From positions 1 through 47,777 of the forward strand of contig JBDRPD010000029.1 of the NCBI GenBank assembly GCA_043827405.1: 47,777 bases of DNA, read 5' to 3'. This DNA is from Elusimicrobiota bacterium (GTDB lineage: Bacteria; Elusimicrobiota; Elusimicrobia; UBA1565). This document shows positions 1-47,777 of the stretch, piece by piece. A program made the translations under genes and the position numbers. Under the pieces are notes generated by a model that was not told the origin of the DNA, ran no database searches, and saw nothing but the letters and a program-made list of their open reading frames with translations. Each line of letters opens with the position of its first letter. Positions within the stretch are counted from its first letter, which is position 1.

Positions 1-1590
1 TGGGTCGAGCCCCGAGGTTTTGACCTGCAGGCTGGTCCAGCGCTTTGCGCGCATGGCTGCGTCCAATTCCAATCGTGAGTCCCGATCCGCCAGCACCAAA
101 CCTTGGACGGACCAGCCCGACGTGCTGAGGCGCGTTGTAAAACGGCGGAGGTTTTTAAAAGGCCGTCCGGACTTGCCCTCGAGAGTGTTCCAATCGATGG
201 ACCATGCGCCCGGAGCCAGTCTTCCCAGCCCCCTCGCCGAGACGGATGTTTCGGCCGCGACCGCATCCAGCTCGATCTTGTGTGCGGCGGTCGATCCGGA
301 TATGGATGCGCGCGCGTCACCGAGCTCAATATCCTGCGCCTTAAGGCGATACAGCGCCGCTTGCAGCCGCGAGGAAAAGGGCCGCGTTGTTCTCCCGTCG
401 GCTGAAAAGCTCACGCTCGAGATAAGCAGCTTGCCCGCGGAGAACTCCCGCAGGCCGCCGGCGGCGGTCCAGCGCAGGTCGGGCCAGGTGCCGCTGACTG
501 TTCCGCTCGCCTGGAATGCCGCCTCCCATCGGCCGGCAAGGGCGCGGATCGTCTCCGGCGGGGCCTGCGCGGTCCAGGTTGAGCGGACCACCCCACGCCT
601 CGCGGTGCCCGCGGCTTCGGCTGTCGCCCCGAAGGTGGAGACCCGCAGGTTCCAGAGCAGGCTATCGCCGCGGCTGCGGACCGCGGTTCGCGCATGACCC
701 CATACGGCGTCCTCAAGCTGGAGCGTTCCCTCGGCCAGGCCCCACGGTCCGCTGCCTCCCCCGCGTCCCGCGACGGAGCCGGAAATCGATGCGAGCCGGA
801 TGGGCAGCGAAAGCATAAGGTCGGCGGTGTCCAGTCGGTCCAGATTCGCGTTGACTGTCCAGGCCGCGGTCTCGCTGCGCTCCCAGACGGCATCCAGGGC
901 GCGGCGGCGTCCGTGGTCGAGCCTCAAGACAGCCTTCTTTTCCTGGACGGAGTTCAGCCAGCGAAGAGAGGCCTGCGCATCTCCGGCCCACCGCATATTG
1001 AGCCGGATATCCGTCGGATCGAGCCGGATGGCGCCCGTGGCCCGCATTTCACGGCCGGCCATTTCCCACTGTGCCGAGTCGATCAGGAACCTGGCGCCCT
1101 CGGTCTGGATATCGGCTTCCAGCGCGGTAATCCTCTCAGGTACGGCGGCTGTCGGCGCGTCCCACGATATCGTTCCGTCTATAATTTTGATCCGGCGAAA
1201 AATCATCTCCGCGGAAGCGGGCTTGCGTTTGCTCGGCGGGGCGGAACCGGAGCCGCCCTTCCTGAACTTCAGGTGCGGCCGTTCAAGCGTCAAAGAGGTG
1301 ACAAGCGTGCGGCGGAGAACGAGCGAAGTCATATCGGCGCGCAGCCGCGCCCGGGCGACGGTCAGCGTGGCGGCCGGCCATTGCAGCTCAAGCCCCTCTA
1401 CGATGAGGCCTTCCTTGGGGTTTCCGGATACCGCCGCGAAGCGGACGGTCACTCCCGCCCGGGCCGTAACCCAGTCGACCGCCTTATCCATGAATGCCTG
1501 CCGCAGCGAGGGGGCGGCGCTCCCCGCCGCGGAACAGGACAGCAGCGCCCCGGCGATGATTCCGGAGAGGGCGCGCTTCGTTCGCTTCAT
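1..1590 (-). CDS. TamB/AsmA-like translocation-assembly protein, 5' part (runs off the left edge)
   Basis: Not in the ORF track because it has no stop in the window. ATG at 1590 gives MKRTKRALSGIIAGALLSCSAAG... (N-terminal anchor), then beta-rich sequence (VRFAAVSGNPKEGLIVEGLELQW...LTLERPHLKF). It starts immediately after the Omp85 stop, the usual tamA-tamB order. Confidence 0.7.
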   Translation of the reverse strand, partial: MKRTKRALSGIIAGALLSCSAAGSAAPSLRQAFMDKAVDWVTARAGVTVRFAAVSGNPKEGLIVEGLELQWPAATLTVARARLRADMTSLVLRRTLVTSLTLERPHLKFRKGGSGSAPPSKRKPASAEMIFRRIKIIDGTISWDAPTAAVPERITALEADIQTEGARFLIDSAQWEMAGREMRATGAIRLDPTDIRLNMRWAGDAQASLRWLNSVQEKKAVLRLDHGRRRALDAVWERSETAAWTVNANLDRLDTADLMLSLPIRLASISGSVAGRGGGSGPWGLAEGTLQLEDAVWGHARTAVRSRGDSLLWNLRVSTFGATAEAAGTARRGVVRSTWTAQAPPETIRALAGRWEAAFQASGTVSGTWPDLRWTAAGGLREFSAGKLLISSVSFSADGRTTRPFSSRLQAALYRLKAQDIELGDARASISGSTAAHKIELDAVAAETSVSARGLGRLAPGAWSIDWNTLEGKSGRPFKNLRRFTTRLSTSGWSVQGLVLADRDSRLELDAAMRAKRWTSLQVKTSGLDP

Positions 1591-1591
1591 C

Positions 1592-3154
1592 CTAAAACGC
1601 CTCTCCGAGACTCAGGTGGATGCGCCAATCGCTGTCGTCGGCGTTCTGGCGGCTGAGCTTGTAGCCCCAGTCGAGCCGCAGCGGGCCGACGGGCGTTCTC
1701 ACGCGCAGACCGGCGCCCGTGCCGTACTTCCAGTGCGCGGGGACGACAAGCCCCTCGCGCGGGTCGACCTGCCCGCCGTCCAGGAACGCCGCGCCCCAAA
1801 ATCTCCAGAAGATGGGAAAGCGCAGCTCGATATTCGCTCCCAGGAGGACGTTGCCTCCCACCGGCGCGCCCAGGTCGTCCACCCGGCCCACGCCGCGCTC
1901 GCGGTAGCCGCGGATGGTGTTCGCGCCGCCGGTGAAGAAGCGCTCGTAGACCGGGACTTCAGAGGCGGGGCCGAACTGCCGGATCGCGCCCGTGCGGGCG
2001 GACGCGGCGAGCGTCAGCTTCTTCCACAGGCCGCGATACCAAGCCCCGTCGAGGCTGGCGCGGTTGAAATGCACGTCTCCGCCCAGCACTCCGCCCGCGC
2101 GTTCAATCCGGCCCTGCACCAGCGTACCGCGGGTCGGGAAGAAGGGATCGTCGGTGGTGTCGCGGTTGGCGAGCAGGGCCACGGAGCTGGTGAGATCCGT
2201 TGTGTTCGCCGGGGCGGTGATGCCCGGATTAAAGTTGAAGAGCACGGACCGCTGCAGCTTGTAGGCGAGTGAGCCGCGGATCCCGTAGGCCAATGTCCGG
2301 CCGAAACTCGTCTGGCCTGCTGATTTTTCGATATCGTAGCCGCGAAGGTCCTCTCGGCGCCATGAAACCTGCAGGCGATTCTCGACCTTGGACCCCAGAA
2401 AGTACCGGTTGACGAACTCGCCGTTGTACTCCAGCCAGATGCGCGAGTAGATCGCGGTCAGGTTCAGCGTGTAGGCTTGGCGCAGGAAGTTCGCATGCCG
2501 GAACTGAACGGAGGCACGCTCGCTTTCCTCGGAGCCCCAGCCCACGCCGGCCTTTACCCACTTCGCGCGCTTCTCTTTGACGCGGACGACCACTTCGGCG
2601 GTTTTGCCCGTCGTTGTCGTGACCCGGACGCCGATATCTTCGAAAAGGCCGAGGCCGTAGAGCCGGCTTTGCGCGGCGAACAGGGCGCTCCTTACATAAG
2701 CTTCGCCCGGGCCGTACGGCAGCTCCCGGCGGGCATCTTTCTCGCGGATTCTTTTAAGTCCAGCAAAGCGCGTTTCGCCGAAGCGGTAAAGAGGGCCTTC
2801 GACCACCTGGAGAGATAGGTCCGCCGCGCCATTTTGCAGCGCGATCCGGCTGGCAACAACCGCCTCGAGAAAACCGTTGTTGTGGAACAGCGACAGAAGG
2901 CTCTCCCGCGCCAGCGCGGCTTTGGCCGCGTCGTATTCATCCCCGGCGCGTATGGGGAGCGCGGCGTCTACCTGCTTCCCGGGCAGGAGGCCGCTGTGCT
3001 CAACTTTGATCGAGTTGAAGGTGGGCGAAGAGACGGAAGCGGCCTGCGCCCATCCGCCGGACACGCACAGGACGAGGAGAGCGGCTGCGGCGGCCGCCAA
3101 GAAACGATGCCATGGGGGTGGGGAAAGTCGTTTTGCGGTTGATTGTCGCATCAA
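1592..3154 (-). CDS. Omp85-family outer-membrane protein (TamA/BamA-like; POTRA domains + beta-barrel)
   Basis: Signal peptide, POTRA-like segments (VVEGPLYRFGETRFAG), L6 motif FFTGGANTIRGY, GAGLRVRTPVGPLRLDWG, C-terminal Phe (LGEAF). Start is 3154 or 3151. Confidence 0.9.
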   Translation of the reverse strand: MMRQSTAKRLSPPPWHRFLAAAAAALLVLCVSGGWAQAASVSSPTFNSIKVEHSGLLPGKQVDAALPIRAGDEYDAAKAALARESLLSLFHNNGFLEAVVASRIALQNGAADLSLQVVEGPLYRFGETRFAGLKRIREKDARRELPYGPGEAYVRSALFAAQSRLYGLGLFEDIGVRVTTTTGKTAEVVVRVKEKRAKWVKAGVGWGSEESERASVQFRHANFLRQAYTLNLTAIYSRIWLEYNGEFVNRYFLGSKVENRLQVSWRREDLRGYDIEKSAGQTSFGRTLAYGIRGSLAYKLQRSVLFNFNPGITAPANTTDLTSSVALLANRDTTDDPFFPTRGTLVQGRIERAGGVLGGDVHFNRASLDGAWYRGLWKKLTLAASARTGAIRQFGPASEVPVYERFFTGGANTIRGYRERGVGRVDDLGAPVGGNVLLGANIELRFPIFWRFWGAAFLDGGQVDPREGLVVPAHWKYGTGAGLRVRTPVGPLRLDWGYKLSRQNADDSDWRIHLSLGEAF

Positions 3155-3314
3155 TCATCACGGGAAACTTCGGGATTATACTACTTGGCCGGGTCTGGCG
3201 GCGGAGGAGCGGCGTCACCGGTCAGCATGGCGGTATGCGCCAGCAGATTTTTTCCCCATTATAACGTACAGTGTGATATATGGATGTTCTAGGTAAGCGG
3301 AAGGGAAACCTCTG

Positions 3315-5564
3315 ATGCGGGAAAACGGCGGCAGCCTGGAACAGGGCTATTCGTCATCGGGACACGGGTTCGGGACGGCGCCGGTATTCCTGGCGGCCAT
3401 CTGCACCATCCTGGGCGCCATCATGTTCCTGCGCTTCGGCTACGCCGTCGCGCACGTGGGCCTGCTCGGCGGTTTGATGATCATTGTCATCGGGCATCTC
3501 ATCACCATCCCGACGGCCCTGGCGGTCTCCGAGATCGCCACCAACCAAAAGGTGGAAGGCGGCGGCGAGTACTACATCATCAGCCGCTCGTTCGGAACCG
3601 CCATCGGCGGAACCATCGGGATTTCCCTCTACCTCTCGCAGGCCGTTTCCGTCGCCTTCTACCTCCTCGCCTTCGCGGAGGCCTTCCACCCGGTCTTTCG
3701 CTGGTTCAACGGGCTCGAGCTCCTGCCCTTCGCCGTCACCGATCCCCGGATAGTCAGCGTTCCGGCCATGGCGGTCCTGATCTTCGTCATGCTCAAGCGC
3801 GGCGCGGACGTGGGCGTGCGCCTGCTGTGGGTTGTCGCCGGAATCCTGGCGCTGTCTTTGGTAGCGTTCTTCCTGGGCGGAGGGACGGGCAACGCGACCG
3901 GGAACCTCATGGACACCGTCGCCGCTCCGCACAGCTTCAACAAGGTCTTCGCGATCTGCTTTCCGGCCTTCACCGGCATGACGGCCGGGGTCGGCTTGTC
4001 CGGAGACCTGCGCAACCCGCGCCGCTCCATCCCGGTGGGCACGCTGGCGGCGACGCTGGTCGGTATGCTCGCCTACGTGGCGATCGTGATCAAGCTGTGG
4101 CTCTCGGCCTCTCCCCAGGAGCTCGCCGCCGATCCGCTGATCATGGGGAAGATCGCCGTTTGGGAGCCCATCATCCTCATGGGGCTGGCCGCCGCCACGC
4201 TTTCATCGGCGCTGGGCTCGATTCTGGTCGCTCCGCGGACGCTCCAGGCCCTCGGCAACGACCAGATCCTGCCTTCCAGCAGGATCAACGCGCTCCTGGC
4301 GGCGGGCCGCGGCAATGTCAACGAACCCTTCAACGCCACCGTCGTATCCGGCGCGCTGGCCGCGACTATGGTCATTCTCGGCGACATCGACATGGTCGCC
4401 CAGATCATCAGCATGTTCTTCATGGTCACCTACGGCGCTCTCTGCGGCATATCCTTCCTGGAGCACTTCGCCGCCAACCCCTCTTACCGTCCGACCTTCC
4501 GCACCCGCTGGTACCTGTCCTTGGCCGGGCTCATCATGTGCGTGCTGATGATGTTCCAGATGAGCCCGCTCTACGCCATCCTGGCGATCGCGGTCATGCA
4601 CGCGATCTACTTCTGGCTGCGCGTCACCCACGCCAAGGAGCGCGACCTGACCGCGATCATCCAGGGCGTCATGTTCCAACTGACGCGCCACCTGCACGTA
4701 AGCGTGCAGAAGCAGTACGCCTCCACCCATGCCAAGGACTGGCGCCCCTCGGTCATCATGATCTCGGATGAAACCTTCGACCGCAACGAGGCGTTCGACC
4801 TCCTGCGCTGGCTCTCCCACCGCTACGGCTTCAGCACTCTGGTCCACTACATCCCCGGCAAGCTGTCGGAGGAGACGACCCACGAGTCCAGAAGGACGAT
4901 GGCCAAGCTCATCAAGATGACCGAAGGGAGCCGCGCCTCGGTGTTCGTGGATACCGTGGTCTCCCCGAACTTCGAGACCGCCCTGGCCCAGATGACGCAG
5001 ATGGTGGGAATCTCGGGGCTGGAGAACAATAGCGTCCTATTCGAGTTCGCCGCCGGGAACGCGGAAAAGATCGAGCGCATTGTCGGGGGCTGCCGCCTGG
5101 TCGCGGGCCTGGAGATGAACCTGCTGGTGCTGCGCTCCTCCGGGCACCGCTTCGGCTTCCGCAACCGCCTGCACGTATGGCTCACCGAGGAGGACGAGGT
5201 CAACGCCAACCTGCTGATCCTCCTCGCCTTCATCATCTCGGGACACCCGAGCTGGGACGACGCGGAGATCACCGTTTTCGCGAGCTTCCAGGCCGCCGAG
5301 CTCGAGAAGCAGCGCGAGCGCCTGGTCGAGAAGATCACCTCGGGCCGCCTCCCCATCTCCAAGAACCGGCTCCGCTTCTACCCCTTCACAGACGAGGAGC
5401 GGCTCGACGACCAGATCATCCGCTACTCCGGCCAGGCGGATCTCGTCCTGCGGGGGTTCTGCAAGGACGACCTGCAGGAGAACAAAGAGCAGATATTCAC
5501 CTCTTTGCCCGGGGTCCGGGACATCCTCTTTGTGCATTGCGCCCGCGGCATCGAGATCGTCTAA
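3315..5564 (+). CDS. SLC12/cation-chloride cotransporter-like APC-superfamily permease
   Basis: ILGAIMFLRFGYAV, SEIATNQKVEGGGEYYIISRSFG, FPAFTGMTAG, PSYRPTFR, WRP plus a soluble C-terminal domain. These are typical CCC motifs. Confidence 0.88.
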   Translation: MRENGGSLEQGYSSSGHGFGTAPVFLAAICTILGAIMFLRFGYAVAHVGLLGGLMIIVIGHLITIPTALAVSEIATNQKVEGGGEYYIISRSFGTAIGGTIGISLYLSQAVSVAFYLLAFAEAFHPVFRWFNGLELLPFAVTDPRIVSVPAMAVLIFVMLKRGADVGVRLLWVVAGILALSLVAFFLGGGTGNATGNLMDTVAAPHSFNKVFAICFPAFTGMTAGVGLSGDLRNPRRSIPVGTLAATLVGMLAYVAIVIKLWLSASPQELAADPLIMGKIAVWEPIILMGLAAATLSSALGSILVAPRTLQALGNDQILPSSRINALLAAGRGNVNEPFNATVVSGALAATMVILGDIDMVAQIISMFFMVTYGALCGISFLEHFAANPSYRPTFRTRWYLSLAGLIMCVLMMFQMSPLYAILAIAVMHAIYFWLRVTHAKERDLTAIIQGVMFQLTRHLHVSVQKQYASTHAKDWRPSVIMISDETFDRNEAFDLLRWLSHRYGFSTLVHYIPGKLSEETTHESRRTMAKLIKMTEGSRASVFVDTVVSPNFETALAQMTQMVGISGLENNSVLFEFAAGNAEKIERIVGGCRLVAGLEMNLLVLRSSGHRFGFRNRLHVWLTEEDEVNANLLILLAFIISGHPSWDDAEITVFASFQAAELEKQRERLVEKITSGRLPISKNRLRFYPFTDEERLDDQIIRYSGQADLVLRGFCKDDLQENKEQIFTSLPGVRDILFVHCARGIEIV

Positions 5565-5582
5565 GATTCAAAGCGCGCCGCG

Positions 5583-6650
5583 CTAGAGCCAGCCTTTCCG
5601 CTTGAAGTAGGCCGCCAGCCCCCCGCCGACCAGGAGCACCGCGGCCCAGAACATCGGGTATCCCCAGCGGAGCTTGAGCTCGGGCATGAACTCGAAGTTC
5701 ATTCCGTAGATGCCGGCCAGGAAGGTAAGCGGGATGAAGATGGCGGCGAATACGGTCAAGGTCTTCATGATCTCGTTCATGCGGCTGCTGATGCCGGAAA
5801 GATAGAGCTCGGTCAGCCCCGAGAGCATCTCCCGGTAGGAATCGACCGCTTCCACGATCTGGATGGTGTGATCGTACAGGTCCTTGATGTAGGGATGGGT
5901 CTCGTCCGCGACCATCTCATGCTCGCCCTTCTGCAGCCGGCCGATCGCCTCCCTAAGGGGCCAGACCGCCTTGCGCAGGTGGAGGATCTCCCGCCTCAGC
6001 CGCATGATCTCCAGCAAGGTCTGCTGCGATGAAGCGGCGAGAGCTTCTTCCTCCAGCCCCTCGATCCGCTCGCCCAAAGCAGCCGCGATGGAAAAGTAGC
6101 TGTCGACCACGGCGTCGATGAGCGCGTACGCCAGATAGTCCGCGCCGGCCTTGCGGATGCGGCCCTTGGCCTTGCGCAGCCGCTCCCGGACGCCGCCGAA
6201 CACGTCGCCCGGGCGTTCCTGGAACGAGATTAGAAAGTTCTTGGAAAAGACCACGCCGACGTTCTCGGAGGACACGAGAAGGGTCTTCTCGTCGAGCGTG
6301 AGGCTCTTGAGCACGACGAACAGATGCTCCTCGAACTCCTCCAGCTTGGGCCTTTGCCCCGCGCTGAGGACGTCCTCGAGCAGCAGGGGGTGCAGGCCGA
6401 ACGCCTCGCCGATTTTGCCGATCAGCCCGGCATCGTGGACGCCGTCCACGTCGATCCAGGCGACGCCGCCTTTGCCGGCGCGGTCCTTGAGCTCGGCGAC
6501 GTCCTTCACATCGCGCTCCTCGATGCGCTCGGCGTCGTAATCGATCAGCCTGACCGTGATGGCGTGCGAATCATGCGCGCCGGTATAGATCAGGGCTCCC
6601 GGCGGCAGCGACCGGGATTTCCGGGGAATCCGTTTGATTATCCTCGCCAT
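5583..6650 (-). CDS. corA: Magnesium/cobalt transporter CorA
   Basis: LHPLLLED..QRPKLEE, YGMNFEFMPEL signature, two C-terminal TM helices, SD AGAGGA. Confidence 0.95.
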   Translation of the reverse strand: MARIIKRIPRKSRSLPPGALIYTGAHDSHAITVRLIDYDAERIEERDVKDVAELKDRAGKGGVAWIDVDGVHDAGLIGKIGEAFGLHPLLLEDVLSAGQRPKLEEFEEHLFVVLKSLTLDEKTLLVSSENVGVVFSKNFLISFQERPGDVFGGVRERLRKAKGRIRKAGADYLAYALIDAVVDSYFSIAAALGERIEGLEEEALAASSQQTLLEIMRLRREILHLRKAVWPLREAIGRLQKGEHEMVADETHPYIKDLYDHTIQIVEAVDSYREMLSGLTELYLSGISSRMNEIMKTLTVFAAIFIPLTFLAGIYGMNFEFMPELKLRWGYPMFWAAVLLVGGGLAAYFKRKGWL

Positions 6651-6851
6651 AAAGTCCTCTTACTTTTCGTGGATCCCGGCCGGCCCCGGGGCGGATTTGA
6701 CGTGCAGATCGCGTTGGGAGAGGGGTATCTGGATTTTCATCATCCGGATTGATTGTAGCTTAACCAGGGGCGTCAAATGGGAGGCTCCCTCGCGAGGAAT
6801 CGGGAACTTCCCGTCCGGCGGCGCGTAGTGTAGGCATAGGAGGTTACGCGA

Positions 6852-7271
6852 ATGCCCAAGCATGGACTTGCCGGCGTGAAGAACGAGGCCGACGCCTTGA
6901 TGGTCTTGGCGATCTGCGCGATGACTATGGACGGAAAGCTCGCTCCCAGGAAGATGTTCTGCCTGCGGATGCTGGCCTATCAGAGCCCGCTCTACGACAA
7001 TGCGGACAGCGTGGACGACTATGTTCTCGCGCTCTATAAAGTCGTTTCCAAGAACGGCCTGGAGGCCGTGGTGGATCGCGCCGTCGCGCTGCTGCCGGCC
7101 AGGATGCGCGAGACGGCATACGCCTGGGCGGCGGATGTCGTTCACGCGGACGGCAAGGTCATGCCGAGCGAGCATTCATTTCTGGGGCTGCTGCGCGCCA
7201 GGCTTGGAATTCATGGCAAGCTGGCGGGCAAGCTCGCCGCCGCGTCGGCCATCCGCCATCGCTCGCGCTGA
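6852..7271 (+). CDS. TerB-family (tellurite-resistance-like) protein
   Basis: Two helix-DG repeats (MTMDGKL...; ADVVHADGKVMPSEHSFL..L), SD GGAGG. Confidence 0.75.
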   Translation: MPKHGLAGVKNEADALMVLAICAMTMDGKLAPRKMFCLRMLAYQSPLYDNADSVDDYVLALYKVVSKNGLEAVVDRAVALLPARMRETAYAWAADVVHADGKVMPSEHSFLGLLRARLGIHGKLAGKLAAASAIRHRSR

Positions 7272-7298
7272 CGTCGACGCGCTCGGCCGGCGACGGAA

Positions 7299-7351
7299 GA
7301 GTGGCGCACCGGAGGTAAATGCGGTATCCTGCGGCAGGTCTTTTGTCCGCA
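7299..7351 (+). repeat. Direct repeat A, copy 1 (promoter/5'UTR-like; copy 2 at 17646-17698)
   Basis: Core 7317-7351 AAATGCGGTATCCTGCGGCAGGTCTTTTGTCCGCA is 34/35 identical to 17664-17698. Weaker ungapped identity extends 18 nt upstream. Confidence 0.9.
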
Positions 7352-7364
7352 ATTGATCCCAACC

Positions 7365-8861
7365 ATGCAAGGCGACCCGGCGCGACCAGAGCAGCAGCGA
7401 GGGCTGCGAAATTTCCTCCTAGAGAGCGTCACCGGGCAGGTCCTGGTCTCCCTGACCAGCGGGACCTTCGTGACCGCCTTCGCCGTCAAGCTCGGCGCTT
7501 CCAACGCGCAGATCGGGATACTGGCCGCCATCGCCGCCCTGTCCCAGCTGCTGCAGGTTCCGGCGGTCTATCTGATCAATCGTTTGCAGGACCGCAAGCC
7601 CATCGCCGCGGTAGGCTTCGCCCTCTCCAAGCTCTCCTGGTTATTGATCGTTGTGCCCGTATTATTCGGCGCCAGATCAGTTCCCATGGGGCTCTTGACC
7701 GCCACCGTGGCCTGCAGTTCCGCCTTCGCCGCGGTGGCGTTGTGCACCCGGAACTCCTGGCTGCGCGACGTGATCGGGCAGGACCAGATGGGCGCGTTCT
7801 TCGCCAAGCGGCTGGCCTACAGCAAGGCGGTGGGAATATTCACCGGGCTGGCGGCCGGCATCTTCGTGACCGTGTGGGCGAAGTACTCCCGGGAGACGCT
7901 GCTCTCCAGCTACGCCATTCTCTTCTCGGCCGGCATTCTCTGCGGTCTGATGAGCGTGTATTTCGTCTGGACCTCCCCGGAGCCGCCGAGAATCCCCATC
8001 GACGTCAAATTCCTTTCCTCGCTTTTGGAGCCGTTTCGCGACCGGAATTACCGGATGCTCATCATCTTCCTCGCGATGTGGAGCTTTTCGGTCAACCTCG
8101 CCGCCCCGTTCTTCACCGTATACATGCTCCAGCGGCTGCACTTCACCGTGGCTTTCGTAATGGCCCTCGCCGTCTTGAGCAATGTTATGAATCTGATTTT
8201 TTTCCGGTTTTGGGGCGCTTTCGCCGATCAGTTCTCGAACAAAGGTGTCCTCGCCGTTTGCGCTCCCCTGTGCATTATCTGCACCTTGTCCTGGGCTTTT
8301 ACGACCTTGCCTGAGCCGCACTTTTTGACCTTGCCGATGGTGGTGGCGATCCATGTCGTCGTCGGCGCGGCCAGCGCCGGCGTCATATTGGCCTCAAGCA
8401 ATATCGGCATGAAATTGTCCCCGCGGGCGAAGTCGGCGTCGTTTCTGGCCGCGAGCTCCATCGTGAGTTCCCTCGCCGCCGGAGTTGCCCCCATAATCGG
8501 CGGGCTGTCGGCGGACTACTTCGCCAGCCGGGAGCTGTCTTTGCTGCTGACCTGGAAAAGCCCCGAGCTGGACTTCGGCCTGCGGGCTATCAGCTTCCGG
8601 CATTGGGACTTCTTCTTCGCCATCGCCTTCGTGCTGGGTCTCTATTCATTGCGCCGCTTGTCCTTGGTTCAGGAAGAGGGTGAAGTCCAGCGCAAGGTCG
8701 CCCTCCGGGAATTCCTCCAGCGCCTGCGCGCCAACATGCTGGCGCTGACCACGGTTCGCGGCGTGCGGCAGTTCATCTTGCTGCCGGTCGAGTCCCTCCG
8801 GGATTTCACGGACGATGACGACATCCTGCCGCATGCGCGGCGGGAAGGAGCCGCCAAGTGA
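7365..8861 (+). CDS. MFS transporter
   Basis: About 12 hydrophobic segments; LGASNAQIGIL, PFRDRNYR, WGAFADQFSNK motifs. ATG 7365 preferred over TTG 7353. Confidence 0.88.
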   Translation: MQGDPARPEQQRGLRNFLLESVTGQVLVSLTSGTFVTAFAVKLGASNAQIGILAAIAALSQLLQVPAVYLINRLQDRKPIAAVGFALSKLSWLLIVVPVLFGARSVPMGLLTATVACSSAFAAVALCTRNSWLRDVIGQDQMGAFFAKRLAYSKAVGIFTGLAAGIFVTVWAKYSRETLLSSYAILFSAGILCGLMSVYFVWTSPEPPRIPIDVKFLSSLLEPFRDRNYRMLIIFLAMWSFSVNLAAPFFTVYMLQRLHFTVAFVMALAVLSNVMNLIFFRFWGAFADQFSNKGVLAVCAPLCIICTLSWAFTTLPEPHFLTLPMVVAIHVVVGAASAGVILASSNIGMKLSPRAKSASFLAASSIVSSLAAGVAPIIGGLSADYFASRELSLLLTWKSPELDFGLRAISFRHWDFFFAIAFVLGLYSLRRLSLVQEEGEVQRKVALREFLQRLRANMLALTTVRGVRQFILLPVESLRDFTDDDDILPHARREGAAK

Positions 8862-11761
8862 CCAGAGAAGCAGCGACCCTCATGAAGCAGGCCGCGCGGC
8901 TTGCCGTCGGAGCGGCGTTGGCGTGTGCGGGCCGGGCTTTCGCGGCGCCATGGAAGCCCATGGAGCCCCAGGAGGCGGCCGCGCTGATCGCGCGGATGCA
9001 AGCCAATCCTCGCGGTCCGTACGAGCGCGTGATGTGGCATTGCCGGGACGGCTCCATACTGCCCCCTGTATCGTACGGCTGCGCGGAACGCGGCGGCGGC
9101 CGCCAATACGGCATCCCGGGTGCGGACGCCAAGGAGCTCGCGGCGGCGGGCATATATGTCGGGACGGTCCTCTCCTCGCTGACGCCCGCCGACTTGACCG
9201 CCGAGGACTATTACCGCGCGCGCGCGTTCATCATCGAAAAATTCCTCGAGTCCACGCTCGACGGCTGGGCGCTGCGTTCGGCGAAGTCCTATCGCGGCTT
9301 CCGGCAGGCCGAGGACGAGGAGAAGGCCGCCCAATCCCTGCTGGCCGCCTTGGCCCGCGATGACGTTTGGGTCCGGCGTCATCGCTACCTAGCCGTGCGG
9401 CTGGCGAGATCCATGCCCGCCGGAGCGGATGAGAGCTTGGCCAACGATATACGCGCCTTGGCCACCCAACTGGCGGACAAAGATCCCGCCTTCCAGGGCA
9501 TACGCTCCAAGATCCACTCCATTATGGAGCCCGGCGACGCCAGCGCGGTGTTGAGCTACGCGGAAGCGGCTCCGGCGGTCGCGCCGCTGGCGAGGGAGCT
9601 GGCGGAGAAGATCAGGATGTATTATGACCCGCGCCAATGGCGGGGCCGCCTGCGGCGCATCAAGCGCTCCCTGTCGGACAAGCGGATCGCCGGCCTGATC
9701 GACGACCTGGTTTCCGGAGAGGTCGATGTCTTCGCGCGCATCCGGATCATCGAGGATCTGCTCGTCGCGGCGGACCGCGCGCTCGGCCAGCCCGCGTCCC
9801 GCGAGAATGGGAACCGCCCCCACCTGATCCATCTCATGAGCGCGCTGGAGGATATCCTGGCCTCAACGACCGCGCAGCTCAGAGGAGCGAGCATGTTCCG
9901 GCTGCAGGCGGTGGAGACCGCGGCGAGACTTCTTAGGTGCGCCCAGGCGCTCGGCATTATCTCGCAGCGCGAGCTGGAAGCCGCCGGGCCGGTCATGACG
10001 CGGATGCGGACGGGCGCGGGAGGAGATTACGTCGCCGGCTACCGCCAGCTGCTGCGTACCGCCGAGTGGTCGCGGGCCTTGGTGCTTTCCGAGCTGGGAA
10101 TCCCTATCGGCCGGTATGCCTTGGCGGAAGGCCGGGCGGCGCAGACCGTGGACGAGGTGCTGCGCAGCGGGGTGATGCTGCCGCTGGCGGTGATCGCGGA
10201 CCGCGTCGGCGCCGACATCGACTCGCTGCGGGGAAGGGATCACCGCCTCTACGGCGTGAAGGGCGGCGGGTTGCGGGGCGAGAACCAGGGCCTCGCCATC
10301 GGCCCGCTCCGCGTCCGGGAGCATTCCCAAGCGCTCAAGGGGCTCAAGCGCAACGACGTGGTGCTGCTCTACGAGCTCCCTTCGGAGCTGTCGCCGGTCG
10401 CCGGGATAATTACGGTAGGAGCGCCCGGCAGCCTCTCGCATGTCGCCCTGCTGGTGCGCAACCTGGGGATTCCCTTGGTCTCGGTGGATGGGGAGACGGC
10501 CGACGCGATCAAGGCGTGGGCGGGGCGGGAGGTGGTTCTGGGCGTCAGCGCGGGCGGGCGCGTGGTCATGGGCGAGCTCGGCGCTTTCAGCGAGGAGGAC
10601 CGGCGGCTCCTCGGCAGGTCGTCCGCCAAGGACCAGCCTTTCCTGCGCGTCCCGTACAAGTCGCTCGACCTTCGCTTCGCGGAGGTCCTGGCGCTGAGCG
10701 CGATCTCCGAGCGGGATTCCGGCGTGCGGGTCGGGCCCAAGGCCGCCGAGCTGGCCCGGCTAAAGCGGCTGTTCCCGGCGCGCGTGAGCGGCGCGGCGGT
10801 GCTGCCGTTCGGGCTGTTCGTCGCCCACGCCGACCGGCCGGGACCCGGCGGAGCCGCGTCACCCCTGGCGAGGCTGCGGTGGGCCTATGCGCAGGCGGCC
10901 GCCAAGAGCGTCGAGGAACGGGAGGGTTTTCTCTTGGCGGAGCTCGCGAGGTTCCGCAAGCAGATAATGGAGCTCCCCTTCCCGGACGGATTCGAGATCA
11001 AGATCGAAGCGGCGCTTGCGCGCCTGGGCATGCCCGAAACCTTCGGAGTCTTCGTCCGCAGCGACACCAATGTCGAGGATCTCAGGGAGTTCACCGGAGC
11101 CGGCCTGAACCTGACGGTGCCCAACGTCACGGCGCGCAGTTCGATTCTCGCGGCGATCCGCGCGGTATGGGCCTCGCCGTTCTCCGAGCGCTCCTATGCC
11201 TGGCGGCAGCGCGTTCTTCTTGATCCGGAGCATGTCTATCCTTCCGTCATCCTGCACAAGACCGTCCCGGCCGAGATATCGGGGGTCCTGGTGACGATGG
11301 ACATGGAGACGGGAGACCCCGGACAGATTACCGTGAGCGCCAGCGAGGGCGTGGCGGCGGTGGTGGACAGCGGCCTGCCGGAGACGATCGTCGTGCCCAA
11401 GCAGGGGGGGGCAGTCCGCTGGCTGTCCTCGTCCCGGACCTCGACCAAAAAGGCGGTTGCGGCGCCGCCGCAAGAGGGACTCGTGACGCTCCCCGCGGCG
11501 GGAGACGAGCCGCTCCTTGGAGCGGAGCGGATAGAGGAGATCCTGGGCGTAGTTTCCCGCCTGGAGTCGATCGAGCGGCCCGACCCGGCGGTGCCCTGGG
11601 ATGTGGAGTTCGGATTCGTGAAGGATCGGATGTTCCTTATGCAGCTGCGGCCGCTCAAGGCTTCCCGGTCGGCTGTCCGGCAGCCTTATTTGCGGCGGCT
11701 GGACCGGGAGGGCTCGGCGAAAATCGGCATGATCGACATGAACCGGCCGTTAACCAGGTGA
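8858..11761 (+). CDS. Signal-peptide-bearing PEP-synthase/dikinase-fold protein (phospho-His domain then ATP-grasp)
   Basis: MKQAARLAVGAALACAGRAFA-A leader (alternative start 8882); GSLSHVALLVRNLGIP His-swivel motif; VGPKAAEL, FVRSDTNVEDLREFTGAG, SGVLVT, DVEFG..LMQLRP nucleotide-binding motifs. Confidence 0.8.
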   Translation: MTREAATLMKQAARLAVGAALACAGRAFAAPWKPMEPQEAAALIARMQANPRGPYERVMWHCRDGSILPPVSYGCAERGGGRQYGIPGADAKELAAAGIYVGTVLSSLTPADLTAEDYYRARAFIIEKFLESTLDGWALRSAKSYRGFRQAEDEEKAAQSLLAALARDDVWVRRHRYLAVRLARSMPAGADESLANDIRALATQLADKDPAFQGIRSKIHSIMEPGDASAVLSYAEAAPAVAPLARELAEKIRMYYDPRQWRGRLRRIKRSLSDKRIAGLIDDLVSGEVDVFARIRIIEDLLVAADRALGQPASRENGNRPHLIHLMSALEDILASTTAQLRGASMFRLQAVETAARLLRCAQALGIISQRELEAAGPVMTRMRTGAGGDYVAGYRQLLRTAEWSRALVLSELGIPIGRYALAEGRAAQTVDEVLRSGVMLPLAVIADRVGADIDSLRGRDHRLYGVKGGGLRGENQGLAIGPLRVREHSQALKGLKRNDVVLLYELPSELSPVAGIITVGAPGSLSHVALLVRNLGIPLVSVDGETADAIKAWAGREVVLGVSAGGRVVMGELGAFSEEDRRLLGRSSAKDQPFLRVPYKSLDLRFAEVLALSAISERDSGVRVGPKAAELARLKRLFPARVSGAAVLPFGLFVAHADRPGPGGAASPLARLRWAYAQAAAKSVEEREGFLLAELARFRKQIMELPFPDGFEIKIEAALARLGMPETFGVFVRSDTNVEDLREFTGAGLNLTVPNVTARSSILAAIRAVWASPFSERSYAWRQRVLLDPEHVYPSVILHKTVPAEISGVLVTMDMETGDPGQITVSASEGVAAVVDSGLPETIVVPKQGGAVRWLSSSRTSTKKAVAAPPQEGLVTLPAAGDEPLLGAERIEEILGVVSRLESIERPDPAVPWDVEFGFVKDRMFLMQLRPLKASRSAVRQPYLRRLDREGSAKIGMIDMNRPLTR

Positions 11762-11765
11762 GCGG

Positions 11766-13079
11766 ATGAGGAGAACGTGCGCGCGAAGGTTGCTGGAGGG
11801 GGCGGTGTTGATTCTCGGCCTCGCCTGTCTGCGGCAGGGCGCGGCGGCCTACCCGACGGATGCGGGAGAACGGACGGGCATCCGCCGGTTGTTCTGGCAG
11901 GCCCAGGTCGATAGCGGGGCGGAGCGGGGGACTAAGAATCCGCCCGGTGGACGCTGGGGGTCCGAGCGGATCCGCTTGCGGCTATCGGGTGCGGGGGGGG
12001 AATTCCGTTTGTCCGAGAGCACTCCCAAGGACCCCGGCCTCCAGAAGGGGCTGCAGGACATATTAAAGCGCGGCGGATGGGAGTCCTACGGGGTGGCGAT
12101 CGTCGATCTCTCCAGCCCGGAGTCTCCGCGCTACGCGGCCGTCAATGAGCTCCGGCGGCAGATCCCCGGCAGCACGGCCAAGGTGCTGGCGGCGGCGGCT
12201 TTGCTGGAGGCGCTGCGGTCGCTATATCCCGGCGATATCCCGGCGCGCGAAGCGGCTCTGCGGACGATCCGGGTCCCGGCGGACGCTTGGGTCATGCCGA
12301 ACTCTCACGATGTGCCGATCGTATCGTCAGCCGGGGTGGTTAACCGGCCCATTCGTCCCGGCGACGTATTCTCGTTGTGGGAGTGGCTGGACCATGCCCT
12401 ATCCCCCAGCTCCAATGCCGCGGGGACCATGGTGTGGCGCGAGGCGGCGCTGCTGCGCTTGCTGCGGCGGCAGTATCCTCCTGCGGCATGGGACGGAAAG
12501 CTCTTCGGGCGCTGGAGCCGGCAGGATTTCACCACAGCCGTATTCGACGCGGTCGATGTCCCACAGGCTCGGGCCGGGCTCGATACGGACCTGTTTCGAA
12601 TCCGCACCTTCTTCACTGCGGGCGCCTCCCGCTACATCCACTCTTCAAGCAGTTTCGGGACTCCCCTGGGCCTGGCGCAGTGGCTGCTCGGCATGGAGCA
12701 GGGCCGGATCGTCGACTCGTGGTCCAGCCTGGAGCTCAAGCGCCTTCTGTACATCACGCGCCGGCGCATCCGCTATGCCGCGGCTCCGGAGCTGGCGGGG
12801 AGCGCTGTGTACTTTAAAAGCGGTAGTCTCTACAAGTGCAAACCCGAGGAGGACTTCACCTGCAAGAAGTATATGGGCAACGCCCAGAACATGCTGAACT
12901 CGCTGGCCCTTGTCGAGGTGCCGTCCGCGGAGCCCGACAACGGCGGTCATGATGGCATGGCCCATTCTTATATCGTGGCGGTGATGTCGAACGTGCTCAA
13001 GCGGAACTCGGCCGCGGATCATGCGCGGCTCGCGGGCGAAATCCACCGGCTCCTGACCGGCCGTCCTGCGAAGAAATGA
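11766..13079 (+). CDS. Exported serine hydrolase, class A beta-lactamase/PBP-like
   Basis: Signal peptide; SxxK (GSTAK), SxN (PSSN), KSG (FKSGS). Confidence 0.75.
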   Translation: MRRTCARRLLEGAVLILGLACLRQGAAAYPTDAGERTGIRRLFWQAQVDSGAERGTKNPPGGRWGSERIRLRLSGAGGEFRLSESTPKDPGLQKGLQDILKRGGWESYGVAIVDLSSPESPRYAAVNELRRQIPGSTAKVLAAAALLEALRSLYPGDIPAREAALRTIRVPADAWVMPNSHDVPIVSSAGVVNRPIRPGDVFSLWEWLDHALSPSSNAAGTMVWREAALLRLLRRQYPPAAWDGKLFGRWSRQDFTTAVFDAVDVPQARAGLDTDLFRIRTFFTAGASRYIHSSSSFGTPLGLAQWLLGMEQGRIVDSWSSLELKRLLYITRRRIRYAAAPELAGSAVYFKSGSLYKCKPEEDFTCKKYMGNAQNMLNSLALVEVPSAEPDNGGHDGMAHSYIVAVMSNVLKRNSAADHARLAGEIHRLLTGRPAKK

Positions 13080-14026
13080 AACTTGGAACCGCGACTTTCG
13101 CCGTCGCTCTCCTGGCGGTCTTTGGCCTTCTTGCCTTCGCGGGCGAGGATGCGCTGCCGCCTGTCGAGCTGGACGCCAAGGGCTACCCGATAGGAGAAGC
13201 GGCCCTCAGCTGCCGGGCGAACTATCCCCTGCTGCGAAAGAACGCGGAGCTGACGGCCGCGCTGACCACCGCGTTGGAGAAAGCGGGATACGCGGAGGCG
13301 GTCAGGAAGAAGAAGCTGGCGGTGTCCATAGTCGACCTGACTCCCCCCAAGCGTATTTATTACGCGGCGACCAACGGCAACCATATGATGTACGCCGCCA
13401 GCCTGCCGAAGATCGCCGCGCTTCTCGCCTACGTGGAGGCGGTCAAAGGAGGCCGGCTGCCCTGGAACGACGCGGTCCGGGAGCGGCTCTCCCGCATGAT
13501 CAACGCTTCAAGCAACAAGGACGCTACATGGGCGATCGAGCAGGTCGGTCTCGAGTACATTGAGACGGTCCTGCGCAAGCCGGGCCGGTGCTTTTACGGC
13601 GACCGCTACGGCGGGCAGTGGCTGGGCAAGCCCTATCGGAAAGACAGCAAAGCGAGGCGGGATCCCCTGCGCGGGCTTTCCCACGGCGCCACGACGCGGC
13701 AAACTGCGCGCTGGTTCGTGCTGCTCGCCAAGGGGCTGTTGGTCGATTCAGTGAGCAGCGAGCGGATGATGGGGGTGATGAGCCCGCCGAAAAAAAATCA
13801 CAAGTTCGTCAAAGGGCTGGGTTCGGTGAAGGGTGTGCGCATCCTGGCGAGAAAAAGCGGGACCTGGCGGACCTACCACTCCGACAGCATCCTGGTCGAG
13901 CACGATAACGGCGTCCGCTATGTGGCGGTCGGGATGCTGGACCACCCCAAAGGGGGGAGAATTCTCACCGAGATGATAGGGATCATCGACAAGCTGATGG
14001 TCGAGGGAAAGCACCGCGCGCCTTAG
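13076..14026 (+). CDS. Exported serine hydrolase, class A beta-lactamase/PBP-like
   Basis: Signal peptide; YAASLPKI (SxxK), ASSN (SxN), RKSGTW (KTG-like). ATGA overlap with the previous gene. Confidence 0.82.
   Translation: MKLGTATFAVALLAVFGLLAFAGEDALPPVELDAKGYPIGEAALSCRANYPLLRKNAELTAALTTALEKAGYAEAVRKKKLAVSIVDLTPPKRIYYAATNGNHMMYAASLPKIAALLAYVEAVKGGRLPWNDAVRERLSRMINASSNKDATWAIEQVGLEYIETVLRKPGRCFYGDRYGGQWLGKPYRKDSKARRDPLRGLSHGATTRQTARWFVLLAKGLLVDSVSSERMMGVMSPPKKNHKFVKGLGSVKGVRILARKSGTWRTYHSDSILVEHDNGVRYVAVGMLDHPKGGRILTEMIGIIDKLMVEGKHRAP
13986..14023 (+). repeat. Direct repeat B, copy 1 (3' end of the serine hydrolase gene; copy 2 at 17142-17179)
   Basis: TCGACAAGCTGATGGTCGAGGGAAAGCACCGCGCGCCT vs TCGCCAAACTGATGGTCGAGGGAAAGCACCGTACGCCT: 34/38 identical, 23-bp perfect core. 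Confidence 0.9.
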
Positions 14027-14029
14027 CCT

Positions 14030-16210
14030 CTATTTGGCCTTCTTGATGAGATCGAGCGGCAGGCGGAAGAGATCGCTTACGGGCCGCCAAAAAGCGTCGG
14101 AGATCGACCGGGCGGACAGGACCGTGACTTTTGGGTTCTGACGCGGTCCCCGGACTTCGACCCAGATGGGCACCAGGCCCATGCGGTTGTTGAGCAGGAT
14201 CTTGCGGACGCCGGGGACGGCCCGGATGACCTCGTCGAGCACCGTGAGGAAATGGATCACGAAGCGGCCGTCTATCGTCTCGTCGCTGAGGTCGTAGGAG
14301 CCGATAAAGGCCAGCTTGAAAGCGGGGTTCTCGATGTGCGCCGGCGTACGGATGACCGCCTTGCCGCCGCCCAGCTCGATCTGCGCCCGACCCGACCGGA
14401 AGGGCAGGCCGAGTTCGGACTTGCGCCCCATGCGCCGCAGGACCGAAGTGACGCTCAGCGCCGACAAGACCTGCACCAGGGCCGGGGCCTGCCATATCTT
14501 CCCATCCTTGACTTCGATGTCGATGGTCCCCGCGGCATGCCGCCATTGCGGCTGGTCGAGAGGTCCGCGCAAGCGGCCGCGGGTATGCCCGACGCCCGAT
14601 ATCATGTACTTCGCGCCGGAAGAGCGCATGAGCTTCTCGATATCCATGCCTTCCGTGCTCCACCGGATGTCGTAGGACGCCGGCTCGCGGGTAGACAGTT
14701 CGATGTCGGCAGCGAGAGAGCCGCCCATGCCGCGGGCGCGCAATCCCGATATGCGGACGATCTCCGGTCGTTTCTCGAGCTTCAAGGCCAGTTCTTCGAG
14801 CGGGGTTTCGCGAAACCGCGCCTGGAGGAATTTCGCTTGCGCGTCTACGGCCCAATCGTCTCCGGCCAGGCCGTCGGGAATTTCCCGCAGGAGCCGCATC
14901 CAATCGTGCAGGCGTTCCAGGTCAAGCATCTTCCCTTCGATCTCCGCCGTGAGGCTCCGGGTGGAAACAGTATGAGCAAGCGCCTGAAGCTTCCAGGCAT
15001 CGCCGGCCTGCAGGTCGATCCGCCAGGGCGCCTGCGGCTTCCATTCGATCCTGGCGCGCAGCTGCGGTATCGCGGAAGTTGAGCTGGTTCCGTTGGTGAA
15101 CGAAAAATCCCGCAGTGAGATGTCGGCCCGGCCGGAGCCTCGGAGAGCCGGAAGCTCATCAAGTTGGCCTTCCCAGCGCCCGGTCCCGGATGCCGTACCC
15201 GAGGCGATGGCCGGCCACCCCGCCGCTCGGGTGATGTCTTCCAACTGAATTTCAGGGATATCCCATTCCAGCCGCGCCTTGCGCGCGCGCCAAGTCGCCC
15301 GCGCCGTGCCGCGCATTCCGGGCTGCGATGCGGCGAGCTTGAGCGTGGAAGTCGAATGGGACGATACGCGGAAGTCGCCCCTCATTTTCAGGGCGGCGAA
15401 TGCTCCGGGCGGGCGCAGGTCCGCGACGGTGCCGCTTACGTCCCAGCGCAGCCCCGCATCGCGGCGGCGCAGGCGGGCCGCGGCGGCGATATTTCCCGTC
15501 CAGCCTTTGCCGGCGGGAGCGAACTCGTCAAGCGCTTCCAGCGGCAGCTCCGCTGACTGCGCGCGGACGGTCAGGCCGGGACGGAAGGCTCCCGTCAGCG
15601 TCAGGCCGCTTCTGAACTCATTGCGTCTCAGCTCGCCGGACAGCCGGAACGGGACAGATCCTCCAAGCAGGATGAAGCCGTCGGCCTGCAGCGCGGTCTG
15701 CCGCCGCGGTGCGTCATCCTTCCATAAGCGCAAAGTCGCTTTCCTGAGCTCGATGCGGCGGAACTTGAAGCCGACCCCGGAGGGAGCGGAGCCGGCGTTA
15801 GCGTCTTCTTGCGCGGCCTCCTTCACCATCTGGGCCAGCGGGAAGCGGCCATCGGAGCGGCGGATGAGATGCGTTCGCAGCTGCAGGATCGTCATCCGCT
15901 CGATCTCGAAGCTTCCATACAGCATCCTCAGGAGGGCGACATCGAGAACGATTTCCGGGCTCGACGCCAGCACGGAGCCGTCCGTCTCGAGCAAGCGGAC
16001 ATCCCGACCGATCAGGGCGGGGCTGGGCAGCACGCGCCACTCCAGGTTCTCGATGAGCAGCCTCCGGCGGAGATACTTGGATGCGGCGCCTTCCAATCGG
16101 GGCCGGAGGTCGTCTGCCAGGTTATGCAGGTAGCGCGCGGCGCCGCAGGCAACGAGGAGCACGGTGAGCCCCAACGCTGCGCGGAGCCGGGGACTTGTTG
16201 CGGCGCGCAT
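14030..16210 (-). CDS. AsmA-like (repeating beta-groove) envelope protein
   Basis: N-terminal TM; IERMTILQLRTHLIRRSDG AsmA N-terminus; AsmA_2-like C-terminus (GTIDIEVKDGKI...LAFIGSYDL...GPRQNPKV). Start 16210 overlaps the upstream stop (TAATG). Confidence 0.8.
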   Translation of the reverse strand: MRAATSPRLRAALGLTVLLVACGAARYLHNLADDLRPRLEGAASKYLRRRLLIENLEWRVLPSPALIGRDVRLLETDGSVLASSPEIVLDVALLRMLYGSFEIERMTILQLRTHLIRRSDGRFPLAQMVKEAAQEDANAGSAPSGVGFKFRRIELRKATLRLWKDDAPRRQTALQADGFILLGGSVPFRLSGELRRNEFRSGLTLTGAFRPGLTVRAQSAELPLEALDEFAPAGKGWTGNIAAAARLRRRDAGLRWDVSGTVADLRPPGAFAALKMRGDFRVSSHSTSTLKLAASQPGMRGTARATWRARKARLEWDIPEIQLEDITRAAGWPAIASGTASGTGRWEGQLDELPALRGSGRADISLRDFSFTNGTSSTSAIPQLRARIEWKPQAPWRIDLQAGDAWKLQALAHTVSTRSLTAEIEGKMLDLERLHDWMRLLREIPDGLAGDDWAVDAQAKFLQARFRETPLEELALKLEKRPEIVRISGLRARGMGGSLAADIELSTREPASYDIRWSTEGMDIEKLMRSSGAKYMISGVGHTRGRLRGPLDQPQWRHAAGTIDIEVKDGKIWQAPALVQVLSALSVTSVLRRMGRKSELGLPFRSGRAQIELGGGKAVIRTPAHIENPAFKLAFIGSYDLSDETIDGRFVIHFLTVLDEVIRAVPGVRKILLNNRMGLVPIWVEVRGPRQNPKVTVLSARSISDAFWRPVSDLFRLPLDLIKKAK

Positions 16211-17052
16211 TACAGGCGGATCGAAGCCCCCTCCCTGGCGGCAAAGCACTCAAGGGACGAGCCCTCCTGCCGGATCAGCCCCTGGCAGTGTTCGACCTGA
16301 CGATCCAGATCGTCGTCAGAGCGGTCCGGGTCATGGTGGAAAAGACAGAGGCTCTTGGCTCCGGACTCGAGGGCGAGACGCACGGCGCTGGAATAGGTCG
16401 TATGTCCCCATCCTCGGGTCTGCTCGTACTCATGGTCCGTATATTGGGCGTCATGGATGAGCAGGTCGGCATCGCGGCAGAAGTCGAGGTAGTCTTCCCG
16501 CGCGCGCCCACCGGCGTGCGCGTGGTCGAGCTCGTTGTCGGTGAGGAAGACGAGGCGCTTGCCCGCCTTGGTGAACTTGAATCCATAACCTCCGTTGGGG
16601 TGGCTGAGCGGGATCGCGCCGAGCACCACCAGGCCGATATCTCCCGGGGGGAGGCAGTCGTCGCCGAAGTTGAACTTCGCTTTTAGATGCTTGAACTCTA
16701 TGGGGAAGTACGGCGGGCTCATCTGGTGCGAAATATACTGCTTGAGAGATTCCCGGGCTTTGGGTCCGCCGTATACGTTGATCGTGTAGCGCGCCAGGTA
16801 GGCCGGCAAGAAAAAGGGGAAACCGGATAGATGGTCCCAGTGCGAATGGGTCAGCAGCAGGTAGAGCTCGTTAACCGACGGATCCTGCGCGAGCTTCTTG
16901 CCGAGGTTGCGTATCCCTGAGCCCGCGTCCACGATGATCACTCCGCCCTCGCGCGGGCGAATCTCCAGGCAGGTGCTGTTTCCGCCGTAGCGAAGGGTGT
17001 TCTGCCCCGGAGATGCGATGGATCCGCGGCTGCCCCAAAAAGTTATCTGCAT
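16210..17052 (-). CDS. MBL-fold metallo-hydrolase
   Basis: MQITFWGSRGS, YGGNSTC, DAGSG, THSHWDH, HDAQY, WGH, FHHDP; SD GGAGGT before ATG 17052. Confidence 0.92.
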   Translation of the reverse strand: MQITFWGSRGSIASPGQNTLRYGGNSTCLEIRPREGGVIIVDAGSGIRNLGKKLAQDPSVNELYLLLTHSHWDHLSGFPFFLPAYLARYTINVYGGPKARESLKQYISHQMSPPYFPIEFKHLKAKFNFGDDCLPPGDIGLVVLGAIPLSHPNGGYGFKFTKAGKRLVFLTDNELDHAHAGGRAREDYLDFCRDADLLIHDAQYTDHEYEQTRGWGHTTYSSAVRLALESGAKSLCLFHHDPDRSDDDLDRQVEHCQGLIRQEGSSLECFAAREGASIRL

Positions 17053-17141
17053 GCCGACCTCCGCGCTGAGCCAGCGCCGCCATGAATGTACATGGCACGC
17101 GGGTACGGTAGCATTATCGCCGCTGAGGGCAGGCATATGCT

Positions 17142-17179
17142 TCGCCAAACTGATGGTCGAGGGAAAGCACCGTACGCCT
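17142..17179 (+). repeat. Direct repeat B, copy 2 (orphan copy of the hydrolase 3' end)
   Basis: Intergenic; still reads KLMVEGKHRTP vs KLMVEGKHRAP in the gene. Confidence 0.9.
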
Positions 17180-17305
17180 GGATCGTGAGCTGTTTTTGTG
17201 TAATCGTGTTCTATTTCCGCTACCATATCATCGTGTACCGCGTATTATCCTCATCGTCGAAGGCCTAGCAGCGTGAGGCGAGTGATAAATTCCAATGGAG
17301 GTTAT

Positions 17306-17635
17306 ATGCGTATCATCCTGACATTGCTGGTGCTGCAATTGGGTTTCGCCGGATGCGTGACGCTGGGACGGCCGTTCGATGCGGTTCGCGTTGCGGGGAT
17401 CAAGGTGGGAACGACCACAGAGCGGGACCTCATTCGCAGTTTCGGCGAGCCGTACCGCCGCGGGCTTGACGACGGTGACGATACGGCGACCTGGATCCAT
17501 TACAAACTGAGATTGTTCGGCGACCGCAATACCCGGGACCTATACATTCGGCTCAATGCGGAAGGGACGATCAAATCCTATTCTTTCAACTCAAATTTCC
17601 CGGGAGACCAAGACGTAATCAGGAAGTCCCGGTAG
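17306..17635 (+). CDS. BamE/SmpA-like small lipoprotein
   Basis: SD GGAGG; lipobox FAGC; IKVGTTTERDLIRSFGEP motif. Confidence 0.75.
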   Translation: MRIILTLLVLQLGFAGCVTLGRPFDAVRVAGIKVGTTTERDLIRSFGEPYRRGLDDGDDTATWIHYKLRLFGDRNTRDLYIRLNAEGTIKSYSFNSNFPGDQDVIRKSR

Positions 17636-17645
17636 GGTCGTACAG

Positions 17646-17698
17646 GGGTAGCGCGGCGGGGGGAAATGCGGTATCCTGCGGCAGGTCTTTTATCCGCA
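17646..17698 (+). repeat. Direct repeat A, copy 2 (upstream of mgtE)
   Basis: See 7299-7351; ends 14 nt before the mgtE ATG. Confidence 0.9.
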
Positions 17699-17712
17699 TC
17701 GGGAGTCAGCAT

Positions 17713-19026
17713 ATGGCGACGGGATCACTGGCCGTTTCCGCGCTCAAGCAGCTTTTAGACGCCGACCCGAAACGCGCGGCGATATGGTGCGAGAGCGTCG
17801 ATTCGCAAAAGGCGGCGGCTCTCTTGTCCGCGCTTCCGGAAGCAAGCCTGCAGTTGTGCTTCAGGCACCTGAACCCCTCCTTCGCGGGCCAGGTCTTGGC
17901 CGGGATGAGGCCGCAGCGGGCTTCCTCGCTGCTGGAAGGGCTCGACGAGCAGATAGCGGCGGAGGCTTTTCGCACGATGGAAAACGGCGCGCGCCTGGCG
18001 GTGCTGGATTCCCTCTCCCCCAGCCGCAAGCAGGCGCTGCAGGAACACTTGTCTTATCCCGAAGACAGCGCGGGACGGCTGATGAAAACGGATTTCGCCG
18101 CTTTTCCGCAGGGGATGAAGGTGCGCGATGTGATCGGACGGCTGCGCGCGGCGGTCAAGAAGGGGTCGCCTCCGGCCTACGCCTACGTGGTCGGCGATGA
18201 CCGGAAGCTCAAGGGAGTCCTGGTCATGCGCGACCTGCTTTTTGCGGATCCGGGGGCGCCGATCGAGAGTACGATGGCGATCGGAGTGAAGGCCGTTTCC
18301 GCGTTCACGGATCGCGAGGAGCTGGTGCAGCTGGCGCAGGACCGGCGTTACCTGGCGGTTCCGGTGGTGGACGCGGAAGGGCGGATTCTGGGATCGGTCC
18401 GCATGGCGGAGCTCCTGGAATCGAGCCAGGAAGAGGCCAGCGAGGACCTGCAGCTCATCTTCGGCGTCGGCGCGGACGAGAAGCCGTTTTCGCCGATTTC
18501 CTTCAAGGTGCGCCAGCGGCTGCCGTGGCTTCAGGTCAACCTGATGACCGCGTTTATGGCCGGTGCCGTGGTGGCCTTGTTCGAGGACCTCATCACCAAG
18601 CTCGCCGTGCTGGCGGTATTTCTGCCTATCATCGCGGGTCAGGCCGGGAACGCGGGGACGCAGACCATGGCCGTCATCCTGCGCGGATTGATCATGCGGG
18701 AGATCAAGCCCCGGGACGCTTGGCGGGCTATCGGCACCGAGATGGGCGTGGGCGCGATCAACGGCGTGTTCACCGGCGTGGTGACCGCCGTGGTGGCTTG
18801 GCTGTGGAAGGGGAATCCTTTTCTGGGGCTCGTGGTGGGGCTGGCGATGATTGTCAATCTGGTCGTCGCCGGCGCCGCGGGGGCCGCTATACCGCTGGCC
18901 ATGAAGAGGCTCGGCTTCGATCCGGCCCAGTCCTCCGGCATCATCCTGACCACGGTTACCGATGTGGTGGGGTTCTTCGCCTTCCTGGGATTAGCCGCCA
19001 TCTTCCAGGCGCGGTTGGTCGGCTAG
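17713..19026 (+). CDS. mgtE: Magnesium transporter MgtE
   Basis: YPEDSAGRLM, CBS pair, RLPWL, AGNAGTQT, DPAQSSG..TTVTD. Confidence 0.95.
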   Translation: MATGSLAVSALKQLLDADPKRAAIWCESVDSQKAAALLSALPEASLQLCFRHLNPSFAGQVLAGMRPQRASSLLEGLDEQIAAEAFRTMENGARLAVLDSLSPSRKQALQEHLSYPEDSAGRLMKTDFAAFPQGMKVRDVIGRLRAAVKKGSPPAYAYVVGDDRKLKGVLVMRDLLFADPGAPIESTMAIGVKAVSAFTDREELVQLAQDRRYLAVPVVDAEGRILGSVRMAELLESSQEEASEDLQLIFGVGADEKPFSPISFKVRQRLPWLQVNLMTAFMAGAVVALFEDLITKLAVLAVFLPIIAGQAGNAGTQTMAVILRGLIMREIKPRDAWRAIGTEMGVGAINGVFTGVVTAVVAWLWKGNPFLGLVVGLAMIVNLVVAGAAGAAIPLAMKRLGFDPAQSSGIILTTVTDVVGFFAFLGLAAIFQARLVG

Positions 19027-19078
19027 AAGCGGCATATTCTCCAACTTGCTAGAATCCATCATCCGCGCCGGAGGGATC

Positions 19079-19627
19079 ATGCCGATACCATACCGCCGTC
19101 TTAAGAACGCCGCGCTCCAGGATGTCGCTGCGCACATGTGCGTCGCCGCCCGTACCGCGCCCAAAACCAAGGGCAAGGATTTTCTCATCATCACCGCTCT
19201 GACCAAGGCGGATAAGAATAGGGTTATCGCCGGCATGCGGCGCACCGCCAAGCGCGAAAAGCGTCCGGGCTATGCGCGCGATGCCGGCAACCTCAAGGGG
19301 GTCGACCACGTCGTGGTCCTCGGCGTCAAGTCCGCCGCCGCCGGACTCGACTGCGGCTTCTGCGGGCGCCGGACCTGCAAGGACCTCAAGCGGGCGCGCG
19401 GCGTCTGCGCCTTCAACTCCATCGATTTGGGTATCGCCCTCGGCTCCAGCGCCGCGCTGGCGGCGCGCTTCCACGTCGATAACCGTCTCATGTATTCCAT
19501 CGGCAAAACCGCCATGGACCTCGGCCTGCTGGGCCGGGGCGTCGTGCAGGCCATCGGCATTCCGCTCGCGGCCACGGGCAAGAGTCCCTTCTTCGATCGC
19601 GAGAGCAAAAAGAAGACCAAGAAGTGA
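19079..19627 (+). CDS. DUF2148 / ferredoxin-domain protein
   Basis: AARTAPK, CGFCGRRTC, CAFNSIDLGIALGS, VDNRLMYSIG; SD GGAGG. Confidence 0.85.
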   Translation: MPIPYRRLKNAALQDVAAHMCVAARTAPKTKGKDFLIITALTKADKNRVIAGMRRTAKREKRPGYARDAGNLKGVDHVVVLGVKSAAAGLDCGFCGRRTCKDLKRARGVCAFNSIDLGIALGSSAALAARFHVDNRLMYSIGKTAMDLGLLGRGVVQAIGIPLAATGKSPFFDRESKKKTKK

Positions 19628-19645
19628 ATTAGCTATACTGGCGGC

Positions 19646-20674
19646 ATGCCAGGGATTCTCGCGGCCCTCATCCTGCTGCTCGCGTCGGCCCCCGCGGCCG
19701 CGCGCAAGCTTCCTACCGACAAAGCGACCCAGAGCATCGCCGCCGATATCGAGAAGCAGATACCCAAGCAGAGCCGTGTGCTGATCGCCGACCTCAACGA
19801 TCTGGACGGCCGCATCACCTACTTCGGGCGCTATCTTTCCGACAAGCTGGAGACCGCTTTGGTCATGCGTAAGCCGGATTTTGTCGTCGTCGACCGCAGC
19901 AAGCTCGACCTCACGCTGGAGGAAATCCAGCTGCAGAAGGCGGGGCTCATCGATGATGCCACCATAACGCAGCTGGGGAAGATGCTCGGCGCCAGCGTCA
20001 TCGTCTACGGCAGCGTTACCGACCTCGACGACGCGATCGATATCGACGTGAAGATCCGCAATATCGAAACTTCGGCCGCGCTGGGCGGCGCGACGCGCAA
20101 GCTCAAGAAAACCGCGCGCCTGGCGCAGCTGGTGCGCACCGTCATCAAGACCGAGCAGGACAAGGAGCGGGAACTGGAGGAGTACCGGGCGAAGGTCCGC
20201 AAGGATATCGAGATCGACCGGGATAGGCGGATCGCGGCGATTAAGAGCGAAGAAGCGGAGAAGCGGGCGAAGCTGGCCGAGCTCGACAAGGAAATGCGCC
20301 TAAAGTCCGAGGTCCTCGCCGAGTACGAGCGCAAAAAGCAGGCGCTCGACGGACAGGAGGCGCGCCTGTCGGAGATTCACTCCGAGATCGGGCGGCTCAA
20401 CCGCGGCGTGCCGGGCAAGCTCAAGGTCGGCATGACCCTGGCGCAGGTCAACGCGGCGCTCGAGCTCCAGCCGGAGCTTACGCCCGACGACGAGGGCTGC
20501 TATCTGGTCGGCCGCTACTTTCTGCTGTTCCAGGGCGGGGCGCTCAGCGGCGTGATCCTAAACGGCAGCGTCGGCGAGATCAAGTCCCCGTATTCCCGGA
20601 GCTTCTTTAAGGGTACGCTGACGGTGGACAGCTGCGCGACGGCCGCGGCTTTCGGGAAGAACCGCGCGCGATGA
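19646..20674 (+). CDS. Exported FlgO/CsgG-like domain protein with a coiled-coil segment
   Basis: Signal peptide; VVDRSKLDLTLEEIQLQ..GLID...LGKMLGASVIVYGSV (CsgG/FlgO-like), then a long charged helix. Confidence 0.65.
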   Translation: MPGILAALILLLASAPAAARKLPTDKATQSIAADIEKQIPKQSRVLIADLNDLDGRITYFGRYLSDKLETALVMRKPDFVVVDRSKLDLTLEEIQLQKAGLIDDATITQLGKMLGASVIVYGSVTDLDDAIDIDVKIRNIETSAALGGATRKLKKTARLAQLVRTVIKTEQDKERELEEYRAKVRKDIEIDRDRRIAAIKSEEAEKRAKLAELDKEMRLKSEVLAEYERKKQALDGQEARLSEIHSEIGRLNRGVPGKLKVGMTLAQVNAALELQPELTPDDEGCYLVGRYFLLFQGGALSGVILNGSVGEIKSPYSRSFFKGTLTVDSCATAAAFGKNRAR

Positions 20675-21837
20675 CTTTCCGGCTTATCGCCCTCCTGGTC
20701 CTGTGGACCGCGCCCGCGGCCGCGCAGGAAGACGGCGCGATCCGCAGCGAGAGCGGCCGCGTTCAATTCGAGTTCGACCTGGAAGACGTCAAGCGGCCGG
20801 AGCCCGCGCCTCTCCAAGCGATAAAGATCGCTCCCCGGCCCAGCCCCGCGCCCCCCCAGCCCACTCCCAAACCCAAGCCCACTCCCAAACCCAAGTCCCC
20901 GATGGCCAAGAATGTGCCGCCGGCGAAGCCGGCTCCAGCGCCGCAAAAAGCCGCGCCGCGAATTGAACCCGTCGTCAAAGTCGAGCCGCCGCCCGCCGCA
21001 CCCGCGCCGGAACGCGGCGGCCGCGCGCTGCTGCTGCTGGGCGCGGTCGTGTTTGCCGCGGGCTGCATTTGGTTTTTGCTGCGGCGGCGGGAGCCGGAAG
21101 AAAGCTCTCCCGCGATCGCGGATGCGCCGGCTCCCGTCGAAGATTCGGCGGCGGCTCCGGGTGACGAACGGTTCAAGTTCAAGCGCGTTATCTCTGAAGG
21201 CGAAGGCCGCGCCGTCTGGGAGGCTCGCGACAACGAGCTGCAGCGCGATGCGGCCGTGAAAAGGCTCTTCGGCCTGGACGCGGATGAGCGGCGGCGGCTC
21301 ATGCGGGATGCCCGGGCGGCCGCCGCGCTCAAGCATCCGAATATTCTCGAGGTCTACGATGTCGTCGAGTGCGGCGACGAGCTCCGGCTGGTCTGCGAGC
21401 TGATGCGCGGCAAGACGCTGCGCGACTTCCTGCGGGCCCGCAAGCGCCTGCCGCTGTACCTGGCGGTCATGACCTTGACGCGGGTGTGCCGCGCGCTGGA
21501 ACATGCGCATGCGAACGGAATCGTGCACGGCGGGCTGGAGCCCGCGCGCGTTATGGTAAGCGACTGCGGCGACGTCAAGGTTATGGGTTTCGGCCTCGCG
21601 GGAGAAGCGAAGCCGGCGGCGGACGTGCGCGCGCTCGGCGTCTGCTTCTATCAGCTGCTGACCGGCGCCCCGCCGGAGCCGACGGGCGACTATGTTCCCG
21701 TTAACAGTAGTATCCCCGAACTGCCGCCGGAAGTCGACGCGCTTATCGCGGCGGCGCTGCGCGGAGAGCTTAGCGGCGCGTCACCGTTCGCGGCCCGAAT
21801 GGCCGCGCTCCCCATGGTCGGCCATACCGCCGCCTGA
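20671..21837 (+). CDS. Membrane-anchored Hanks-type protein kinase-like protein, probable pseudokinase
   Basis: Signal peptide, Pro-rich linker, TM; AAVK, LKHPNILEVYD. The catalytic motifs are HGGLEPAR and VMGFG instead of HRDLKPxN and DFG. Confidence 0.8.
   Translation: MTFRLIALLVLWTAPAAAQEDGAIRSESGRVQFEFDLEDVKRPEPAPLQAIKIAPRPSPAPPQPTPKPKPTPKPKSPMAKNVPPAKPAPAPQKAAPRIEPVVKVEPPPAAPAPERGGRALLLLGAVVFAAGCIWFLLRRREPEESSPAIADAPAPVEDSAAAPGDERFKFKRVISEGEGRAVWEARDNELQRDAAVKRLFGLDADERRRLMRDARAAAALKHPNILEVYDVVECGDELRLVCELMRGKTLRDFLRARKRLPLYLAVMTLTRVCRALEHAHANGIVHGGLEPARVMVSDCGDVKVMGFGLAGEAKPAADVRALGVCFYQLLTGAPPEPTGDYVPVNSSIPELPPEVDALIAAALRGELSGASPFAARMAALPMVGHTAA
20858..20895 (+). repeat. 18-bp in-frame tandem duplication in the Pro-rich linker (PTPKPK x2)
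   Basis: AGCCCACTCCCAAACCCA twice. Confidence 0.85.
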
Positions 21838-21849
21838 CCTCTTGTCGTC

Positions 21850-22764
21850 CTACTGCCCCCAGCGCATCCCGAGGCTGATCTGGTGCGAGGCGCCGAGCTC
21901 GCCGCAGGGGACGAGAGCGTAATCGAAGCCGTAGTCCTTCAGTATCAGCCCGAAGCCGAAGGAGAATCCGGGACCCGCATCGTTGCGCGTGTTCTGCCCG
22001 AAGCGTACGACGAACCGTTCGTAGAACGTCGCGGCGGCGCCCGCGTTGATGACGAGCTCGCGCTCCGACGCTTTGTTGAGGTCCAGGGAAACGCCGACCG
22101 GCACGCCGAAAACGGGCAGGCTCAAGGCGGCGCCGCCCCGTACGTTGAGCGGCAGGGGCTCCGACTGCGACTGAAACCGCACCTTGGTGCCGATATGCTG
22201 CACCGCGAGCCCGAGGACCAGTCCCGGCTCCTCCATGACGACCGCCTGCAGACCCAGGTCGCCCGCCCAGGCCGCCCCCGCGGTGTCGTCGATGGTCTGC
22301 CGGATGTATTTGATCGCCGCGCCCGTGGTCAGCCCGTCAAAGACCGTTATCCCGATGCCGGCGGCGATGACGGTGGCCGCGGGCTGGAAGCCGCTGGTCC
22401 CCGCCCCCGAGGGGTTGGACAGCGTCGTGCGGCCGATCTCGCCGAATGTCAAGCGGTCAAAGCTGAGGCCGAAACCGGAGCGCAGCGCGGCCGCGATGCG
22501 TTCGCGCTGGACGCTCTGAAATTGGCTGGTGTGCATAAACGACGCGTGATTCCGGTCGAGGGATGCGAGGCCGGCGGGATTGTAGGCGAGAACGTTGGCG
22601 TCGTTGCGCCCCGCCGTAAAGGCCCCGCCCAGGGCCGATTGGCGCGCGCCGCTCTCCATGAACAGGAAGTCGAAGGGGTCCGCCCCGGCGAAGCAGGACG
22701 CGGCGCGCGGCCGGCAAGCCGCCGCCAGCAGCAGAAGCGCGAGGAGCGCAAGGCGGCGGCTCAT
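21850..22764 (-). CDS. PorV/PorQ (UPF0164)-family beta-barrel protein
   Basis: FLFMESGARQSALGGAF...YNPAGLA, GAAIKYI, LPLNVRGG, DYALVPCGELGASHQISL. Start 22764 (MSRRLALL...) overlaps the upstream stop (ATGA). Confidence 0.85.
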   Translation of the reverse strand: MSRRLALLALLLLAAACRPRAASCFAGADPFDFLFMESGARQSALGGAFTAGRNDANVLAYNPAGLASLDRNHASFMHTSQFQSVQRERIAAALRSGFGLSFDRLTFGEIGRTTLSNPSGAGTSGFQPAATVIAAGIGITVFDGLTTGAAIKYIRQTIDDTAGAAWAGDLGLQAVVMEEPGLVLGLAVQHIGTKVRFQSQSEPLPLNVRGGAALSLPVFGVPVGVSLDLNKASERELVINAGAAATFYERFVVRFGQNTRNDAGPGFSFGFGLILKDYGFDYALVPCGELGASHQISLGMRWGQ

Positions 22765-25700
22765 CGGATTATGGCGATCTTGCGCACGATCGCGTTCTCC
22801 CCGTCGCTGGTAATGACCGCGAAGTAGATGCCGGAAGCGACCTCGCGGCTGTCGCCGTTGCGCGCGTCCCAGCGGTAGATGCCGCCGGCGGAGATCAAGC
22901 GGCTCTCCCATACCAGCGAGCCGTTAACCGTATAGATCTTGATCTTCGATGAGGGCGTCAGGTTGTCGAACAGGATGCCCGAGGTGGAGTCGCCCGCGCT
23001 GTAGGGCTTGCCCTCGTCGGGATTGCCGCCGTTGGGCTTGTACGGCACCGGATAGACGCGTACCGCGCTGAGATCGCCGGCGCTGGGCGAAAACAGCCCG
23101 AATAGGCTGAAATGCGGCGTATAGCCGATGACGGTGGAATAGTCGTCGCCGGCGACGCCGCTGGGAAAATCACGCTTCCAGGAGGCGCTCGCGGCATCGT
23201 AGACGTAGATGGCCAGGTTGTCCACGCGGACCGTCGTGCCGTCGACCCGGTTGTCGTTGTCGCGGTCGAGCCGGGAAAAGCGCAGCGCTGCGGTCCGGCC
23301 GGCGGCCAGATCCGTCTGCCCGTTGGCGAGCGTGATTTCGCGGAATATGCCGGGGTTGCCCAATGTCCACGGCAGCGCCGGAGTCACTGTCGGGCTGCTG
23401 ATGATCTGCAGGTAGGTGGAGTCCGTATTGAGCGCTCCGGAGGCGATGGTGATGCGGGTCAGCACCGCGCTGCCGGCATCGGCCAGCGTAGTTTCGATGG
23501 GGACTGTGTTGCGCACGCGCGTGCGCTGCTGGATGCTGCCGCCCACGACGCGTTCATCCACGTCCGGATCACTGGTGTTTACGAACAGGCGGATCGGTGT
23601 CGGGAAGGGATCATCGCCGCCGCCGGCGTCGCGGGCGACGGCGCGCAGGTCATAGGCGTTGTCGGGCAGGGCGGTGACGTCCCAGTGCACGGCGTAGGGA
23701 AATTCTGTCGCAGGATTCGGATGGCCGGCTTCCTGCGGCGTGATGTCGGTCCAGTTGGGTGCGCCTACCAGGCGGTACTGAAACAGTACGCGGCTGACCT
23801 GCGCCGGGGAGCCCTGCGCCAATTCGGCGACGATTCCGACCCGGTCGCCCGACACCTTCGCGGTATTGGGGGGGTGGGTGATATGAGCCGCGGCGGGAAA
23901 CGGCGCCGTCAGAGCCACCACGGAGGCGACGACGGAGGTGTTCACCTCTTCCAGTCCGGTTTCGTCGCGCGCGCGCAGGGCGAAAAGATAGGTCGTTCCG
24001 TCGGCCAGCGCTCCGGTGGTGTAGGAAGTGGTGGGGCTGGTAACACTGGCGAACAAGACGCCGTAATCGACCGTCCCCGTGCCGCCGTCGCTGTAGATGC
24101 TGTAGCGGACAACGGTAGTGGTAGGCGAAATGGACCATTCCAGAAGCACCCGGGCGCCGCTTAAGGGTTCGGCGCGAAGTCCGCCGGGCGGCTCGGGCGC
24201 GCTGCCGACCAGAAAGGTGCTGACGACGACATCGAAGGAGGTGGGGATGTTCTCGAAGTTCAGGGCGCGGACGCGGAAGTAATGGGTTGTGAGGCCCAGC
24301 AGCGAGAATGCGCTGATGGTTTTGGTCGAGGCGCTCCCCGCCAGCGTGTACGACGTGAACGCGATATACTGCGCGGCGTCGGTCGAATGCTCCACTTCAT
24401 AGGTGGTCAGAAAGTCCGAGTTCTGGCTGGTGCTCCATGCCATGGTGATGCTGGAGACGAAGACGCCGGTGATCTGGCTGTTGGCGGGAGGATTGGCCTG
24501 CGTATAGATCGTGGTCGCTGGAGAGAGAACACCGACGCCGGAATTAGTGACGGGGGCCACCTGCAGTACATGGCGGCTGCTGGGGCCGAGCCCGGTTTCC
24601 ACCAAGGTCGTTGTCGTTGTTGCGGCGATGACGGCGCTGCGGTCGTTGAGGGCGCCGGTCCCCGAGGCGATGTAGAGGTCGTAGCGGTCGACGGCGGGCC
24701 CGCCCGTATTGATCCAGTTCCAGGTGATGGAAGTGATGCCGACCTGCGAGGTCGTCGGCGCGGCGAGCCGGGACGGGTGCGTCGGCGTGGACAGGGGGGC
24801 GGCAAAGAGGGTTAGGTATTCCGCGGCGCTCTTCGCTCGGATCTTGAACCAGTAGGTCGTCCCCGCCTCCAGGTTCCCCTGCGAGGTGAACGAGCTGATG
24901 AAGTTGGCGGAAAAGGGCAAGGGCGTGGAGATATCGGTCGCGAAGTCGTCGGTGGAGCGCAGCAACTCGTATGGCGTGCCGATTGGATTATTGGCCCGGT
25001 CCCAGGTCAGGTTGATCGTGGTCGAACTGGTGAACGTCGCGTTCAGCCCGGCGGGCGCCGCCGCGAACGTGTAGGTGGAGGCGTGCGCGCTTAGGCCGCC
25101 CGAGCCGTGGCTGTTAAACGGCTCGACGTAGATGCTGTTGACCGTATTGGTGGCCAAGATGGTCCCGGTGTAGTTGGTGGCGCTGATGGTCGCGACGACG
25201 ACGTTGGCCGTGGGGTTGTAGACGCGGTACTGCACCGCGGGTCCCCCGGAGTTCCAGCTCCAGCTCATCGATGTGATCCCGATGTCGGTTATGGTGAGCC
25301 CCGTGAGCGGGGGCGGGCGCGTATGCGTGGAGACGGTCGCGGAGAAGCTGGAGATAAACGCGTTGCCGTTGCGGGCGCGGACGCGGGCATAGTAGGTGGT
25401 TCCGAGCTCGAGCGCCAGGACGTCGGTCGTCGTCTGCGTCCAGTTGTCGGTGAACACCACCGGCGTCGAGACGATGGTGGCGAAATCATCGGTCGAGATG
25501 GAGATTTCGTACGGGGTGTTGTTGGCGTTGTCGTTCTTGCCCCAGGCAAGGGTGAGGCTTGACAGGTAGACCCCCGTTATCGCGGGGCTGTCGGGAGGGT
25601 TGGCCAGGGTGAAGACGCTGCCGTTGGTCCCGGTATCGGTGGAGGAGAACATGTCGTCCGGCGCCGCCACGTGAGCGAGGACGCTTACGAAGATGAGCTG

Positions 25701-27809
25701 GTTGGGCGAGAGGCCGGTGATGAGTCCGGTCTCCTGGCCGCCCGTTCCGGCCTTGTCGGATGTGGCGATGGTCGAGACGCCGACGACCAGCAGCGCGGTC
25801 GGCCCGTAGGAGATGGGGAACTCGTCTTCCGACGTGGACTTGTCCGTGAGCTTCACCTCGATCTGCGTGGTGGACAAGGCCGTCAGGGAGTCCAGGCTGG
25901 GCGACGACGGGAGGATGTTGTACTGGATAGTGACCGATGTCAGGGCCGGAGTGGAGAAGGTGCTGGTGGAATAGAGTACGGTGCGGTACTGGAAGAAGCG
26001 GTCATCTTTGCCGTCGCGGTGCGTGGGATGGATGCCGTCGCCTCCGGCGGCGTCGGTGAAGTAGTCTCCGGTTCCGGTGGGGCCTAGCCAAGAGGTATAG
26101 GTCGCGGGGAATCCGGAGCCGTCATCGGAGGCGGTGCGAATCTGGAACTGTACCGTCGTGTTCCCCGGCAGAACGGCTTCCCAGCGGATCGCCTGCAGCA
26201 CGTTGGCGTGGCTCCCCGAATCGAATGCGCTCGACACCAAAGTCGAGCTGGCGGCGGTCTGCGTATAGGTGATCGCCAGGTCCTCAAGCACGGCGGTCGT
26301 CGAGATGTCGGTGCGGGTGAACGAGGCGATGTACTGGACATAGCGCTGGTCCCCGAAGGCGGCCAAGGAAGCGCCGTTGGTTACGGTCGCGCTGGCGCCC
26401 GAGTTCGTCCAAGTCCCGTCCGGCACCTGCGTATTGCCGGCGCGCACGCCGATATCGAGGCCGACGAGGGGGCCGAACGGAGCGGCGGGGCTCCAGGATA
26501 TCGTTCCGAGGTCGGACAGGTTGCCGGTATCGAATACCGATGAGATGTAAGCCGCCGAGGTATAGGCGATGTATTCGATGATCTGGTCGAAGTCTCCGGG
26601 CGTGCCGCTGGAGGCGCCGAAGCCGTAAATGCGCAGGGTCTCGGTATCCTGGGCGACCGCCATGCCCGCCCGTGCGCTGGGCAAGGTGATCGGACGCACG
26701 GTTAGGGTGTCGACGACAGGATCGAAGACCATGATGTCGTCATAGGCGGTTGCGGCGACGCCGCCGAACAGGTGGATTTTATGGTCTTCGGTGCTGTAGA
26801 CGGCGGATACCTTGCGGCGGGGCGCCGGCAGCACCGAGGTCATCGGCGTGACCGTCCCCGCGATGGGATCGAAAGCCAATATCGTGTCCAGGTCGCCGCC
26901 GGCGTCGGTGCCGCCGAACAGAAAGACCTTGGTGGTCCCCGGCTGCAAAACCGCCGTCATGCCGTAGCGCGGGGTCGGCAGGGTCGCGGGGGCGAAGTTG
27001 GCGACCGTGCCGATTGCGGGGATGTACTCCACAATCTGGTCGAGCAAGGTCCCGTTCTCATCGATGCCGCCGAAAATGTAGATACGGGAGTTGTTCGGCG
27101 TGGGGCTGTAGGGGACGTAGGCGGCGGCGGCGAGCGCGCGCGAGGAGGGCAGGACCTCGTTGCGCTTGATTGAGCTGTTGATGCTGGGAGTGTAGGAGAA
27201 TATGCTCTCGAGCGCCGTCGTCTCGCTGGAACCGCCGATGACGAAAATGGTGTTGAAGGGCGCGTGATAGGCGCCGGCGGCCTCGCCGACATATCCTTTG
27301 AGGTTGGGGAAGGCGCTCGATATCGTATCGGTGCGTCCTTCGTAGCGGTGGATGTCGCGGGACGCGGAGCCGTCGCTGTTGCGGCCGCCGAGCAGCCAAA
27401 TGTAGCCGGTGCCGGGCTCGTTGACCGCGACGATGTCGCCGCGCGTCTGCAGCAGCGACATGGCGCGGGGCGCGACGGAATCTCCCGCCAGCATGGTGAG
27501 CTCGGCGGCCGCTCCGGTGCCGGTCACCGTGGTCGTGCTGTGGGTTCGTCCCGGGAGATTAAAGCCCGTCACGCCCGTTCCCTCGTCGGTCTGCAGCCAG
27601 GTGCGGCCGATCGTCTGCTTGAGCTCCGGGAGGCCGCCGGTGATAACGATGTCGCCTTGCGCGGAGTCGTAGCCCGGCCAGCCGGTGGCGGCCGTGGTTG
27701 TTGAGCCGGCGCCGGCGCCGCTTTGCCAATTATTCTGCACCCAGACCAAAGAATAGGCCGGTTGAAGAACCGCGAAAAAGATGAAAAACGCAATAAACCT
27801 TGCAGTCAT
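22761..27809 (-). CDS. Large secreted kelch / fibronectin-III / Ig protein with a T9SS-type-A/FlgD-like C-terminal domain
   Basis: Signal peptide; six kelch-like blades (IWLLGG, IFVIGG, IYIFGG, VFLFGG, IHLFGG, IYGFGA); FN3 repeats (LELGTTYYARVRARN etc.); CTD VRVYPVPYKP...IKIYTVNGSLV...WDARN...VASGIYF...KIAIIR. Confidence 0.85.
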   Translation of the reverse strand: MTARFIAFFIFFAVLQPAYSLVWVQNNWQSGAGAGSTTTAATGWPGYDSAQGDIVITGGLPELKQTIGRTWLQTDEGTGVTGFNLPGRTHSTTTVTGTGAAAELTMLAGDSVAPRAMSLLQTRGDIVAVNEPGTGYIWLLGGRNSDGSASRDIHRYEGRTDTISSAFPNLKGYVGEAAGAYHAPFNTIFVIGGSSETTALESIFSYTPSINSSIKRNEVLPSSRALAAAAYVPYSPTPNNSRIYIFGGIDENGTLLDQIVEYIPAIGTVANFAPATLPTPRYGMTAVLQPGTTKVFLFGGTDAGGDLDTILAFDPIAGTVTPMTSVLPAPRRKVSAVYSTEDHKIHLFGGVAATAYDDIMVFDPVVDTLTVRPITLPSARAGMAVAQDTETLRIYGFGASSGTPGDFDQIIEYIAYTSAAYISSVFDTGNLSDLGTISWSPAAPFGPLVGLDIGVRAGNTQVPDGTWTNSGASATVTNGASLAAFGDQRYVQYIASFTRTDISTTAVLEDLAITYTQTAASSTLVSSAFDSGSHANVLQAIRWEAVLPGNTTVQFQIRTASDDGSGFPATYTSWLGPTGTGDYFTDAAGGDGIHPTHRDGKDDRFFQYRTVLYSTSTFSTPALTSVTIQYNILPSSPSLDSLTALSTTQIEVKLTDKSTSEDEFPISYGPTALLVVGVSTIATSDKAGTGGQETGLITGLSPNQLIFVSVLAHVAAPDDMFSSTDTGTNGSVFTLANPPDSPAITGVYLSSLTLAWGKNDNANNTPYEISISTDDFATIVSTPVVFTDNWTQTTTDVLALELGTTYYARVRARNGNAFISSFSATVSTHTRPPPLTGLTITDIGITSMSWSWNSGGPAVQYRVYNPTANVVVATISATNYTGTILATNTVNSIYVEPFNSHGSGGLSAHASTYTFAAAPAGLNATFTSSTTINLTWDRANNPIGTPYELLRSTDDFATDISTPLPFSANFISSFTSQGNLEAGTTYWFKIRAKSAAEYLTLFAAPLSTPTHPSRLAAPTTSQVGITSITWNWINTGGPAVDRYDLYIASGTGALNDRSAVIAATTTTTLVETGLGPSSRHVLQVAPVTNSGVGVLSPATTIYTQANPPANSQITGVFVSSITMAWSTSQNSDFLTTYEVEHSTDAAQYIAFTSYTLAGSASTKTISAFSLLGLTTHYFRVRALNFENIPTSFDVVVSTFLVGSAPEPPGGLRAEPLSGARVLLEWSISPTTTVVRYSIYSDGGTGTVDYGVLFASVTSPTTSYTTGALADGTTYLFALRARDETGLEEVNTSVVASVVALTAPFPAAAHITHPPNTAKVSGDRVGIVAELAQGSPAQVSRVLFQYRLVGAPNWTDITPQEAGHPNPATEFPYAVHWDVTALPDNAYDLRAVARDAGGGDDPFPTPIRLFVNTSDPDVDERVVGGSIQQRTRVRNTVPIETTLADAGSAVLTRITIASGALNTDSTYLQIISSPTVTPALPWTLGNPGIFREITLANGQTDLAAGRTAALRFSRLDRDNDNRVDGTTVRVDNLAIYVYDAASASWKRDFPSGVAGDDYSTVIGYTPHFSLFGLFSPSAGDLSAVRVYPVPYKPNGGNPDEGKPYSAGDSTSGILFDNLTPSSKIKIYTVNGSLVWESRLISAGGIYRWDARNGDSREVASGIYFAVITSDGENAIVRKIAIIR

Positions 27810-27926
27810 TTGGGTACTGGCGCCCTAATTCAGTGTAATCGGGATATGTTGCATCCTCAAGTCCTTGCGAAGGTGACTTTTGCGTGCTCTTGTTTTTCCG
27901 ACGACGGGGCGATATACTTCAAACAG

Positions 27927-28745
27927 ATGCCCCAAAGCTTCGATTTCAATACCGCGCCCAAGCCCGTCCCCCGCAGCGGTCCCGGAATTTTTACCTATAT
28001 TTGCGTGGGGGTCCTTCTGATCGGTGCGATGGCGGGGCTGCAGATCCGCAATCAACTGACGGCCAAGCAGCGGGCGGAGAAAGCGGCTCCGGTCGAGTTC
28101 TCTAAAGCGGACGTGGATCTGAGCGCTCCGCGGAAGTCCGTCGAGCGGCCGGCCAATGTGCGCGGGACCGCTTCCGGGGCGCTCGGCCTCGTCCGCGAAG
28201 AGGCGCCCGCCGGGGGAAGAGGGGCGGGCGGCAGCATGCGCTATGTCGCGGAAGGGCGCGCCTCCCCCTCAAAGCGGCAGGGTCGAATGGGCTACCTGCG
28301 CGGCGACAACGACGTGATGGGGCTGGCGCCCAACAAGGGGGAGCAGGCTTTCCTCGGCAGCGAGACCAGCGATTTCTTCCGCGAAATGGTCCTCGCCGAG
28401 AGCTCGCCGCCGCTGACCTTCAGCGGTACGGGGGGACCGGAGCGGTTCACCGCGCAGATCATTCGCAGCCGGCAGGCCTGGGACATGCTGTGGCGCTCGG
28501 TGGGAGGGCATGACATGCCGCAGCCGGACTTCAAACGAGAGATGGGCGTTGCCGTTTTCGCGGGAGTGCAGCAGGCGGGCTCCGGCATCCAGATTCGTTC
28601 GGCCAAGCCGAAGGGCGGCAAGTTTATCGTGGAGTACGATATCCTGCTTCCCGTAAAGCGCCAGCCGGGCCGCAATATTCGTCCCTATCAGGTTATCGTT
28701 GTTCCCGCGACGCGCCTGCCCGTGGTTTTTCGTAAGGCGAAGTAG
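27927..28745 (+). CDS. Membrane-anchored protein with a PrcB C-terminal-like domain
   Basis: TM near the N-terminus; IIRSRQAWDMLW...PQPDFKREMGVAVFAG...PYQVIVVP matches the PrcB_C pattern. Start inferred. Confidence 0.65.
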   Translation: MPQSFDFNTAPKPVPRSGPGIFTYICVGVLLIGAMAGLQIRNQLTAKQRAEKAAPVEFSKADVDLSAPRKSVERPANVRGTASGALGLVREEAPAGGRGAGGSMRYVAEGRASPSKRQGRMGYLRGDNDVMGLAPNKGEQAFLGSETSDFFREMVLAESSPPLTFSGTGGPERFTAQIIRSRQAWDMLWRSVGGHDMPQPDFKREMGVAVFAGVQQAGSGIQIRSAKPKGGKFIVEYDILLPVKRQPGRNIRPYQVIVVPATRLPVVFRKAK

Positions 28746-29859
28746 GGGCGGGCAGCTTCCAGCGCAGGAACCGCGGGTAGTATACGCTGCTGTCGGTCAG
28801 CAGCTTGAGGAAGTCGAACCGGTTCGCCACATAGGTGACGATCATCTCGTCGCTGTCGGCGGTCAGCTGGGGATGGGCCTTGGCGGCGTAGACGAGGATG
28901 CCTTGGAGGTCGGATTCCGGGGGGCGATAAACACGGACCGTTGGGGTCCAGGGCCCTTCCGGGTGCGGCGCTCGCCGCATGCCGATCTCGGTCGCCCCGA
29001 AACCCAGCGTCTGCACCGCCAGAAACGACCGCGTCCTTTCGTCCCAGTGTACGCTGAACTCCGTCTGCCCATCCGCGAACAAGGGTTCCCGTTTGGCGGC
29101 GTCATGCCCCCAGCCTCCTTTCGCGCCGCACCACCATTGCGGGGACCGCAGATTGCCGCGGCGGGCGTCGGCGCGCTTCCAGCGCTGCAGGAATATCTTG
29201 TGTTCGGGTTCCAGCGAGCTGTAGGCGTAGACGTATCCGTCGTATACGAGCACGGCGGCTCCCGCCAGTAATCCCTTCTCCGCTTTGCCGGTACGGGCGC
29301 GGCGGATGCGCCAGGAGGGCGGGGCGTCGTCGATGTTTTCGATAGTGAGGGCCAGCCACCCGTTAAGCGCGAATCCCAGGGCGTCGCTTGTATCTTTGCG
29401 CACGCGCATAAAAAACAGCAGCGCGGACTCTTCCAGGCGGATGCCGTCCGCCGGCCACAACCACTCATCACCTTCCCCGGGGAAAAACGCAGCGGGACGG
29501 TCATTGTAGAGGCGCCATTGAAAGTGCATGGAAGCCGCGGCGGGATCGGCGCCCGTTTGCAGCGCCAGCGAGTTGTTGACCATGACCGCTTTGGCGCGGG
29601 TGGCGGAAGACAACGAAGGCGCGATAAACGAGTCGCCGAACAGCCACAGCGTGCGCTCCGCGCCCAAGTCGACCGAGAAGGCTCCGTCCCCGCCGAGCCA
29701 GCGCGGGTCTTTGTGGAACAGCGCATCGGCTTGCGGCCAGGCCCGGACCTGAACGGAGGGGGGGGGTGGCGCCGGTCCCCGGTTCGCGGCGCAGGCGCAG
29801 AGGCAGGCCGCCAGGAGCGGCACGGACTTGCGCTGGAAGCGGCAAAAGACGGAGGTCAT
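28693..29859 (-). CDS. DUF4185/DUF5005-like beta-propeller lipoprotein (glycoside-hydrolase-like)
   Basis: Lipobox-like LCAC; WLGGDGAFSVDL..TLWLFGDSF, WLWP.DG, GPWT, YAAKAHP, YYPRF. Its 3' end overlaps the convergent gene by 53 nt. Confidence 0.72.
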   Translation of the reverse strand: MTSVFCRFQRKSVPLLAACLCACAANRGPAPPPPSVQVRAWPQADALFHKDPRWLGGDGAFSVDLGAERTLWLFGDSFIAPSLSSATRAKAVMVNNSLALQTGADPAAASMHFQWRLYNDRPAAFFPGEGDEWLWPADGIRLEESALLFFMRVRKDTSDALGFALNGWLALTIENIDDAPPSWRIRRARTGKAEKGLLAGAAVLVYDGYVYAYSSLEPEHKIFLQRWKRADARRGNLRSPQWWCGAKGGWGHDAAKREPLFADGQTEFSVHWDERTRSFLAVQTLGFGATEIGMRRAPHPEGPWTPTVRVYRPPESDLQGILVYAAKAHPQLTADSDEMIVTYVANRFDFLKLLTDSSVYYPRFLRWKLPAPTSPYEKPRAGASREQR

Positions 29860-29892
29860 TCTGCCGTCGATTATAACCAAAATCACTGCGCG

Positions 29893-29921
29893 TTGACAGC
29901 GCCGGGATGGGGGTATATAAT
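29893..29921 (+). promoter_or_regulatory. Consensus sigma70 promoter at the head of the murB-ftsQAZ run
   Basis: TTGACA (29893-98) - 17 nt - TATAAT (29916-21). Confidence 0.85.
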
Positions 29922-29943
29922 GGGACGGATTTCGGGAGGTCTT

Positions 29944-30249
29944 ATGACGGGGCCGTACCGGCTTATCGCTCTCGCGCTGGCGTGCCTGTTGCCGCCGGCG
30001 CCGCTCGTTTCTCCCGTCATGGCCGGCTGGAAGGACTACCTGCGCAAGACGGCCGAGAAGGCTAAGCAGCGCAGCGGGCAGCGCCGGGAGGTCCGTACGG
30101 GGACGGTTTCGGCGGTGCGCGGGCTTGAAGAGAGCGCCGCCGACGAGACGGGCAGCGCCGATTACGCAGGTCTTGAATGGCTGGAGTCCGTTGCGGTTGC
30201 TGAGAGCGAACTGCGGCGTTTTATCCGTGAGGGGCGCCTTGCGCCTTAA
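29944..30249 (+). CDS. Small exported hypothetical protein (101 aa)
   Basis: Perfect promoter and SD GGGAGG upstream; hydrophobic leader; SAVRGL...ELRRFIREGRL. Confidence 0.7.
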   Translation: MTGPYRLIALALACLLPPAPLVSPVMAGWKDYLRKTAEKAKQRSGQRREVRTGTVSAVRGLEESAADETGSADYAGLEWLESVAVAESELRRFIREGRLAP

Positions 30250-30270
30250 GGGACCCGGCGGATTCCCGCA

Positions 30271-31173
30271 GTGAGCTGGTGCGACGACTTCATTAGGCTG
30301 TTTCCGCAAGCCCGGCTCAATGAGCCGATGCGCCGGCATTCGACTTACCGCATCGGCGGACCGGCGGATGTCTATCTCGAGGCGTGCAGCGTTGCTGACC
30401 TCGTATGCCTGTATCGGTTGACGCGTCGGCATAAGCTGCCCGTCCTCGTGCTCGGCTGGGGTTCGAATCTCCTGGTTCGGGACGGAGGCATCCGGGGCGT
30501 CGTCGTGCGTCTGCGCGGCGAATTCGAGCGCGTCGAGATGTTGGGAGAGACGATCGTGCGCGCCGGGGCGGCGGTGCGGCTGCCGCAGCTGGTGATGCGT
30601 TGCGCCGAACGCGGCTTAACGGGGGCGGAGTCTCTGGTCGGTGTGCCGGGGACGGTGGGCGGGGGACTGGTGATGAACGCGGGTACCCCGAACGGGGCGA
30701 TCGGCGACTTGGTTCGCGCGGTCGAAGTGTTCGATCCCGGATCGCTTAAGGTCCGGCGGCTGACGCGAAGCCGTATTCGCTTCGCGTACCGCAGCAGCAG
30801 TCTGCGCAAGCGCATCGTTATCGCCGGGACGCTCGAATTGCGTCGAGGAATCAAAGTTGATATAATCAAAACCGTCAAGGATTTCCAGCGCCAGCGGCAG
30901 AAGACCCAGCCCATACATACCTTCAACGTGGGCTCTGTTTTTAAGAATCCTCCCGGTTGTTTTGCGGCGAAGCTGATCCAGGACGCAGGTCTGAAGGGAA
31001 AAACTTTAAGAGGGGCGAAGGTGTCCGATTTGCACGCGAATTTCATTGAAAATTACGATCATGCGAGCGCCGCTGATGTGCTGGAGCTGGTGGCCGTGAT
31101 ACGGGATACCGTGCGCAAGCGAACAGGCATCGGCCTCGAACTGGAGATGAAGGTCGTTGGTGAGAAGGCGTAG
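30271..31173 (+). CDS. murB: UDP-N-acetylenolpyruvoylglucosamine reductase
   Basis: TYRIGGPAD, LGWGSNLL, GVPGTVGGGLVMNAG, GSVFKNP, HANFI. Confidence 0.96.
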   Translation: MSWCDDFIRLFPQARLNEPMRRHSTYRIGGPADVYLEACSVADLVCLYRLTRRHKLPVLVLGWGSNLLVRDGGIRGVVVRLRGEFERVEMLGETIVRAGAAVRLPQLVMRCAERGLTGAESLVGVPGTVGGGLVMNAGTPNGAIGDLVRAVEVFDPGSLKVRRLTRSRIRFAYRSSSLRKRIVIAGTLELRRGIKVDIIKTVKDFQRQRQKTQPIHTFNVGSVFKNPPGCFAAKLIQDAGLKGKTLRGAKVSDLHANFIENYDHASAADVLELVAVIRDTVRKRTGIGLELEMKVVGEKA

Positions 31174-31948
31174 GGCGAAGCTGAGACCCAAGGTTCGCAA
31201 GCAAAGACGCGGCTATGCCGGCATCGCGGCCGCCGCTGTTGCGGTCATGCTGTCATTGGTGCTGCTGCTGCGGGCGAAGCCGTGGGAGCGGGTGCGGTGG
31301 AGCGCCTTGCGGGTGCCTCTGCCGCGGGCGGCCTCCGTCGATAAATTGGAAATCGAGGCCGCGCCGGCCGGAGCCGCCGCCGGGATTCTTGAGGCGACGG
31401 GATGGCGGTCCGGCGACCGCTGGGGTTTGTTTGAAGCGCGGCGGGTTCGGGCGCGGCTGGAAGAGCGTTTCCGCTACGTCCGTGAAGCACGCGTACGGCG
31501 GTCATGGATGCGGCGTTCGGTGAAGGTCACGCTCGTCCTGCGGGAGCCGGTGGCGCGTATTACGGGCGGCGGGCTGCTGAGCCGCGACGGTATTCGTTTT
31601 ACGGCGCCTGAAGAGCTGTTCGGCGCGGCGGAGCTCCCGGAGGTGGATATGGGGGCGCTCCCGGCGGAGACGGATCTGCGGCCGCTGAGCCGGCTGCTGG
31701 CGGTCGCACAGTCGGCGGGCACTCTGCCCGCGCGGTTGGTGCGCTTTGAGCACGCGGCGCAGGAGAACGGCTGGGTGGCGCGATTGGAGGACGGAACCCG
31801 CCTGCTTTGGGGCCGGCTGGAGTGGACCGAGGAAAAATTTGTCCGTTTGGCCGAGGTGCTGGCGGATGCGGGACCGCGTTTTAGCGGTGATTTAACGGCG
31901 GATCTGAGACATTTTGAGGATGGAAAGATTCTCGTCCGCCCGAGGTGA
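31157..31948 (+). CDS. ftsQ: Cell division protein FtsQ/DivIB-like
   Basis: Basic N-terminus, TM, POTRA-like segment, REPVA, C-terminal DLR; lies between murB and ftsA. Confidence 0.75.
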   Translation: MVRRRRAKLRPKVRKQRRGYAGIAAAAVAVMLSLVLLLRAKPWERVRWSALRVPLPRAASVDKLEIEAAPAGAAAGILEATGWRSGDRWGLFEARRVRARLEERFRYVREARVRRSWMRRSVKVTLVLREPVARITGGGLLSRDGIRFTAPEELFGAAELPEVDMGALPAETDLRPLSRLLAVAQSAGTLPARLVRFEHAAQENGWVARLEDGTRLLWGRLEWTEEKFVRLAEVLADAGPRFSGDLTADLRHFEDGKILVRPR

Positions 31949-31955
31949 ATGAAGT

Positions 31956-33191
31956 ATGGCCAAACCTGATCTGATCACTGGGCTCGATATGGGGAGCGGC
32001 CGCATCTCTTGCGTGATCGGTACTCCGGATCCCGAAGGGCAAGGCATGCGGATCCTGGGCGGCGCGCATATGCCATGCCGCGGACTCAAAGGCGGAGTGG
32101 TCCTCAATATCCACGAGACCGCGCGTGTTGTGCGCGCCGTGGTCGAGAAAGCGGAAGAAGAGGCCCAGCAGATGATCCAAGGAGTTTACCTGGGTGTCCG
32201 CGGCAGCCATCTGCATTCATTCAACAACCGCGGAGCGATCAATATCGCCCGTACCGACAAGGAGATTACCGCCGAGGATGTCGCGGCGGTTATTGAGACG
32301 GCGAAGGCGGTGGCGATCTCTTCCGACCGTGAGATTCTTGATGTTATCCCCCAGGGTTTCGCGCTGGATCGCGAGCGGGGAGTCCCGGATCCGGTCGGGA
32401 TGGAGGGATCGCTTCTCGATGTCGAGGTCCACATCATTACGGCGTCCCGAAGCCATCTGAGCAATCTGACGAAGGCCGTCGCGGAGGCGGGCTTCGACGT
32501 GATCGAGCCGGTCTATAGTCTGCTGGCGCTGGGTGAGTTTATCGTCTCCGCCGAGGAACGCGAGTTGGGCGCGCTGCTGCTGGATTTCGGCGGACAGTCG
32601 ATCTCCCTGGGGATATATTCCGAGGGCGGGATCGTGTTCTCCAAAGAGCTGGCGATCGGCTCGGATTTTATCACTCGCGACCTGGCCGTTGGTCTGCGAA
32701 CGAATATGCCGACCGCCGAGACGCTCAAGATCAAATACGGCGTCGCGCATCCGAGCCTTGTCAACGGCGACAGCGAGATACAGTTTAAAGGCGTGGACGG
32801 GCGTACCAGCCATACGATCAAAACGAGCACGATGACCAATATTATCCTGCCGCGCGTGGAAGAGATCTTTACGGTTGTGAGCGAAGAGGTCCAGAACTCG
32901 CAGTTCGCTGATTCCGTCGTCCCCGGCGGCGCCATTCTGTCCGGCGGGGGCGCGCTGCTTAACGGTATCCCGCTGGCCGCTGAGCAGATTATGAACATGC
33001 CGGCACGGATGGGGCTCCCGCATCCTGAGCTCGTGTCGTCTCCGGATAAATACCTCGATGCGAAGTACGCGACGGCGCTGAGCCTTGTGTGCTATCCTCA
33101 ATCGAACAACTTTCATTCGTACAGCCGGGTGGACAATCAGGAGCCGCGCTGGATGCGGAAGATGAAAAGTTTCTTCAAGGATTTTTTCTAG
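31956..33191 (+). CDS. ftsA: Cell division protein FtsA
   Basis: GLDMGSG, GLKGGVV, DPVGMEG, LLDFGG, ILSGGGA, amphipathic C-terminal helix. Confidence 0.96.
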   Translation: MAKPDLITGLDMGSGRISCVIGTPDPEGQGMRILGGAHMPCRGLKGGVVLNIHETARVVRAVVEKAEEEAQQMIQGVYLGVRGSHLHSFNNRGAINIARTDKEITAEDVAAVIETAKAVAISSDREILDVIPQGFALDRERGVPDPVGMEGSLLDVEVHIITASRSHLSNLTKAVAEAGFDVIEPVYSLLALGEFIVSAEERELGALLLDFGGQSISLGIYSEGGIVFSKELAIGSDFITRDLAVGLRTNMPTAETLKIKYGVAHPSLVNGDSEIQFKGVDGRTSHTIKTSTMTNIILPRVEEIFTVVSEEVQNSQFADSVVPGGAILSGGGALLNGIPLAAEQIMNMPARMGLPHPELVSSPDKYLDAKYATALSLVCYPQSNNFHSYSRVDNQEPRWMRKMKSFFKDFF

Positions 33192-33194
33192 CCC

Positions 33195-34334
33195 ATGGTG
33201 CGTATTCGCTGCACGGAAGAGCCCACGCAGCTCAAGGCGGTGATTAAGGTTATCGGTTTGGGCGGGGCCGGCGGCAATGCCGTCAACCGTATGGTGGACG
33301 CCGGAATCCGCGATGTCGAGCGCATCGCGGCGAATACCGACGCTCAGGATCTGCGGCGCAGCCGTGCCGATATTATCATCCAGATGGGCGAGAGCATAAC
33401 CCGGGGTCTCGGCGTCGGCGGGGACCCCGAGAAGGGGCGCCTGGCGGCGTTGGAATCCAAGGAGCATATTCGCGAGGTCCTGCAGGGCGCGGATCTGGTG
33501 TTCGTGACGGCGGGCATGGGCGGCGGGACCGGGACCGGCTCGGCGCCTATCGCCGCGCAGATCGCGCGCGAAGCCAACGCTCTGACCATCGGCGTCGTGA
33601 CCCGTCCGTTTCACTTCGAGGGCCAGGTCCGCGCCAATCAGGCGGAGATCGGCATCAAGCAGCTGCGCGACTGCGTGGATACGCTGCTCGTGATTCCCAA
33701 TGACCGGCTTTTCGACGTTATCGACGAAGGTACTTCGAGCGACGATGCGTTTCGCCGGGCTGACGAGGTCCTGCGCCAAGCGGTGCAGTCCATTTCGGAC
33801 GTGATTACGACCGAAGGGAATATTAATATGGACCTCAACGACATCAAGGCCATTATGACCGGGGCGGGCGAGGCGTTGATGGGGGTCGGCGAATCCGAAG
33901 GCCCCAATCGTTCCATGGAAGCGGCGCAGGCGGCGATCACTTCGCCGCTGCTGGAGAACGTCTCCATCGACGGAGCTAAAGGGCTGATAGTGAATTTTGT
34001 CAGCAGCCGAAAACTCGTCCTGGCGGATATTCGTGAGGCGATGGATTTTGTGTCCCGTGCGGCCAGTCCGGAAGCCAAGATCAAGTTCGGACAGGCGTAC
34101 GACGAGGCGATGGGCGAAAAGCTGCGCGTAACGGTGATCGCTACGGGTTTCCCGCCGGCCCGGCGCAAGGCTTTCAGCCCCTTTGGCGCCCGGGGTGGAA
34201 GCCGGCTGCCGTATGCGGCCGCGGAAGGTTTCGACAAGCGTGGGCCATCCTCCGCGCCCAGCGGCGGTCCCAGTTCGCCGCGGGATTGGAACAAGCCCGC
34301 GTTCATGCGGTGGAAAGTGCGCAAGCTTAAATAA
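33195..34334 (+). CDS. ftsZ: Cell division protein FtsZ
   Basis: IKVIGLGGAGGNAVN, GMGGGTGTG, PFHFEG, VTVIATG, C-terminal PAFMR. Confidence 0.98.
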   Translation: MVRIRCTEEPTQLKAVIKVIGLGGAGGNAVNRMVDAGIRDVERIAANTDAQDLRRSRADIIIQMGESITRGLGVGGDPEKGRLAALESKEHIREVLQGADLVFVTAGMGGGTGTGSAPIAAQIAREANALTIGVVTRPFHFEGQVRANQAEIGIKQLRDCVDTLLVIPNDRLFDVIDEGTSSDDAFRRADEVLRQAVQSISDVITTEGNINMDLNDIKAIMTGAGEALMGVGESEGPNRSMEAAQAAITSPLLENVSIDGAKGLIVNFVSSRKLVLADIREAMDFVSRAASPEAKIKFGQAYDEAMGEKLRVTVIATGFPPARRKAFSPFGARGGSRLPYAAAEGFDKRGPSSAPSGGPSSPRDWNKPAFMRWKVRKLK

Positions 34335-34348
34335 TTCAGGAGATCGTT

Positions 34349-35425
34349 ATGGATATGCAGACTCTTCTTCAGACCCTGATCAACAAGCACGGCAGCGACC
34401 TGCATGTCCGGGCCGGCGGGCCCGCGTATATCCGGGTCGACGGCAAGCTGGCGCCTTGCGGCGAGGTGCTGTCGAACGAGGAAGTCGAGGCGATGGTCGC
34501 CAAGGTGATCACGCCGCGGGCGAAGAGAATATTCGCCGAGAAGTTTGAGGCCGACTTTTCGTTTCAGGTGGGAGAGATCGCGCGTTTCCGTGTCAACGTG
34601 TTCCGGCGGATGGGCAAGCTGGCAATGGCGATACGCTACATCAGTATGAAAATCCCGAAGGTCGAGGAGCTGCGGCTGCCGGCCGCGACGATCCGCAAGA
34701 TCGCCGACAACCAGCGCGGCATGGTGCTGGTTACCGGCGTAACCGGATCGGGGAAGTCTTCGTCGCTGGCCGCGATCATCGACTACATTAACGCCAACCG
34801 CTCGGAGCATATCCTCACTATTGAGGATCCTATCGAGTTCGTGCATAAGGACCAGAAATCGATCATCAGCCAGCGGGAGATCGGCGAGGACACGTTTGAC
34901 TTCGCCGATGCGCTCAAGATGGCGATGCGCCAGGATCCGGATGTAATTCTTATGGGTGAAATGCGCGATGCCGAAAGTGTTTCGGCGGCGATCACCGCGG
35001 CGCAGACGGGCCATCTCGTCTTTGGAACCTTGCATACGATCGACGCGGTACAGACGGTGTCGCGCATTATCGATCTATATCCGCCGCATCAGCAGGGGCT
35101 GATGCGGCTGCAGCTGGCCGATACCTTGAAGGCGGTGATCAGCCAGCGCCTGCTGCCGTGTCTTAAGGGGGGACGAATCCCCTCCTGCGAAATCATGATC
35201 GTCACCGCGCACGTGAAGAAGCAGATCGAGGATAACAACGGTACGGGGCTCATCGAGGCGATCAACAAAGGGCAGTTCTACGGCATGCAGAGCTTTAACA
35301 CATCTCTCGTCAAGCTTTACAAAGAGGGCCTGGTCAGCGAAGAGGATGTCCTCGAGGCGGCGTCCAACCCGGATGACGTCAAGCTGGCGATGCGCGGTAT
35401 CGAGCAGGAAGTACGTCAGGGATAA
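34349..35425 (+). CDS. pilT: PilT/PilU-family type IV pilus ATPase
   Basis: SDLH, RFRVN, GVTGSGKS, TIEDPIE, RQDPDVILMGEMRD, TGHLVFGTLHT, GMQSF. Confidence 0.9.
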   Translation: MDMQTLLQTLINKHGSDLHVRAGGPAYIRVDGKLAPCGEVLSNEEVEAMVAKVITPRAKRIFAEKFEADFSFQVGEIARFRVNVFRRMGKLAMAIRYISMKIPKVEELRLPAATIRKIADNQRGMVLVTGVTGSGKSSSLAAIIDYINANRSEHILTIEDPIEFVHKDQKSIISQREIGEDTFDFADALKMAMRQDPDVILMGEMRDAESVSAAITAAQTGHLVFGTLHTIDAVQTVSRIIDLYPPHQQGLMRLQLADTLKAVISQRLLPCLKGGRIPSCEIMIVTAHVKKQIEDNNGTGLIEAINKGQFYGMQSFNTSLVKLYKEGLVSEEDVLEAASNPDDVKLAMRGIEQEVRQG

Positions 35426-35449
35426 AATCTCAGCGAGGAGAATGGGGAC

Positions 35450-36205
35450 ATGTTTGCAGAGGGATATATCGGCATCGCGGGAACAATCGGCGTCGGAAAA
35501 TCGACCCTGACCACGGAACTGGCGCGAGCGCTGAACTTCGAGCCAATTTTGGAGGAAGTCGACGGAAACCCCTACCTGGAGCCTTTCTACGGGGATATGA
35601 AGGAATTCGGGACGATGATGCAGGTTTGGTTGCTGAATCACCGGTTCCGCCAGCACCGGGAGTTCGTTACGCGCATCAGCCTCGGCAAGATTCGCGGGGT
35701 GGTGCAGGACCGGACGATCTGGGAGGATACCATCTTCGCCCGCATGCTCAACCGGCATCCCGCCAAGATCATCACCGATCTCGATTACAATACCTATCTC
35801 GACCTGTTCGACAATATGGTTCTGCGCGAGCTGGTATTTCCGCAGATTCTCATCTATTTGGACTGCCGGCCGGAGACCGCCGCTGAGCGCATTTCGAGCC
35901 GCGGCCGAGTGATGGAGAAGAGCATCGACATGGAGTACCTGCGGATGCTGAAGATGAACTACGAGGAGTTTATCGGCGAGATGGAGAGCGCCGGTGTCCG
36001 CATCCTCCGCTTGAACTGGGAGGAGTTCATCCCGATCAGTGAGGTGGTGCGGCTGATCCACGAGTACAGTCTAAAGCCCTCCAGCTTTACCAAGTGGGTC
36101 CGCCCGATGCGGCGTCCCCCCAAGCTGGAGCCCAAGCCTCTGGGCCAGAAGAAGGATGGGCAGGACGAGACCACGGAACCCACCGAGAGGTATGCCGAAG
36201 TCTGA
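35450..36205 (+). CDS. Deoxynucleoside kinase
   Basis: GTIGVGKST, NPYLEPFY, QDRTIWED, RISSRGR; SD GAGGAG. Confidence 0.9.
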   Translation: MFAEGYIGIAGTIGVGKSTLTTELARALNFEPILEEVDGNPYLEPFYGDMKEFGTMMQVWLLNHRFRQHREFVTRISLGKIRGVVQDRTIWEDTIFARMLNRHPAKIITDLDYNTYLDLFDNMVLRELVFPQILIYLDCRPETAAERISSRGRVMEKSIDMEYLRMLKMNYEEFIGEMESAGVRILRLNWEEFIPISEVVRLIHEYSLKPSSFTKWVRPMRRPPKLEPKPLGQKKDGQDETTEPTERYAEV

Positions 36206-36920
36206 TGTGCGGTTAATGGAAAAAGCATCCGCAGCGGTCTGGACGGAAAGAGACGGTCTCTTCCGCGAAGATTCGCTAGCTCGCCGCGGCATCTCTCACG
36301 GCGTTACCCATCGGAATTTGGGGGATATGAAGGATCCCGGGCGTCGTCGTGAAGCGCTGGCGGCGGCGGGCCTTGGCCCCGAAGTTTTTACCCTGAGTCA
36401 GGTGCACGGAACACGAATCCATCGGCCGGTAGAAGGGCTGGACGGGGCGGAGGGGGATGGCTGGCTGTCCGATGAGCCGGGACGATGTATGGGTGTTTTT
36501 GTCGCCGACTGCCTGCCGTTGTTCATGTGGAGCGAGAGCGGCGGGAGCGCGGGTGTTTTCCATGCGGGATGGCGAGGGGTGGCGGACGGCATCGCCGGCG
36601 CCGCCGTCCGCGCTTTTGCCGACCTCGGCTGCGCCGGCAAAACCTTGGCGGCGGCGGTCGGACCGCATATCGGCGCCTGCTGCTACGAGGTTGGTCCGGA
36701 ACTGAGGGAGCGTTTTAGCGGCGAGAGCTTCCGTGATGAGGCCCAGACGCATTTGGACCTCGGCCGGGAAGTCGCCGCGCAGCTGGTTGCGGCGGGATTG
36801 GATCCCGGCCGCATCTCGGTGTCGGGCGACTGTACCGCGTGCGGCGTCGATAAATTCTTCTCCTACCGTCGCGACGGGAAAATGCAGAGGATGCTCGCAT
36901 GGATAGCGGTACCGGCGTGA
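36192..36920 (+). CDS. pgeF: PgeF/YfiH-family protein
   Basis: QVHG, VADCLP, HAGWRG, GPHIGACCYEV, CTAC, FFSYRR. Start is 36192 or 36216. Confidence 0.92.
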   Translation: MPKSDVRLMEKASAAVWTERDGLFREDSLARRGISHGVTHRNLGDMKDPGRRREALAAAGLGPEVFTLSQVHGTRIHRPVEGLDGAEGDGWLSDEPGRCMGVFVADCLPLFMWSESGGSAGVFHAGWRGVADGIAGAAVRAFADLGCAGKTLAAAVGPHIGACCYEVGPELRERFSGESFRDEAQTHLDLGREVAAQLVAAGLDPGRISVSGDCTACGVDKFFSYRRDGKMQRMLAWIAVPA

Positions 36921-37618
36921 CTCGGCGCGGCCTGATTATCGCGATGGACGGTCCCGCCGGGGTAGGGAAGTCGACGGTCGGCGGCCTGGTGGCCAAGAGA
37001 CTGGGCTACCGCTTCATCAACACCGGGGAGATGTATCGTGCTCTCACCTGGAAGGCGCTGGAGGAGGGCGTCGACCTTTCCGACGGCAAGGCGCTGACGC
37101 GGTTGGCGCACCGTTTGCGGTGGGAGTTCAAGTGCAATGAGGATGGAGTCATCATCCGCACTTTTATTGACGGGGTAGGCGTTACGCAGAAGATCCGTGA
37201 GGAGCGGGTTGGCCGGAATTCGAGCATCGTCGCCGGCGTCGCCGGCGTTCGCCGGCACCTGCGGATGCTGCAGCGGCGTCTGGGCGACGGCGGCAAGATC
37301 GTTATGGAAGGGCGTGATATTACGACGAGCGTATTTCCGGATGCCGACTTCAAGATTTATTTGGACGGCTCGATCGAAGAGCGTGCGCTGCGGCGAACGA
37401 AGCAGCTGAGAGCCCAGGGGAAGAAGGTCTCCCTTGAGGAAATTAAGCAGGGCATCATTCAGCGGGATTCCGGCGATCAGCAAAGGCGCATCAATCCCCT
37501 GTGCAAAGCGAAGGATGCGATCGTTATCGATTCGACTAACCTGAAAATGAACGAGGTGGCGGATAAGATTTTACGTCTGATCAAGCGGCGTAAGGGGACG
37601 CGCCCGCCGCAATCGTGA
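36917..37618 (+). CDS. cmk: Cytidylate kinase
   Basis: IAMDGPAGVGKST, TGEMYRA, MEGRDI..VFPDA; GTGA overlap. Confidence 0.95.
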   Translation: MTRRGLIIAMDGPAGVGKSTVGGLVAKRLGYRFINTGEMYRALTWKALEEGVDLSDGKALTRLAHRLRWEFKCNEDGVIIRTFIDGVGVTQKIREERVGRNSSIVAGVAGVRRHLRMLQRRLGDGGKIVMEGRDITTSVFPDADFKIYLDGSIEERALRRTKQLRAQGKKVSLEEIKQGIIQRDSGDQQRRINPLCKAKDAIVIDSTNLKMNEVADKILRLIKRRKGTRPPQS

Positions 37619-38211
37619 GCGAAACGGCCCCCAGGTGGGGATACGCTTTCGTAAACCGGATGTGCGAGCTTTTTTTGCGGATGCTGCGCGGTGCCGTCGA
37701 GTTTGAAGGTTTGGAGAACGTGCCGCGGACCGGCCGGTTGATTATCGGGGTCAATCATGTGTCTATGCTCGACCCCTTGCTGGCGGCCGTTGCGGTTTAC
37801 CGGGTGCGCTATCCCCGTTTTGTCGGCAAGGAAGAGCTGTTTCGGGTGCCGTTGCTTGGCAGATCGCTTGGCCATTTGGGCGCCATTCCGCTCAACCGGG
37901 GACGGGCGGACGTCGGGGCCATCCGTAAGGCGTTGGAGGTGCTTGACGGCGAGGGGTGTATGGTGTTGTTCCCCGAAGGGACGCGAGCGCGGCCGGGAAA
38001 GCCGGGACGGCCGAAGTCCGGGATTGGGCTGCTCGCTCGCGAATCGCGGGCGCCGGTGCTGCCGGCGAGAGTTTTTGATACGGTGCCGTTTTTTAGCCGG
38101 CGGCCTTTGCGCATTCGCTTCGGAGAGCCGATATGCTATACGGGGGGGGGCGGCCGCAGCGACGATATGCGTTTCGCCGGGAAGGTCATGGAGCAGATTT
38201 TTTATCTATAA
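37615..38211 (+). CDS. plsC: 1-acyl-sn-glycerol-3-phosphate acyltransferase
   Basis: NHVSMLD, FPEGTR. Confidence 0.9.
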   Translation: MSETAPRWGYAFVNRMCELFLRMLRGAVEFEGLENVPRTGRLIIGVNHVSMLDPLLAAVAVYRVRYPRFVGKEELFRVPLLGRSLGHLGAIPLNRGRADVGAIRKALEVLDGEGCMVLFPEGTRARPGKPGRPKSGIGLLARESRAPVLPARVFDTVPFFSRRPLRIRFGEPICYTGGGGRSDDMRFAGKVMEQIFYL

Positions 38212-38231
38212 TGTTGGCTGAGGAGCGCGAT

Positions 38232-39428
38232 ATGACAGCTGATGCGGAAGGGATTCAAGAATCGGCCGAGCAGACGATGGAAAGCCTGCTCGAAGAGCAG
38301 ACCCAGTTTTTTGACAAGCTGAAGAAGCGGGAGGTCGTCTGGGTCAAGGTGGTCCAGGTGCAGAAAGACCAAGTGCTTGTTGAGACCGGCGAGAAGAACG
38401 AGGGGGTGATCCCCGCTTCCGAATTTACCGAAGACGGACCGCCTAAAATCGGTCGCCGGGTCCCCGCCGTCCTGGTTAAGCTGGGCCGCGGCGATTTCCC
38501 GACCATGCTGTCGACGGTTAAGGCGAAGAGCGCCTTGGGTTGGGACCTGCTGGCCAAAGCGCATGAGGCGAAGGAGCGCGTGCGGGGCAAGGTCACATCG
38601 GCGGTCAAAGGCGGATTTCTCGTTGACGTGTCCGGGGTCGCCGGCTTTATGCCGATGTCGCTTGCCGATCTCCGGCCCGTGCGCAAACCGGACTCGCTGG
38701 TCGGGACCGGCGTACGCTGCTATATCCTGGAGCTGGATCGGGCGCGGCAACAGATGATTCTGTCCCGGCGCGCCGTGCTTGAAGAGGACGCCCAGAAGCG
38801 CCGCGGCAAGATTCTCGATGACCTCAAGCCCGGCAAGGTTCGAGTCGGCAGGATCAGCCGCGTGCATGAAAGCGGGCTGTTCGTGGATATCGGTGGGGTG
38901 GACGGATTGGTTCATGTCGCGGATGTCGCCTGGAAGGAACCGGAGGAAGCGACGAAGAAGTACGCACGCGGCCAGAAGATCCGCGTGCGCGTGATCTCCA
39001 TCGACACGGAAAACAGCAAGGTCAGCCTGGGGATCAAGCAGCTGTCACCGCACCCCGCGGACCTTCTGCGCAAGAAGTATCCCTTCAAGAAAGTCGTCCA
39101 GGGGACCGTTTCGGATGTGCTGAAGGACGGAGTAAGGATCAAGCTGCCGAAAGGGGATACGGCGTTTTGCCCGGTTCGAGAGCTGCAGGTCGAGGGCGGG
39201 GACCCAACTCAGACGCGTCCTGAGAGAGGGGAGAATCTCCCGCCGGTTTGGCCGAAAACGGGCGATAAAGTCGGCGCCTTGGTTACGGGCATTCACAATG
39301 CGACCTTCGAGGTGTCGGTGTCGATCCGGCGCTACGAGTCCGTTCAGGACCGCAAGCGTGTCGCCCTCTACATGAAGAAGCCTCCACCTCTCACTCTGGG
39401 GCAGCTGTTTAACCGAGAAGCAGAATAG
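38232..39428 (+). CDS. rpsA: Ribosomal protein S1-like, about 4 S1 domains
   Basis: EGVIPASEF, KGGFLVD..GFMPMS, GLFVDIGGVDGLVHV; cmk-plsC-rpsA synteny; SD AGGAG (alternative start 38211). Confidence 0.8.
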   Translation: MTADAEGIQESAEQTMESLLEEQTQFFDKLKKREVVWVKVVQVQKDQVLVETGEKNEGVIPASEFTEDGPPKIGRRVPAVLVKLGRGDFPTMLSTVKAKSALGWDLLAKAHEAKERVRGKVTSAVKGGFLVDVSGVAGFMPMSLADLRPVRKPDSLVGTGVRCYILELDRARQQMILSRRAVLEEDAQKRRGKILDDLKPGKVRVGRISRVHESGLFVDIGGVDGLVHVADVAWKEPEEATKKYARGQKIRVRVISIDTENSKVSLGIKQLSPHPADLLRKKYPFKKVVQGTVSDVLKDGVRIKLPKGDTAFCPVRELQVEGGDPTQTRPERGENLPPVWPKTGDKVGALVTGIHNATFEVSVSIRRYESVQDRKRVALYMKKPPPLTLGQLFNREAE

Positions 39429-39429
39429 A

Positions 39430-42270
39430 TTGAGACTCGCTTGTTCGGTCCTCAGTCTGCTGATTCTGTCGGGGGCTGGGCCCCGCGTAGTCCGCGCCCA
39501 GGACTTCGGGCATAATCCCGTCCGCGTCCGTCAGTTCGACTGGAAGGTCTCTTCGACCGAGCATTTCGATATCCACTACTACGAGGATTCCGCGCCGCTC
39601 GTCCCCTTCGCCGCCAAAATACTCGAACGCTCCTACCGGCGCATCAGTAAAGGGCTCAAGACGGAATTCACTGAACGCAAGCCGTTTTTTCTCTATGCGT
39701 GCGCGGATGATATGCAGCAGTCCAATATCGTCCAGGTGGGCGACGGAACCGGCGGCGTAACCGAGGCGTTCAAGGATCGCTTCATGGTGTTTAACGACGG
39801 CAGCCGGCAGTGGCTGGACACCGTCGCCACACACGAGCTCGCGCACGTATTCCAGTATCATGTCCTGATTTCCGGTTTCTGGCGGACGGGGCGGATACTG
39901 AAATCGATCGTCTACCCGTTGTGGATGATGGAGGGGATGGCCGAGCTGTATGCTTGGGGGCTCGATGATACCTCCGGCGAGATCATCGTGCGCGACGCCG
40001 CTACCTCCGGCGGACTGATTCCCGTTTGGAAGCTGGAGCATTTCAGCCATCTCAAGCCGCATCAAGTGCGTCTCGCGTATGAGTTGGGAGAGAAGATCCT
40101 GTCGTTTATTGAGACGGAGTACGGGCATGGCAAGGTCGCGCAGATGCTCAAGCTCTTTGAATCGCGTTTCGAGACGAGCAGCGTGCTGCAGGAGCTTATT
40201 GGCTTAGACACCTTCGAGTTTGAAAGACGCTGGCGCGAATATGCCGAAGAGCACTACGGACGGATCCGACGCCGGCAGCGGCTGCAGGAGCCGGACAAAT
40301 ACGGTGTGGCGCTGACGACCGCGAGCGGGGAGATCCCGGAATTTAATACTTCTCCCGTGTTTTCTCCCGACGGCCGCCATATGGCGTTTCTTTCCACGCG
40401 CGCGGGTTATCCCGCCGGAGTGTTTCTGCAGGACCTGCGCACGGGGAAGATTCGCAAGCTCGTTTCCAATCGGGTGAGCGTGGAAAATGTCCATACGGGA
40501 AATTTTACGAACCAGTCGAGGGTGCTCTCGATCTCGAAAGACGGACGTTGGCTGGCTTTCTCCGGGACCAAAAACCACCGTCCAGCGATTCAGCTCTATG
40601 ATTTGCGGCGCCATCGGCTTGAGCACATCCCCGTCAAGGATATGCAGACGGTCACGGGGACCTCGTTTTCGCCTGACGGCAGGACGATCGCGTTTACCGG
40701 GATGAAAAATGCGGTGACGGATATTTACCTTATGGACCTTGAGAGCCGGGAGATTCGGCAGCTAACGGATGACTCCCGGGACGATCAAACCCCGGATTTC
40801 TCCCCGGACGGCGAGTCGATCGTATACAGCGCGGAGCTTGAGACGCCGGGAGGGGATGTGCTGTACCAGCGCCGTCTGTACCGCATCCGTCTGGCCGACG
40901 GCAGCATCGCGCCGCTGCTGGATATCCCCGGTTCCGCGCGGGATCCCTATCATGCGGCGGACGGGCGCCGCCTGCTCTTTTCGCTCGAGCATAACGGCTT
41001 CCACGAAGTCTACGAACTGAACCTGGAAAGCCGTAAGACGTACCGGTTGACGCGGTCCGTGGGCGCGGCGTATACGCCCGCCTATTCGCCCGACGGACGG
41101 ATTGTGTTCGCGGGGTTTCGGCGCGGGAGCATCCACGTGTATCGCGGAGGACGGGAGCGATTCGAGGCTGAGTTGTGGAGCGACGATGCGCCGCAGCAGG
41201 AGGAGCGTTTCGCGCCGGTCCCGGTCTCGACGGCGGCCGTTTCCCTATCGCTCGGGCGTCCTTTTCGCGATTCTTTCTCCACGGATCTCTTTCTTCCGGC
41301 TTTCTTTTACTCTACCGAAGGGGGATTTTTCTGGGCGAGCTACTGGCAGGGTTCGGATATGCTCGGCAACCACCAGGTTTTATCGGCGCTTAGTTACGCG
41401 TCGGGCAGCGGCTACCTTGATTATCAGACGGTCTACAGCTACAACAAGTACCGGACCAAGTTCCGCGTTGGCGGCCTCGGCCGGGCGCGGCGCGACCTGT
41501 TGGACGAGCGTTCCGGACTGTCGAGCAACGAGTATGCGCATGCGGAGTTTGTGGGGGCAACGTACCCGCTTGACCGGTTTCATCGTCTGGATTTTTCAGC
41601 GACGTCCGTCAGCGACAGCCGGCTGTTTTTGGGCGTAGGCGACACTGTCCGCAATGAGGCGCGCATCGGTCAAGCATCGTTTGTGCGCGATACTGTCCGG
41701 GGGCGCTATTTGGTCGCGACTTCGGGCGATCGCTTCCGACTAAGCTATCAGGTCTCCCCCAGGCTTCTGGGCGGCAACTTTATCTATGAGACGGCGTCAG
41801 CGGAAGCGCATAAGTACGTGCCGACGGGGGGACGGAGCGCGTTGGTGCTCAGGGGACTCGGCGTCGGCAGCTGGGGACGCCGCACGCCCCGCTATGCCCT
41901 GGGCGGCATCGGAGGGGCGCGGGGTTTCGCGCGGAGCACGACCGAAAATTCGGGCTCTCATATGGCGTTGGCCACTGCCGAATGGCGCGTCCCCATCGTT
42001 AATCTCGATTATTACATGTGGTATATTTTCCCGGATTTTTACTTCAAAGCGCTCTCCTTGGCGCTGTTTACGGACGCCGGATATGCCTGGGACGAGCGGC
42101 CGCAAATCGGACGCATGGAGTGGGAGTATGTTCGTCACTCCTATGGGATCGGTCTTCGCATACACACCTTCATCATGCAGCTTTTCCCGTTGGTGGTGCA
42201 TTTCGACTATGCGCAAAAGACTACCGACAAGGGCCGCGTCTTTTATGTCTACTTGGGGCCGCTGTTTTGA
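39430..42270 (+). CDS. Omp85-family protein with an N-terminal zinc-peptidase (MA-like) domain and a PD40/TolB-like propeller
   Basis: Signal peptide; HELAH + WMMEGMAE; repeated FSPDG; LGGIGGARGF, EWRVP, C-terminal Phe. Confidence 0.82.
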   Translation: MRLACSVLSLLILSGAGPRVVRAQDFGHNPVRVRQFDWKVSSTEHFDIHYYEDSAPLVPFAAKILERSYRRISKGLKTEFTERKPFFLYACADDMQQSNIVQVGDGTGGVTEAFKDRFMVFNDGSRQWLDTVATHELAHVFQYHVLISGFWRTGRILKSIVYPLWMMEGMAELYAWGLDDTSGEIIVRDAATSGGLIPVWKLEHFSHLKPHQVRLAYELGEKILSFIETEYGHGKVAQMLKLFESRFETSSVLQELIGLDTFEFERRWREYAEEHYGRIRRRQRLQEPDKYGVALTTASGEIPEFNTSPVFSPDGRHMAFLSTRAGYPAGVFLQDLRTGKIRKLVSNRVSVENVHTGNFTNQSRVLSISKDGRWLAFSGTKNHRPAIQLYDLRRHRLEHIPVKDMQTVTGTSFSPDGRTIAFTGMKNAVTDIYLMDLESREIRQLTDDSRDDQTPDFSPDGESIVYSAELETPGGDVLYQRRLYRIRLADGSIAPLLDIPGSARDPYHAADGRRLLFSLEHNGFHEVYELNLESRKTYRLTRSVGAAYTPAYSPDGRIVFAGFRRGSIHVYRGGRERFEAELWSDDAPQQEERFAPVPVSTAAVSLSLGRPFRDSFSTDLFLPAFFYSTEGGFFWASYWQGSDMLGNHQVLSALSYASGSGYLDYQTVYSYNKYRTKFRVGGLGRARRDLLDERSGLSSNEYAHAEFVGATYPLDRFHRLDFSATSVSDSRLFLGVGDTVRNEARIGQASFVRDTVRGRYLVATSGDRFRLSYQVSPRLLGGNFIYETASAEAHKYVPTGGRSALVLRGLGVGSWGRRTPRYALGGIGGARGFARSTTENSGSHMALATAEWRVPIVNLDYYMWYIFPDFYFKALSLALFTDAGYAWDERPQIGRMEWEYVRHSYGIGLRIHTFIMQLFPLVVHFDYAQKTTDKGRVFYVYLGPLF

Positions 42271-42284
42271 GTAGAATCTCCGCC

Positions 42285-43529
42285 ATGCCGCGGGATTTTG
42301 GCTACCGTAAGGGGCGCCTCTGCGTTGAAAACGTGCCGGTGGAGCGTATTGCGCGGCGTTTGGGTACTCCGGTCTATATATACTCCGCCAAAGGCATCCA
42401 GGATCGCTATCGTGAGTATAGGACAGCTTTTTCCGGCAGCAGCGCCTTGATCTGTTATGCCCTGAAGGCCAATTCCAATCTCGCCATATGCCGTCTTTTG
42501 GCAGGCGAGGGGGCGGGGGCGGATGTCGTATCCGGCGGCGAGCTGCTGCGCGGCCTGCGCGCGGGATTCCGGGCGGGAGATATCGTCTTTTCCGGCGTGG
42601 GCAAAACCATAGACGAGCTGGATCTGGCGCTGCGGCATGGAGTGCGTGCGATTAACGTGGAAAGCGCTGAGGAGTTGGAGGTATTGGCGAAGCTGGCACG
42701 CCGCCGGCGGCGGCGGGCCCCGATCGCCATTCGCATCAATCCGGACGTTGATGCCGCCACGCATGCGCATATCTCAACCGGACGGGCACGCGACAAATTC
42801 GGGGTGGGATCTGCGGCGGCGCTCGAACTGTATCGCCGCGCAGCGGCGGATAAATGGCTGGAGCCTGCAGGTATTCATTGTCATATCGGTTCGCAGATCA
42901 CCCGTCTCGGGCCGTACCGTCGCGCGCTGCGGATTATCGCGCGGCTGCTGCGGCGTCTGCAAACGGCCGGGGTGCGTCTCCGGCACATCGATATCGGCGG
43001 CGGAATGGGGATCGCTTACGGGAAGGGGGCGCCGCTGTCGCCTCGATCTCTGGCGGAGCTGGTGAATCGAGAGCTGCTGGATTTTCGCGATATGAGCTTG
43101 ATACTGGAACCGGGGCGCAGTCTTGTGGGAGAGGCGGGATTGCTGGCGACAAAGGTGCTTTACCGCAAGGCGAGGGGGCGGCGGAATTTCGTTATTGTGG
43201 ATGCCGGCATGACGGACCTCTTGCGGCCGGCACTATACGGCGCCAGGCATGAGATCGTTCCCGTCACGTTGAGTCGACGTCAACCAACAAGGGTCGACAT
43301 CGTGGGCCCAGTTTGCGAGTCCACGGATGTGTTCGCGCGGGGACGGAAGCTACCGCTGCCCGCCGCGGGCGATGTGCTGGCGGTGCTGCAGGCCGGCGCT
43401 TACGGCTTCAGCATGAGCTCGCAGTACAATTCCCGGCCCCGGGCGGCGGAAGTTCTCGTCTCCGGCTCGCGCAGCCGGATCGTGAGGCGCCGGGAGACCC
43501 CGGCGGACCTGATGCGCCATGAGCTCTGA
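42285..43529 (+). CDS. lysA: Diaminopimelate decarboxylase
   Basis: GTPVYIY, YALKAN, DVVSGGEL, HCHIGSQ, EPGRSLV, GPVCES, GAYG..YNSR. Confidence 0.96.
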   Translation: MPRDFGYRKGRLCVENVPVERIARRLGTPVYIYSAKGIQDRYREYRTAFSGSSALICYALKANSNLAICRLLAGEGAGADVVSGGELLRGLRAGFRAGDIVFSGVGKTIDELDLALRHGVRAINVESAEELEVLAKLARRRRRRAPIAIRINPDVDAATHAHISTGRARDKFGVGSAAALELYRRAAADKWLEPAGIHCHIGSQITRLGPYRRALRIIARLLRRLQTAGVRLRHIDIGGGMGIAYGKGAPLSPRSLAELVNRELLDFRDMSLILEPGRSLVGEAGLLATKVLYRKARGRRNFVIVDAGMTDLLRPALYGARHEIVPVTLSRRQPTRVDIVGPVCESTDVFARGRKLPLPAAGDVLAVLQAGAYGFSMSSQYNSRPRAAEVLVSGSRSRIVRRRETPADLMRHEL

Positions 43530-44349
43530 GCGCCCGGTATCCTCCGAAGAATATACCGACACCTATTACGCAGAGGCTTGCGGCGGGGCGGAGTTTTTTG
43601 CGCTCTACGGTCCTCGCGTCCCCAAGCCGCAACTGGCATACGCGCTGAAAAGAGCCGCTATTCGGCCGGGCATGCGAGTGCTCGATATCGGGTGCGGGAG
43701 GGGGGAAGTTCTCTACCAGGCGCGCGAGGGTGGGGCGCAGGCTATCGGTACGGATTATTCGCAAGCGGCGCTGAAGCTGGCGCGGGATGTATCCTTGGCC
43801 CCCGTTTTGCGCTGTGACGCAAAAGCCCTGCCGTTTCGCGACGGGACATTCGACCGGATATTCTTCGTCGGGATCATCGACCATTTGCACGACTGGGAAC
43901 TGGAGAAAAGCTTCGCCGAGATGCGTCGCGTTATGCGCCCTGGGGGAAGTGTCCTTGTGCATACATGTACGAATAGGCATTACTACAAGACGCTGAGTTA
44001 CGGCATCAGAAGAGCGCTGGCGCGCATGGCTCGGAGGTTTGGTTTGCCGGTGCGGGAACCGTCGCGGCCCCGTTCCAGCGAGGACGAGAAGCTGCATGTC
44101 AACGAGCATGCGAAGGGCGACCTGGAACGCTTCTTCGCGCGAATCGGATGGGAGTACGACATCGTAGCGCTCCCTAACTACAAATTTCTCATCGGAAGCC
44201 TGTATGGAAGCAAGCTCCCTGATAAATTCCCCATGAAAGCGGCCCCTCGTTGGAAGAAGCTGTTGTTTATGGGAACGTTGTTTATGCCGCCGCTTGACCG
44301 CCTTCTCGCGAGAGAGTTCTTCGTCGAGGCGCGTCCCCGTAATCTTTGA
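43519..44349 (+). CDS. Class I SAM-dependent methyltransferase
   Basis: VLDIGCGRG, DAKALPFRDGTFD, RVMRPGG. Confidence 0.9.
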   Translation: MSSERPVSSEEYTDTYYAEACGGAEFFALYGPRVPKPQLAYALKRAAIRPGMRVLDIGCGRGEVLYQAREGGAQAIGTDYSQAALKLARDVSLAPVLRCDAKALPFRDGTFDRIFFVGIIDHLHDWELEKSFAEMRRVMRPGGSVLVHTCTNRHYYKTLSYGIRRALARMARRFGLPVREPSRPRSSEDEKLHVNEHAKGDLERFFARIGWEYDIVALPNYKFLIGSLYGSKLPDKFPMKAAPRWKKLLFMGTLFMPPLDRLLAREFFVEARPRNL

Positions 44350-44375
44350 CAAAGAAGGGGCGCGTGTTATAACCT
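44346..44375 (+). promoter_or_regulatory. Sigma70-like promoter, probably leaderless
   Basis: TTGACA 44346-51, TG-TATAAC/TAACCT 44368-75, ATG at 44382 with no SD. Confidence 0.6.
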
Positions 44376-44381
44376 TCTGCC

Positions 44382-44723
44382 ATGGGAAAGAAAAGAAAAA
44401 AGAAAAGGGACCGGGAAGCAAGAAAGCAGCAAGAGGTCGAGAAAACTCCCAATAATGACGAATCTGCCGTCGGAGATGAGAAAGAAGCGATATCCTCCGC
44501 CGGAAGGAAGACCATCGTCGGAGGGGTCGCGCTTTTGATCGCAGGCTTTATTATTTTGACCTTTACCGATCCTCAGGGCAGGAACTGGGCCTCCACTCTC
44601 TCGCCGCTGCTAATTCTGGGTGCCTACGGCGTTATCGCCTATGGTATATTCCTGCCGGGCAAAGAGCCCTCGTCGGTCCCCGACGAGAAAGAGACCAAGA
44701 AAGAAGCCCCCGAATCTTCCTAA
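44382..44723 (+). CDS. Small two-TM membrane protein (DUF3098-like)
   Basis: Two hydrophobic helices (GVALLIAGFIILT; LSPLLILGAYGVIAYGI) and charged tails. Confidence 0.7.
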   Translation: MGKKRKKKRDREARKQQEVEKTPNNDESAVGDEKEAISSAGRKTIVGGVALLIAGFIILTFTDPQGRNWASTLSPLLILGAYGVIAYGIFLPGKEPSSVPDEKETKKEAPESS

Positions 44724-44822
44724 ACCGCTCTATCTCCCTCCTTCCGTCGATCAGCGCAGCGTAGAGCTTCTACGCCTATCGCGAGAGAGACCAAGAAAGA
44801 AGCCCCCGAATCTTCCTAAACC
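44690..44822 (+). repeat. Perfect 37-bp direct repeat duplicating a gene 3' end (44690-44726 / 44786-44822)
   Basis: AGAGACCAAGAAAGAAGCCCCCGAATCTTCCTAAACC twice, 59-nt spacer. Confidence 0.92.
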
Positions 44823-44993
44823 TTCCTGTATCTCTCCATTTGCCTATTCACGTAATACAGCTCTTCTATTCGCTTTTCAGCATAAGCCAGGGGACGTGAG
44901 TTCGGGCGGATGAAATTAAATGCATGGTTTTTCACTGAATGATGATTTTCCATCAGATCCGTGCCGGCCCTGGACCATGGCTTTTCGTATTAC

Positions 44994-45584
44994 GTTTTCC
45001 AGGTATCCAGGTACCTTGGAATCGCTCCAGCAAATGCCCTAGGTTCGAGATGGGGCTTTTCCGTCTTTAAGGGGGGGACAATGAAGGCGGAGCTTGATGA
45101 AATGTTTTAAACCCTCTCATTTCCTCCAATCGCAAAAAGCAGGCATGCGGATGACCATGAAGGGGTTTGATTTCCTTACATGGTTTTTTCAGTTTCTTGG
45201 TCTTTTGTCGATACACACCTTTTTGCTCTTCTTGGTCTTTCCCGCTGTTTTGCGACCTGGCCCCCCTTTGGACGATTATGTCTCTTTGTCCCTTTTTCCG
45301 GTCTGATATTCGCCCGGGATTCCGGGAGATTTTCGCTGGACCTTTGATGGTCTTTTTGTGGGCCACGGATCGGATGGAATGCCCCGGATGGTTCGAGCTG
45401 CCGCTTTGGTGGTTTTTCCCCAGAATCGGCCCAAATTGGTCGTCTCCCAAGCGCAAATACCCATGGGTAGGAGGGTCCCTTTTTATGGTGTTTTTAATGG
45501 GGTGTGATCTAAAGGATGGCACCTGGGATAGGATCAAAATAGGCCAATTTCCATCCGGTTTTTCAGGTATCTGGATACCTTGGA
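44994..45584 (+). repeat. Pair of 27-bp quasi-palindromic direct repeats (44994-45020, 45558-45584)
   Basis: GTTTTCCAGGTATCCAGGTACCTTGGA vs GTTTTTCAGGTATCTGGATACCTTGGA, 23/27 identical. Confidence 0.65.
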
Positions 45585-45836
45585 TTTGATGGTTTTTTTG
45601 ACCCTGATTTTACAAGCTGCGGCCCCCGGGATCTCCCGACCATTCCAGATGCGTAGAAATCACTAAAAATTCATTTACATAATTTTCCCGGAGATTTTGT
45701 ATCTTCCGAGAGTGCTAAGAATGAAAATCTAATACAACGTGTTAGGTATTGACAAATTATGCATATATAATAAGAATTAATTTATATTTACTGAGGCAGA
45801 TTGTAGGTTAGTGCTGCCCATGCCAAGCTGGTTAAT

Positions 45837-45864
45837 ACGTAACATAATATATATTATCGTAAGC
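45837..45864 (-). other. dif-like XerC/XerD recombination site
   Basis: Minus strand GCTTACGATAA-TATATA-TTATGTTACGT: 11-6-11 layout, XerD arm TTATGTTA, ATAA/TTAT inner symmetry; lies in non-coding low-GC DNA. Confidence 0.82.
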
Positions 45865-46183
45865 TACGGATATGCCCCCCCTGGCATCTCGACGGTGATC
45901 CCGTCGGTGGAGTTTGGGCGGCGCGGCGTGCTGCGAGGCTGAGCGTATTCGCGCGTTCCTTGTGGGATTCGTCTTTTCAGGCTCGCGTGTTTCAGGGCGC
46001 TGTCGTGGGGTTTGCGCGGGGGGTTGGGTGGGCGCCTTTAGGCGTGGATCTGTCCGGCTTGCGCCGTGGAGTATTGGGCGCCTAGGCGGGGGGGCGGTTC
46101 CTAGGGGCGGTGATTATCGCTGGATGGGGACCTCGCCTCATCTTTCCCCCGCCTCACCTCCCCGGCTGGACGCGGTCTGCGGA

Positions 46184-46696
46184 TTAGTCGGAGGGGCGGA
46201 TCATGCGGGCCAACTGCAGGGCCAGGTTGAACGCCTTGGCCAGCCCCGGGCCTGAGAGCTCGTAGCGGCGTGCCCGGCGGCTTCCTGAGGCCAGGATATC
46301 GCCGCGTGATACCGAGGCTTGGATGGCGCGATCCACGCGCTGAATCGGGTATCCTGAGGCGCGAAGCCATTTGGCTAGTTGGGCAGCGGTGGGTTTGGGC
46401 GTCCGCAGCAAGGCTCTTGAGGCGGCGATTAGAACGAGGCAGGCCTCTTTGTCTCCCCCGCCCCCCCCCAGTTTTGCCCGCAGCTGAATATCGTTCTTGC
46501 CTCGGGTTTCAATAATCTCGTCCCAAGAGGGTTCGGCGCTTCCGCCGGCGGCCGCGACTGCTCCGCCGGATTTCGCCGCGAGTATGGAGGTAAATTCGCG
46601 GCGCTCGCCGGCAATGAACTCCGGCGTTCCCTCGGCTTCCATTTCGGCGCCGCTTGGGAGTTTTAGCCGCAGTTTATGCGAGCCGGAATTTGTCAT
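46184..46696 (-). CDS. Hypothetical protein with a C-terminal winged-helix-like domain
   Basis: PTAAQLAKWL...RVDRAIQASVSRGDI....RRYELSGPG pattern; has its own promoter. Confidence 0.7.
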   Translation of the reverse strand: MTNSGSHKLRLKLPSGAEMEAEGTPEFIAGERREFTSILAAKSGGAVAAAGGSAEPSWDEIIETRGKNDIQLRAKLGGGGGDKEACLVLIAASRALLRTPKPTAAQLAKWLRASGYPIQRVDRAIQASVSRGDILASGSRRARRYELSGPGLAKAFNLALQLARMIRPSD

Positions 46697-46702
46697 GGCT
46701 CT

Positions 46703-46731
46703 AGTATGACACTAATAATTATAAAAGTCAA
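46703..46731 (-). promoter_or_regulatory. Sigma70-like leaderless promoter of the wHTH gene
   Basis: Minus strand TTGACT - 17 nt - (TG)CATACT - 6 nt - ATG. Confidence 0.65.
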
Positions 46732-46858
46732 TTATGAGTGATAACCTGTTAATAGTCCATTAATTGCCAGTAGCGCCTATATATATGGCGTGTTTATGTC
46801 ATAAACAGTGGCAATAAAAAATATTAAAGACATTAAAGTCATGTTTAAGTTGCTAGCA

Positions 46859-46879
46859 TGTGGATAGGGGTGTGGATAA
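46859..46879 (-). promoter_or_regulatory. Tandem DnaA boxes next to an AT-rich tract
   Basis: Minus strand TTATCCACA-CCC-CTATCCACA (9/9 and 8/9 to consensus); a 7/9 box at 46899-46907; AT-rich DNA at about 46700-46858. Confidence 0.7.
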
Positions 46880-47005
46880 GGGGATGCTCGTCGGGGGAGG
46901 TGGATATCTGGTGAGGTGGCGGATGCCCAGTAAAGGGGTAAAAAGGGCGTATTCTATGCTTCTGAGGTGACCGAAAAGGGCGAGTTTAAGGGGGGGCTGG
47001 ACGGG

Positions 47006-47777
47006 CTAAAATCGAGCAATCGTTTCCAGCATATAACGCCGAGCTGATGGCTTTTCGGCGTTTAGGGCGGCGCCGGCTTCGAACCAGGCCATGGTCAGGC
47101 GCAGCTGCAGATGCTCTTTGATGTCGTAGCGGAGGCGGACGTCGACTTCGGTGCCAAGCGTGCGGTTTGGGCCAAAGGTCTGTTTTTCCGCCTGGTACAG
47201 GAAGTAATCGACGTCCATGATGATGCCGCGCCATGCCGGCGGGGTGATGCCCATGCCGATCGCTATGATGCCGCTGACGCCCACCGGCAGGCCGCTGGCG
47301 GTGGTTGTGGACTGCCCGCCGAAGGCGTCATAGGCGGTCGCCGCGAACAGCTCACCGAAGCCGACCCGCTCCAGGCCGTCGTAGCGGCGGCCATGTGAAG
47401 GAAAGAATGCCTCATCGGTCGTGGGGGTGGCAGGGTTATCCCCCGTCCCTCTCGCGGCGGAGAGGCGGGCGATACCGCGGATCTTCTGCCCGGTGGCTTT
47501 GCGGGTATAGAAGGTCTGTTTCCACTTGGCGCGTATGTACTGGGCGTTGCCGCCGTAGGTGATATGGTTGAACATCGGGGTCGGGCCCGTGGGGTTGGCC
47601 GCCCCTCGCTGCACGGCCGCTTCGCCGTCAAAGAGCATCGGCCCCCAGTTGAGCTGATAGCGGAGGCTCGAGAACCAGCGCGTCGCCCGGCCGACGAGGC
47701 AGCCGGTGCGGGTGGGGTTGATCACGGGGCAGCCGTTAACCGCGGCGACATGGGTGGTTCGGTCGCGCTCGAGAAGC
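47006..47777 (-). CDS. Alginate-export-like outer-membrane beta-barrel, 3' part (starts beyond the window)
   Basis: LGTEVDVRLRY...AWFEAGAAL...C-terminal Phe, amphipathic strands. Confidence 0.7.
   Translation of the reverse strand, partial: LLERDRTTHVAAVNGCPVINPTRTGCLVGRATRWFSSLRYQLNWGPMLFDGEAAVQRGAANPTGPTPMFNHITYGGNAQYIRAKWKQTFYTRKATGQKIRGIARLSAARGTGDNPATPTTDEAFFPSHGRRYDGLERVGFGELFAATAYDAFGGQSTTTASGLPVGVSGIIAIGMGITPPAWRGIIMDVDYFLYQAEKQTFGPNRTLGTEVDVRLRYDIKEHLQLRLTMAWFEAGAALNAEKPSARRYMLETIARF

Follow-up and report, generated by a model that had tools for sequence, protein, structure and literature searches.

The window analysed here is a stretch of 47,777 nucleotides from an Elusimicrobiota bacterium. 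It contains four consecutive genes on the + strand, which encode an MFS transporter and three proteins called here DK, H1 and H2, and a convergent AsmA-like gene follows H2. The features of this locus are the following:

7353..8861, + strand: MFS_1 transporter by its Pfam match, adjacent upstream and outside the conserved module
8858..11761, + strand: DK, predicted exported dikinase of the GWD/PWD family, 967 aa, or 959 aa with ATG 8882 as the start
8858..8944, + strand: DK signal peptide, with predicted cleavage after residue 29, from the sequence and the family-wide hydrophobic leader
8957..9412, + strand: family-specific N-terminal subdomain of DK, about residues 34-185, with Cys62/Cys75 and R146-G-x-x-Q150-x-E-D-E154
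9413..10243, + strand: all-helical acceptor domain of DK, with R199, K218-x-H220, D227, D/E433 and R436
10244..10627, + strand: phospho-histidine swivel domain of DK, with the His528 codon at 10439-10441
10667..11680, + strand: ATP-grasp (PPDK_N) nucleotide-binding domain of DK, from Pfam and structure
11766..13079, + strand: H1, predicted exported SxxK enzyme similar to class A/PBP-A, with insertions, Ser136 codon at 12171-12173
13076..14026, + strand: H2, predicted exported SxxK enzyme, Pfam Beta-lactamase2, Ser109 codon at 13400-13402

When the sequence was read again, the three open reading frames from DK to H2, the gene junctions, the His codon and the motifs all agreed with their description in the original prediction. 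The overlap between the MFS gene and DK, which was also part of that description, holds if DK starts at 8858 and is uncertain, since the gene of the nearest relative begins at the codon equivalent to ATG 8882. The closest relative of DK is an Elusimicrobiota MAG protein with 80% identity.

DK is, by its sequence, an exported and catalytically complete dikinase of the GWD/PWD type. Pfam and structure agree on the order of its domains, in which the acceptor domain comes before the phospho-His swivel domain and the ATP-grasp is C-terminal, and the GWD-type order that had been proposed is thus confirmed and extended by the homology of the acceptor domain described below. Residue conservation was counted in 142 full-length sequences out of 162 relatives: His528, which had been predicted as an intact phospho-His motif, is kept in 141 of them, as is Arg734, while Lys628, Asp741 and Arg931 are present in all 142, and Cys62 and Cys75 are each found in 139. 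The predicted export of DK also holds across the family, because a strongly hydrophobic stretch occurs within the first 35 residues in 133/142 DK sequences and in 6/103 PWD-like controls of cytoplasmic type, both sets being scored with the same hydrophobicity rule, which differs from SignalP. In seven DK entries the leader is too short for scoring, and these probably have truncated start calls. The N-terminal subdomain (about residues 34-185), which matches no Pfam or PDB entry, is mixed alpha/beta in the predicted model, occupies the place that a CBM has in the plant enzymes, and carries the invariant R146-G-x-x-Q150-x-E-D-E154 motif. CBM20 and CBM45 were found neither in the DK query nor in 68 N-domains. 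The ATP-grasp domain is nearest in fold to RPH.

The predicted model of DK residues 34-462 has a pLDDT of 93.5 and 20 helices, and it gave no clear match in the PDB and no GWD entry among the matches listed by the Atlas structure search. The R-x-K-I-H...D stretch at 216-227 is invariant, and since it resembles GWD/PWD, homology with these enzymes was tested. In the Atlas, where both sides of the comparison are predicted models, residues 185-590 matched GWD1_pHisD clusters with TM values of 0.52-0.62 (0.62 over 348 residues and 0.58 over 331), and one of the matched clusters carries CBM20. A match over 331-348 residues reaches past the His domain, because this domain has only about 125 residues. 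A search of 201 genomes with PF22973 yielded four bacterial GWD/PWD-like genes (L129-L132), which, from a reading of their neighbours, sit in glycogen-type clusters. One of the four has 1160 relatives, for many of which JGI gives the name phosphoglucan,water dikinase. In the phylum of genome G204, 201 genomes gave no PF22973 match. A DK profile restricted to the N-domain, built without the His or ATP domain, matches 95 of 120 listed bacterial PWD-like relatives at E<=1e-3, and none of 120 reversed decoys or of 25,549 genome ORFs. Profile-profile comparison (hhalign) of the DK N-domain with the PWD-like set gave 94%, with an E-value of 1.4e-7 over 319 columns. K218-x-H220 and D227 align with identical residues of the PWD-like set, and D432-E433-x-x-R436, whose Arg is present in 136/142 sequences, aligns with the PWD-like motif that precedes the His domain. 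This last motif has the same spacing as E900/E901/R904 of StGWD1, residues that are proposed to assist the transfer (PMC13553574).

The acceptor domain of DK is homologous to the central domain of GWD/PWD, a kinship that goes beyond mere domain order. DK falls as the sister clade of GWD/PWD in the ATP-grasp tree, which has a single outgroup, and on this sequence basis we place it next to GWD and PWD as an exported branch of its own. It is kept apart from GWD/PWD proper because it has no CBM and because Pfam GWD1_pHisD (PF22973) scores 11.2 bits on DK against a cut-off of 27, with 2/15 members at E<=1. The search for longer homologues with the DK N-domain returned only members of the family. 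The homology of the acceptor domain suggests that the acceptor of DK is probably a glycan hydroxyl.

H1 and H2 are distant paralogues, H1 matching H2 at 99%, and the prediction that both serine partners are catalytically intact is well supported, as SxxK, SxN and K(T/S)G (KSG in the window) are near-invariant in the two families. Signal peptides, judged by eye, occur across both. H1 has large insertions, a conserved Cys358/Cys366 pair and a mature N-terminus with a fixed Tyr-Pro directly after the signal-peptidase site; its match to CTX-M is weak (E 0.024), and its similarity to class A enzymes, also weak, lies around the SxxK helix. The nearest solved relative of H2 is the cyanobacterial PBP-A (Tll2115), with an E-value of 1.8e-7. 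At the position of H2 Leu198, PBP-A also has Leu, which is replaced by Glu in the 2j9o variant, and we take this position to be equivalent to Glu166. In 67 H1 sequences no conserved acid is present at residues 278-296, the omega-loop region as placed from the sequence. As no Glu166-type residue was seen, H1 looks from its sequence more like a penicillin-binding or acyl-transfer enzyme than like a beta-lactamase. H2 may be of the same kind, but Asp196, near the Glu166-equivalent position, is conserved in 50/55 of its sequences.

Relatives of DK are encoded in at least 590 stretches of the species-level genome set (590 of 599 pattern matches listed), and their distribution is wide but patchy. 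Acidobacteriota, Bacteroidota, Gammaproteobacteria, Deltaproteobacteria/Myxococcota, Gemmatimonadota and other groups are represented among the best 80 loci. PEP synthase or PEP/pyruvate-binding protein is the usual label among the named relatives seen. DK is absent from 200 other sampled genomes of the source phylum, while the Elusimicrobiota locus L001 does carry it. In the ATP-grasp tree the window DK and L001 cluster with copies from Bdellovibrionales and Myxococcota (support 0.999), a grouping that fits lateral acquisition of DK in the lineage of the window.

All ORFs were clustered in the best 80 of the at least 590 DK loci, and four families are conserved there: DK, H1, H2 and an NTT-like carrier. 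Leaving aside opposite-strand and shifted-frame shadows, no fifth neighbour was read from the clusters in more than 5 of the best 80 loci. H1 is present in 69 and H2 in 53, which bears out the expected co-occurrence of DK with two SxxK genes; NTT is adjacent in 44, a count made with a profile for which 42 of these neighbours were the source, and all three accompany DK in 39. Where the downstream flank reaches 5 kb or more, in 59 of the best 80 loci, the corresponding numbers are 54, 43, 37 and 33. The linked carrier matches Pfam TLC (PF03219) in 12 of 15 tested (11 over the cut-off), and the NTT profile matches the solved NTT1 structures (PDB 9j3n/9j3j) with E-values of 2e-37 and 9e-32, while TIGR00769 stays far under its cut-off on linked carriers. 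Linked NTTs occur as single-domain, HEAT or HEAT-cNMP forms and are spread over several separate branches, so their pairing with DK looks, from the sequences, repeatedly recruited. In nine DK genomes NTT is not next to DK, and each of the nine has an NTT elsewhere. H2 stands beside NTT in 4/13 unlinked NTT regions, so the four genes can be divided between two places, DK+H1 in one and H2+NTT in the other; the association of DK with H1 is the closest of all and persists after such a division.

The MFS gene upstream of DK had been put forward as a candidate link to ATP. This role is not sustained: an MFS gene next to DK recurs in 1 of the best 80 loci, the Elusimicrobiota locus L001, the protein has no match to the NTT profile at E 10, and the window MFS (7353-8861) has only MFS_1 in Pfam, with PF03219 absent. 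The conserved partner is the NTT/TLC carrier instead.

No NTT is adjacent to the DK module of the window. The source genome has two NTTs on other contigs (C39:18535-19800 and C50:211830-213086), neither of which falls deep inside a module-linked clade, and their presence is weak evidence because NTT also occurs in the phylum without DK (NTT in 17/110 other genomes, DK in 0/200). The NTT on C39 sits by two other exported kinase-like genes, which matched nothing significantly in Pfam, NCBIfam or the PDB.

Co-occurrence was followed in 251 genomes of Flavobacteriaceae, the family of Algibacter luteus, which were searched for DK, H2 and NTT. DK was found in 53 genomes, NTT in 60 and H2 in 52. A strong NTT-HEAT match marks the very 52 genomes that have H2, and DK is present in all of them; the 53rd DK is a partial match, and the other eight NTT genomes have a weaker, single-domain type and lack DK. 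Their coordinates put 46 of the 52 NTTs no more than 10 kb away from DK. These 52 co-occurrences are not independent events, because the genomes are kin, and they make a strong pattern of co-inheritance of DK, H2 and NTT-HEAT in one kin group.

The periplasm is normally taken as lacking a usable ATP supply. We propose a four-component module for phosphorylation of a periplasmic glycan, with three genes in the window and the NTT unlinked, and as a whole this explanation is tentative, its chances standing not far below even. DK, H1 and H2 would very likely be exported by their signal peptides. An inner-membrane NTT/TLC antiporter, to which the gene linkage points, would fairly likely deliver ATP to the periplasm and probably retrieve the spent nucleotide; in the source genome this carrier would be one of the two unlinked NTT genes. 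The C-terminal ATP-grasp of DK would bind ATP, His528 would be phosphorylated while AMP and phosphate leave, and the His domain would swivel to the helical domain of GWD/PWD type, so that the beta-phosphate would pass through His528 to a sugar hydroxyl. The acceptor is quite likely to be a glycan.

The choice of glycan is more tentative. Since no fifth neighbour is conserved, the substrate should already exist in all the diderm phyla that carry the module. MdoG, a marker of OPG synthase, occurs in none of the 251 Flavobacteriaceae genomes, and GH94 occurs in nine of them, in frames of at most 1122 aa, two of which are in DK carriers; both are absent from the source genome. This marker test covered MdoG and GH94. 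Peptidoglycan or muropeptides are the first choice because the DK/H1/H2/NTT module brings neither a synthase nor a hydrolase with it, MdoG is absent, GH94 is rare and the partners have a PBP fold. By analogy with GWD, which phosphorylates starch so that hydrolases can attack it, H1 and H2 may be PBP-like DD-peptidases or transacylases that act on the same polymer, a picture that we favour at somewhat less than even chances. Against peptidoglycan, the substrate of the known GWD/PWD enzymes is alpha-glucan and not a beta-1,4 amino-sugar chain. An SxxK fold is also insufficient for assigning peptidoglycan activity, because EstG has this fold and yet targets a periplasmic glucan (bioRxiv 10.1101/2022.04.12.488081). 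Of the substrates originally suggested, a glycan or peptidoglycan is retained as the inferred one, and an antibiotic-like compound is the least supported of the three. In its most specific form, in which ATP export by NTT in many diderm bacteria powers a periplasmic third branch of the GWD family that phosphorylates peptidoglycan strands or muropeptides for remodelling by PBP-fold enzymes, the proposal is possible, with the chances somewhat against it.

The acceptor of an NTT-fed periplasmic DK could also be a glucan, either an imported alpha-glucan or a periplasmic or surface glucan, with H1 and H2 as EstG-like esterases or acyltransferases. The acceptor domain is of the GWD/PWD type, whose known substrates are alpha-glucans (PMC13553574), EstG itself is a precedent, and the source genome has genes of the glycogen-synthase family. 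The glucan is our second choice and rather unlikely, since no CBM was found in DK, no glycoside hydrolase, SusC/D or glucan synthase is conserved near the best 80 loci, and MdoG and long GH94 proteins are absent from the carriers. H1 and H2, moreover, carry SxN and resemble class A/PBP-A, while EstG is a class C-like enzyme. In a different arrangement, NTT would import scavenged nucleotides and DK would use leaked or arriving periplasmic ATP or work in phosphotransfer towards nucleotide salvage. According to PMC5381601 the characterised NTTs are all nucleotide importers, and NTT occurs without DK in 8/251 Flavobacteriaceae and in the 17/110 genomes of the source phylum; nevertheless, one NTT-HEAT type is gained and lost together with DK and H2, and this arrangement seems improbable. 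Water dikinases, besides, release phosphate in a reaction that is poorly reversible.

DK could instead activate a carboxylate or carbonyl, as PigC/RedH-like enzymes do, and the SxxK serines could take and pass the acyl group. The system would then be a periplasmic ligase driven by ATP, which might for instance re-energise peptidoglycan stems after trimming. The ATP-grasp of DK weakly matches PigC/RedH models, the DK-H1 pair is unbroken when the module splits, and the omega-loop region of H1 would, in our reading, favour transfer over hydrolysis; we still judge the ligase improbable, as the acceptor domain shares both its ancestry and its motifs with the glucan dikinases. A cassette for inactivation of antibiotics or xenobiotics, made of a rifampin-phosphotransferase-like kinase and beta-lactamases, would account for the RPH-like fold of the ATP-grasp, the class A-like fold of H1 and H2 and the patchy, transferred distribution. 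It is very improbable, because the DK acceptor domain is unlike that of RPH, the NCBIfam RPH model gives 76.7 against 999 bits with the match confined to the ATP-grasp, no Glu was seen at the predicted class A deacylation position of H1 and H2, and the module is strongly conserved in marine and sediment lineages. An ordinary cytoplasmic PEP synthase is what the PPDK_N match and database labels like 'phosphoenolpyruvate synthase' would make of DK. This can hardly be credited: the pyruvate-binding TIM-barrel family is not matched in DK, NCBIfam gives 89 bits against cut-offs of at least 598, the signal peptide is conserved, and the layout of PEP synthase and PPDK, with an N-terminal nucleotide domain and a C-terminal PEP/pyruvate barrel, is not that of DK.

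Periplasmic glycan phosphorylation, the reading that we prefer, suggests from the genes compared that some bacteria may supply their periplasm with ATP for the phosphorylation of a sugar polymer of the cell envelope. If true, it would be a previously unknown ATP-driven modification of the cell wall and a bacterial counterpart of the plastid pairing of NTT1 and GWD. The starch-kinase family would gain an exported branch in bacteria that acts on another substrate, and the module offers a direct test of periplasmic ATP supply and of the role of NTT in free-living bacteria, in culturable marine Flavobacteriaceae. Gut Bacteroidetes carriers of the NTT type have reportedly been linked to cell-wall metabolism. 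No description of the DK/H1/H2/NTT module was found in a literature search that covered mainly openly accessible papers. New here are the homology of the acceptor domain to GWD/PWD, the finding that the MFS lies outside the module and the test for OPG markers.

Among known systems, the carriers of Chlamydia and plastid NTT1 share PF03219 and NTT1 homology with the linked carriers, which differ from the characterised NTTs by being found in free-living bacteria and by the export direction proposed for them. The role of the NTT carriers and NTT-HEAT fusions of free-living bacteria is stated as unknown and uncharacterised in the accessible part of PMC5381601, which gives no function for the NTT-HEAT-cNBD fusions and mentions no link to an exported dikinase. 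H1 and H2 have SxxK/SxN/KxG active-site motifs in common with PBP-A (Tll2115) and class A beta-lactamases, from which they differ by the insertions, Cys pair and Tyr-Pro N-terminus of H1 and by their tie to a dikinase; with EstG of Caulobacter they share motifs of the SxxK type. RPH, PEP synthase, PPDK, HpeI and PigC/RedH have an ATP-grasp and a phospho-His swivel domain as DK does, but they place the nucleotide domain first, are cytoplasmic and have unrelated acceptor domains. GWD, which is treated as a marker of starch-making eukaryotes in a 2026 preprint (10.64898/2026.09.25.754361), shares with PWD and DK the domain order, the helical acceptor domain and the K-x-H...D and acidic-x-x-Arg motifs. 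DK differs by its signal peptide and Cys pair, and another N-terminal subdomain replaces CBM20/CBM45; its partners are PBP-fold enzymes and NTT, whereas those of GWD/PWD are glycogen or starch enzymes.

In H1, the first of the two exported SxxK enzymes encoded after the exported dikinase DK, the mature N-terminus is an almost invariant Tyr-Pro-x-Asp that lies immediately past the signal-peptidase site (window 11850-11864). The first mature residue is Tyr in 65 of 67 sequences, and this near-invariance suggests that the free N-terminal residue has a function. Transporter genes are present on both sides of the module, and the window also carries dcw and other genes:

3315-6650 and 17713-19026: SLC12-like amino-acid permease, CorA and MgtE transporters
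19646-21837, +: CsgG/LpoB-like exported protein gene, overlapping a Ser/Thr protein kinase gene
22761-27809, -: Kelch/fibronectin-III protein (1682 aa), with a weak match to CHU_C, a type IX secretion signal
21850-22911, -: UPF0164 gene, following the Kelch gene
30271-34334: dcw genes murB, ftsQ, ftsA and ftsZ

Another contig of the same genome, C39, encodes an NTT nucleotide carrier and two kinase-like ORFs:

C39:18535-19800: NTT gene
C39:20295-21431, +: kinase-like by motif reading, about 0.5 kb from the NTT gene; a GH114 gene is next
C39:4178-5326, -: kinase-like by motif reading, about 13 kb from the NTT gene

Both ORFs have signal-peptide-like leaders and, judged from their motifs, would adopt atypical protein-kinase-like folds; the sole match for one of them is a weak one to HipA_2 (E 0.064). 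They may be additional periplasmic ATP users.

In five (L106-L110) of the seven regions examined from DK-free Flavobacteriaceae, the gene immediately after a single-domain NTT encodes a 307-aa protein that has a twin-arginine-like leader and is, by its appearance, presumably an aldo/keto reductase. There the carrier possibly provides another exported enzyme with a nucleotide cofactor.

Among the papers listed by a literature search, none was on bacterial glucan dikinases. PWD-like relatives number at least 1160 (P0197-P0316 among the matches listed), many of them fusions with a TIM-barrel domain (PF01261), and the GWD-like and PWD-like bacterial dikinases at four loci (L129-L132) are of cytoplasmic type and lie within glycogen-type gene clusters.
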